The position numbers and the translations under genes are program-made. From positions 614,216 to 678,215 of the forward strand of contig NW_003314338.1 in assembly GCF_000143415.4 (NCBI RefSeq): a stretch of 64,000 nt of DNA, read 5' to 3'. The DNA comes from Selaginella moellendorffii. Lineage: Eukaryota; Plantae; Lycopodiophyta. This document shows positions 1 to 64,000 of the stretch, piece after piece. The notes beneath the pieces are model-generated. The model made no database searches and was not told where the DNA came from. It saw nothing but the letters and a program-made list of their open reading frames with translations. Position 1 is the first letter of the stretch. Each line of letters begins with the position of its first letter.

Positions 1-289
1 CCAGGGCAAGTTCATTTTATCACTACTAGAAACTTCATTATTGTCAGGTACATACCTCCATCTTTCATGCCATGCCTCATGAGTTGATTGCATACTGGTG
101 TTTCAAGAGGAATGCCTCTATATCAAAGATACCTACAATAGAATATAAATAAATTGAGTATAGTTGAGAAATTGTATGTTATCAGATTTAGCCCCTAGCT
201 TAGGCCCAACACCCCCTCAGGGGCTATTGGGCACTACTCCATAATATAGCTAGTTTTTACCATATTTTGTGAATATGTTAAAAGTAGTG

Positions 290-482
290 GCATTTGAGGT
301 GGTGGTGGTGGCACTATTGGTATCAATGGCAGTGATGACAATGGTTGCAATGGTGTTACTGGTGGTGATAATAGTGGTGGTTATAGTGGTAATGATGATG
401 ATGGCAATGATGGTGGTAATGGTGGCAATGAAGGTGGTGGTGGCAATGATAGCAGTGGTGGTAGAAATAGGGGTGGATGTGG
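290..482. repeat. Degenerate (GGT/GAT/AAT)n trinucleotide low-complexity tract
   Basis: Runs of ggtggtggtg/gatgatg/ggcaatg. It explains the Val/Met-only ORF 269..613. Confidence 0.8.
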
Positions 483-1152
483 ATTGGAGACATTTGATAG
501 CAGAGCTGGTAATGTGGATGGTAGAGTTATTGTTGTGGAAATCTCAATCTAAAAGTCATATTAGTTTTTGTCTTAGACCTCACCTTCCTCATGTTTTGTT
601 TTCTTTGATTTAACATCCTTATCCTTTTTATAGCTGTTTGCATTTCTAAAAATAAGAAAACTTATTATAAAGAAAGAAAAGAAAAATACATAAGAAATAC
701 GAGCAGCAAGATATGCTCTACAAAGCACCAACCCTTGCCAGTGTCTACTAGTACACTAGCCTACCAGCCACTGGCAGCAGCGAGAGTAGTGCTCAGGCAA
801 GCCTAGATGGCACGCTTGACCCACCCCATGCAACTCCCAAGTCCACCTGTACGGTGCTCATTTGCCGGTATGTTGGCATACTAGCTGTGTTAGGCAGCGT
901 CCAGGCCCACCAATCTAGCAGGCCGCTCAAGCCAAGCCCAGCTTGGGCTGACCCAATGCCTGGGCTGACTTGGTGCCTCACCTGTGTTGGGCCTATATCC
1001 ACCAGTACTCCAACATACTAGGTACGGGCGACAGTAGGCATAGCACCTAGCCCAACCCAACCCACATTGAGTGTTGCACGGGCTTGCTAGTATGCTAGTG
1101 TACTGGGCCCGACTCGATCTAGTGCCTAGCTTGTGTCCACTAGTTCACCAGT

Positions 1153-2015
1153 GTAAGTGATAAAATTTTCTATTTTACTTTAATCACTTAACCACATCTT
1201 TGACCACTTGGAGAAGTTTTATTTACAACCTTTATAAGTCTTATTCCTAATTTAGGGATATGCTAATCCCGTGAATGGCATCTATACCACTCAACATTTG
1301 CACTTGGTTCAAGTGCTTCATGTGTCTAATCCCATAAAGACACCCAAAGGTACCACTGACATATCAGCTTGCTATGCTAAGGCTAGATTCATTCAGCTTT
1401 GTTTTGTGGGTAATTCAAATTACCCTACTTTTCTGTCCATGTTCACTCTAGCCTTAGACTCCTTAGTTGTTATATTATCACCCACTATGTGGGTATAGCC
1501 TTCCTTAGTTACATTGACCTTTCTTGGCCAAACTAGTTTGACTAGAGTCCTCCCCTTACTATCCTTTTAGAGCCCATCAAACCCCTTAGGGTTTGGGAGA
1601 CGATCACTTTGGGATTTCACCCTCAAACTTAGACTCGAATTTAGACTTCAACTTAGATTCAGACTTAAACTCGGACTCGGACTCAAACTAGGACTCAGTC
1701 CCGATATTAATCTCGGTCTCGGTCTCAAACTCAGTCTTTGTTTGAACTCGGACTCAGACTAGGACTTAGTCTTGGTACTAGTCTTGGTCTCAGACTCGGT
1801 CTTTATCCGGTCTCAATCTCGGTCCCAATCTCAATCCTTATTTTAGTCCCCATCTCGAACTCCTTCTTAGACTCTATTTTGAACTCTTTCTCAAACTCCA
1901 TCTCGGATTCTTACTCAGACTCCATCTCGAACTCCTTCTCAAACTCTATCTCAGATTCTTGCTCAGACTCATTTCCAACTCCTTTTCAAACTCTATCTCA
2001 GGCTCCATCTCAAAT
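1153..2015 (-). mobile_element. Truncated LTR, family A (with GAGTCC/GAGACC hexamer array)
   Basis: 1153 tgtaagtgataaaattttctattttactttaatcacttaacc is the reverse complement of the end of the full copy at about 17110-17151. It continues into the gactcg/gtctca repeat array at 1630-2010. Confidence 0.8.
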
Positions 2016-3129
2016 TTTTATTTGGATTGTAGATTTTATCTCCCAAATAGATATATCTGGGTCAAGTGACCTTACTAATGCATAAGTACATTTTGACCAT
2101 ATAGAGTGGGTATTGGGTTGAACAACCATAAGAGCTCACGTATATGATTCAAGATAGTTATTTTTTCTTACTACCTTAAATTGATTTTAAGTATTGCCCT
2201 TTTTATAGGTTATGTTTCAACTTGACCATTAGAACATGAGAGTTTAAAATATAATACTAGATAGCCAAGAAAAATATTTTGGAAGTCCCTCTCCAACATT
2301 GTACTAAATCGAATTGGTATGCTTACCAATTTTTGTGGTTTTATTGTAGATGGGTCTAGGGCTAATTGGAATGATGTCCAAGCAATTTTTGGGAATAGTC
2401 AACCCCTAAAAGGTTATGAGAGGACTTGGGCTTAGGGCTTAAACTAGCACTACTATCTTATTAAGCCAGATTAATAAGTAGTGTTTAATGAGTTGTGCAA
2501 ACAATGATAAATTGCACCTTCTAAAGAAGAGCATGAGGTAAAAGCAAATGAAATCTGAATATGGTGGTGTGCAGATGGCCATATAAATATAAGTTATGTA
2601 CCACAACTTAAGTCTTAGTTGGGGTGGTAGGAAGTTAGGATGTTTTAATGAGGACATCACTCTTTTCAAGTTGGTTTTTCTTTTTTCTTCTTTTCTTATT
2701 GCCTTTAATATCATCTTTTTCATTAGACCAACCACTTAACGATCTCGCATACACCTTAACTATGAATCTCTCATAGAGTAAATATTGGAGTTAGTGTTCT
2801 TCTGAAGCAGAGAAAGGGAAGATAAGTTTATATAAAATATGTCTATCAAATTTGATACATGCTATAAAGCAATTTTAAAAAGCCTTGACATTTAAGGAAG
2901 GAAGATATATTGGAACAAGACTTTCAATTTCAATGTTATACAATAGGATGAAGAAGAAAATGACTCTACTAGCACGAATAGTGGCAACTGTAGTGGAGGA
3001 AGTGGTTTACAACATATCTATGGAGTACACTCCTCAGGCTTCTATTGGTGACATGAAGACCTTTCACTCAAAACATCACTTTTCTTTGCTAGTGAAGAAG
3101 TTAATGTAATGCATTCTATCTTTCTCCTT

Positions 3130-3266
3130 TTAAGCCAACTGGAAAAAGGGTAATTGTTTGATGAGAAAGCTTTTAGTGGTTATTTTATCCCCATTTATCC
3201 CCCAAGGTTCCAAGGATTCACAATGACAATATATCCAAATCTCATCCCATAATCACATACATTACA
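3130..3266 (+). repeat. Dispersed ~135 bp repeat, probable 3' end of a third LTR family (C); also at 12630-12762 (+) and 18558-18700 (-)
   Basis: Shared ccccaaggttccaaggat...atccaaatctcatccca(t/a)gatcacat...taca. All copies end in -TACA like the other LTRs. Confidence 0.65.
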
Positions 3267-4049
3267 TTCACCCCAACTTTAAAAATGTCAATGTCCTCAT
3301 TGACTATTGACTAATAACCTCTACTGAGGCAAGGGGAACTAACACCTTAATTTTCATATTGAATCTACCAATCCTTCCATTATGTAAATTAATTATTCCA
3401 TGTGAGGCAACTAATCATCCACCCGTACCGAGATTCTCGCATTGTAATCATCTCTAACTCACTTGGTGTCAATTTTGCATGCTTCTACTGCCACGTTCCT
3501 ACCACACCTTGTGATACTAAGCTATGGATCCTCTTGTTGTGGAGATAGCTAGATGCTGGGACATTCACATGCAACAGCAGCTATTTGGAGACAAGTCCTC
3601 GTTAGCAGCACCATCCAGCTCGAGTGGATACCAGCAAATGCTCCAACAACATGCTATCAAGGCAGCTCCCTTGTCGTCTCAACATCATGGCAAAGCTCCT
3701 GAACAGGGGAACGTGCTCTAGACAGCTACACATGAACACCAGCCACGCGAGGACAGAAGAAAAAGGCCACAGTTGCTCAACAGTTTGACAGGGAAATTGA
3801 TCCGGCACTGAAAGAAGCGCCACCTGCTCAGCTTATTGCGTGTAGACTCGACTCAAAGCTGAAGGATGTCCTCCAAGGCCAGCCAGTCACAGCAGAAAGC
3901 AACATAGACAATTTCATAAGCCTCGATCTCTCTTGGCAATCTTTTGCGAGTAGCCTTGGGAATTGGCCAATGGTTGGAAGACTTGGTGAGAGCATCTGGC
4001 ACGTTCGTCTCACTGTCGACCCGTCCACACTGTGACTACACGAGTGACT

Positions 4050-4400
4050 TCTGATCCAAGAGCTTTCATCATCCCAATGTGGATTTCCATTGTCAATGCC
4101 TTGGCCGACTTGGGTTTTAGCACCAACACCATCACTTGAGCTTGCATGACGTACTGGGCTCAACATCTCTCCAAACTATCAGGTGCTACTCAAGACTTTT
4201 GCAAACTATAGCATCAACCTTGCTGGAATCTGCTCTGACGTACCAATCTCAGTGCATGGAGTCACTGCAAGTGTAGATCTCATCGTAGTCAACTACACCG
4301 CACTTGCAGCACCCTTACTCAAATATTCTTTGATACTTGGGAGGCCGTGGCATGCAGCCGCAAATTGCCACACAGCATGCATGTTCTTCATCCCCTCCTC
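4050..4400 (+). pseudogene. Decayed Ty3/gypsy-type aspartic protease remnant
   Basis: Translation gives ALADLGFSTNTI (degenerate D-S/T-G motif), then VPISVHGVTASVDLIVV...LILGRPW, the retrotransposon protease C-terminal motif. Interrupted by stops. Confidence 0.7.
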
Positions 4401-6984
4401 GAGTTCTGGGACAGTGAGTGCTTCGGTTACTGTGGAGATGGCTCACATAACCCTTTGAGATCATGTTTTGTCGCATCATCACTCACCACAACAGTTTCTC
4501 ACCAGCTCTACATGACTTGACCTCTTCGGGTGAAGACCAGGCATCTCAGGTGGACACCGTCACCTTTGGAGGTAGTATTTCATCCAAGTTTGCACAAGGA
4601 TAAGCTTGGAACCAACATTTGCAAAATATTTAAGGCAACAACACCTATTGTAGTGGATTCTGGTGGTACAGAGACTCAAGAGAAGGCCACAGGGATGAAC
4701 CTTCATCCAATGGCAGAAGCTTCTTTGGCAAATGCAGACGATCCAGTCATTTTCAACAAATGCCTGAGTATGCCACTTGCAGCAGTTGGAGAACAAAGCC
4801 TTGCCATGCAGTTCGAGTGCCTGTCCTGGGCCACATATCCAACCAACCATTTGTGCTTGTGTATTAACTTGTCCTTTACAGGAAAAAGCTCACAAACCCA
4901 TGTACTTTTTCATGGATCCCCATAAACTTGACAGGCAAAGGCATTACGACCACCCCGAGCATCATTTTGGCTCCAGCTCTTTTGTGTTGTGAGCATGGAG
5001 GCCCTCCCATGAACCTGAGACACTAATAGAAGCTTTTCAACGTGGCGCATGCAAAATCCAATGGTTCCCAAAAAGTTGGCGACAATAAAGTAGCGGCTCT
5101 TTCTCTAGACTTCTGCCACATTCAGGAGTTTCTTCCTGGTTTTCCCAAACACTACTGGCCACACTCTTCAGCTTCCAGCCAGACACCAACATCTTGGAGT
5201 CATCACATTGCATCTGCAACACTGTTCCAACAAGACACAGCTTTCTCCTCGAATTCTTCCAGCTCCAGCTTCAGATTCTAGCACGGTCTTCATTGTTGAG
5301 CCTTTCAGTCTTCCAGTCTACAGAGATCTAGCAAGACCACAGCTGCTCAGCACAGCCTCCAACTTCAAGTTCTCCAACAACATCATTTGTGATCTCTCCA
5401 GATTCTCTCAAAGACTCAAACTCCGACATTTCCAGTGGAGGCCGAGGCATCCTTCTGGACTCCCTCTACCCTCTAGAGGCGAGCTTTAGCATGGCTTCAT
5501 TCATCAAGAGCTGGAGACACAGTCTTCTTCTCTAGTGGTGATGCTCTTTCTCATTTCATTTTCTTTTATTCTACTTTCTTTCACTTTCCTCTCTCTTTCC
5601 AGGACAAATATCTATCATGCAGCAAGTTCCAGCCCGAGCTTTGGTCATGAGGTGGCATCAACTTCATTTGTGTGGGAGCTCATTGCATTTCCTGGCTCTA
5701 CCTCCATTTGTTTCCAAGTTCTTTTTATTCACTTCAGTCTGCATGCATTCCCCTCTATTTTCAATCAGCCACTGTTGCAAATTGGTTCTCTATGACATCC
5801 TACACCATTGCTTGTTACACAATACACATGCCCACAGTGCGATCATTCTATTTTCCTCCATACTCCATCGCCTTCCATAAAATCTCTTCACATCACTTCA
5901 TCAAGGACATCCTAAGCTATCAACAAGAACAGAAATCACAGAATTCTAACAAGAAATCAAAAGTTCTAGCTAAGACCTCACTTCAGTCACAATGTACTAG
6001 AATCCTAGGAGTGGATTGGCGAGTGACTCCCAACTAGCAGGAGTGACCAGAAAACTATGAGATATAGTCCAAAAGCTGGCAACTTCTTCAACTCCAGGCA
6101 ATCAGTGGACAAATGCTATCACCAAAAAGCTACTTTTCTACCAGAAAAAGCCATCAAATACAAGTTTAAGGCTATCAACTTCTACAATATCTCTATTTAG
6201 CCATTCCATCACAATCTTATTTAAAACATTCACATCAACCACCACTCTTTGGAAACTTATGGGGACTAATTAGGAGATCAATGGAGTATTTTTCATGAGT
6301 TTGGGGACCTCATAGAAATTGTCTGGTATGGGCTTTCTTATCTATTTGCTTCTTAGCCTCTTTTACTTTGTCTTTCCACTTTTTAGTGGCTAATTCTTTT
6401 GTCAAGTTTTTCTATATAATTTCCCTTTGATTCTAGAACTTCACACTTTCTCCCACACTTCTTTCTATTAGTTTTCATCACTTTTCTTTGCCATTTTCTT
6501 TTTTTTTTCTTCTTTTTTTTCTTGTTATTTCTTCACTTTTCACCAATTACCCACATTAATATAGTAGGGGTTATGCAACAGAGTCTGGTGCATTCCTCTG
6601 TTATTGAGGAGATAGTTAGATACCAACAATATTCTGATCTATAGCACCCTCTCCATCTGTATTTGAGCACAGGAAAAATAAAGATCACCATTTTATACAA
6701 GAGCATGAATGAGAGAAAGAGGAGGTTGAGAAGCTCAATATTGCTGTGGACTTCTGCCACCTTTATGCTTCTCTAATGAAGCTTCTAAACCTGTGTGCCT
6801 TAATGCTAGCAGTCTGAAGAAGGTGGTGTCATTGAAATCAGGGACATAAAGTCGAAAGTTTTCTTGTGGTTGCTGTGCTGAACCGTGAGAAACCACCCTA
6901 GAAAGGTGTAATGAACAAATTCATCACTCAAGCCACGTGGCATGGAAATAGGCCACAGTTTGACAGGGAAATTGACCTGTAAGC

Positions 6985-7388
6985 TGAGCAGGTAGCGCTT
7001 CTTTCAGGGCCGGATCAATTTCCCTGTCAAACTGTTGAGCAACTGTGGCCTTTTTCTTCTGTCCTCACGTGGCTACTGTGATGTGGTGTGCATGTGTAGC
7101 TGTCTAGAGCACGTTCCCCTGTTCAGGAGCTTTGCCATGATGTTGAGACGACAAGGGAACTGCACGTTGTTGGAGCATTTGCTGGTATCCACTCGAGCTG
7201 GACGGTGCTGCTAACGAGGACTTGTCTCCAAATAGCTGCTGCTGCACGTGAATGTCCCAGCATCTAGCTATCTCCACAACAGGAGGATCCATAGCTTAGT
7301 ATCACAAGGTGTGGTAGGAACGTGGCAGCAGAAGCATGCAAAATCGACACCAAGTGAGTTAGAGATGATTACAATGCGAGAATCTCGG
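6985..7388 (-). repeat. Inverted duplicate of 3429-3835
   Basis: ORFs 3524..3721 (+) and 7104..7292 (-) are near-identical, and the DNA is the reverse complement throughout. Confidence 0.9.
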
Positions 7389-7546
7389 GCTTGCAAGGAT
7401 AACAGTGACCCTTTGGTCTTAAGAACAGGTTTTCATCTCCTTAGAAAACAAAGTGTTCTTCATGAGGAATTTCTTCGTGCATTGCGAACAGCCGTAGACT
7501 AACAGTGTTCTCAAGCACGTTTGAGAACAAAGCAGTGTGAGAGAGC
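7387..7546. repeat. ~160 bp segment X, inverted relative to 12267-12444
   Basis: gggcttgcaa...cagtgaccctttggtcttaagaacaggttttcatctccttagaaaa...gtgtgagagagc matches the reverse complement of 12267-12444 with few differences. Confidence 0.9.
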
Positions 7547-7990
7547 TCCAAGTGCCGCGTCTCGATCTTTTGCATTGGCTCTAGCACCGTGGACTGGCTC
7601 GTGGAGGAGATGAAGAACCGTGGGCCTTGCACAGGGGGGAAGAAGTGGACCCGGACGTGTACAGGAATCCATTCTCGGTGATTGTCACGGACGTCTATCG
7701 GAGGGCCTCACAGGATGTGATCAACTTTGATCTGCTTGGAACGTATGACGAGTATGTGCAGCGTATTGGTAACGATCAAGGCAGGAGCATCAAGGTGGTG
7801 ATCAACATTGGCACTAATGAGGAACAGCGTCACTTCCCTGGCATGGTACCGCTGCCTGCTGATTGTTATTGCATCCGCACCAAGCTGCCACTCTGGTTTG
7901 ATGTGTGAAGTTTGCGTTTTTCTTTCTTTCATATTAGTATATTGTAATTAGTTAACTAATTTCGTTCCTTCATGTTTAGTAGTAACTAAT
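7541..7990 (+). pseudogene. 5'-truncated, frameshifted copy of the 3' end of the eIF4A-like pseudo-helicase
   Basis: Encodes HRGEEVDPDVYRNPFSVIVTDVY...PLWFDV* as in 9071..9450. It has a 13-bp deletion near 7620 relative to the intact gene. Confidence 0.9.
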
Positions 7991-7999
7991 CCATCAGCT

Positions 8000-8225
8000 A
8001 ATGTTTCAATCTTCGTTTAAAATGAACATTAATTTGCTTTCGTGTTTAGTAGCTCTCGCTTGCAGCCACGTAGAACCCCATTCTCGTAAGACGTGGAGGT
8101 GATGTGGATGGCAGTGGCAGTAGCAAGTATACATAGCCTTCTTGAAAACAGTGCGTGGTTTAAATTCGAGCGTCTTGAGTGATCATGGTGAAGACTGGAT
8201 CGCAAGTAAGTCATTCTCAGCATAA
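8000..8225 (-). pseudogene. Rearranged 3'-end fragment of the BURP gene (copy of about 56790-56990)
   Basis: 8085-8225 is the reverse complement of the BURP stop region (gctgagaatgacttacttgcgatccagtcttcaccatga). 8000-8060 matches 56928-56988 in direct orientation. Confidence 0.85.
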
Positions 8226-8227
8226 GC

Positions 8228-8740
8228 TATGGGGGGTTTCCAAATGTATAGTAGGGATAGCGGGTAGGTCAAGCATGGCCGAATAACCTAAGGCATAGTC
8301 TAGCTCCCGCTTGCGTGCCTGTCTTTGTTCTACGTCCGACTTGGGTCTAAGCCCAAGTTTCATTCTATGCTAGCTGGTGGAATACCTATATCCTCGTGTT
8401 AGGCCACCAGTATGCCGAAATAACGCCAGCTCTGTTTGGCTCCATTTTGCATACTGGTCCTAGCATTAGGATGTTAGTTGTTTTAAGACTGTTCTAAGTT
8501 GCTCTAGGCTCCTGTCCCTTCGCTCCTTGGCCTATATGTTTGAGAGTTGCTCCGTGGTTCGGTTTCATCACTTTTTGGCTCTATATTTAGGAGTTTGGCA
8601 CTGTTCTTTTGTTCAGTGGCCTAAGGCCCTTTACACCATTGTCCTTAAGACATATGGTATATGACTGGTTTAAGTTCTACTTTGTGGTTATCCTATGGTA
8701 AATCACTATAGGATAAAGGGACAAAACCAGGTGTGCTACA
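8228..8740 (+). mobile_element. 3' half of a family B LTR
   Basis: ggggggtttccaaatgtatagtagggatag...tatcctatggtaaatcactataggata...gtgctaca, homologous to 24890-25439. Confidence 0.9.
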
Positions 8741-9070
8741 TTAATCCAATTGATCAAATAAAGTTTATAATTATAAGCATATTTGTAATTTATAAATACA
8801 AGATTAATTTGATTGCATATCAACCATTAAATGATAGAATAAAAAACATATACTAGGAAAAGTTTAAGAAAGTTTATAAATTATAAATACAAAATTAATC
8901 TAACCATCCTGTTTGTGGCTTGGGGATGGATCTGGGGAGGCCCATTTGCACATCTTTTTTCTTGTAATCGTTCTTTGCGAAATATTTAAAGCCAACCTTT
9001 TGTAAAATACTCGAGATTAGTTATCAACCAATTACAATATACTAATATGAAAGAAAGAAAAACGCGAACT

Positions 9071-10723
9071 TCACACATCAAACCAGAGTGGCAGCTTGGT
9101 ATGGATGCGATAACAATCAGCAGGCAGCGGTACCATGTCAGGGAAGCAACGCTGTTCCTCAGTAGTGCCAATGTTGATCACCACCTTGATGCTCCTGCCT
9201 CGATCGTTACCAACACGCTGCACATACTCGTCATACGTTCCAGGCAGATCAAAGTTGATCACGTCCTGTGAGGCCCTCCGGTAGACGTCCGTGACAATCA
9301 CCGAGAATGGATTCCTGTACACGTCCGGGTCCACTTCTTCGCCCCTGTGCAAGGCCCACGCCACAAAACCCCGGTTCCTCATCTCCTCCACGAGCCAGTC
9401 CACGGTGCTAGAGCCGATGCAAAAGATCGAGACGCGGCACTTGGAGCTCTCGAGCTGCTCCCAGATCGTGCATAGCTTCTCCAGCTTCTCGTGCTTGCTG
9501 TCCGCTAGAGCAAAGAACTCGCACACTCCCCGCATTGAAACTTTGGCCTCCGGGATCGAGTACAGCGTCCTGGCACTGAGCAGCTCCTCCACGGCTGGGG
9601 TTTTTGTGGAGCAGTGTATGCCGATCTGGGAAGGCATGCAGAGGTTTACAAGGCGACGGATCTGCAACGAAAAAGCTGTGCATTCCCAAAGAGTGTCCCT
9701 GGAAAGTTTTTTAGTCACGTACCTTCCATGCACAAGCAGACTCGAGTAGCTCGTCAGCTTGGACGACGACTAGACTTCCCACGTAGCTGGGCATGACAAG
9801 CTCGTCAATAGAGTCTACAAGGACATGAGCACCTTCCCTGTTGCTGATGTTGAGAGCGCCGACGCCGAGCTCGGTTGCGCAGGCTTGAAGAAGCTCGGCC
9901 ATGAGAGGGAGCTTGTCTCTTGGAGCTAGAACGAGAGGAGCGGCGACACGAGACCGGGAGCAGCGAATGATGCCAGGCAGAAAGAGCGGCAGATCGGCCC
10001 AGTCGTGGATGAGAACGTTGCTCTTCCCCCAGGAAAACATGGTCAGCCCCGAAGTGAAGAGCGAGTCTTCCCAACCATCGTAGCACTTCGTCACTGGAAT
10101 GATATCAGATGAACGAAAACCTCGAGCTAGAACGCAAAGACAGACTTACGAGGCATGTACTTCTCCAGAAAGTGTGAGCTCGCTGGAGCGGGGCGTGGAG
10201 GAGCGAACCACTGCCTTGGCTGGACGTCCAGCTTGCTAAAGCTTGCAAACTCTTCGAAGCCTGCGAAGGCGCTGGCAAAGCTGAAAGCTTGTGCGACGGA
10301 ATCGGCGCTGGCTTGCTTGTCGATGAGAAGCGCCCTGACGGTGATGGAGGAGAGGTGCCCGGCGCGGTCGTAGTGGAGAGCCTGGCCGGGAGTGGCGATG
10401 ATCATGTCCAGCGCCCCAAGCAGCCAGCTCTGCTCCGGCAAGAAGCTGCCGATGAGCAGCCTGGAGGTGGAGGCGCGCAGCAGCCGCACAAACGCCGGGA
10501 TCTTTGCGTCCTCCGTGAGCAGGAATGCGACGCGCCGGAACGTCTGATTCGTTGAGAAGGCGGCTTCCACCAGGCGGAGGCAGCCGCGCAGCCGGTCCTC
10601 GCCAAGCTTGACACCCCTGCACACACAGATGATCGATCGCGTTCCATTCTCGACCACTCACTTGTTATCGTCCGAGGGAAGGATGATCTGGACCTGCTCC
10701 GCCCAGAAGCCGGGTTGCGCCAT
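9071..10723 (-). CDS. Divergent eIF4A/DEAD-box-like pseudo-helicase, ~496 aa; exons 10662-10723, 10150-10616, 9723-10093, 9071-9661
   Basis: Three GT-AG introns (45, 56, 61 nt) join four exons into one open 1491-nt frame. The C-terminal part follows eIF4A HELICc (KLEKLCTIWEQL, IFC...VDWLVEEMRNRG, VINFDLP, YVQRVG). The middle has LVVVQADELL (degenerate DEAD). The N-terminal part has DMIIATPG (motif Ib). Exon 1 is the least certain. Confidence 0.8.
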
Positions 10724-10779
10724 CGCCGATTGGGGAGGAAGTCTCCAAGAACCCTAATTGGCGGGAACCCTAATTGGAG
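10724..10779. promoter_or_regulatory. 56-bp divergent intergenic spacer with two telo-box-like 13-mers
   Basis: GAACCCTAATTGG occurs at 10749-10761 and 10765-10777. The canonical plant telo-box is AAACCCTA. Confidence 0.5.
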
Positions 10780-11574
10780 ATGGTGGTCCGTGTGCTTGGC
10801 GGTGGCGCGGCGAGCGGGATCGTGTATGGATTTGGGGGGAAAGCGTTTAAGGTGAGCATGGAAGGCAACGATCAGCGGGCCGAGCGCAAGTTCCAGGAAC
10901 TCATTGCCATGGCTTGGGCTGCCAAGGAGAAGGAGCTCAAGGTCTGCAAGCTCCTCTCTTTCCACAGCTCGCTACAGGAGGCAGCTGATGCTTACGGGCT
11001 CCCCGCACAGTTTCCAGAGAAGGAGAAGCACTGGGGCAGGAGCGTGCTGGTCATGGAGGAGATCCCCGCATTCCAGAGTTCTGTGTGGTACCGTGTCGTG
11101 CCTGCGGAGTATGAGCCGGGAATCCTTCGCCTCTACCTTGGCCAGGAGGAGACGTGCATCGACGAGTATCCAGAGCTCAGCGATGAGCAGCGGGCGAGGA
11201 TCCACAAGTACAGGAAGCCGGCTGTTGGGTGGAAGGCTGCACGGGATCTCTTGGGAGTGGACGTTGCAGCGGTGGCTTCCGACCTCGGGATCTTCATGGC
11301 TTTCCTGCACGACGAGCTCTCGCTGGACGGAGCCGATGTCGAAGTCCAGATCGGACAGAATGCGTGCCGGTTTGTGGTCGACTTCTCTCACCTCGGCAGC
11401 TTTTCTGATGCGGATACCGCGGGGAAGGCCATGCGTGTCAACGAGAAGTTCTTCCCACGAGCAGCGGGTGCGGGGGCGCCTGGGGCTTTTCTCTGGAAGG
11501 CCTTCACCGACGGTTACCTGCAGAACGCGAAGAGCTTGGCAACTGCTCTCAAAGTCCTCGATCAGCTTGCCTGA
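10780..11574 (+). CDS. Intronless atypical protein-kinase-fold protein, fungal DUF3669-like (264 aa)
   Basis: Open GC-rich ORF from ATG 10780. Motif order: Gly loop LGGGAASGIVY, AFKV, VLVMEEIP, RLYLG, FLHDELSLDGADVEVQIG, VVDF, NEKFFPR, LWKAFTDGYL. Family assignment is from recalled motifs, not a search. Confidence 0.75.
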   Translation: MVVRVLGGGAASGIVYGFGGKAFKVSMEGNDQRAERKFQELIAMAWAAKEKELKVCKLLSFHSSLQEAADAYGLPAQFPEKEKHWGRSVLVMEEIPAFQSSVWYRVVPAEYEPGILRLYLGQEETCIDEYPELSDEQRARIHKYRKPAVGWKAARDLLGVDVAAVASDLGIFMAFLHDELSLDGADVEVQIGQNACRFVVDFSHLGSFSDADTAGKAMRVNEKFFPRAAGAGAPGAFLWKAFTDGYLQNAKSLATALKVLDQLA

Positions 11575-14289
11575 TGAACGGGTTTCGCTCTTCTTCACCA
11601 GAGAATCGAGCGTAGTGAAGAATCGAGCGGCATGTCCAGTGCCTCCATCCCTTCTCCAGCCCTCCTTTGGCCGACCCAGCGGCGGCCTCGACGCTCGTAC
11701 AGCCACCATTTTGGAAACCTTAGATAGCAGCGAATCTGGTGCTGCAGGCTGAGACGTTTCGTTTTCGTTGTTTCTTTTTGGAAAGCAAAGCTGTTATTGA
11801 GGTGAGTGCGTCTTCTCTGCGGCATGGAATCAGGATTCTCGTGCTACTGAAAAGATCGCTTTGAAGCTTGTAGCCAGTACGCGTACGCCGCCACGATCTG
11901 GCGGTTCCTCACTCAATCCTTGCATTGACATCTCTTTAAATTCTGTGGAGCTGGAATATACATATCCTCTTCATGATGCAAATTTGGGTACTTACGTTTA
12001 CTGGACCACAAAGAACACTCCTCTTTCATGGGCATTTGAGGGTGGGTATGATAGTCCAAGTTGCTAATCCATGGGCTGCTCCTCTTTTTCTTCCTCTTGC
12101 CCTGGCTGCTCCTGAGCTCATCTAGCTCACCACTTGCAGCTCCAAGGGCCCTCTTGCAATAGGATTGTTGCCCACTAGCTTGCACCACCAAATAAATGCT
12201 ATGCACAGCTTCTTTAGCCAATCTTTCCTACTCCTAGCTTTTCAGCCGTCACTGGAATGGTCTCTGGCTCTCTCTCTCACACACACTGCTATGTTCTCAA
12301 GCGTGCTTGAGAACACTTTCAGTCTACAGCTGTTTGCAATGCATGAAGAAATTCCTCACGAAGACACTTTGTTTTTTTCTAAGGAGATGAAAACCTGTTC
12401 TTAAGACCAAAGGGTCACTGTTTAATTGTTATCTTTGCAAGCCCATAGTCCCATGGTGAATACTTTTGTTCATGGATGCTCCACCAAAAGGAAGGATATG
12501 TATGATTTCAAATTTTATAGGTAAGAATATACCTTGCTCAAGGGTATATTATATTTTTAAGTAGCCACTAATCAATGGGAATTAAATCTATACTATTTGT
12601 TTTAATATTATATGTAATACACCCATTAAGTTAACTACAAAAGGGGCAACTGTTTAATGAGAGAGCCCTTAATGACTATTTTATCCCTATTTATTCCCCA
12701 AGGTTCCAAGGATCCATAGTGATAGTATATCCAAATCTCATCCCATGATCACATGAGCTACAATTAGTATAGACCTTGGAGTAAAAAGCTCTCACAAATA
12801 TAATGTTAAGTACCATTTTACTCTAAGATATTGCCCCTAGATTGAGCCACCTCAATAGTTAATGAAAAGAGTGTATTATAATAGGTTGAAATTGTTTACC
12901 ATATCGTGGAGTCGAAGCAATAGGCAATGTGCCAAGTGCCAGCAAAATCTAATATAAAGTATATAGAGATGTTTTTGAAGAGCAAATATTAAGCCTAGAT
13001 TCGTGGTAATAAGTTTACTTTTGTTTTAACCCCATATTTCCATAAAGAACAATAGTAAATAGGATTTTCAAGATGGTGCTAGCTATATTGTTGCAACACT
13101 AATGCTAACTATATGAAGTGACATGAAAACACTATAGTGACAAAACCTGATGTAGTACCTAAAGAATGGTTACTTGCTAATGGGGTTAAGCTCACCTTGA
13201 ATAAGATTGAAAACCTTGAGAAATTTAGTTTCAATTTTGAGAGGAGACTTGGAGACATATGTGACAAAACCAAAACTATTCTCATAGAGATGTAAAGAGG
13301 CCACCAAAAAAAGGTAAGGCAATTAAATTTATTGGTATTGTCTCCATTATTCTCTATCAATATTATAAATTTATTATACTTTATATAATTACTAAAAAAC
13401 ATGTTTTCATTTCATATACTTGCAAGTGTTCTTTTCACAATACTGCCCATAGTACTTGTATGTTTTCATTTCTATCTTTATGATTTTAAAAAATATTTCA
13501 TGGTAGCCTTTCTCAGTGTGTCACAAGAGCATATATACCATCATACTAATCATCACCATTGTTTCCACAAAAAGCCACTAAAACATATAATGCATTTCTT
13601 GAAAATCACAAAATTATAGTTTTTTAAAACAAGTAAGAGAGCATTCTTTTTCACCCAATTTGTTACACCCTCTATTATTGCATTTATCTCCAACTCGTGA
13701 TCACTATCTTTATTATCCTCTCTTGTTTTATTTTATATGGTTTGGTTATGTTGTGCAATAGGACAACCATTGCAGCTTTTAGCCTTTGAATCACTACCCT
13801 GAGAAGAAAGATTGTAAAAGTTAAAATTATCAACATTATAACCTAAAGACATTTATGTGTATTTCCCTCTTTTTGAATAAAAGTGCAAATGAAGTTCTAT
13901 AAATTCTAAAAATTATACTATAACAAACCCTCAAGAATGCATTCTAGAGAAAAACTAAATCTCTCTTTTATATACAACAAGCTTACATCAATGGTAGTTT
14001 TTTTTCCTTTCAAATAATTATATGGCCTTACATAGAATCTTATTTCAAATTTAATAATTTTTAAATTCAACATCTTGTAACAAACATCTCTATTATGGCC
14101 TATAATTAATATTTAAATTGTTAGAACAAAAATTGTCCTTTAGAACATTTTTATCTATATAATATATAGTGAGTTGTAAAATTATTAGGTTTGTCATAAC
14201 TTTAATATTTTAAAGTTTATATTGTTTATATTAAATTATAATTGAAAAAATCATGAGTTCAACTCTTCAACTAATGAGCTTAAGAGTGG

Positions 14290-14520
14290 TCTACGCTCAA
14301 TGGGGATGTTCATCCAATCAAGTTTCCTATTTATCATTGATCACTATAGGAGATTAAAATTTTACGTACAAATGTCAAAGAAATGTTGAAGAAGAGTGTT
14401 ATTTGAACATCACAGAGTCTTTAGGCTATTGGGAGTCTTTATTTTTGCATTGACTATCATTAGTTAAATAAAGTGATTATCCCAAATTTGTACCCTCTTC
14501 CTCACATTACTGATCTCTTA
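14290..14520 (+). pseudogene. Ty3/gypsy reverse transcriptase N-terminal remnant; inverted second copy at about 14750-15005
   Basis: Translates as PIKFPIYH*SL*EIKILRTNVKEMLKKSVI and FCIDYH*LNKVIIPNLYPLPHITDLL, matching the gypsy RT motif CIDYRxLN...YPLPxIDDLL. Confidence 0.8.
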
Positions 14521-15488
14521 TAGGGAGAAATTATTGGTTTAGTTCTTGGTGATGCCATTTGGTTTAAAAAATACTCCAGTGGAAAGTTGTTAGTGTATTG
14601 TTCAAAATAAATGGCATCACTAAAAACTCGTATAAATCAAATGGTGTATGAAAAATAGTTTTAGAAATATCCTCCTCAGTAGTCAGCATTTTTTAATACC
14701 CATAAACAAGATGTAACTTGGTAAACCAAAGACTTCTCTTAGATGATCTAAGAGATTAATAATGTGAGGAAGAGGGCACAAATTTAAGGTAGTCATTTTG
14801 TTTAATGAACGATATTCAATGTAAAAACAAATACTCCTATCAAGTGTCATCACAAAATGAAGTTTATATCCTCAAGGATTTCATAACTTTCAAATAACAC
14901 CTTTCTTTAACATTTTCTTGATATTTATATGTAAAATTTTGATCTCCTTTGGTGATCAATGATGAATAGAAACCTTGATTAAACGAGCATTCCTAATTAG
15001 AATAGGACGATGTGTTGCAATTTTGGCCCTAGATAATAAGTCAAATTCAAAAAAATTGACATACTACTTCATGATTCAATCAACCACTACAAGACAAAAA
15101 TTGTCAAAACGATTTAAAGAGGGTATAGAGGAATAAGACAGAAACATATAAAGAAGTAATAGAGAGATAAAAGTGATGGAGGTAGAGGTAGAAGTAAAGG
15201 AAAGTTATTGTCTACCCTTTGGGGAGATAATTTAAGCCCCTATATTACATTTAATAAAATATTATTTTTGATTTAAGGGTAAGATATAATATGTAACAAA
15301 AGTAAGAGAAATGGAAGAAATATAAAAAAGTATGAAACAAGGGGGAAAAGCCTCAAAGTTATATTTGACATAATTGTGTTGCAACTAATCTATACCAAAG
15401 ATGAGGTTAAAAGCTTAACTCGGCACCATCCACAATGACTAAAGTTGAAGCTCGAGATTGCTCATATACACAATTAGGTCCACTTCAT

Positions 15489-17151
15489 TGTGAGACACAA
15501 AGTCCCTAGGCCCCAAAGTGGAGCTGGAAAGGGTGCCACGTGGTAGTGGCCAAAGCAAAAGCCAAACAAGCGTAACACATTTGGACTAAAAGCTCTGACT
15601 TGGAAGGTCGAGAGCGGGAGTGGAACTCCCAAAAATGTGCTCGAGGAACAAGCACGAAGCGAGCAATAAGTGAGACTCTAAAAAGGGACCCAAAAGGACC
15701 AACACATGACACGTGGAAGTGTCCGAGATGGAGTCCGAGATGGACCCGAGTTGGAGTCCGAGGTGGAGTCCGAGGTGGAGTCCGAGGTGGAGTCCGAGAT
15801 GGAGTCCGAGATGGGCCGAGACGGAGTCCGAGATGGAGTCCGAGCTGGAGTCTGAGGTGGAGTCCGAGATGGAGTCCGAGATGGAGTCCGAAGTGGAGTC
15901 TGAGATGGAGTCCGAGATGGACCCGAGATGGAATCCGAGATGGAGTCCGAGAAGGACCCGAGATGGAGTCCGAGGTCGAGATCGAGACCGGGACCGAGAC
16001 CGGGACCGAGACCGAGACCGAGACCGGGACCGGGACCGAGACCGAGGCGGAGGCCAAGACCGAGACTGAGCCCGAGACTGAGCCCGAGTCCGAGTCCGAG
16101 TCCGAGTCCGAGTCTGAGTCCGAGTCTGAGTCCGAGTCCGAGTTCGAGTCTGAGAGGGTGAAAGCCCAAAGCATTCGTCTCCTAGACCCTGAGGGGTTTG
16201 GTGAGCTCCAAAAGTATAGTAAGGGGGAGGACTGCAGTGGAGCCAATTTGGCCAGGAAAGGCCAGTTTGGCCCAGGAAGGCCAGACCCAGTGTTGGGTGA
16301 TGAGCTGACCACTGGGAAGTCCAAGACTAGAGTGAATACAGACCGACAAGCGGGGTAGCTTGGTGAAGTGTTCAAGAGCCGGCTCTAGTTCCCTCGGGAG
16401 ATCGACTGGCCGATGCTCCCAGTCCAAGTGTGGGTGGCACTACCTACTTGGATACCAAGCGTGGCTTAACGAAACCTCACTCTAAGCCCATGGCTAGAGC
16501 ACCTAAAGGCGGAAGGCAGGGAGAGTACCCACGGGGCTCGTGTAGGCCAACGGTGTTCTGAAATGTTGTCCCGGAGTCCCAAATGGGGGAAAGGAGGAAG
16601 AGTAGTCCTCTAGTGTAGTGACTAAGGATACAGTCACATGGTGAAGAAGTCCCGAAGGACCATGGGACTTAGTGGTCGGGCCTGTGGGCCTTGATCGAGT
16701 GGCAGTGTTGGTGAACATGGCCATGGACAGAAAAGGGACTTGGTAGGAACTAACGAAGGGATATTGGGGAAGGCTATTCCCCATGTTTGTGGGCATCTTA
16801 AGGATGCTGAAGAGTGGATCTGGGATGACCACTCATGGTTGGATGGCCTAGTCTTGGAGAGACAGGTTTGTGATGCTAGCGGTATTGGACCACTAGTGTG
16901 GCAAAGGTGAATAGGCATGGCCTTAGCGTAACGGGCCGATATGTCAGTAGTACCTTTGGGTGTCAGTCTTGGGACTGGACACGTGGAGCACTTGGACTAA
17001 GTGCAAGGGATGAATGGCATGGGTGCCATTCTCGGGGCTAGCAAGTCCCAAGTCCTGAATTGGACTTAAGGAGGTTGTGAATGAGACTCCTCCAAATGGT
17101 TGAAGGTGTGGTTAAGTGACTAAAGTAGAACAGAAAATTTAGTTGCTTACA
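15489..17151 (+). mobile_element. Solo LTR, family A (~1.66 kb) with internal 12-mer/6-mer tandem array (15720-16150)
   Basis: Starts TGTGAGAC and ends GCTTACA. Flanks are ttcat/ctcat (5-bp TSD, one mismatch). Contains (GGAGTCCGAGAT)n, (GAGACC)n and (GAGTCC)n. Confidence 0.85.
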
Positions 17152-18731
17152 CTCATCCCATAAACATATGTGTGTTTGGCCATTGCCATAAAGACTAAAA
17201 ATTGACTTTATTGCACAATGTAAATATAGATGGCAATGTATGGTAACAAGCTGAGCAATAGAAGATAAACTCAAACCTATATCAATGAACACAAAGAGAA
17301 TAATAGAAGACTTCTTATTATCAAAACAAGCTTGAAAAGTAAACATTAGATGAACTGGTGTCAAATGAACCCCTTGATGATACTTCTGAAAGAAGGATGG
17401 AAGGGTCACCAACTTAGTTGCACAAAGAGCTTTCACTACTTGTGTGACTTATTATTTCTTAGAAACATCTGTGTCCAAACATTCCACTGTAGTAGTATTA
17501 ATATGACATTATTGATGCCAAGGTTTCTACCTAGGAACTAAAACCTCATATATCTAATTTATATTTGAACTAAAAATTTTAAGAGACACATAAACACACT
17601 TATAGCTTTGCTTAGTATTTCCTCATTTCATCTACACTATCTACTTTTTTTATTCTACTTCAATTTGCATATTATAAAATACAAAAGATGTAAAATTAAC
17701 TCTAATTTAAGGGTATATAATTATACTGTTAAATGAAGTACTATATAGAATCTCAATGCAAAACCATAAGTCTAAACTTTATGACATAGTAAGCATGATT
17801 GTGTTGTGGCTATCTCCCCAATGTTTTAAATCAGTATGATCTCATGCTATATAATATTTGAAAAGCCATTATAATCTTCACTATATGAGGAGGCTTACAT
17901 ATATGTTTTCACCTTAGCTTAAGCCATTTAACCATTTATCTAGCCATCTTATTACTAATACCAACTTTAAAATTAACTGTAATTTGGATAGAAATACTAC
18001 TCAATAATTTTCTTTTTCCTTATAAATTAAACTTCCAAATAGAATAAGTCTTTAATCACACACATGATTAGTTATATTTTTGGAAGTTATACTTTAACTT
18101 ATTTCATACACTTAATAAGTTGTTTATTTTTTAGATGTTTAGTCTAATTTGGTGTTAAAGTTTTATATTAAGAAAAACCTTTTTTCTATTTTCTACAATT
18201 ACATACAATTTGCCTTTCTTGACCAATTTTTAAAGTGAAAATAGTTTTTTTTAAATATGTAGACTTCTCTTGGTGATTCTGTCTTTTACATTTCAGCTTT
18301 TTGCAAGGAAAAATTGCTCACTTATTATGGAATATATATTTCCACTAAAAACAAGGCTAGCCAGTGTATAGTGGAAAACTCTTGCAAGAGAAACCAAGTG
18401 GTTGGTAATGACATTCTCACATCTAACACTTCACAATGACAAAAGTGTGATTGAGCAATACCAAAGGACACAATGGAAGGATAGATAGATAGGGATGAGC
18501 CATTATAATTGAAATGATTATTGAGTCCTTTTGCAAAAGATAACTATTTACTTATACTGTAGCACATGTGATCATGGGATGAGATTTGGATATACTGTCA
18601 TCATGGATCCTTGGAACCTTGGGGGATAAATGGGGATAAAATAGCCATTAAGGGTTCTTTCATTAAGCAATTGCCCCTTTTTTAATTGGCTTAAGGGGAA
18701 AGAGATAATGTGCTATAGTTGGTATGGGAGC

Positions 18732-21700
18732 TGTCGTGAATATAACTTCAGGTATCGAAAGTTACCTGTCGACTAGTCCTTTTGGATATTCTTTCCTTAC
18801 TGCCACGACGGCAGGAGGTTGGTATTGCTAGACCCATTATCAGTCTCCGCCTAAGTTAGTTGAGAAACTAGTCCTCGCATGTGCACTTGACCAAATGAGC
18901 ATAAGGAAGGAATTCCTAAGTGTCTATTTAGTCAAGCTTACTTAACCTGGTTAGAGAAACTCATTCGTTGACTTGCACTTGCTAGTGTTGGGAACCCCCA
19001 CGTTATTGATATTGGTCCTTCAATATTCGCTAAATGATAACTTATTGTGTCTACTAAACACCCTCGTTGTTATGCCCTTTGCGTTAGTCTCAATTTGGTC
19101 TCAAATGCTATTTATGGAAAGTGTCTAGATTTGCTCATTTGGTATATTTACAGAATGTAGAGATTAGCCTAAACACAATGATGTTCGTATCACACGAATA
19201 TGATATGTATCACAATGAATTGATCATCAATTGAGCAACACCACGAGCAACACCCATGTCACTACTACTACAAAGGTTTACGTAAGTATTAAGTGTCAAC
19301 TCGATTTGACAAAATGTAACATAAATACCACACTCCACCGATAGAGATTTATAACACTAAAGACCACTAACTTTTGTTCATAACACAAATAAATGCCACT
19401 CTCTTTCCGACCAAACTTAACACTAATCCAACACTAAACTACTCAAGGAGCAATAGTAAGGTTCCCCAGAAAAAAATCGAGCATTGTAACCCAAGTCTTT
19501 AATAGCAAGCTTAGACAAAATGGTTTAGCGCCTCACCACTATCCATCCCATAGTAAGACCATCATAACCAATATGCACCAAGATAAGGACTTTTAATTGC
19601 ATGATGTGAACATGAGCAATAAGTTACTCTTCGTTGCAAATCATCCCTCCAAGAAGAGAAAATGATTTACATGTTTAATCCTTCATCCCTAATAACTCTC
19701 TTTTCGGTCTCATCTTTGACCAAACCTCAAGCTTGCTTTCGCATTGCTTTCAGTCCAATCCAAAAAAAATTTATGAGAAAGCACAGCAATGATTACTTGA
19801 ATCAATAGACTAATCCCTATAGTCTTGATTGATCCACTCATAATCATGCCTAGGAAGGATCCACTAGTGCCGTGCTTAACAGCTACGGACCAGCATATTT
19901 GCCTCTCATAGCAAACCTAGGGAAGGTTTACTTTCACACATGGTACATGGAACAACTCATGGAACCACTGGAACAACTTATAGAATCACCGATAAGCTAA
20001 CATTAATCCTGCCAACTCAAAGTGTAACTTTGAGTTGCTAATGTGCCTCACTCACGAGCCCAAACGAAAACTTGTGCAAATGGAACAACTCAAATCCATA
20101 TTATGAGCCCAAGAGAAAGCTCACAAAATATGGAACAAGAAGGTAACCAAATCCATACCCAAGGAACCATTGCGAAGTCTTTGCACCCAAACGTATACCC
20201 ACTCGGATTATCATTTTCATCTCTGCGTATGCAACAAGACTAATTGCCCAATCTCATTGGATAGTACTTGCCGAGACTTAATGTAGCGCATATGGTTTTT
20301 GCCCTTTATCCTATGGTGATTTACCATAGGATAACACCATGAAGCGGAACCTAAACCCTCTTTATGCCACATGTCATATGCCACGTGTCCATAGGATAGT
20401 GGTGTGGAACCCGAGGTTCAGGGCCTTAGGCCACTGAACGAAGGAATGGTGCCAAACTCCCAAGCATGGAGCCAAGGAGTGACGGAACCGAACCACAGAG
20501 CAACTCCTGAGCATACAGCCCAAAGAGCGAAGGGACAAGAGCCTTGAGCAATTTGGAATAGTCTTAGAGTATCCAGCATCCCAATGCCAAGACCAGCACG
20601 CAAAACGGAGCCAAATAGAGTTTAGCGCTATTTCAGCATACTGGTGGCCTAACGCGAGGACATGGGTACTCCACCAACTAGCATGGTGTGGAACTTGGGA
20701 TTAGACCCAAGTCAGACGCAGAACAAGGATAGGCATGCAAGAGGGAGCTAGACTATGCCTCAAGTTGGTCGGCTATGCCCGACCTACCCACTATCCCTAC
20801 TATACATTTGGAACCCCCCACAGCCCCCCCCTTGAGGAACATACGCTTAGTGAGTAATGTGTTTACGAAGTTACTTGGTTAAACAATGATTAACCCCAAA
20901 GTGGTTGATGGTGAAGCTAGTTTACTTGCATGAAGTAGCATTGTAGTAGCTTTGACTGGATTCTCAATGATAATTCATTATGTTAAGCTTATGTCGGTAC
21001 CTTGTTCCTTGAGGGTTTGCCTATTGAGGTGTTGGAAAAGGGTTGTCGCATTCATTTGCTATAGCTCATTCGTTGATCCGTAAGCACTTGGAGTAAATTG
21101 TTGGATGGAGAAAATGTGTAGTTAGGGCATTGACATCACTAACACCTATGTTAGTGGAAGTGGTATTGTTATTTTGAGTGATGAGGAATTTTCCTTGGAC
21201 CTTGATTTTTCATATCATTTTTCTTGTTAGTGCTTTGGTTTCACATTGAATCTTGAAGGTAGTTGAAGAAGAGTGTTAGTGCAATGTGGATATCTGAAGA
21301 TGCGGTTTTTGTGATCAAGCTTTAGATGTTCATTTTGCATTTTGCGAATGTCAGTGTTGGATGTCGAAGATATGGGCAAAAGATGTTCGATGCTTAAGCA
21401 TATTGTTAGATTATAAAAATTTGTGTTGAGGTGAACCTATGTGAAGTTGTTTGTAAGAGGAAGTTAGTTGAGTTTTGAAAGTTTGCAATCCTGGACTAAG
21501 AGTTATTCTTTTTCTAGGATGGAAAATTATCCACAAATTTTCTTAGAGTTTTCTAATGGCTGATCTATTAATCACTTTTCTCGAAAACCATTCCGTTTTT
21601 GTAAGTCAGTACAAACTAGTGAAGGGGTTAGAGTTGACTTCAGTTGGTTTAAACCTTAGTAGGTAGTTTATATGATGCGACCCAAAAGGGATGCTAACTT

Positions 21701-24700
21701 TTGGGGTTAAGGCAATTGAGTTGGATAGAGTCTGGAGTTGGTGTAAAAAAGTGGCTGTTGCACTTTTCTAAGAAGGGTGACCCTTGTGCCTTTCTTCTGT
21801 AATATTATGCTTAGTAGCAGGTTGAATCTTGCATTTTGTTAGACTCTATGAGAGTAGTGAGCTCTCACTGATCCTGATTTAGTCTTGGTGGCCCTGCACC
21901 TTAGCTAAAGATGGTGATGTCTAACTTAGTTGTTTGAGGTTGAAATGTTAGTACCCATACTATAGCTTTGTCTATGAGGAGGTTGTGTACCGATATGAGT
22001 CCATCTCATGGTTTACACTTTAGTTTTGACTAAGTGTTGATCATGCATAGCTAGTGTCTTCAAGGTATGCTCAGAGCTAGTAGCTAAACGCATTAGTGAA
22101 CTTATTGCAGTTGAGTTGGATTCGAGTGGTCATTTAGTTTGTGCTTATCTATGAACTTTTATCTCGTATTTGAGGTATTACGTTTATGTTGGATAAGTAT
22201 ATAACTTGATGACATAAGTTTAGTGTTTGGGTCTTGTGAAGGCAAGTGAAAGAGTGATTATTGGTTGCTTTGCGACTAGTGGTTGCTAGTAGACTTTGTC
22301 AAGGACTTTGACATTTGTTTCACTCGATGATGATTTAGCAGTGATGAGTTTGCTTTACCAGATGGTGTTGCGAAGGATCGTGTCGTTAGACTTATATGGT
22401 TTTTTCATATTGGTATATCGATTCTACCTTTATCAATGTCATTTGGTTATGTTTAGTCTGTAGTGTTAGATTACATTGAGTCTTGGACGTGGTGAATCAC
22501 TCTTTGATAATATGTTATCTATAACTGAGTATTGTTGAAGAACTAGTCTCAGATACTGACTAAAGTATCTTTGACTTTGGTTAGCTTGGTTGCTAAAGAG
22601 TTTTGGGTGGTGATTCACTTTTGCTTTCTTCTAGCTTTGTTATGGTGTTGATGGCATTGAAGTGATGCCTTGTTGTTGACATTATTGATGTTGAGATTCG
22701 AGTGAAATGAGATATCTCTTTGTAGGATTGATATTGAGTTTCATTAGTCTTGATGAAGATAGTGTTGATGATTTGGCTGTAGTTTTGTGTTGTTAGCATT
22801 CATGCATTTGCTAGGTAGCAACTGTATTGACGTTTTAATGAACTAAGTAGCAAGTTTGAGTTAGTTATGTTCTAGACAAGATTGTTTAGTTGGGGTTGAG
22901 CTTTAAACTTTTCTTTGAAAAGTGATTTAGTCGTGAACTATGCTAACTCTATGAGAGGAAGAGTTAGTGATCGATATTAAAATGTTTGAATCCTTATTGG
23001 ATTTGAGTTGGAATATATTGATCATTGATGATTCCTCTTGTGCTTGTTATAAAGTGAGTTACGTCTTGCTGTAGATGGATTCATGGAGGATCGTTTAATG
23101 ATCACTTGTTGAGCATAGCTTCATTATATTTAGCTTTTAGATTGATGTAGACATACTCTCCATTAGCTTTGTATTATGATGTTTGACATTTAAATATGTT
23201 GAGAAGGATATTATGGGTTGTACAATGATTTTTTTTTTAGCATTAAAGTTAGTTCATGCAAGATTTGTGATCATTGTTAGGCATGATTTAACTATAGGCT
23301 TCTTTGAGCTTTTAGTTCTTTGAGTTTTTGTATTTGTTAGAAGTTGTTGGGGAAGATATTTGGCTCATTAGCTTCAATGTTGAAGTTAGTATTTGCATCT
23401 ACCAATCATTGGTGATGATTGACTATCATCTAAGATAATTGATTATCCTTGTCAGAGGTTTTGCTTGATTATCGTTAATCTAGAATGATTTGCTATTCTT
23501 CGGGATGGTGAATTCCTTCTTAGAAGATGATTCTACATATTTCTTTTTGATAGGATGATTAATGATTTTTCATAATGGTTAGTTGTTCTCTTTGATGGCT
23601 TATGGCTTTTTGTAATATCATTTATTCTTTATGGCTTGCTCTAGATTGATATTTTGGGTTTGAGACATCAGTAGGACGTTGTTGACACTTGCTTAGGCAA
23701 CTTGAGTTCCTTGGTATTGTTGACCGGGATCTATTCAGATTGGCTGGTGTGATGGTTAGCATAACTAAGTGTTTGTTAGTATTACCACATTTATTATATT
23801 ATGTTGATTGTTGCTCGAGTTTGTTCTGATAGATTAGGATGTTATATCCTTTGGGTGATACATTTGTGAGTCTCTTGCTTGCCAGTCAATGATACTTTAT
23901 GTTCTTTGAGTTATCTTTGGTAAGTTGTTTAGCATACTATTTACAATCTTCGGTAGCTAAGTTTTCTCATTGAGTTTACTTGATAATATACTTGTTATTG
24001 AATTTTGTTAGATGGTGAATCCTATGTTTTCCAATGATAGTGATCTTGGTGGTTCCTATCCTATAATATTGGTTTATCGGATGATAACCTATTTGGAATA
24101 CTTTTGTGTTCTAATCTAAGCTCTAAAATATTATTGTCTATGACTTTGATATAGTCCATATATTGATCTTTGAGTTTGGGCCAATATAGGTAGACTAGCT
24201 TCAGAACTTCGTGTGCATGGTAAAATCTTTAGTCATGGGGTAGCTATTGTCGACTGGTCACATAACCCACCTCTCTGTCGATGTTCCTTATTGTTGCGAA
24301 TGTGACTTCGAGTATCGAAAGTTACCTGTCAGCCAATCCTTACAGACACTCTTTCCTTACTGCCACAATAGCAGGAGTTCGGTATTGTTGGACCCATTAT
24401 CAATTTCCGCCTGAGCTAGTTGAGAAACTGGTCTTCATGTGTGCACTTGACCAGATGAGCATAAGGACGGAATTCCTAAGTGCTATTAGTCAAACATACT
24501 TGACCTGGTTAGAGAAACTCATTTGTTAACTTACACTTGCTAGTGTTGGGAACCCCCATGATATTGAGCTTGGTCCATCAATAGTTGCTAGATGATAGCT
24601 TACCATGTCTGCCAAACATCCTCACTATCATGCCCTTTGTGTTAGTCTCATTTCGGTCCCAAATGCTATTTATGAGAAGTGTCTGAATTTGCTCATTTGG

Positions 24701-26993
24701 CATATTTATAGAATGTAAAGATTGGCTTGAACAAAATGGTGTTTGTCCCATGTCCAAATTCGCAATCTAGTGCCATTCCATATTTAGTAAGTTTCAAGTT
24801 TATCCCAAAGAGTAACTCTTGATACTAAGGGAGGCTTGGGGTGAAAGCCCAAAGTGTGTATTCCTCAGGGGGGGCGGGGGGGGGGCCTGTGGGGGGTTCC
24901 AAATGTATAGTAGGGATAGTGGGTAGGTCGGGCATGGCCAACCAACCTAAGGTATAGTTTAACTCCCGCTTGCATGCCTATCCTTATTTTGCGTTTGGCT
25001 TGGGTCTAAGCCCAAGCTCCACTCCATGCTAGCTGGAGGAGTACCCATGTCCTTGTGTTAGCCACCGGTATGCTGAAATAGTGCCAGACTCTGTTTAGCT
25101 TCGTTTTGAGTGTTGATCTTGGCATTAAGAGGCTAGATACTCTAGAACTGTTCCAAGTCACTCTGTGCTTCTGTTCCTTCGCTCCTTGGGCTGTACGCTC
25201 GGGAGTTGCTCCGTGGTTCAGTTGTATCACTCCTTGGCTCTATGCTTGGGAGTTTGGCACCGTTCCTTCGTTCAGTGGCCCAAAGCCCTAAATCTTGGGT
25301 TCCACACCACTGTCCTTTAGATATGTGGCATGTGACACGTGGCATTTGTCATGTGGCAATAAGAGGGTTTAGGTTCCGCTTCGTGGTTATCCTATGGTAA
25401 ATCACCATAAGATAAAGGGTCAAAACCACGTGCACTACACTTATTCCATTAAAAAGGGCATGACTGTGTAAACAACTCTAACTACCTATTTACAGTAGTC
25501 TATCTAAACCTTACTAACGGGTTTAGTTTCTTTGCTCATGAGGGTTAGGGCCTTTGGCTTCTCTCTCTATATCCCTGTGGGCAGGGGCATATCATACTTT
25601 TGTAAGCTAGGTGACACCCAGAGCAGCAAGGGTGGCTAACTCCATTGGTCATTTCCTTGTCAGTGATAGCCAAAAGGTGTCTAAGCTGGTAGCACATCCA
25701 TGTTAGACACAGAAGTTGCCTCCTAACTCATTTAAGTTGGTGCATTTCTCACATAGTGTGAATACTATGAACTTTTTCTGGAGTTGTTTCCTTGGTGGTA
25801 TTCTAGACTCGAGTATGCATCGACGAGGATGTTGATCTTCTCTAGTGGGGGAGAGTGTCGCGAATGTGACTTCGGGTATCGAAAGTTACCTATCGGCTAG
25901 TCCTTTCAGATATTCTTTCCTTACTGCCACGACAGTAGGAGGTTAGTATTGCTGAACCTGTTATCAGTTTCCCACTTGAGCTAGTTGAGAAATTGGTCAA
26001 TGACCATATACTTAGATTGGATAAACATAAGGTAGGAACCTTATGTGTTTCTTACTGAGCATACTCGAACTGGTTTGAGAAACTTGAGTCATTAGCTTGC
26101 ACTTGCTAGTATCAAGAACCCCCGCAATATTGATATTGGTCCTTCAATATTTGCTAGATGATAGCTTATCATGTTTGCCAAACACCCTCGCTATCATGCC
26201 CTTTGTGTTAATCTCATTTCGGTCCTAAATGCTATTTATGGAAAGTGTATAAATTTATTCATTTGGCATATCTACGGAATGTAGAGATTGGTCTGAACAC
26301 AATGGTGTTCGTCCCATGTCCAAATTCGCATTCTAATGCCATTCCAGATTTAGTAAATTTCAAGCTTGTCCTAGAGACTAACTCCTGATACTAAGGGAGG
26401 CTTGGGGTGAAAGCCCAAAGCGTGTGTTCTTCAGGGGGGGGGGGCGTCTGTGGGGGATTCTAAATGTATAGTAGGGATAGTGGGTAGGTTGGGCATGGCT
26501 GACCAACCTGAGGTATAGTTTAGCTCCCGCTTGCGTGCCTGTCCTTGTTTTGCGTCCGGCTTGGGTCTAAGCCCAAGTTCCATTCCATGTTAGCTGGTGG
26601 AGTACCCATGTCCTCACTTTAGGCCATCGGTATGCTGAAATAGTGTCAAACCCCATTTGGCTCCATTTTGCATGCTGGTTTTGCAATTGGGATGCTGAAC
26701 TATTCTAAGTCGCTCCATGCCCCTGTCCCTTTGCTCCTTGGGCTGTATGCTTGGGAGTTGCTCTGTGGTTTAGTTCTATCACTCCTTAGCTCCATGCTTG
26801 GGAGTTTGGCACCGTTCCTTTGTTCAGTGGCCCAAAGCCCTAAAACTTGGGTTTCACATCACGTTCCTTTGGACATGTGGCATGTGACATGTGGCATCTG
26901 TCATATGGCACATAGAAGGTTTAGGTACCGTTTCGTGGTGTTATCCTATGGTAAATCACCATAGAATAAAGGGTCAAAACCACGTATGCTACA
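18732..26993 (+). mobile_element. Family B LTR retroelement, decayed/non-coding: 5' LTR from 18732 (broken by an inversion), internal region, PPT, 3' LTR 25856-26993
   Basis: LTR starts TGTCG(C/T)GAAT and ends GCTACA. PPT tagtgggggagag immediately precedes 25856. The internal region has no intact ORF. Outer flanks (ggagc/cattg) do not match. Confidence 0.8.
24292..25439 (+). mobile_element. Solo LTR, family B, nested in the internal region of its own family
   Basis: TG...CA with perfect TSD CTTAT. The empty site gatattccttattccgttcaaagggcatg is visible in the paralogous region near 30072. Confidence 0.92.
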
Positions 26994-29900
26994 CATTGTT
27001 ATTTCGAGTGATGAGGAATTTTCTTTGGACCTTGATTTTCCATGTCATTTTTCTTGTTAGTGCTTTGGTTTCACATTGGATCTTGAAGGTGGTTGAAGAA
27101 AAATGTTAGTGCAATATGGGTATCCGAAGATGTGGTCTTCGTGATTAAGCTTTAGATGTTCATTTTTGTATTTTGCGGATGTCGGTGTTGAATGTCAAAA
27201 GTATGGGCAAAAAGATGTTTGAGGCTTAAGCATACTATGGGTTATGAATATTTATGTTGAGGTGAACCTATGTGAAGTTGTTAGTGGGAAGAAGTTGGTT
27301 GAGTCTTGAAAGTTTGTATTCCTAGACTAAGAGTTATATTTTTTCTAAGATGGAAAATTTTCCACAAATTTTCTTAGACTTTTCCAATGGCTGATCTATT
27401 GATCACTTTGCTCGAAAACCATTTTGTTTTCGTAAGTCAATACAAACTAGTGAAGCTAACTTTTGGGGTTAAGGCAATTGGGTTGGATAGAGTCTGGAGT
27501 TAGTGTAGAAAAGTGATTGTTGCACTTTTCTAAGAAGGGTGGCCCTTGTGCCTTTCTTTTAGCATTATGCTTGGTGGCAACTTGCACCTTGCATTTCGTT
27601 AAACTCTATGAGAGTAGTGAGCTCTCATTGATCTTGACTTGGTCTAGGTAGCTTTGCGCCTTGGCTGAGGATAGTGATGTTCGACTTAGTTGTTTAAGGT
27701 TGAGATGTTAGTACCCGTACTATAACTTTGTCTATGAGGAGGTTGTGTACCGATATAAATCCATCTCATGGTTTACACTTTAGTTTCAACTAAGTGTTGA
27801 TCATGTATACTCTTCAAGGCATGCTCAGAGCTGTTGGCTAAACACATTAGTGAGCTTATTGCGGTTGAGTTGGATTTGAGTGATCATTTAATTTGTGTTT
27901 ATTTATGAACTTTTATCTCAATCTGGGGTATTACATTTATGTTGGACAAGTATATAACTCAATGACGTGAGTTTAGTGTTGGGTCTTGTGAAGGCAAGTT
28001 GAAAAGTGATTCTTGGTTGCTTTGCAACTAGTGATTGCTTGTAGACTTCATCGAGGACTGTTTAACACTTGCTTTGCTCGATGATGATTTAATAGTGATG
28101 GGCTTGCTTTACTGGATGGTGTTGCGGAAGATCGTGTCGTTGGACTTACATGGTTTTTCCATGTGGCATATCGACTCTACCTTTGTCGATATCATTTGGT
28201 TACATTTAGTTCATAATGTTGGATTTCATTGAGTCTTGGACGTGGTGAATCACTCTTTGATAAAGTGTTATCTATAATTGAGTTTTGTTGAAGGATTAGT
28301 CTCAGATATTAACTAAAGTATCTTCGACTTTGGTTAACTTAGTTGCTAGAGAGTTTTGGGTGGTGATTCACTCTTGCTTTTTTTTAAGCTTTGTTCTAGT
28401 GTTGATGGCATTGAAGTGATGCCTTGTCATTAACATTGTTGATGTTGAGATTTGAGTGAAATGAGATGTCTTTCTATACGATTGATATTGAGTTTCATTA
28501 GTCTCGATAAAAATAGTGTTGATGATTTGGCTTTAGCTTTGTGTTATTGGCATTCGGGCATTTTCTAGTTAACAATTGTATTGATGTTCAAATGAACTGA
28601 GTAGCAAGTTTGAGTTAGTTGTGTTCTAGACGAGATTGCTTAGTTGAGGTTAAGTTTTGGGCTTTTTCTTGAAAGGTGATTTAGTCATGGACTATGCTAA
28701 CTTTACAAGTGGAAGAGTTAGTGATCGATGTTAGAATATTTAAATTCTTATTGGATTTGAGTTGGAATATATTGATTATTGATGATTCCTGTTGTGATTG
28801 TTATGAAGTGAATTACATCTTGCTGTAAATAGATTTATGGAGGATCGTTTAGTGATCACTTGTTAAGCATAGCTCTATTGTGCTTAGCTTTTGGATTGAT
28901 GCAGAAACGCTCTTCATTAGCTTTGGCATTCTAAAGTTTGGCTTTATAGATGTGTTAAGGAGGATATTATGGATTGTGGCATGATTTCTTCTTTAGCATT
29001 GAAGTTAGTTCATGCGAAACTTATGATCGATTGTTACACAAGACTTAGTTATAGGCTTCTTCGAGCTTTTTGTTCTTTGAGTTTCATGCTCATTGTTCCA
29101 TTTGTTAAAAGTTGTTGGGGAAGGCATTTTTAGCTCATTAACTTCGATGTTGAAGTTGGTTTTTGCATCTAGCAATCATTGGTGATGATTGACTATTATC
29201 TAGGATAATTGATTATCCTTGTAAGAGGTTTTGCTTGATTATTGTTGATCTAGAATGATTTGCTATTCTTCGGGATGGTGGATTCCTTCTTAGACAATAA
29301 TTCTGCATGTCTCTTTTTGATAGGATTATTAATGATTTTTCATAATGGTTAATTGTTCTCTTTGATGGCTTATAGCTTTTCACAATACCACATATTTTTT
29401 GTGGTTTGCTCTGAATTAGTCTTTTGGGTTTGAGACATTTGTAGGACATTGCTGATACTTGTTTAGGCAACTTGAGTTCTTTCGTATTGTTGACTAGGAT
29501 CTATTCAGATTAACTAATGCAATGTTTGGCATGACTAAGTGTTTGTTGGTCTTACCATATTCATTCTATTCTGTTGATTGTTACTTGAGCTAGTTCTAAT
29601 AGATTAACATATTATTTCCTTTAGGTGATACATTCGTGAGCGTTATGCTTATTGGTTAATGATACTTTGTATTCTTTGAGTTGTCTTTCATAAGTTGTTT
29701 GGCATACTATCTACAATCTTTGGTAGTTAAGCTTTATCATTGAGTTTTCTCGATGATACACTTGCTATTGAATTTTGTTTGATGGTGAATCTTATGTTTC
29801 CAAACAATGATGATCTTGGTGGTTTCTATACTATAATACTGGTTTATCAGATGATAACTTATTTGGAATACTTTTGTGTTCTAATCTAAAATATATTCAT

Positions 29901-31601
29901 TGATAATTAAGTCTCTAAGATATCATTGTCTATGACTTTGATATTGTCCATCTATTAATCTTTGAGTTTGGGCCAGTATAGGCAGATTGGCTTCGGCACT
30001 TTATGTGCATGGTGAAATCTTTAGTCATGGGGTAGCTACTATCCACTGGTCACATAACCCTCTTCTTTGTCGATATTCCTTATTCCGTTCAAAGGGCATG
30101 ACCGTGTAAACAACTTTAACTGCCTATTTATAGTAGTTTATCTAAACCTTACTGATGGGTTTGGTTTCTTTGCTTAGGAGGGTTGGGTCCTTTGTCTTCT
30201 CTCTCTATGTCCTTGTAGGCAGGGGTGTATCACACTTTTGTAAGTTGGGTGACAACTAGAGTAGCAAGGGTGGCTAACTCCGTTAGTCATTTCCTTGTCG
30301 GCGACAGCCAAAAGGTGTCTAAGCTGGTAGCGCATCCGTGTTAAATAAAGAGGTTACTTCCTAACTCATTTAAGTTGGTGCATTTTTCACATAGTGTGAA
30401 TACCGTAAACTTTTTCTAGAGTTGTTTCCTTGGTAATATTCTAGACTCGAGTATGCATCGACGAGGACGTCGATCTTCCCTAGGGGGGGAGAGTGTCACG
30501 AATGTGACTTCGGGTATCGAAAGTTATATGTCGGCTAGTCCTTTCAGATATTCTTTCCTTACTACCACAACAACAGGAGGTCAATATTGCTGGACCCGTT
30601 ATCAGTCTCCGCCTAAGTTAGTTGAGAAATTGGCCCTTACGTGTGCACTTGACCAGATGAGCATAAGGAAGGAATTCTTAAGTGTCTATTTAGTCATGCA
30701 TACTTGACCTAGTTAAAGAAACTCATTCATTAACTTGCATTTGCTAGTGTTGGGAAGCCTTGCATTATTGAAATTGGTCCCTCAATATTCGCTAGATGAT
30801 AGCTTACCATGTCTACCAGGTGTCATGCCCTAATTCGGTCTCAAATGCTATTTATAGAAAGTGTCTAGATTTGCTCATTTGGCATATCTATAGAATGTAG
30901 AGATTAGCTTGAACACAATGGTGTTTGTCCCGTGTCTAAATTCACAATGTAACACCATTCCATATTTAGTAAGTTTCAAGCTTATCCCAAAAAGTAACTC
31001 TTGATACTAAAGGAGGCTTGGGGTGAAAGCCCAAAGCATGTGTTCTTCGGGGGGGGGGGGGGTTGGGGGTTCAAAATGTATAATAGGGATAGTGGGTAAG
31101 TTGGGCATAACCAACCAACCTAAGGTATAGTTTAGCTCCCGCTTGCGTGCTTGTCCTTGTTCTACGTCCGGCTTGGGTCTAAACCTAAGTTCCACACTAT
31201 GTTAGCTGGTGGAATACTCATATCCTTGCGTTCAGCCACCGGTATGCTGAAATAGCACCAGACACTATTTGGCTCCATTTTGCGTGCTGGTCTTGGCATT
31301 GGGATGCTAGATACTCTAGGACTGTTCCAAGTTACTCTGGGCTCCTGTCCCTTCGCTCCTTAGGCTGTACGCTTAGGAGTTGCTCCGTGGTTCGGTTCCG
31401 TCACTCTTTGGCTCCATGCTTGGGAGTTTGGCACCGTTCCTTCATTCAGTGGCCCAAAGCCCTGAACCTCGGGTTCCACACCACTGTCCTATGGACATGT
31501 GGCATATGACACATGGCATAAAGAGGGTTTAGGTTTTGCTTTATGGTGTTATCCTATGGTAAATCACCATAAAATAAAGGGTAAAAACCACGTGCGCTAC
31601 A
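26994..31601 (+). mobile_element. Second family B element: 5'-truncated internal region, PPT and 3' LTR (30494-31601)
   Basis: 26994-30490 aligns with 21164-24291 plus 25440-25855. PPT taggggggagag precedes tgtcacgaat at 30494. Ends gcgctaca. Confidence 0.85.
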
Positions 31602-32808
31602 TATACTTATGAAGAAGTATATATGCAAAAAAATATTATCAGTTTTTTAATAGGTTTTATTACATATATGTATATAATTATTGATTTGATACTATAAAAC
31701 TATGTAAATTTTTAATGGTCAATACTCCCAATCCAAGTATAGATGGGGTTTTTTACTTGGCTACCTTATGGGGTTTGGAACCTTATTCTAGCCTTCTAGC
31801 CATATGGTTAAGGCATTTTAGTGTTAAAAAATGGTAGAAGTACCCATAAGGCTTGCATTGTATTAAGGTGTTTCAAAATATTAGCTTGAAATCCTTAAAT
31901 GTGGGACACATGGGACATTTGGGCCCAATTATAAAGTCATTGTGGTTTTATAGGTAACAAGTACTATAAATAGAGATAAGGACTTATGAAGGTTATGAGT
32001 GAAACTTTATTGCATGGCTAAAGATGTGGTTAAATACTTAAGGCAAAATAGAAATTTTAGTCACTCATAATATAATTAATTCCAATCTAAATGAAAATTA
32101 TATATTTAGATTATCTACCTTACAAAAGTGAAAACTAATTTACTATATTCTATAGCAATGCTTAGTTTGCCTTGAATTAATAGCAAATGCTTGAATATTC
32201 TAATGTATTCTGATTGTGAATTTTAATATTTTCATAAATCAGAGAAATCTCTAAAGTGCTACTAAAGTATATAGAAAACTCTCTCTCACACACACACACA
32301 AAATATCAATCAATCAATCAATCAATGAACATTGGGGGAAACATGTAGAGTATAAACTTTTTTGAATATTGATGGTATACAAGCCCTAACAGATCAATTC
32401 AGCCATATATATTTTTTAATCAAAATAGCCTTTTAAAGAAAAGAAAATGTAATTACTATTTCTGGTATAGGTAGATTCTAAATTAGATTGGGTTTACATA
32501 TTTAGTGTAAAGCTTTTGACTGGATTTTAACACCTTTGTGTTAACTTTAAGTTTTATCAAATTATTTACTGAACATCATTAATGAATCTATGAAATCATT
32601 AATTATGTTTTTTTTACTGTATAATGATATAATTGATGCCTTTAGAAATGTATAAAATTTGTATGCTTGTTATTACCTTTCATAATAAATATTTTGAATC
32701 AAAGTACATTTCTTTATTTTCTAGAGAAATTGTAATCAGGGCAGGGAAACTCTTTTTGTGTGTTGTGGATAATCAAATTATTTATTTAGATCTAAATAAT
32801 ACATACAA

Positions 32809-32810
<2 letters not shown>

Positions 32811-32839
<29 letters not shown>
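32811..32839. repeat. (TA)n microsatellite
   Basis: Direct reading of the sequence. Confidence 0.9.
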
Positions 32840-32841
<2 letters not shown>

Positions 32842-33022
32842 AATGAAATGAGTGTTCCATTTGCTGAGCTGATGACATATCGTCCATGGAATTTGCCTTT
32901 GCTTCAAACTCTACTACAACTTCCCAATACTTACAAAGCAGTATATTACTTCCCACGCCCAGCCTTTATAAAAGAAAAAGAGATTCAGGAAAAAGAATAT
33001 CCAGGGTTTAAAAATTAACAAG

Positions 33023-35528
33023 CTAGGATTGAACGGCCAGGCGCTGGAGATGCTCGATAAAAACTTGCAAGCTCACGTCGTCCGTAAATATCACCTCCAC
33101 ATTACCATAGGCGTTGGAGTTGTGAGTGACTGACGGATTGAGCTTGGCGAGGAGGAACCTGGCCTGGCTGCCGTGCTGGTCGCATTCCACCAGCCTGGGA
33201 ACCGGGACCCTGTCCTCCATCACCGCTCTGGCATCGTTCACCGGAGCTTCCAGCAGCGCCTTGAAGCTCTCGTACGCCGGATCGTTGTGGTAGCCGAGCT
33301 TCCTCCACTGGGCGATGGTGGAGCCGTAGTGGACGACCACGTAGAAGTAGGAGTCGAAGAGGAGGATTCTCTCCGGAGTGATGGAGCTCACGTCCAGCAG
33401 CACCGGGACTGGAGGACCCTCGAACGAGTACGAGAAGAGCGTCGGCTGGATCATGATGAGCGATCCCACCACCCCTTCCCGGTTGAGCATGAGCCGGAAG
33501 AAGGCCGTCTCGTCGGGGCTGTTGTTAAACACGGACAGGAACTGCGAGCGCCGGAGGTGGTACATGAACTGCGGGTAAAGCGAGAAGTTGGACGAGAGCC
33601 GGAAGGATTGAGCGTCCTCCTTCGTGTAGTCGCCGAACTTGGAGGCCACCCGTATCAAGTTCTTGTCCAGCCACCGGACGATGTCGAAAGTCTCTTCGTT
33701 CTCCGTCTTGTGGGCCGCGTACTTTGCCATCACCGCCGCCGCTGCCTCCTGATCAAACGCCGCCTTTGCGTCTTGTTCTTGAGAGGCCTCGATCCATCTG
33801 CGAGAAGCCGTCGTCACTCTCAGCCTGGTCTCCCCGTTTCCGTGCTGGTACTGAGTCGCAAACTGGATGAAGAATGGATTCCCTGGTGTGATGCTGGACG
33901 AGTTCTGCGCCACCACCTCGAAGAAGACGGCGATGGAGGTCTTGCTGTTTAGAGTGCACAGCTTCCAGGCACTGGTTCCACCTATGCCAAGCTCAGTCTC
34001 GCTCACCGAAGTGGATTTCCTCTTCAAGCTCGAGCACGGGCCGATGGCGCCATTTATCTTCACCTCGCGAGTGGTCGTAACTTCAAAGGTGCCATTGAAG
34101 CACATCTTGAGCTTTCCTTCCTCGTCCTTCTCGAACAGCTTCCTCAGTGACTTCTTGAATTGCTCCGAGTCGAAAGTCTCGGCCAGGACCATCAAGCCTC
34201 CCGTGCTCTGCACCGCGGACTTTGCCTCGGCACAGCCAACCTGGTCCAGCGAGCACGCAAAGATGTCGAGGACGTGGCTGTTCTCCACCAAAGCCTGGCC
34301 GATCTGGTTGTAAAACTTGCACGACTTCTTGTAGTGAACAGCATTGTCGTTGACAAGATCCTGGTGCGTCCGGATGCTCTTGCTCCGGTCGGTCTCCACC
34401 ACTATCCCCGGCCCGATCGTCACGGGACCCGAGACGAAGAGCATGATCCGGGAGCCGACGTTGGCAGCGCATCCTTCCATGAGCCCCGCGGCCACGGCCA
34501 AAGCAGCGCCTGTAGCTCGTCGAGGTCGGTGGCCGGCCTGGACGTTGAAAGCATTCGGTTGGAGCTCGTCGATAGCACTGTTGATCTCGAAGTCACACTC
34601 GGACGCCGGCAGCAAGAAACGATTTGGAGAGCCTTGTCTTGCCATGCGACCACCTTTGGAAGAGAATCCTAGCAGCTCTTGTATCTGCGATGAAAGAAAA
34701 ACCAGTTAGAACAAAAGGAAGAGAATGAGAGAACTTTACCCGCTGGCTCGTCAGCTCTCTATCGCCGGGAAAAACTAGAGCTTTCGAGTAGCCCGAGTGG
34801 CTAAGAACATGAACATTCACCATCGTCCCAAAGCTGATCAATCCAACTCGAGAGCTCTCGGGGATCATCGCTAGCAGATGCTGGAGCTCCAACTTTAGAG
34901 CCTGCAAATCCTCCAACTCCACGCAAGTGTCCACCACGAAGAGGAAGCACGGGGCATTGGAAGGAACAGGCGGGCCGCTCAAACTCAAGTCCTGGAACGA
35001 TGCCGGCAAAGTTTTATGAGCTCCTGGAAAAGATCCCTGCGGCTGAGCTCCATATCCATACCCCGCGTGTCCAGCGGCTGGGTTGTGTCCCGGAGGATAA
35101 ATCTGAGCTCCCGGTGGTGCCTGGATCGCCGGAGCCTGCGACGAGAATCCACTCCCAACGCTTGGAAAGCCACCGAATCCCTTCTGTGGGATCACATACT
35201 CGACCGTGCTGTAAGTCGGGTAGAGCTCCGCCGGGAGATTGCTCTCGCTCACACCGGCATAGTTTCCAGGGAAATAGTTTCGCTGGAGGCAAAACGGGCA
35301 TCCCCAGATCCTAGCAGTGTAATCCACGTTGCAGTAGGGATTGAGCACTGCCTGGCACTTACATCGCACTGGCTGGTAGGGAAGAACTGGAAGATCCGGC
35401 AGTGGCATCAAGACGTTGGCCATGATCCCAAATGGCACCACCATGCGAGCGGCATCGATCCGGGACGTCGGCCACGCGTTCCACACCCAGCGGAGGCCCT
35501 CTGTCGCCTCGATCTCGTTGAAATCCAT
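33023..35528 (-). CDS. SEC23: Protein transport protein Sec23 (COPII coat), ~816 aa; exons 34740-35528 and 33023-34684
   Basis: N-terminus [20 protein letters not shown] with zinc finger (RCKC...CPFC), trunk [32 protein letters not shown] and C-terminus [10 protein letters not shown]. One 55-nt GT-AG intron joins the two ORFs in frame. Confidence 0.97.
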
Positions 35529-35876
35529 CCCCGATCGCTGATTCCTGCCTGTGAGCTGCTGGATCGGGACGAATTGCGGCGCGCGGGATCACAGCATTCG
35601 CCGCGCGTTACCTAGTGGAATGCTCCGTCCTCTCAAGAACCCTAGACTGCCCAAAATCAACGGCCACGATTGGAAGATCTACCTAGTTTTCATTTTAAGA
35701 AAAAAAACGGGTGAGGGTTTTTTCTAGGGTTCTTAGATCCGATCCAGAGGGCGCCAGTGGACGCTAGCGCGATCCAGCTCCAATCCCGCAAGGCGCAAGG
35801 TATGCAAGCTTGGATCTTCCCTAGAAATGCGTAGTTTTGCCAGGGCGAGGATTCTTTCTCACTCTTTGGTCTCTAG

Positions 35877-36999
35877 ATGGAGGATTTTGAGAACTACCAG
35901 GGACACGAATCACACTCTGATCCATCCAAGCCCTTCGACGATGGCTACTCGGGCTACGATCCGCGCATTAACTCGGCCAGATTCGACGACTCCTTCCGGA
36001 TGCCCTCTTACTCGGACGAGCATTTCCCTCCTGTGGAGGAATCCAAGGACGATGTCTACGACAACCTGGGCGATGCGTCGCCTGGATACGAGCCCCCGAG
36101 CTTTGAGAATGGGGTCCATGGAGTGAGCATGGACTCTCCCTCCAATGCGTTTGGTGATTCCTTTTCCGAGCACCAGGATTTCGGTTCCAGGGGGAATTTC
36201 TCTCCGGCCGCCAGCGATTTGAACGGGCAGAGCTTCCCAGCTGCCGAGGAGGGCTACGAGTTTATGGAGGCTCCGGTGTTTGGGTCTGGAAACAATGGCT
36301 CTGTTCTTCCTCCACCCGAGGAGATGGAACCGGAAGAAGGATTTTTGCTCCGAGAGTGGAAGAGGTAAGTGCTGGTCTCTTCGATCGAGTTTGGCTTTGT
36401 TCTTACGTGTTTTTTTTTTCGTATCTTGGCAGGCAGAACGCTGAGAAGCTGGCCGAGAAGGAACGCCTGGAGAAAGAGCGACTGACTATGATCATGGACG
36501 ACGCCGACGCTTACAAGGACGAGTTCCTGGCCAAGAGGCACTCCCACTGCGAAGCCCAGAAGAACAACAACCGCGACAAAGAGAAGGTAAGCAAGAAAAA
36601 AGAAAAATCACTCTTTGCTCTTGCTAAAGCGTGGGATCGCCACAGGTTTTCCTGGCCGGCCAGGAGCACTTCCACAAGACCGCCGACAAGCACTACTGGA
36701 AGGCAGTGTCGGAGCTCATCCCCGCGGAGATCCCGACAATCGAGACCAAGCGCAACAAAGACCGGAACAAAGTCACGGTGATCTTCAACCAGGGGCCCAA
36801 GCCAGGCAAGGCCACGGATCTGTCGAGGATGCGCCAGATCCTCCTCAAGCTCAAGCACAATCCTCCGGCTCACATGAAGACCGCCCCGCCGCCGCCACCG
36901 CCCAAGGCCGCCGAGGGAGGAGACAAAGCCAAGGAAGCCGAGAACAAAGCTCCGCCAGCGGCATCGCCACCTCCTCCCGTGGTGGAGGCCGCCGCTTGA
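35877..36999 (+). CDS. CLC: Clathrin light chain, ~331 aa; exons 35877-36364, 36433-36586, 36646-36999; probable 5'UTR intron 35800-35876
   Basis: Plant CLC motifs [66 protein letters not shown] introns keep the frame. Confidence 0.95.
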
Positions 37000-37444
37000 T
37001 CGCCATCGCTTCTCTTTTCTTGGAACTAGCAGTGTTCTTACAAGCTCTTAGCTTGTGTAAAGATGATCTCTCATTGGTTTATATCTAAACGATAGCTTGC
37101 TACAAATCAAACCAAAGTTTCTTCATGTTCTTACTGATCAACTTCTCTGGATTCTTTGTTCTCATTGATAAGTCAAGCCAGTCAACGTTCGTCTTGGATT
37201 TTAGGGCCTACGTGGCAGATTCAGCTGAAACCGGTAGTTACTGGATGAAAGTTTTCGGCTGACTATCCTTACCTGGAGCGCGCATCAAACCAACTGTCTA
37301 GAGACCCTCTTTCTCTTCTCTCTAGTTCTTCTTTCACCCTCGATTCCTCTCTTTTTCCTCAAATTTCCACTTGGTGGTCAATCGAAAAGAAGCAAGAGAT
37401 TACCGGGATGGGAACGCGAGGCTCCTGGAAACCGTGAGTATAGC

Positions 37445-38773
37445 ATGCCTGCGCCCGCATTCCGCCCCGACCGGATAGGAGAAGGCTACAAACCGGCCTC
37501 GTACTACAAGCGCTCAAACATCCTGCGAAGGTTTTGCCACCAGAAGAAGCGTAAGGAAGTCGACCCACACTACCAGCAGTACTACCAGGGCCGCCTCCTC
37601 ACCGACGTCACCGAGGTCCTCAAGCCCAGCTTACCGGGTAGCCCCTTCAAAGACCCGGTCTTCTTCCCGCACCACTGCACCGACGTTACTCAGATCTACG
37701 AGAACGCCGGCAAGCTTACCAAGCGCCCCGCCACCGCGCCCGACGTTAGCCACGGCGTGAAGAACTCGGACGTCACCGAGACCAACCGGATCATACCTCC
37801 GGGCCACCTTGGCAAAGACCCACACAAGATCCGGCTGCCATACTTTGGGATACGTACGTCGTCCGTCACGGACCCGTCGAGATACATAGACACGTCAGGT
37901 TTGCCGCTGCTAAGCTGGTGGGAGAACCGCCCAAACTCGAGGATGCCTGCGAGGCCACAGACGGCCCCGGCGGTGGTGTATCCCCAGCATATGAATCCAG
38001 TGGTGTTGCAGAAGCACATACTGGAGAGGAGACCGTATCGGCGGAGCGAGTTCGTGGCGGAGAAGCGGCGGCTCTACAGTGCATCGAAGCCACCATCCTT
38101 GGCTGCCTCCATGCCGAGATCGGATCATCAGGCTGGGAAGAACAGCAATGGCGAGTTACTGACGTCTCGGTCGCAGCTCAACTCGGCGAGGAGTAACGTG
38201 TCGAGCATGACGGAGAAGACGTCGTCGGCGAGGTCGGACAAGCCCCCGGCGTCGGCAAGATCGTCCGCGAAGTCCCAAGCGTCGTCGGTGGCGCAGCACT
38301 CGACCAAGTCCCAGATGTCTGGAACTGGAACTAACAAGTCGGACAAGACCAAGGTTTCCGGGAGCTGTGGATTGAAAGATCTCGAGGTGGGCAGCTCCAA
38401 GAGATCCGAGGGAGCTCGATCCAACCCGCCAGTAGCACCAGCAGCGACAGCAAATTCGGAGAAAACTCCGCCTTCCAAGCCGCCATCGTCGAGAGCGACC
38501 AAGTCTTCCTCGTCTGGAAAGCCGCCAAAGCCACCGCCGCCATCGTCGTCATCTTTGGTGAATCCTCGCAACTCGCTGCCGGGATTTCCATCGCTCACGG
38601 CGGAGGCGCTCGAGAAGCTGGGGCCCGAAAAGATGGACAGGGTCACCAAGTGGGCGGGAGAGCTCCAGACTTGGGCGATACCGGACCATCGATCAAGGCC
38701 TCCAAAGCCAGTTTATTATGAAAGGGATCACGGGAGGAAGAGGACCGACGTGACCGATAACTATGTCTGGTAG
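37445..38773 (+). CDS. Uncharacterised 442-aa protein, Ser/Pro/Lys-rich disordered C-terminal half
   Basis: Long, GC-rich uninterrupted ORF with GC3-biased codons like neighbouring genes. No recognised domain. The start is uncertain (ATG at 37408 and a GTGAGT donor just upstream). Confidence 0.75.
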   Translation: MPAPAFRPDRIGEGYKPASYYKRSNILRRFCHQKKRKEVDPHYQQYYQGRLLTDVTEVLKPSLPGSPFKDPVFFPHHCTDVTQIYENAGKLTKRPATAPDVSHGVKNSDVTETNRIIPPGHLGKDPHKIRLPYFGIRTSSVTDPSRYIDTSGLPLLSWWENRPNSRMPARPQTAPAVVYPQHMNPVVLQKHILERRPYRRSEFVAEKRRLYSASKPPSLAASMPRSDHQAGKNSNGELLTSRSQLNSARSNVSSMTEKTSSARSDKPPASARSSAKSQASSVAQHSTKSQMSGTGTNKSDKTKVSGSCGLKDLEVGSSKRSEGARSNPPVAPAATANSEKTPPSKPPSSRATKSSSSGKPPKPPPPSSSSLVNPRNSLPGFPSLTAEALEKLGPEKMDRVTKWAGELQTWAIPDHRSRPPKPVYYERDHGRKRTDVTDNYVW

Positions 38774-40259
38774 AGGAATTAGATATGATTTTATTTCTTA
38801 CTTCAGTCAATAATGAAATTATCATTTCAATCAATAGTTTAATAAAATCATTCTCAAACAATGTGAAGCCAAACAAACTAATACGTAAACTTTATAAGTG
38901 TTGGATTGCTTGCAAGCATTTTCAACTAAGAAATGTATTAAAAACTTTTGAAGATGACAAAACTTATTGTTATAAATTTCTTTAAAAACAATCATGGACA
39001 ACTTTCATTTTCTTTTATGAATTTGAGAACTATAACAAAAAAAATAAAATTCCAACAAAGGTGATATTTTTTATTCTTACCAGTATATCATTCTTTAATT
39101 AGTTTTTAATTTTTAGAAAACCAAGTGCAAGGATTATTCTAAGACATTTGATATTATTATCATTAAAAAATGAAGTGCTGATTATTTTAAAAAGATAAGT
39201 CAATTCAAAATAGTGAGGTAAACCTTAATGACGTACTCATAATTATTTCAAAACATGGGCTAGATTTTAGAAAATTTAAGAATTTCATATAATTTTATAA
39301 TAATATGGTTTCAATGATGGTAAGAAGAAAAATATAGATATAGATGATGAGATATTTAGACTATATTGAGAAAAATAAATTATTAAGAAATTGTAAAAAT
39401 ATATAATTATGTGTTATAAAAATAATTTACTATATTATATAGAATGCTTTAGTTTTTTTATATTTCTAATATGATAATGATGTATTTATTAATTTAAATA
39501 TAAATGTTTTTTGTAGTTTTTCAAAAGATCTTATTTATACATATAAGTCGTTTTTATTTGTATTAATAAATATTTATATACTATCCTCCACCTTGTTCCT
39601 ACCCCAAATGTATAAAAAACCAAAAAGAATAACTTGAAAGATAATTGATAAATTTAAATATAGACGGAAAATGGCCCATGAACAAGAATGCACCCCTTTT
39701 TTTAATTTCAAGTCCAATTTCAAGTCCAAATTCATGAAGTTATACAAACACTATATAACACTATATGATGTGCTAATAGTTAAAACTATTTGTTCTTGAA
39801 GAAATTTTTTTATAAAGAGCTCTTTGGAAATTTTCTACTAATTAAAAATTTAATATCTAATAATAAGATCCTTTGTAACACCATCCAATAAACAAGTCCA
39901 TCACTATTAAATCATCATCAAAGTAAGAAAAGTATTAGTAATTTTTGGCTAAATCTATAAACATTCAGTAATTGCAATGCAACCAACAACCATTCTTTAA
40001 CTCACTTTTATAAACTAAAACTTAGTCATATACTTATCTAACAATAAAGTAACACTCTAGGTACAACATATAAAATATAAATAAAATTATTTAAATTCAA
40101 TTGAACTATCATTGCTCACTAATATATCTAACCAATAGCTTTGAGTATGACTAAAAAACTTATGAAGTAGTGGTCATAACTTGTATAAAGTTTAACTCAT
40201 TTTTAAAGTGTAACTTATCAGCAAATAGAACACTACAAAAAAAAGTTATAATAGTCACT

Positions 40260-42961
40260 TGTAAATGACTAAATTTTCCATTTTACTTTAGTCACTTAAT
40301 TATACCTATAACTACTTAAAAAAATCTCACTCACATTCCCAACTTGGGGACATGTTAACCCCATGAATGGCATTTATGCCACTTAGTCTTTGCACTTGAT
40401 TCAAGTGTTTCACATGTTCAATCCCACAATAAACACCCAAAGGTACAATTGATATCTTAGCCCGTTATGTTAAAGTTATGTCCAAGGATGGTCCAAATTT
40501 GAGTTGAGCTCTATTCAACTCAAATCAATGCTAATTAACATAGTTAACCATAATTTTTATAAGAAAATGTTATATTAGAAAAATGTTATTCCTTGGTGAA
40601 CTTAAAATTCATGAATTTAATTGTCAATGGTTCAGAAAAATTTCTATTTTTTGAATCTTTCTAATGCAACTTATACAATAAATACTGATTAAGTAGTTTC
40701 TAGAATTAAAAGTTCATTTGAACCCATCGAAATTTTTGGGTCCCAAATAAATATGGGAATATTGAAGTTTGCATGAATCTAAAATTTCTATTATATATTT
40801 CAACATTTTGACATTTGAACATTTTATCAGAAATGAATAATTTGAAACATTAATTCACTCATTCATCTTTAGGGTTTTACAGAGATGGAAGCAAGGAATA
40901 CAAAAAATTGTGAATAGTTTTAGCATACAAAAATGTGAGAATGTTAATTTTGTTTCACTAGCACAATCTTCATATTACACTTTTTATTTTTATTATCCAT
41001 CTGAGAATGTGAAAACTACTGTCACTATTGATAAAAATGTTGTAGTTACTTCCAAAATGACAATTCTGAAAAAAAAATGGACAGTATAGCGGAAAGCACT
41101 AATAAATCCACTCCATAAAGTTTTCTATAGTTTTGTAAACCACTAAAATATTATAAAGAAAAGTAAGTTTTTTATATATATCCTATTTCTCTTGATATGT
41201 TATAATGCTGGCAGCTGCCTTAATGCTAATCTAGCTTTCATCACAGCCATTCATTGTGGATGCAATAAATCTCATATGTCCATTTCTTTTTGCAATTATT
41301 TACTAACAATCTACAATTTTTACTCTATCCTAGATTTGATCAAGTACAAAGTCCTTTTGAGTTATAACTTAATAATAAAGGTGTGCTCTAATATGACTAT
41401 GCCATAATATGGAAATAATGTCACAATCACATGTGTTGAATTGATTGTAGTATGAAATTATGAATGAAAATTATGTGTTTTATTGCACATCATATAATCT
41501 TGTTATGAAATATAAGATTCTTAAAATCGTAAGATGTTATTTTGAAAGAAATATGATAGATAATATACTATAGGTGATAGATGGTAGTACACAAATGGAA
41601 TATATTTAAATAAGTTTAGAAGAATGTGATGATTTCTAGCTTTAATGAAGTATTGAAAATATATATAATATTTAATTTTTTTCTCAATAGTTGATCAATG
41701 ATAGATCCTAGAATAAAATCATTCCTATCTTTCACATTAGACACATGCTTGAGGTGATATTTCTTTCCATTCTGCCGAAAGTTACTCTATATAATAACTT
41801 TGAGCATGTTTTTGAATTCAATGTATACAAACTTTTAATATTGTACAACATAGTCCTTTCTACTTCACATAGAACTTATTATAACAATGTTATTTGATGG
41901 TAAATCCTAGAATAAAATCACCCTTACTTTTCATATAATGGTATATTAGTAATGGCACTTATTTGAGATGATATTTCTTTTCATTCTAATTCTAAATACT
42001 CTGCTAACTTTGAGCATGTTTTTGAATCCAATATAAGGATTGGAAGACAATATAGAATTTTATTATTATATAACAACAGTCTTTTTACTTTCCCTTATAC
42101 TTCTAACAGATCTTATTATAGAAGTTTAGACTTCCAAAATTTAAAGATAATAAAAAGTTTTCTTTTGCATTACCAAAATCACCCACCATTTTCTTTTTCC
42201 CAAAGTCTTGTTTTAGAAAGTTTTCTTTACTAATATTTTGATCTTTCTCTCAATTTTATTTCATTGGAGGTTATGATTCACAACACTAGTGTAGTTGAAT
42301 GATTAGAGTTTCTTCTTTCAAGTGTGGGTGAAGGTGGATAGCATTGGGATTTACAGCATATTGGCATTTCCTAACTAAACTGGTTCTATTATAATTTTCC
42401 CCCTACTATCCTTTTGGAACTCACCAAAACCCTTAGAGTCTGGGAGACGATCGCTTTGGGCTTTCAACCTTGGACTTAAACTTGGACTCGAACTTGAACT
42501 CAGACTCGACTCAGTCTTAGACTCAAACTCAGTCTTGGTCTTGGTCTTGGTCTTGGTCTCGATCTCAATCTCAGTCTCAGTCTTAGTCTCCATTTAGGAT
42601 TCGACCTTGGGCTCCATCTTGGACTCCATCTTGAACTCTTTCTTGGAATCCATCTTGGACTCTTTCTTGGACACTATTTCGGACTCCATCTCAGATTTCT
42701 TCTTGGACTTGGTTTTGACATTTTTATATGTCACAACACTTGCCATATACCAATCTTTCTTATGTCCCTTTCTAGATACTCATTCATCAATCCCTTCGTG
42801 CTCCTTCCTCAAGCACTTCATTTGGGGTTCCATTCCCACTCTTAACTTTCCAAGTTAAAGCTTTTGGTCTAAACATGTTACATTTATTAGACTTCGCTTT
42901 GACCACTACCATATGGCACCCTTTTAGCTCCATTTTGAAGCTTAGGCATTTATGTTTCACA
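40260..42961 (-). mobile_element. Old family A LTR split by ~1.9 kb AT-rich insertion (LTR parts 40260-40480 and 42375-42961)
   Basis: 40260 tgtaaatgactaaattttccattttactttagtcactt and 42940-42961 cttaggcatttatgtttcaca match the two ends of 15489-17151. Hexamer array at 42480-42710. Confidence 0.7.
41700..42110. repeat. Degenerate ~200 bp tandem duplication
   Basis: atcctagaataaaatca...tga(g)gtgatatttcttt...aactttgagcatgtttttgaat occurs twice (41705, 41904). Confidence 0.7.
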
Positions 42962-45900
42962 TCAACTTTCTAAGAAAGAGTAACAACCACTTTTTTACTC
43001 TTAACACCAGACTTTATCTAATTCAATTGCATTAGCTTAATAAAACAATATCCCTTTTAAGCTATTATCTACTAAAGTTCAAGTCAACCAAAGCCAACTC
43101 TAAACCCTCAGCTAAAGCATACAACCACCAAGACTAAGTCAAGAATAATGATAGGTTACTACTCTCTTAGAGTCTAATCTATACAATTTACCACCAAACA
43201 CAACACTATAAAAAAAAAGCACAAGGGTTATCTTTTTAAATAAGAGCAACAATCACTTTTTTACTTTAACTCTAGACATTATCTAATTCAATTTTATTAG
43301 ACTCAAAAGTTAACATCCCTTTCCATCCACATCATACAAATTACCAACTAAAGTTCAAATTAACTGAAGTCAACTTTAACCCTTTCACTAATTTATAAAA
43401 ATAGAATGATTTTCAAACAAAATAATCAATAGATCAACCATTGGAAACATATAAGAAAAATTCTAGAAAATTTTCCATCCTAGAGAAAGGACATTCAATT
43501 CAAATATGCAAATTCTTAAGACCCATCCAACTTCCTCCTACCTATAGATTCACTTCAACACAAATTTTTATGATCTAATAAAACTCTTAAGTGCTTAATA
43601 ACATGCTTATATATATATTTTTATATCACACTAACACTCTTTTTCAATCATCTTCAAAATCTAATATAAAGCCAAAATACTAATTAAAAAAATGATATGA
43701 GAAATCAAATTTTAAGGAAAATTCCTCATTAGTCAAAATAATAATGCTACTTCCACTAACACAAATGTCAATTTCATAATTACACACCTTTCCATCCAAT
43801 AATTTACTTCAAGTCTCGATAGATTTATTAACCATGCCTCAATTTTGAAAGGCAGGTGGTTTGTTTTTCTTGAAGAGCTAGGACTTAAAGTGCCATTTAT
43901 ATTGAAAGGTTTAAACTTGAAATCACACTTCCTTTGCAAGTATAAAATTGATTTAACTATCAAAGTCAAGCTATCTATCAAAGTGCCAATATATGTTAAC
44001 TTTGCTGTTTTTTCCAAGTGTTGAAGATGAGTTGATAGTTCACATCCTCCATTGATGGAGATGATAGTGATAAAAATATTAGCATGTCTAAAGTTGTAAG
44101 CTTTAGACATGTTCTTTCAGCTTCCTTAATATCATTTTGGCACTTGAATCCACATTCACACTCCATAGTATTAGATGGGATCACCATAATAGCAGTCTAT
44201 AGTTTTATAGCTTCACTATAAAGTTGATGATAGAAAGTAAAAAAAAGGTTTAAATATTAAACCAAAAATAAGAACAGAAAAAGCTCTTATCTATTAGATC
44301 CACATCTATGTCTAAAATGGCTTTTCACCCTGATTGGAAAGTTTAAGGCTTTCACCTTAAACTTATTTGGATCACAACCAATGATCACATAGAATGAAAC
44401 TTTAAGTTCAAGCCATTCTTACAACTTATGGAAGATTTTTTAAATATATAGTAGTATCAAAAAGTTTGCTAGCTTATAAGCTTCACACACTCATGGATAG
44501 TCTCGTGTTGTGTTGGTATTGCACTCCAAGACATATTGATGTTTAAACCCAACATCATGTTCATAACTTAGGGCATCCTTGTTCTCCAGAATGATCTTCC
44601 AAAAATTTCGAAAGTGTGCAACTCCAACTCCAAATTTAACTCCTAGAAACTGTGATTTCAAAATGTTGATTATGCCTACTATAACTAAAGAGATGCCTAA
44701 GATTTTAATCTCCTTGTATCAAAACCTTTTTTTCAAAGTGTTCAGCTCAAGTAGCACATTGGTGAGAACATGAAATAGAAACTATACCTCCAATCTTTTA
44801 AACATTGCAAGCATCTCATGTTTCACTTGTCTCCTACAATCTTAACAAAACTAGCATTATAGCAACAATCTATATTAGCACCTTTCTTTGAAAAAACCAT
44901 CATACATTGTGTATGCGAAGCAAGTTAAGCTTTTCATTTTATAGATCTTTAAGTTGACTAATTGAAACCCCCATTGAAAGAGAAATTCTAGAGCATTTAA
45001 AAGTGATAAATGCTCAAGAATAACAAAGGGTGATAGCTTTAATACAAATTCCCTATAATGTTGCCTACAAGAAAGATTCATTAAAGAGATTTTTAGCTGA
45101 TTGTGCCTTCTTTCAATTCATAGGAACTCTAAATATACCCTAGCAAAAGGGATATTTGGTAGGTGAATCAATAGATAACATATTAAAACATCACTTGATT
45201 GTCTATATAAAATTCCTTCTAAATAGAGAGTCTATGACTAGACATTTAAAGTTGTGTCAAGAACATTGTTTAAAGTAGTGATTTAGTGCTTAAAAGAAAA
45301 AAATTTAACATTTCAAGAGATTGCTATAGATGGTTGGCTATAGAATAGTTTTAGTTACTCACTTAAAAGAGCAAGCACCTCATTTGATCCTTGTTTATTA
45401 TATTGCTTACAAGAAAACATTAGTGGCAAACAACTTATTCAATTTATTTCAAATCTTCAAGAGGCTTGAAGACTTGGCAAGGAAAATTGGTGGCTGAGTT
45501 AGATGATCTTCATAGAGATGATGATTGCTTAAGTTAATATTATATTTAATTATCTTAATTAATTTTTATTTTTAAAGATTTTGAGGGTTCACTTTTTAAG
45601 TGCCCTTCTTTTTGAGGGCTTTCTAGAGTTTCTTTTGAAATTTTAAATTTTAAAGTTTTAATTTTTTTACAAGGTAAAATAAGTGGTAAAGGGAACTATA
45701 GCCTTCAAAATAGAGGCTTGATACTAATAAGTTATAATAAATAAATGCTATACCCTTTACAACCTTCAATTTGCAAACTCACTAAGAAATAAAATATTAT
45801 AATTATTTTAGTATAATAAATCACATTTGAGAACCTAATTTAAGTTACTACAATGCTACTAATTGCAAGTAGACTAGCATCACTATCAACCATTTTGGGG

Positions 45901-46565
45901 TTGATTATTTTTTAAATAAGAAACTTTGCAAACACATTGCTCACCAATCATAAAAATATAATATAGGAATCATAATGATTTGATCATTTAATTAAGCAAT
46001 ACCATAAGTATAGCCCATATCACTACTACAAAGGCTTACATAGTATTAAGTATCAACTCTAATTGATAAAATACAACATAAATGCCACACTTTAATAATA
46101 GAAATTTACAACACTTAACACTACCAACTTTGTTTATAATACAACTCATACTTTCTTTCTAACCAAGTTCAAAACTAATCCAACACTAAACTACTTAAGA
46201 GTAATAATAAAATTCCCCAGAATTGAATTAAGCATTGCAATTCTAACCTTCTGATGGCAAACTTAAGTAAAATGGTTTAATACTTCATTTCTTTCCATCT
46301 CACGGCACACTATTCATAAAACCATTATAATTAACATATATCAAGATAGAGATTTTTGATTGCATGATCTGAATACGAGCAAGGAGATCACACCCCATTG
46401 TAAATCATCTTTCAAAAGACGAAAGATGTTCGTCTTTGATGACTTTCTTTCAAACTCAACTTGATTAAACCTCAAGTTTATATTTATTACTTTTAGTCCA
46501 ATCTTTTAAAAAAAATGGAGAGAGCATAGTAATAACTAATTTAACTAATGGATTAATCCCTATAA
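42962..46565 (-). mobile_element. Highly decayed family B internal region, interrupted by a hAT element
   Basis: 43000-43825 and 45721-45950 match the reverse complement of about 20850-21900. 45950-46565 matches 19190-19825. Confidence 0.7.
43833..45720 (-). mobile_element. Decayed hAT DNA transposon (ZNF862-like transposase remnant)
   Basis: Minus strand gives IPSNTMECECGFKCQNDIK...LDMLIFLSL (hAT dimerisation motif, cf. PxSTAxCERGFS), RIHNV*WF (TRW-like) and FLFHVLTNVLLELNTL. Degenerate TIRs catgcctcaattttgaaaggc / gccttcaaaatagaggcttg. It interrupts otherwise contiguous LTR-internal homology. Confidence 0.7.
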
Positions 46566-47269
46566 TTTGTAAACCAAAGAGAACTACTTGAAAGACAATC
46601 TAAATATAAAGGGAAAGGGCCATGAATAAAAATGTATCTACCTTTTTTTTCAATTAGTTAAAGATTTTGGGATACTTGGGCTTAAATTTTTTTGGGTTTG
46701 AATAGTATTGCGCTGGGTAAATTAAGAGTCAATCCAACTTTATTAATTGGATTAGAGGAATCACACCATATATTGAGATTAACATTTGAATATAGGGAGC
46801 TGATGATTGTAGGGGATATTATACTTTGATCTATGGATCTATTGTGTTTTAAATAATTTTTGTTTCACATTCACTGTTAAAATAGTTGCATAAATAAAAT
46901 TAAAAGAAAACCTAATATAGCAGAGCAAATTATTTAATGTAAGACAAAGCTCTATTATATGGTATTGCATTGCAATATGATATGGATTTAGAGGAGGAAG
47001 CATTTGGGGAAATTTGCCATCCTTGGAAGAACTAAAAGAGGAATTTGTTGAAAATGACATAAAAGCCATAGATAAGTTGAACTCTCTTGACAACTTATTT
47101 CTGAATAATGTGATGAAGAATCTTTGCACAAATAATACTAGACTCTCGTTTCATAGTGCAATGGGCTTGGAGTTTAGCTCCAAATTCAAGTGCATTACAA
47201 TTAAATACATTTAATATGAGAATTGAACTTCTTTTATAGGTGGTGGAGTTGTAAGAAATTAACTCCCCA

Positions 47270-47510
47270 AGGTGTCATAGGCTAAAAGATCCCCAAAATC
47301 ACGATTAGAACGATAAAGAATTCATCATATGAGACTGAGTTTGAGATCAAATCTGAGACCAAGTCCAAGACTAAATCTAAAACAAAGTTCAAAACCAAAT
47401 CTAAGATCAAGTTTGAAACCGAGTCCGAATACTAATATAGGTCATGGGTGAAAACCCAAAGCAATCATCTGCTTAAGGGGGATATAAAAGGTTTCAAAAG
47501 TATAATAAAG
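47270..47510 (+). mobile_element. Family A LTR fragment
   Basis: Degenerate gagacc/gagtcc array followed by gggtgaaaacccaaagc...tcaaaagtataata. Confidence 0.6.
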
Positions 47511-48205
47511 ATAGTGAGGCTAAGGACCCTGTCTTAAAAAAATTCTTTAGTGGTGTTTAAATTAAGTTGAGGTTGAGATTAGGGGTTAATGGCTTTTAGT
47601 GGGAGTGAGCATGGACTTAAGGGGTGCCAAAGATGCCTTTTAAGGAAGTGCTTAAGAATATCTCCCACTCCCGAAAAGGAAACGAATTGCAATACTCTCA
47701 ACTCAAGTGGAGTGATGCCCCATTTAAATATCATATATCTCATTGGTCCTCACTCTTTCTTAGGGGTTTGGGCCTTCCTTTTGGGATGGAGGTGGGGGAA
47801 TAAGGGTACCCATTCCAGGCCATTAATTTATAGTGTTTCCTCAGTAAAGGATGCATTTAAGGCTTTAGATTTAAAGGGTCTTATGATCAAGTCTTGTTGT
47901 ATCAAGGAGTGTTAAAAACTTAGAGGCTTGGTGTGCTTACCTACTTATTTTTACAAGGAGTGTAATTGAAACCTTAAATCTAATTTAACTTAGGAATGGG
48001 GATTGGGAGAGAATTCAGGAATTATGGATGGATGAATAATACTCTATTGTTTGTACAATGAGTAATTAAATTAAGGTAGGACTAAATAGGAGTTAGTACA
48101 ATAAATAACCTTGGCAAGGGAACTTAACTAAGATTAAGGCAAAGAACGGTGTGGTTCGGCAGAGAGGGCATGATGGTTAGATAGATGAGATAAATTAGAA
48201 AATTA

Positions 48206-48773
48206 NNNNNNNNNNNNNNNNNNNNNNNNNNNNNNNNNNNNNNNNNNNNNNNNNNNNNNNNNNNNNNNNNNNNNNNNNNNNNNNNNNNNNNNNNNNNNNN
48301 NNNNNNNNNNNNNNNNNNNNNNNNNNNNNNNNNNNNNNNNNNNNNNNNNNNNNNNNNNNNNNNNNNNNNNNNNNNNNNNNNNNNNNNNNNNNNNNNNNNN
48401 NNNNNNNNNNNNNNNNNNNNNNNNNNNNNNNNNNNNNNNNNNNNNNNNNNNNNNNNNNNNNNNNNNNNNNNNNNNNNNNNNNNNNNNNNNNNNNNNNNNN
48501 NNNNNNNNNNNNNNNNNNNNNNNNNNNNNNNNNNNNNNNNNNNNNNNNNNNNNNNNNNNNNNNNNNNNNNNNNNNNNNNNNNNNNNNNNNNNNNNNNNNN
48601 NNNNNNNNNNNNNNNNNNNNNNNNNNNNNNNNNNNNNNNNNNNNNNNNNNNNNNNNNNNNNNNNNNNNNNNNNNNNNNNNNNNNNNNNNNNNNNNNNNNN
48701 NNNNNNNNNNNNNNNNNNNNNNNNNNNNNNNNNNNNNNNNNNNNNNNNNNNNNNNNNNNNNNNNNNNNNNNNN
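48206..48773. other. Assembly gap (N)
   Basis: Run of n. Confidence 1.
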
Positions 48774-49021
48774 AAAAATTAAAAATTTATATTATTCACT
48801 CAATTTCTATCTTTGTATATGGGCATCTTAAAAGCTGCACCTGTAAAAAGATATTATTTAGCTTCTCAAAGCTATATATTTCGAATTTTAGAGCTATTTT
48901 ATGAAAGTGTGAGCTTTCCCTTTTATTGAGATTGTCATGCTATATATATATAAATTTTGAGAAGAGTGATAAACTAGTGCTATGAAGTAGTATAAATCTG
49001 TTGAATATTATAGTTATAAAT

Positions 49022-50084
49022 TGTTGCAAAAATGTGATTGCAGATATCAAAAGTTGCGTATTAATAAGTCTTTTGGGATATTCTTTTATTACTGCTATGA
49101 CAATAAAATATTGGTATTGGTAGACCCTTTATTAGTCTCCACTCAAATTAGTTAAGAAACTGATCATCATATATGCACTTAGATTGGAATTCCTATATAA
49201 TTTTTGCTAAACATACTTAGCCTAGGATGGAACACTCATATGTTAGCTCATATTTAGTAGTTTTGGAAACTATTATAATATTGAGCTTGAACTCTCAATA
49301 TTCACTAGATGAGAGTTTATTGTATCCACTAAGACATTTTTGTTATTATGCCCCATGTGTTGGTCTTATTTGGTCCCATTACCTATTTATAGAAAGTGCC
49401 TAAACTCATATCTATAAAATGTGTTTTGATTTTAGATTGTTTTGATCTTTTTTTTGCGTCCAAATTCACAATCTAACATCATTCCATATTTAATAAGTTT
49501 TCATGATTGTCCTAAAGACTAACTCTTGAAACTTGAATGAAACCCAAAGCCTGCTTTCATGGAGGGCATATAGAAAGTTTCAACTATATAGTTTAGTAGG
49601 GATAATGGGTAGGTTGGGTGGCCAACCAATCTAAGTTATTGTCTAGCTTCCCATTAGTTATGTTTATCTTTATTTTGCATCTAGGTTGGGCTTAATCCTA
49701 AAGTCCATCCTATGTTAGCTAGTGAAATACTTATATCCTCGTGTTATACCACTAGTATATTAAAATAATACTAAATTCCATTTGATTCTATTTTATGTGC
49801 TAGTCTTGGTATTAGGATATTAAATGCTCTAAGACTATTCTAATATCACTTTATATTATTAGTCCTTCACTCCTAAGTTGTATGTTTGGAAGTTATTCTA
49901 TACTCCAATTGCTTCACCCCTTGGGTATATATATACTTTGGGAGTTTACCATCCCTTTGTTTAGTGGCTTAAAGCTTTAAAACTCAATATTACTCTTAAT
50001 ATATGCATCCAAGGGTTAAATTCTATTTTGTGGTTATTTTAGTACATCACTATAGGGTAGAGGGTCAAAACCACATATGCCACA
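49022..50084 (+). mobile_element. Old solo LTR, family B
   Basis: tgttgcaaaaatgtga...ccacatatgccaca, flanked by a perfect TAAAT TSD. Heavily AT-shifted relative to younger copies. Confidence 0.8.
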
Positions 50085-50880
50085 TAAATTGATTCCTATA
50101 AAATTTAATCTTCTGTGAAAAGAAGAAATTGTGTTAAACACTATCTTCATAACCCCACTTTATAGAGGAGAAAGGTCATAAAAGAAGAAATTATGTTAAA
50201 TACTCTATTTTCAAAGCCTTACTTTTTAGAGGCTATTAGTTCTAACTTAAATTTAATCTAGAAACCTAATAAAGGTATAGGGTTCAATTCCCATAAATAA
50301 AGTTTTAAGTTTGATTCCATAACTGAGTAGTGGTGAATATACTTGCAGTAATAAATATAAAGAGATAGTAAATACATGTCATTAAATAATATTAAAACTT
50401 TAAAATAAAGATATTAATGTATTTAATTCTATACAATTTAAAAATACCATTTGGCAATCAAGCAATTCAACTAGGAGATTTATTAGAAATTTTAATTTTT
50501 GATGATGACAAAACTTGTTGGTACTTATGTCTTCAAGCACAAAAAACCAATCTAAAAATGAAAATTGAGATATCTCATGTAATATTACTATCTCTATCAT
50601 TTATGAATCTGACAATTATAAATGCAAGATTGATTCCAAAGTTGATATATTTCATTCTTACAAGATTATGATTCATTAATTAGTTTTATTTATAGGCAAT
50701 AAAATGCAAGGATTGTTCTAAGACGTGCTATAATATTATCATTAAAGACCAAGCTATATTGAAATGCTGATTGTTACAAGAAGGATAAAGTCATCTCATA
50801 ATAGTGATGAAAATCTTAATGATGTAGTACACATTTTACTTCAAAACATGAACTAGAAATTTAGAAGGATTTGGGCATTT

Positions 50881-51117
50881 NNNNNNNNNNNNNNNNNNNN
50901 NNNNNNNNNNNNNNNNNNNNNNNNNNNNNNNNNNNNNNNNNNNNNNNNNNNNNNNNNNNNNNNNNNNNNNNNNNNNNNNNNNNNNNNNNNNNNNNNNNNN
51001 NNNNNNNNNNNNNNNNNNNNNNNNNNNNNNNNNNNNNNNNNNNNNNNNNNNNNNNNNNNNNNNNNNNNNNNNNNNNNNNNNNNNNNNNNNNNNNNNNNNN
51101 NNNNNNNNNNNNNNNNN
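50881..51117. other. Assembly gap (N)
   Basis: Run of n. Confidence 1.
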
Positions 51118-51616
51118 TAGCTTGATCAATTGAAGACAAACATTATTTACATGCCTTTTGTGGAGGTGAGGAAAAAAATCTAGATATGGATACCTTTATT
51201 GCTAATATAGATGGTGAGCTTGTAGCCTGTTTGGATTATATTGAACCATGATTTTATTTCTATTTAAATAAAAATTAAAGATTATCAGGAAATCTATTAG
51301 AAATTTTGAAGATGACAAAACTTGCTGGTACCTATACAATAAACCAATCTAAAAATGAATATGGGTATCTCATATAATACAGTCTCTATTTCTCTATGAG
51401 TTTGACAATTTAAGTTGCTGCATAGGTGAAAAAATTTATTCAGCCTCAACATAGAAAAAGCTGAAAAATATTTGCAATTCTAGTGTATATCAAGATAACA
51501 GTAACTAAGTGTGGCATCATTTCTTCTCACCCCGAAAAGAAGTGGTCGAGTGCAAACTTCCAGCTTTTTTGTGCAAAGAGCATCTCAGCAGAAAAAAAAA
51601 AAATTTGTTAAAACTT

Positions 51617-54600
51617 TCAACTAGTTTTCCAGCATTTTGTTACTGTGTCCAGGATTGAGTTTGAAATACCTTCTGCAGAAGCAATGCGCCTCAATTGCTC
51701 CTAAACGCATAGAATATAAAAATAAAATGTAACTTCTTGAAAGCCTTACCTTGGCCAGCGTTTGTCGCTTGGCATCAAACCTCCACAAATTTGCTAATGC
51801 AGAAGAAAGTGAAAGTGACAAAGCCTTAACAGACCAAAAGAGATTAGAACAAGAGAGATAAACATAATTTGGCTGGGTTCATAGGATTAAAAATTACCTT
51901 GGGATGGAACTTTCCAACTTCGATCACAAAGTCGGCCATGAACTCATAACCAGATCCATCCTTGGCATGGAAGTTGACAATGCAGCTAAAGAAGCCTCCC
52001 AAAAGAGCAGAAACCTGGAAAGGACTTAGTGCTTACAAACAAAATAGTTTTCAACCTTTGTGACATCCCGAGGATCGAAACAAGGGTGGTGTAAAAGTTG
52101 TCTCACAAGCTCCACGTTGTTTGGAGTATCAGCTGACGTTTGGAGATGGATCCACTTGTTTACAACCTGGAACAAGCTTCGATATATGTTTTCCGTCTTT
52201 CACAAAGAACATGTACATACCAGGCGCTCGTGTTTCCATTTCTCGTAAAAAGATGCCAGGATTTTCTCTCGCTCCTGTCCAGGATTTTGAGAGATTGCCG
52301 ACAAAGCTCCCAAAAGATCAGTCAAGTTTGTGGCGTTGTCAAGCTCTTCGCATGCCAGTTCTAGTGTTTCTTGATCATTTAGAGATGCAAGATAATCTGC
52401 AAAACTCTGAGTGAAAAAAAGAAAAAGAAAATGGAAATAGGAATGAAGCTGCTTACAGAGTGCCGCATTTTTTAGGTCGCGCTTGCCTTTGCTTTCGGGG
52501 TTGAACTCAAAAGCAGGCTCCGAGGATCGGTTCTCCTTTACCTGTTACCATTCCTTATACAAGAAGTTCTTGTGAATTTGCTGTAACTTACCACTCGCAT
52601 GAAGTCTTGTTTGAGCTCTGTAGCCAAACATTTTATCAAAAAACGTCGGACAAAGTGGCAAGCGTCCGGATCTGCAACTTCGGTCATCTCCAGAAGCTCC
52701 TTATCATCTGGTAGAGTGATCACAAGAGCGACAAACTCCTGCGAATGCCTTGTGCTTAAGTCAAGATTCTACATAGAAAGAGGAATATTACCTTGTTTAA
52801 GGTTGGGATGCTTAGAATGGTTTTGATCGCATGGGTGTAAGCCAGTGGAGTTGTAAGCTCTTGACCATTTTGAAAACTTGTGGTCATGTCCAGTATCAAA
52901 CTTTTGGCAATCCTTTGGCCAGCATCCCACCTTGAAACGAAAACAATCTTGCATGCTGATAATAGGTTTTTTCCACGAAGATTACCTGTTAAAATCATTC
53001 GAGTCGTTTGCAAAGAGGAAGTATAACTCCTCCTCTCTAAGGTCTGGTGTTATCAAACGCACTGGAGCACTAAAGCTCCTCAAATAAGACGGAACTGGCT
53101 TCTCTTTCACGTCCAAGAATGTAAATTCGTGTTCCGTCTGCATTATCAGTCAGGAACGTTCTAAATAGATTAAAAAATGGAAAGCCGAACCTGTTCTACC
53201 CGAAGAAGAGCTGTTATTGCGCCAGTACTCTCGTTATGCTCAACTGTTGGAGACGATTCAATACCATCGACTAGAACCCTTGACAAAGGAATATCTCGTC
53301 CTTGGCTGTTTAGTAGACCCACGGCTAGAGGAATCAGTAGAGGACTTTTATCAGCTTGTCCTGGTGTTGGAGCTGTTTCCTGCCTGCCAAAAGTCCACAA
53401 AGTCTATCGCAAATATACTTAAAAATACGATGTTTTCTTACCGGCATTTTACAGTAAAGGTTGACGCTTGTGGATTATAAAACGAACTGATCTTCAAGCA
53501 TGGAGTTCCGGCCTGCGTATACCTGAATTCACACTATTCTTTTTCCATTTGCCGTAAAACTTGAAACGTTACCATAGCATAAAGGATGAGAGGTCGTCCA
53601 AGTTGGCATCACACATAGCCTGGTAAAAATCTTCGCATGTTGCTGCGTGACCGTCATGTCTTTCAATATATAACTTAAACCCCTGCGAAAGAAAAAATAT
53701 TTGCACAGCTTTTTTATGTTAAATGAAATGCTAAACCTTTAGAAATCCAGACTTTCCCAGCAATGTTTGGTAAAGACCAATGACTTGAGCTCCCTGAAAA
53801 ATAAAACATATAAATAATAACTACAAGAACAATAGCAATAATGACAATGTGCTCACCTTTTCATAAACCGTTGCTGGGACAGTGGTAGTGTTTCTATTTA
53901 ATATTTTATGCATAAGCAAAGAGTTCTAAGCTCACCTGTGTATAAGTTGTCAACCTGAACACATGATAGGAACATAAACCATAAGAATTTAGCAAATGAA
54001 TGACACATACCTCAACATAAGATGCTGGCCTGACTGGATGAGCAAATGGACCCGTGTCCTGTAAGTTTACAACAAGAATCAAAGAACTGGAATGGTTGTT
54101 ATACTTTCACCTCTTGGAATTGACGCTTTCGCAACGAACTCGCCGCTGCAATAGTTCGCACGGATCGGCATCCCATGTCGGAGAGAAACTCGAGCTCTCT
54201 AAAGTCTGTAAGGCCTTCCTTGAGAGATATCTGGAACCAGTCCCTGCAAGTCACTCTGGAGGCATGGCTTTGTAAGGAGGAGAAAGGAATTGACCAAAAG
54301 TGTGAAGTACCTGTTGCCAGTCCAGTTGTGAAAGAACTATAGAGGAGTTATAGGAAGAAAAGAGGTATATAATATGTCTACCTCATGGGCAACAATGCCC
54401 ATCAAGAATTGTATGTCAGCATCCGTGCTTGTCCATTGTGATACAAGCAAGAACTTGGCGTTAAAAATCTACACCACGGACTTGTCAACTACTATTACAA
54501 AAGCATGATACTTACATTTAAGCTTTTGTTTTCCATGGCACCCCTGGAAACCAAAAGAAATCAGAAAATTAAGCCAGTTCTAGAGAGCAAGAATACTTAC

Positions 54601-55706
54601 ATAAAAGCATCTGGTACCGAGACAACATTGAAATTGTCAAGGTCGTATTCCAGGCCATAAACCTGAGAGACAATTATCTAGAGATGAGCAATATAGAAGC
54701 ACAACAACTTACATCCTCGTCCCATTTCATTGCGGATTTTAGCACCGCCATTGCAAATTCAGTCTTTGCAACGTCCTCGGAGGGTGACCAAATGTTTAGC
54801 TTGACAAGTTGTCCGGAGCGAGTCGTGAATTTGTCCTGTCGAGCCTCAAACTTGCCGGCCACCAGCGCGAAAAGATAGCACGGTTTTGGAAACGGATCTG
54901 ACCAAACGCTGTAATGCTTGTCATTATTCTGGAAGGAAAAAAACCTCAATGAAATTGACCACCAAAAAGAAAGTGGAATGAACTCACGTCAAGTTGGCCC
55001 GACTCAACCAAGTTTCCATTAGAAAGGAGAACAGGAAACTTATCTTTAGATGCTTCGATTCTCACAGTGAACTTGGCCAAAACATCGGGACGATCCTGAG
55101 AAATTTTGTTAGATATCGTCCTGGCAACTTTACAAATTATATTCCAGACCTGGTAAAACGTGATTTTGCTAAAGCCCGCGCTCTCACACTGCGTCACGAA
55201 ATAGCCATTGCTGGAGCTGTAGTAGAGTCCCTAAAGCAGTTGTCTATGATGTTTAGCTAAACCGAAAGTACTTACGTACCTCATCGTTGTTGAGCTTTTG
55301 CAAAGGATAAATCTCTGTAACAATTTCCAGTCTGAACGGATTCTTGGGAGGCGCAAGAAGTGTGAGGTTGGACGACGTGAGCTCCACATCTTGGGCCTCT
55401 AGGCCATTGATTTTGACATAGACGAGCTTCAAATTCGATCCATCCAGCACAAGAGGAACTGACTCTTTGATAGAAGAACAAAGTCTGTCAAGAACAGGAA
55501 AAAGAGATAAAAACAAACCCACCGGAAGACTTTGGTACGACAAGGATCGAGCTTCGCACGCTTGTAACATTTTCCCCGAGATCGAAGCTTAAACTCACCT
55601 GGAGAAAACGAGTAGGAAACTGGGGCGTTGTGATTAAGAGACTTACGAAATCAAATGTATAGTCTGGAGCTCTGTAGTCGCTAAGAAACTTCATCACACT
55701 TTTCAT
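51617..55706 (-). CDS. M1 family aminopeptidase N (PepN-type), more than 20 short exons
   Basis: Spliced reading gives [89 protein letters not shown] (HExxH...E), TVYEKGA, SFSAPV, RWDAGQ. Stop TGA at 51617-51619. Not every splice site was verified. Confidence 0.93.
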
Positions 55707-55949
55707 CCAAGAAACCTAAAGTTCTTTACATAGCTTCTCAAAGGTTAGATATGTCTTCTGCACAACAAGCATAAACAATGGCGCTGCCTACTTTGTGTAC
55801 GTCAAAGTCTTCTTCGTTTACAAAATGTGGCCTACTGTGTGCTCTCAGAGGGTGTGCTTGCTTCTCTAGCCTCACTCTCTCGCTCGCTCACTCGATCCCT
55901 CCTGGACTCCCGATCCGTCCTGGGCAAGCTCGCTGAACTCACTCGAGAG

Positions 55950-56831
55950 ATGAAGACGATGGTGGTCTTTTTTCTGGCTTTGGTGTTCGTTCTTGCAGAC
56001 TCTTATAGCTACGAGCTGGTAGATACTCGCAACGGGACTAGTCCATGCCCTGCTGCTCGATGCATCCTGCCCGCACCGGCATCGTGGTTTGCTGCCAGTC
56101 TGGACGACGCCACCTGGCAATTGGCTGCGAAATCGTATTCTCCTCTCCTACAAGCGTCTTTTCGCAACATCTCTGCCGTCGACAGTGGAGTGGTGCTTCC
56201 CACCTCTCTCGCTGTTGGAGCATCGATCACAATTCCCATCCTTGACGACAAGCTTCCTCACCGCCGCTTTCTCTCCAATCGCTCATCCTTCCTTCCTGAC
56301 GCTGCCAATGTTGCTGGCTTTCTAGTGGCGATGGGATACGGGCCGGGATCATCCAACCAATACTTCAGCGTCATGGTTCAGGCTTACCAAGCCTATTGTG
56401 GTGGTAAAGCCATAGCTGGGGAGGTACGTGCTTGTTTCGCTTCTAAGAGTTCTATGGACACTTACGTCAAGAGAAATTTCCCGAAAGCCAAATTTGTCAA
56501 ACTTGCAAAGTTCCAGAGCTCTCCAACCAAGATCACACTCACCCGCATTGACAACATGCCTGCTATCCAAACCATCTGCCACAAGATTGTCTTCCCATAT
56601 GCTGTCTACTCGTGCCATAAGATTGACAACACGATTGCAATCTACGTAGAAGGGTACATCAGCCAGAAGCCTACTGAAAAGGAGGTAGCTGTACTCATTT
56701 GTCACGAGGACACATCTAGCTTCTCTCGAGATTCTCCGTCTCTGAGGGCGCTCAACATGAGGCCGGGAGAAGGAGCCTTTTGTCATTTCTATGCTGAGAA
56801 TGACTTACTTGCGATCCAGTCTTCACCATGA
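55950..56831 (+). CDS. Secreted BURP-domain protein (293 aa, intronless)
   Basis: Signal peptide MKTMVVFFLALVFVLADS. Four CH dipeptides with BURP-like spacing (CHKIVFPYAVYSCH...CHEDTS...CHF). Confidence 0.9.
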   Translation: MKTMVVFFLALVFVLADSYSYELVDTRNGTSPCPAARCILPAPASWFAASLDDATWQLAAKSYSPLLQASFRNISAVDSGVVLPTSLAVGASITIPILDDKLPHRRFLSNRSSFLPDAANVAGFLVAMGYGPGSSNQYFSVMVQAYQAYCGGKAIAGEVRACFASKSSMDTYVKRNFPKAKFVKLAKFQSSPTKITLTRIDNMPAIQTICHKIVFPYAVYSCHKIDNTIAIYVEGYISQKPTEKEVAVLICHEDTSSFSRDSPSLRALNMRPGEGAFCHFYAENDLLAIQSSP

Positions 56832-57059
56832 TCACTCAAGACGCTCGACAAGAATAAGTTTAAACCACGCACTGTTTCAAGAAGGCTATGTATACTTGCA
56901 ACTGTCCACATCACCTCCACGTCTTACAATGTTTCAATCTTTGTTTAAAACGAACATTAATTTGCTTTCATGTTTAGTAGCTCTCGCTACGTTGAACCAC
57001 ATTCTCAGCTGAGCAGCATAGAGCTCCTTGGTATGCTGTCTACAACACCTTTTGGAAAA

Positions 57060-57298
57060 ATAGACTAGATTAGTTACTACTAAACATGAAGGAACGAAAT
57101 TACAATATACGAATATGAAAGAAAGAAAAACGCGAACTTCACACATCAAACCAGAGTGGCAGCTTGGTGCGGATGCGATAACAATCAGCAGGCAGCGGTA
57201 CCACGTCAGGGAAGCGACGCTGTTCCTCAGTAGTGCCAATGTTGATCACCACCTTGATGCTCCTGCCTCGATCGTTACCAATACGCTGCACATACTCG
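57060..57298 (-). pseudogene. Third copy (3' tail only) of the eIF4A-like pseudo-helicase
   Basis: EYVQRIGNDRGRSIKVVINIGTTEEQRRFPDVVPLPADCYRIRTKLPLWFDV* plus the shared 3'UTR. Truncated at 57298. Confidence 0.9.
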
Positions 57299-57912
57299 CA
57301 CTGCCCGGGAAACAAAAGTGAACGTGGAGATTGTGGTGGAAGATTGAGTTCCAAGAGAAGCCGGGCTACCTTCACCAGATCAAAGGTTGTTTCTTCCAGG
57401 GAGTGTATGAACCAAAGAAGTAGAGAGTACCTTGAAAGACTTGTCAAAGAACAAGAATGAGAGGAAAGAAAAGAAAAAAGCAACAACGAGAGAGACAAGA
57501 GATTTTTCACAAGAAATCTGCCACTTATCTACGATCTTGAGAGCCCAAGAGTGAGGAGTACAAGTCTCTTTCCTAACAGTCCTGTTAGCAAGCAGGATAA
57601 TGATCAAGAACAAGAAAATGAGTGGCAGGACTTCCAGGCAAGGGATTTGTACTCTTTACTCTCGGGCTCTTAGGATCATGGACAAGTGGCAGATTTCTTG
57701 TGAGAAATTTCTTGTCTCTCTCTCATTGTTGCTTCTCTCTTATTTCCTTTTGTGTTTGTTCTTCGACAAGTCTTTCAAGGTACTCTCTACTTCTTTGGTT
57801 CATACACTCCCTAGAAGAAATAGCCTTTGATGTGGTGAAGGTAGCCTGGCTTCTCTTGGCACTCAATCTTCCACCACAATCTCCACGCTCGCTTTTGTTT
57901 CCCGGGCAATGC
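57298..57912. repeat. Fold-back palindrome (~270-bp arms, short spacer)
   Basis: gcactgcccgggaaacaaaag...gagtacaagtc and its reverse complement gatttgtactc...cttttgtttcccgggcaatgc. Mirrored ORFs 57233..57460 (+) and 57723..57917 (-). Confidence 0.9.
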
Positions 57913-58439
57913 ACCAAAAGATGTCATGAGACCATGATGACACACACAAGCTCTATGGAAGTCACTGTTACCTAGCCTCCTTTCTGCCACTTCAGCCAGC
58001 ACCTCAGCCAGCATCTGCACCCCCTACAGGTTGGACAACTCACACAGATTTGCTGATCTTGAGCAATCCTTGCTGCGTTGCACTCCTCAATCATCCATAG
58101 TTACCATTGCACTGCCAACTTTCATTCCACATGTTCCAAGGTTGTTGGACAAGGCATTTCTTCCAGGAACTCACACTTTATTGTCATTCCTTTCCGAAAG
58201 ATTAATTCCAAAAACTATAAAGAATAGAACATTTGAAAAAAAAGAAAGAGAATGTGGAGAATGCTGGTGGCAGTTCCTCACTCAATCTGACATCTCTTTA
58301 AATTCTGTATGATACATCTAACTAGTTTCTTAACTATAATCTCGACTGTGCTCTTACTGTTTCAATCAAACTACACTTTGGATTCCAAACATTGATTTAA
58401 ATGCTAAACTCGCAAAACATGCTTTATAACTTTCGAAGA

Positions 58440-59620
58440 GCTAGGGGCAAACCTTCCTCGTCGCAACATACGCATTCCGAGTCTTGTGAATGTGGCAGAA
58501 CGAATCCCTCGCTCGTCCACCAGCATCTCCCTTGGCACTCATGAACTTTCCCATCGAAGTAGCTGCCGCAAAGCTCAGCGCCTCGCGAATGCTGCGTGAA
58601 CGTCTCTTGGGGACCCCGGAGAAACGCCTCCACCTCGGGATGACCCGGAAGTGTTGCCAAAGGTTGACACCACCTGTGTGGATCCGGCTCCTGCAGCTTC
58701 GAGAGCTCGTTGATCCTCTCCTGGGCTATGTCGCACAGAGCCTTCTTCCCTGCTTCGCTCGCCCTTGCTCGATGGCCTCCATCTCTCAAACTTCTGCCAC
58801 AAAGTTCTCGGACTTGTGGATCTTGAGATTGAGTACCAAGCTTTCCAGCAGTGTGGCGTTGTAACACGTCCATCACGTCGATTGCGAGCTCTGCCACCTC
58901 TGGATGATTCAAGTCCCTGGTTGTGACCACCCCACACAGCTTCACGAGATGCGAATGGAGATAAGCATCCTGCTTCCAGCAAAAGCATTGAGCAGCGTCT
59001 TGCTCCCACAGGTTGATGAGCAGCTCACAAAGGTCTTGTTCCGGCTCTGTGGAAAATGTAGTCGACGAAGATTGGAATTTCGTCCACCTTCAGAGCAAAA
59101 AGCATCCCAGCTATCGAGACTGTGGGAGAAGACGTAAAAGAAACTGAGAGTCTTCGCGGCGACTTCCAAGGCCCCCTCAATGGATCCAGCCGCAACGAGA
59201 TTGCGTGGAAGTGTTGCGTACCGGTCTAGCTCAGTGGAACTCCGGAGAAGCTTCAAAACGAGATCTCTCGAGACATCCCATCCCAGAAACTTGGCGGCTT
59301 GAGCAACCACCTTTGCAACCTCATCGGACTTGATCCCTTCGAAAGATATCTCGTTCACTCCCATGTAATGATTGTAGGAGCGACTTTTCAGTCCCAGCAC
59401 CCCGATCACCCGATAAACTTTGGAATCACCCTTGGCCAAGCGGCAAAACCTTCTCTCCCTCAGCTTCTATTCCACCATGTCTAGTCCTTTTTCAAGTCCT
59501 GCCTGGCAAACGAGCTCGATGGTCCTGCGTTTCGGCCAAAACACCACTGCAGCACATGATCCACCCCATAATAGGACGTTGATGTTGGAGCACACACTTG
59601 GATACATTGCGAGCGACCTA
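58440..59620 (-). pseudogene. Frameshifted C-terminal part of an uncharacterised protein resembling the C-terminal region of 2OG-Fe(II) oxygenase-associated proteins
   Basis: Motifs AAVVFWPKRR, WCQPLATLPGHPEVEAFLRGP and, in another frame, SIREALSFAA...GGRARDSFCHIHKT. Several frame changes are needed. Family identity is recalled, not searched. Confidence 0.5.
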
Positions 59621-59734
59621 GGTGTTGCTTGAAAAGGAGGGGCGGCTTGTTTCTCATTCCTTTCAATAAAATGCATTCTTGAGTGGCGAATGAGTCCTAC
59701 CGTCTATGGTTCTTTGCAAAACTTCCAAAAAAAT

Positions 59735-59935
59735 TTAAGTTTTACAACATCTATGGCACTTCATGCAAAACTCCATTCCACATCTGGTATGTGTTCTTCG
59801 TTCTTGATAGCCAACTTTCATTGGCAACTTTTTTCCATTGTTTCCAGCTACGAGAGTGAAAAATGCCTCATAGTTGAGCTCAAAGAAATTCTCCATACTG
59901 AGGTAATACGGAGTTCTTTCTTCATGCTTACTCAA
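59735..59935 (-). pseudogene. Possible IBR/RBR E3-ligase fragment
   Basis: RTHTRCGMEFCMKCH resembles the HxxCxCGxEFCxxC pattern. Other cysteines are missing. Confidence 0.3.
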
Positions 59936-60507
59936 ATAAACCTTGGATTTTGCAGGCTGATTTCAAGTATGTGGATGGTGCTGGCATGGTACCATCCAAG
60001 TCTTCCAAGCTAGCCCTCTGTTTCTATCACCCGGTTCTGAACTCTGCTTTCTTCATAGGATGTTGGGTTCATTGAGACTACAAGGCATGGGGTTCTAGGC
60101 GACCATTGCAGTCTACTAAGATCAAACGAGGTGTTCTTCCTCCTCAAAGACATCCTAGAGATCAAAGATGAAGAGAAGAAGCTTGTGGTTCACACTACCC
60201 TGCACAAGTCTGAGGAAGTGATCAAGAAACAAGCACGCTTTTGTCTCAGTGACACTGCCATCTCCCACAAGAACAGTGCATGGGACACAAACTCCGAGGA
60301 TAGCCAAGACTACAACAGTGGTAGCGAGAGCAAGGACAACACTGAAAACTCAGTAGTATTCACCATCAACACTGAGGATGCTAGAGCTCAAGCTCACGGT
60401 AAAACCACACCTCATAAGCCACATGAAGGCAAGCTCCATCACCTCAGCATTTTTGTCGCTGGTGTTGCAGAAGGAAGTGATTGAGAAAAGGCCACCATCA
60501 CAGTGGA

Positions 60508-61638
60508 TGTAGTGCATGTGGTTTTGACCTTTTATCCTATGGTGATTTACCATAGGATAACACTACGAAGCGGAACCTAAACCGTCTTTATGCCACGTGA
60601 CAGATGCCATGTGTCACATGCCATGTATCCAAAGGAACATGGTGCGGAACCTGAGGTTTAGGGCCTTGGGCCACTAAACAAAGGAACGGTGCCAAACTCC
60701 CAAGTGTAGAGCCAAGGAGTGATAGAACCGAACCACAAAGCACCGAGCATAAAGCCTAAGGAGCGAAGGGATAGGAGCCTGGAGCGATTTGGAACAGTCC
60801 TAGAGTAACCAGCGTCCCAATGCCAAGACTAGCACGCAAAACAGAGCAAAACAGAGTTTAGTGCTATTTTGACATACCGGTGGCCTAATGCAAGGACATG
60901 GGTACTCCACGAGCTAGCATGGAATGGAACTTAGGCTTAGACCCAAGCCGGACGCAGAACAAAGATAGGCACGCAAGAGGGAGCTAGACTATGCCTCAGG
61001 TTGGTCGGCCATGCCCGACCTACCCACTATCCCTACTATACATTTGGACCCCCCCCCCCTTGAGGAACACATGTTTTGGGCTTTCACCCCAAGCCTCCCT
61101 TAGTATCAAGAGTTAGTTTCTGGGACAAGCTCGAAACTTACTAAATATGGAATGTCCTTAGATTGCAAATTTGGACATGGGACGAACACCATTGTGTTCA
61201 GCTCAATCTCTACATTCCGTAGATATGTCAAATGAGCAAATCTAGATACTTTCCATAAATAGCATTTGGGACCGGAATGAGACTAACACAAAGGGCATGA
61301 TAGCGAGGGTGTTTGGCAGACACAATAAGCTATCATCCAGCATTATTGAGGGACTAGTCTCAATACGCGAGGGTTCTTGTCAAGCCAGTGTAAGACAGAG
61401 TAAAAGAGAATTAAAAAGCCGGGCTAAGTATGCTTGACTAAATAGACATTTAGGAATTCAGTCTTTATGCTCATCCGGCCAAATATAGATGCAAAGTCCA
61501 GTTTACTAACACTTGAACAAGAGGGATTAATAAAGGGTCCAGCAATACCGACCTCCTGCCATTGTGGCAGTAAGGTAAGAGTGTCCATAAGGACTAGCCG
61601 ACAGGTAACTTTCGATACCCGAAGTCACATTTGCGACA
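60508..61638 (-). mobile_element. Solo LTR, family B
   Basis: tgtagtgca...tttgcgaca with perfect TSD GTGGA on both sides. Confidence 0.95.
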
Positions 61639-61775
61639 GTGGAGAAAGCTATAGCTTCCACCACTGCCAAGCTCATAACATTGTAAAATATGGAAAAATA
61701 TTGTTTAAATTTTGTCAAAATGATGTTCGTGTCTTCTTTCCGAAGGTTTAGGTAGTTTCTAGGTTGAGATAATAT

Positions 61776-62145
61776 TGTCGTGAATATGACTTTAAGTATC
61801 AAAAGGTAATTATTGGCTAGTTTTTACGAACACTCTCTCTTTATTACCATGACAGCAAAAAGTCAGTACTATTGATTCCCTTTATTAGCCCTCTTGTCCA
61901 AGTGTTAGTAAATTGGATTTAACATTTGCACTTGGTCAAATAAGCATAAAGAAAGAATTCTTAAGTGTTTATTTAATCAAATATATTTAGTTTGGCTTCT
62001 TAGTTTTCTTTTGCTTTATCTTGCACTAGTTTCACAAGAACTCTTGTGTATTGAGTTTAATCCCTCAATATTGCTATATAATAGCTTACCATATCTGGCA
62101 AACACCCTTATTATTATACCTTATGTGTAAGTTCTATTTTGTGTT
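61776..62145 (+). mobile_element. 5' fragment of an old family B-like LTR
   Basis: tgtcgtgaatatgactttaagtatcaaaagg..., homologous to the LTR start. Confidence 0.7.
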
Positions 62146-62199
62146 CTAGTAGATGATATCTTTGTGCGCTAGCACAAGAAATAAATTTTTCATTTCAAT

Positions 62200-62420
62200 A
62201 ACCATTCCATGATCTGCATATGTAGTGATCATCATTGTCCATAATACAAGACTTGTAGAAAGGCATCCCATCAAACAATTGCTGTGCCTCCTCTAGATCC
62301 TCAACTGCAACAATTGTTGCAATAGCAACATTCCAACTAACAAGATTTTTCACTAGGTTTTTCTCAAACACCCACCTGGCCTTGGAATAACTACAAATAA
62401 TGACACTGATGTTTGCTCTT
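62200..62420 (-). pseudogene. PPR protein fragment
   Basis: KARWVFEK...KNLVSWNVAI...DLEEAQQLFDGMP, then in a shifted frame LVLWTMMITTYADHG. These are PLS-type PPR motifs. Confidence 0.7.
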
Positions 62421-62792
62421 AGCCAATGGGAGGTGGCCAATTGCTTGGGCAAGAGAAGAAAGCATTATGACATATATAATATACAAAAGTGTTGATTGGC
62501 ATTGACATTCAACCTTTTGCAGTGGTGTTACGTAGATTTTATAATTCCCTCTAAGGAATTTGATAATTTTCTATGAAAAAAATATCCTATATTTATTTTT
62601 TCAATTCTTCTTTCAAAATGGAATATAATATATTTTATTTTGATACTATTTATATTTATTTTTTAATGTAATAAAACTATGATAATCAAAATAATTTTTG
62701 CTAATTGGGCAGGAGTTATTTTTATAAGAATGTTTAATTTAACAAGATCTGCACTAAATCTTTTATTAATATTCAAGTGCCCTAAGAACAGG

Positions 62793-62960
62793 ATGAGCGC
62801 TTCACAGGAAGTGGTGGAAGTGGAGGATGACTCCGGCGAGGAGGAGGAGGAGGCGGAAGCGATCCTGGTGGGTTGTCTCACGGTTAACATTGTGGGTCTG
62901 CAGTACTACCACGGCACGGTGACTAACGGTGAGATGGTCCAGCTTGTCCAAGAGCCTTGC
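62793..62960 (+). pseudogene. 5' fragment of an HLTF/Rad5-like SNF2 gene (HIRAN domain start)
   Basis: ILVGCLTVNIVGLQYYHGTVTNGEMVQLVQEP matches the HIRAN N-terminus (IVGxxYYxG...LxREP). Stop follows shortly. Confidence 0.7.
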
Positions 62961-63289
62961 CCGATTCAACATTCGCTTTAAGCAGCTCCAACTTATCCAC
63001 AGGAAGGCTCGTCTCGTTCACCACAATCCTCCTTGTCACGAAAACAGTGCGCTGTGATAGCGAAAAGCTATGTCCATTGAATCAAACTCCACGTCCATCA
63101 AGCTTTTGTGCTTGCGGTGCTTGAGATTTGAGCACTTAAACTGAAGAAACAAACCGTGAAGTCTCCTGATGATCCGAGAGCAATGGGAAAAGGGCTACGA
63201 CACAAAACCCTACATTTCTAAATAGTTCTTATACATTAACTTCCACGACAAAGAATTCTAGAGAACTTCTAGACGTTCGCCTCCACATA

Positions 63290-63440
63290 AGATTGCTGGT
63301 CAGATCAATCCAGAGTTTCCTGCATTTGAAAACGAACTTATCCACGAACTTACCAGCCAATTGCAAATGAGATCGTATTTGCCTTCGTACACAAACAGCT
63401 TGATGCCATCTTCCAGAAGAGCTGGCGGTTTATAAACCTG
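63290..63440 (-). pseudogene. Serine carboxypeptidase-like (carboxypeptidase Y type) exon fragment
   Basis: PALLEDGIKLFVYEGKYDLICNWL followed by a GTAAG donor and a next-exon start (G)NS, then a stop. Confidence 0.75.
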
Positions 63441-63658
63441 CAAAGCCAGCACTAAGCAAAACCCAGCAGAGAGAAAAAGACTGAAAACGCTTCTTTGAAT
63501 GGACTGCCATCAGTGCCTTAGTATTCTTGCATAATTTAGAAAAAACCGTGAACTTGAATAATAAAGTATCATCTACTAAACTACCAGCTTGAATAGTAGT
63601 TTTTACAGTGATCTTTTATTATACTCTTCTGGATAAGACATTTTAAAAGAAATAGATC

Positions 63659-63976
63659 TCATATGAACCTTGCTTTATTATGAGCGACCATGTTGAAGAA
63701 AAGTCCATCTAAGAAACATAACATAAGATTCTAAACCATAATAGCATCGAGTATAACTTGCCTGTTAATTTGAGGAGGTTCTTGGGGGTATCAAACTCTG
63801 CAATGCGTCCAGCTTCCATCACTAAGACACGATCATTGTCAATAATTGTTTGGATGCGATGGGCAACTGTTAGAACGGTGCAATCCTGGAAAGAGGCTCG
63901 AATAGTTGCTTGAATGATTTGGTCTGTGTCATTGTCTACTGCTGCAGTTGCTTCGTCCATAATAAGGATTTTGGAC
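63659..63976 (-). CDS. 3' end of an ABCC/MRP-type ABC transporter (NBD2); gene continues beyond the window
   Basis: [26 protein letters not shown]...[22 protein letters not shown] (Walker B, D-loop, H-loop). Exon 63762-63976 plus probable last exon 63659-63708. Confidence 0.9.
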
Positions 63977-64000
63977 CTGCAAAAATAAGCTATGATCAGT

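Follow-up and report, generated by a model that had tools for sequence, protein, structure and literature searches.

A divergently transcribed pair of lineage-restricted genes in Selaginella moellendorffii, encoding a DUF3669-family kinase-fold protein and a degenerate eIF4A-like protein

The window, a stretch of 64,000 nucleotides, was 100% identical in sequence to S. moellendorffii scaffold GL377642.1 (GCA_000143415.2). Two genes lie head to head in it, a minus-strand gene for an eIF4A-like protein (pseudo-eIF4A) and a plus-strand gene for a kinase-fold protein (Table 1). An earlier note on this DNA had placed their initiation codons, at 10723 on the minus strand and 10780 on the plus strand, 56 bp apart and had described two intact reading frames; the gene model, the ORF coordinates, and the transcripts all agree with this. 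Transcription was assessed with public transcriptome contigs from four runs of four studies, which give neither strand, exact transcription start site (TSS), nor expression level. Both genes were transcribed in all four runs. Spliced contigs of approximately 1.6 kb, present in every run, skipped exactly the three predicted GT-AG introns of pseudo-eIF4A (10617-10661, 10094-10149, and 9662-9722; 45, 56, and 61 nt), and its mRNA extended from approximately 10763 to approximately 9001. The kinase ORF was covered by separate RNA contigs running from 10796 or 10809 to 11648, and no RNA cover was found among the public contigs in the flanks at 8400-8822 and 11784-12488. The NCBI annotation fuses the two genes into one model of 744 aa. 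This model is contradicted by the separate transcripts, and the public annotation is corrected here to two genes, both of which are expressed.

Table 1. Positions of the gene pair, its spacer, and its partial copies in the window
Feature	Position	Strand	Description
Pseudo-eIF4A CDS	9071..10723	-	Exons 10723-10662, 10616-10150, 10093-9723, 9661-9071 (stop included); 496 aa in frame
Exon 4 of pseudo-eIF4A	9074..9661 (9661-9071 with stop)	-	End of RecA1 (SAT-like 'CST'), then whole RecA2; motifs V and VI degenerate
Spacer between ATGs	10724..10779	.	Bidirectional promoter and 5' UTRs; two telo-box-like 13-mers
DUF3669-family kinase-fold gene	10780..11574	+	Intronless, 264 aa, intact ORF; predicted Bud32/PRPK/RIO-like minimal kinase fold
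Inverted, internally deleted cassette copy (P0001)	7387..7964	+	Reverse complement of 12276-12444 joined to reverse complement of 9012-9451
Third partial copy of helicase 3' end	57068..57510	-	Last ~55 codons nearly identical; tail-to-tail with BURP-domain gene

The 56-bp spacer contains the telo-box-like 13-mer GAACCCTAATTGG twice, at 10749-10761 and 10765-10777, so that a 16-bp tandem duplication is formed; this duplicated element had been recognised in the earlier note. For the motif AACCCTAA, 4 occurrences were counted across the window compared with 2.7 expected. Therefore, the motif itself is not enriched, and only its placement is notable. The 5' ends of the pseudo-eIF4A contigs were located at 10762/10763 in three runs and at 10747 in the shallowest run (X6), and the kinase contigs started at 10796-10845 across the runs. 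Judged from these contig ends, which do not fix the exact TSS, the RNA 5' ends of the two genes are at most 33 bp apart and flank the 16-bp tandem duplication. The arrangement is that of a bidirectional pair (5' ends of divergent transcripts separated by less than 1 kb), as read from strandless contigs. No contig in any of the four runs bridged 10763-10796, and the 5' overlap of the two genes proposed in the earlier note was not seen, whereas the shared promoter that it proposed is in agreement with the data. These results indicate that the gene pair is real, expressed, and divergently transcribed from one very short common telo-box promoter region. An in-frame TAA at 10771-10773 makes 10780 the earliest possible start of the kinase. 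A kinase TSS downstream of 10780 would shift the translation start to Met27, yielding a protein without the Gly-loop and the Lys.

Telo-boxes were found in three places, namely the 56-bp spacer and, at a paralogous Selaginella locus (L002), the spacer between a phosphatase gene and a kinase gene and the region upstream of the helicase paralogue. It is known that genes for the translation machinery have promoters that are marked by telo-boxes and that one telo-box suffices for the binding of TRB proteins (PMC10167121). The telo-boxes in the promoter of the pair are presumably functional, and a common telo-box core would confer on both genes the constitutive, proliferation-linked expression that is typical of plant translation-machinery genes. 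A bacterial-type promoter/terminator scan, a type of scan irrelevant for a plant, was empty, and an Rfam scan of the window gave no matches.

Homology searches with pseudo-eIF4A were run exon by exon. In phmmer searches against the PDB, residues 37-176 of exon 4 matched eIF4A-I (E = 9e-12) and eIF4A-III (E = 2e-10), and the RecA2 alignments to these two proteins covered approximately 140 residues with E values of 9e-12 to 5e-10. The Pfam Helicase_C model gave 16.4 bits, below its gathering cutoff of 23.5, and the Pfam DEAD model gave no match. In the alignment to eIF4A-I, motif V is YRRASQD, with a deletion, in place of ARGID, and motif VI is QRVGNDRGR in place of HRIGRGGR. When the sequence was read by eye, motif II (DEAD) appeared as VQAD and the SAT motif as ST(K), and a GKT-type P-loop (Walker A) was absent from the whole 496-aa product. 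Thus, none of the catalytic motifs I (AxxGxGKT), II (DEAD), and VI (HRIGRxGR) is intact. Owing to the missing P-loop and the changes to VQAD, ST(K), and QRVGNDRGR, pseudo-eIF4A cannot act as an ATP-driven RNA helicase, and it would be at most a binding or scaffold protein. Judged from its sequence, the gene is a spliced descendant of eIF4A in which RecA2 is still recognisable. It resembles eIF4A-I and eIF4A-III not only in RecA2 but also in the spacing between motifs II and III, which is equal by eye, and in the telo-boxes of its promoter. On the other hand, it differs from them in its lost motifs, in its length (496 aa versus approximately 410 aa), and in an N-terminal half in which RecA1 is not detectable from the sequence.

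Exons 2 and 3 and their profile gave nothing significant against the PDB, the best match being motifs Ib-II of Hera (E = 0.15). An AlphaFold2 model of the N-terminal half, built for the L002 paralogue from a three-row alignment, had a pLDDT of 44 and was unusable. The putative homology of this half to RecA1 was proposed from motif spacing read by eye and is not statistically supported. When exon 2 was compared with exon 3, the score was equalled by 34 of 500 shuffles (p about 0.07), so that the evidence for the RecA1 core having been partly duplicated is only suggestive. The paralogues of the pseudo-helicase are approximately 33% identical and keep the ORF and the architecture, which suggests that they have been retained for a long time. 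A dN/dS of 0.55 between the 3' end of the gene and its inverted fragment copy is uninformative because it derives from only 15 substitutions.

The plus-strand product matched Pfam family PF12417 (DUF3669) marginally (22.6 bits, cutoff 22; E = 9.8e-5), and its paralogue P0002 reached 22.1 bits; the Pkinase, RIO1, and Kdo models gave no match to the kinase at E <=1. Despite an identity of only 22-29% to its relatives, it keeps each of the 13 residues that are invariant in a family alignment of 36 sequences (M1, R117, Y119, G121, D186, E188, G192, D201, F202, N221, P226, F242, and Y246). D183, D186, and E188 occupy the catalytic-loop position, and D201-F202 occupy the DFG position as a DF(S) motif. 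The AlphaFold2 model had a pLDDT of 88.9, and the nearest solved folds were PRPK/Bud32 (Z = 11.6-13.3 over approximately 180 residues) and Rio1 (Z = 10.6). The plant kinase shares with Bud32/PRPK of the KEOPS complex and with RIO a minimal kinase domain without an activation-loop extension. In contrast, it is only 11-18% identical to them, belongs to none of their Pfam families, and has a catalytic loop of the form D-A-x-D-V-E versus HxDxxxxN. These results assign to DUF3669, an uncharacterised family, the fold of a Bud32/PRPK/RIO-like minimal kinase. On the conserved residues alone, the protein is probably an active ATPase or kinase. Two further observations of the earlier note, namely a kinase fold unlike those of plant ePK families and an eIF4A-like protein lacking the catalytic motifs, were therefore borne out, the latter by the RecA2 half and its degenerate motifs V and VI.

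A single-sequence word search with the kinase gave no matches, and an exhaustive search gave only two relatives. A profile search gave 225 matches, nearly all of which were fungal DUF3669 proteins. In addition to the Pfam match at threshold and the retained invariant residues, the likeness to fungal DUF3669 proteins extends to the predicted structure, since an Ascomycota DUF3669 cluster of the Atlas matched the kinase with a TM of 0.78 over 249 residues. The fungal proteins are 300-440 aa long, compared with 264 aa for the plant protein. The name 'zinc finger protein' of PF12417 derives from vertebrate KZFP members that look unrelated (PMC6923878; 10.1101/2025.03.01.640934). The closest relatives outside Selaginella, P0003 and P0004, lie on a contig of 60% GC that is packed with short orphan genes.

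Because the family is otherwise found in fungi and giant viruses, horizontal acquisition of the plant copies is probable, and this patchy distribution, with a single lycophyte, suggests a horizontal transfer into a land plant. In the family tree, a long branch leads to the Selaginella pair, which is placed neither within the fungi nor beside virus-like sequences; therefore, a horizontal origin and its donor are unproven. Maumus et al. (2014) described a family of 23 S. moellendorffii copies, EFJ10148, which was of unknown function and likely horizontally acquired, and whose only homologues came from a few fungi and a single chlorovirus (PMC4083422). No neighbouring viral genes were reported for it, and neither a helicase partner nor a kinase fold was mentioned (PMC4083422). 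The taxonomic profiles of EFJ10148 and the kinase family match, a comparison made by description only (PMC4083422).

The gene pair is flanked by interspersed and inverted repeats, which is consistent with part of the claim of decayed transposon DNA around the genes, although that claim was not fully borne out. Of the helicase, the inverted cassette copy (NCBI annotation SELMODRAFT_425793) retains only the final ~125 codons, and the BURP-domain gene next to the third copy was identified by a Pfam match. The ORFs of at least 150 aa in the window belong to Sec23/24 or BURP, or to no family. AT-rich blocks are also present in the window; these blocks and the DUF3669 match had raised the possibility of fungal DNA, which was rejected because the scaffold is that of Selaginella and contains a BURP gene.

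Linkage of the two families recurs at L002, where the order is a phosphatase gene and a kinase gene head to head, followed by a helicase-like gene convergent with the kinase gene. At L002, the kinase copy carries frameshifts and no longer has its Gly-loop. The gene head to head with it encodes a DSP phosphatase of the cellular MKP type that is apparently intact (HCxxGxxRS present). Beyond L002, a helicase neighbour of the kinase-family gene was absent from all four fungal loci and from L004, a compact contig, and the four fungal DUF3669 loci had no DSP neighbour either. Thus, the two families are adjacent at a second Selaginella locus, but not head to head there, and the linkage was not found outside Selaginella in these five loci.

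On balance, we favour a reading in which the two Selaginella genes are real, expressed, and lineage-restricted, and in which they owe their linkage mainly to past block duplication, the linkage not being the mark of an obligate two-protein system; we consider this probable, with appreciable room for doubt. The kinase gene would then use a host promoter back to back with another gene, the pseudo-helicase here and the DSP phosphatase at L002, and the helicase-kinase linkage would mainly have been inherited when blocks were duplicated within Selaginella. As a counterpoint, the recurrence of a kinase and a helicase-like gene at a second locus could reflect selection for linkage and not history. 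We infer no functional coupling of the two proteins, and the pair as a functional two-protein system is unproven. A complex prediction of the kinase with RecA2 scored 0.00, was returned as no answer, and counts neither way.

A functional module, in which pseudo-eIF4A binds, restrains, or is phosphorylated by the kinase, or baits eIF4A-targeting factors while the kinase signals or executes, and in which the DSP phosphatase is an eraser in some copies, is unlikely. The common promoter, the expression in every run, the renewed adjacency at L002 beside an apparently intact phosphatase, and the apparent long retention of the pseudo-helicase paralogues argue for such a module. Bud32 and RIO are, furthermore, ATPase switches on RNA-protein complexes. 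These points are opposed by an orientation that is not conserved, a broken kinase copy at L002, the missing linkage in the fungal loci and L004, and the result that Pfam found no NLR, toxin, or other immune domains in the two proteins. The divergent arrangement and the short shared promoter recall the plant NLR pairs RGA4/RGA5 and RRS1/RPS4, a likeness that is positional only, since neither Selaginella protein has NB-ARC, TIR, CC, or LRR domains. The decoy/guard or toxin-antidote reading of the earlier note is speculation that the data neither require nor contradict. We give still less credence to the specific form in which a Bud32/RIO-like kinase, gained by horizontal transfer from a fungus or a giant virus, and a pseudo-helicase derived from a host eIF4A duplicate, in some copies with the DSP phosphatase, would constitute a co-expressed, lineage-specific module acting jointly on translation initiation, either as a decoy/guard against eIF4A-targeting factors or as a regulatory switch. 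A functional pairing, if shown, would represent an unusual plant module directed at translation initiation.

As opposed to a legacy of block duplication, the locus might be the remnant of a giant virus or a large mobile element, because a kinase, a DSP phosphatase, an eIF4A-like helicase, and RNase H are typical giant-virus genes, and a domesticated or decaying viral block could have been copied around the genome. The nearest predicted viral structures to the kinase were Pithovirus LCPAC proteins (E = 5.8e-12 for LCPAC304; TM 0.65). In an Atlas feature search, 68 of the 100 nearest clusters belonged to an unnamed set, whose best-ranked cluster was 88% viral (Nucleocytoviricota). The orphan-rich contig of P0003 and P0004, the partial cassette copies at the DNA level with their flanking repeats, and EFJ10148 with its fungal and chlorovirus homologues, if this family is the same as the kinase family, point in the same direction. 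However, three spliceosomal introns interrupt the helicase gene, whose promoter is of the plant telo-box type and whose best matches are cellular eIF4A-I/III, and the L002 phosphatase is of a cellular type. No giant-virus hallmark gene (capsid, PolB, A32, D5, and similar) was present among the window ORFs of at least 150 aa, three IMG/VR scans (with the kinase, P0004, and the family alignment) gave no viral relatives, and the tree gave no viral sister group. A viral origin of the block is thus doubtful.

It is least probable that both genes are transcribed, functionless relics, that is, decaying duplicates beside an active promoter whose intact frames reflect youth and not selection, since the loss of every helicase catalytic motif, the truncated copies nearby, the frameshifted L002 kinase, the dN/dS value, and the very narrow family are set against a 496-codon frame maintained across three correctly spliced introns, the complete set of kinase invariants, the intact ORFs of divergent helicase paralogues, and robust expression in four studies. 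A retained, spliced pseudo-eIF4A is documented at this locus, and it belongs to a pseudoenzyme class that has been little studied in plants.

The two genes are best read as an expressed bidirectional pair (hereafter the cassette), in which a retained pseudo-eIF4A and a DUF3669 minimal kinase have a common telo-box promoter. RNA contigs from four public runs of four studies were placed on positions 8400-12600. The coding sequence of the helicase-like gene was assembled from three minus-strand ORFs in different frames, joined via three GT-AG introns, and these introns (10617-10661, 10094-10149, and 9662-9722) were exactly absent from a contig of approximately 1.6 kb in all four runs. This shows that the helicase-like gene is transcribed and that its predicted splicing is correct. 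Three runs placed the 5' end of this contig at 10762/10763 and the shallowest run placed it at 10747, giving a 5' UTR of approximately 40 nt; the far end lay at about 8993-9066. The kinase ORF was covered by contigs of its own (10809-11648 in run X1 and 10845-11541 in run X5; runs X6 and X7 yielded fragments), and no RNA cover was observed in the flanks of the pair within 8400-12600; therefore, the kinase gene is transcribed as a separate RNA. Because an in-frame TAA lies just upstream of this ORF, 10780 is the first possible start. The observation of the pair in the earlier note was thus confirmed, with RNA evidence now added. The NCBI model of 744 aa (9071-11709; positions 12130-14768 of locus L001, minus strand) fuses the helicase-like gene to an antisense ORF of the kinase gene (10972-11709, minus strand). 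Since the RNA contigs represent two separate transcripts, this model is incorrect, and the kinase gene has no annotation.

The two ATGs are 56 bp apart, and the spacer holds two copies of the 13-mer GAACCCTAATTGG, which form a 16-bp tandem duplication. The second copy lies between the RNA 5' ends of the two genes, which are separated by no more than 33 bp. An overlap of the 5' ends, which had been considered probable, was not supported because no contig spans the gap between the RNA ends in any run.

Exon 4 of the helicase-like gene matched the RecA2 domain of eIF4A-I at E = 9e-12 and that of eIF4A-III at E = 2e-10. The alignment with eIF4A-I shows YRRASQD and a deletion in place of ARGID, and QRVGNDRGR in place of HRIGRGGR. 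The Pfam Helicase_C score was below the gathering score, no DEAD-domain Pfam match was obtained, and the 496-aa product contains no P-loop. Exons 2 and 3 showed no significant match to PDB entries, whether searched singly or in a profile that includes the paralogue. By eye, we take PLVLAPRDKL to be motif Ia and VQAD and CST to correspond to DEAD and SAT, with the DEAD-to-SAT spacing kept; exon 2 carries a second stretch, ATPGQ ... IDKQ. The evidence that the RecA1 core is partly duplicated in this protein is only suggestive. "Dead eIF4A-like helicase" is a fair label.

The kinase ORF matched DUF3669 of Pfam at the threshold level. When 1.8 billion representatives were searched exhaustively with phmmer, the only relatives recovered were P0002 (a Selaginella paralogue fragment) and P0003 (a protein on a Logan contig). 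A profile search yielded 225 matches, nearly all of them fungal DUF3669 proteins. In a 36-sequence alignment, the Selaginella kinase kept 13 of the 13 invariant columns, including D186, E188, and D201-F202, and D183 was nearly invariant; these residues sit at the positions of the kinase catalytic loop and DFG motif. The solved structures closest to its AlphaFold2 model (pLDDT 88.9) were PRPK/Bud32 (Z 11.6-13.3), followed by Rio1 (Z 10.6) and APH enzymes. The closest predicted viral structures were Pithovirus LCPAC proteins (E = 5.8e-12), and the closest Atlas cluster was Ascomycota DUF3669 (TM 0.78). In an Atlas feature search, 68 of the 100 nearest clusters belonged to the unnamed set, whose top-ranked cluster was mostly Nucleocytoviricota. 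The two Selaginella kinase sequences grouped (98/98) on a long branch in a maximum-likelihood tree, with no resolvable donor. The minimal kinase was probably acquired horizontally.

The contig that encodes P0003 and P0004 has 60% GC and is dense with orphan genes. The Logan contigs L003 and L004, which may derive from a giant virus or from a compact eukaryote, carry the closest non-Selaginella relative of the kinase. These contigs (SRR25000030 and SRR24925876; L004, 1-7415) have 60-62% GC and nine tightly packed, mostly orphan genes. The kinase family may be the 23-copy Selaginella family of unknown function described by Maumus et al. 2014 (PMC4083422); a few fungi and also one chlorovirus have homologues of that family.

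At the paralogous Selaginella locus L002, a DSP phosphatase whose HCxxGxxRS motif is intact is head-to-head with a kinase paralogue, in which the Gly-loop is deleted and two frame changes are needed. The helicase-like paralogue (376-aa model) is convergent to this kinase; the two helicase-like paralogues are approximately 33% identical and have a common N-terminal architecture. A canonical telo-box, AAACCCTAG, is present in the phosphatase/kinase spacer, and another AACCCTA upstream of the helicase paralogue. L002 repeats the kinase/helicase adjacency, and thus the two families are linked twice. However, orientation and kinase intactness differ at L002, and no helicase or DSP neighbour of a DUF3669 gene was found in the Trichoderma, Neurospora, Rhizophlyctis, and Desarmillaria genomes or on L004. 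Functional coupling of the two proteins, proposed in the earlier note as a decoy/guard or toxin-antidote module, is possible at a low probability. In Trichoderma guizhouense, a DUF3669 gene is head-to-head with a gene of the APH phosphotransferase family, another kinase-fold family.

Features of the window, with two loci elsewhere
Feature	Position	Strand	Remarks
Kinase gene, single ORF	10780-11574	+	264 aa
Helicase-like gene, exons	10723-10662, 10616-10150, 10093-9723, 9661-9071	-	496 aa; in-frame CDS 1491 nt
Inverted, internally deleted cassette copy	7387-7964		far flank 12276-12444 joined to helicase 3' end 9012-9451
Third copy, helicase 3' end fragment	57068-57510		tail-to-tail with BURP-domain gene
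BURP gene plus this fragment	55827-57510
Copy of BURP 3' flank	8000-8224		between the two inverted helicase ends
Interspersed repeat	8226-8744		~520-550 bp; six further copies at ~20.3, 24.9, 26.5, 31.1, 49.6, 60.5 kb (67-79% identity)
Inverted repeats	3428-3835 / 6980-7388		~410 bp; 93-98% identity; 3.1 kb between
Separate repeat	3117-3258, 12622-12762, 18558-18707		~140 bp
12-nt-period arrays	15710-16149		GAGTCCGAGATG-like; GC-rich block; long ORFs on both strands
Diverged inverted array copy	1622-1970		near 1.6-2.0 kb
Sec23/Sec24-family gene	33023-35528	-	at least 2 large exons
Adjoining ORF	37445-38773		442 aa; no Pfam family
L002 (scaffold GL377659.1)	8855-12154		DSP phosphatase <-> DUF3669 kinase paralogue -> <- helicase-like paralogue
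L005 (T. guizhouense)	7953-11209		DUF3669/APH-family pair

In the annotation, the cassette copy appears as hypothetical protein SELMODRAFT_425793, which was the single protein match to exon 4 of the helicase-like gene (Selaginella moellendorffii). This protein is encoded on scaffold GL377642.1 of GCA_000143415.2, to which window positions 7001-14000 are 100% identical. The BURP-domain and Sec23/24 genes in the window are consistent with a plant, and a fungal source of the window is rejected. The BURP-flank and helicase fragments point to segmental copying of a junction between the helicase 3' end and the BURP 3' end. The 93-98% identical inverted repeats and their interior resemble an element bounded by long terminal inverted repeats.
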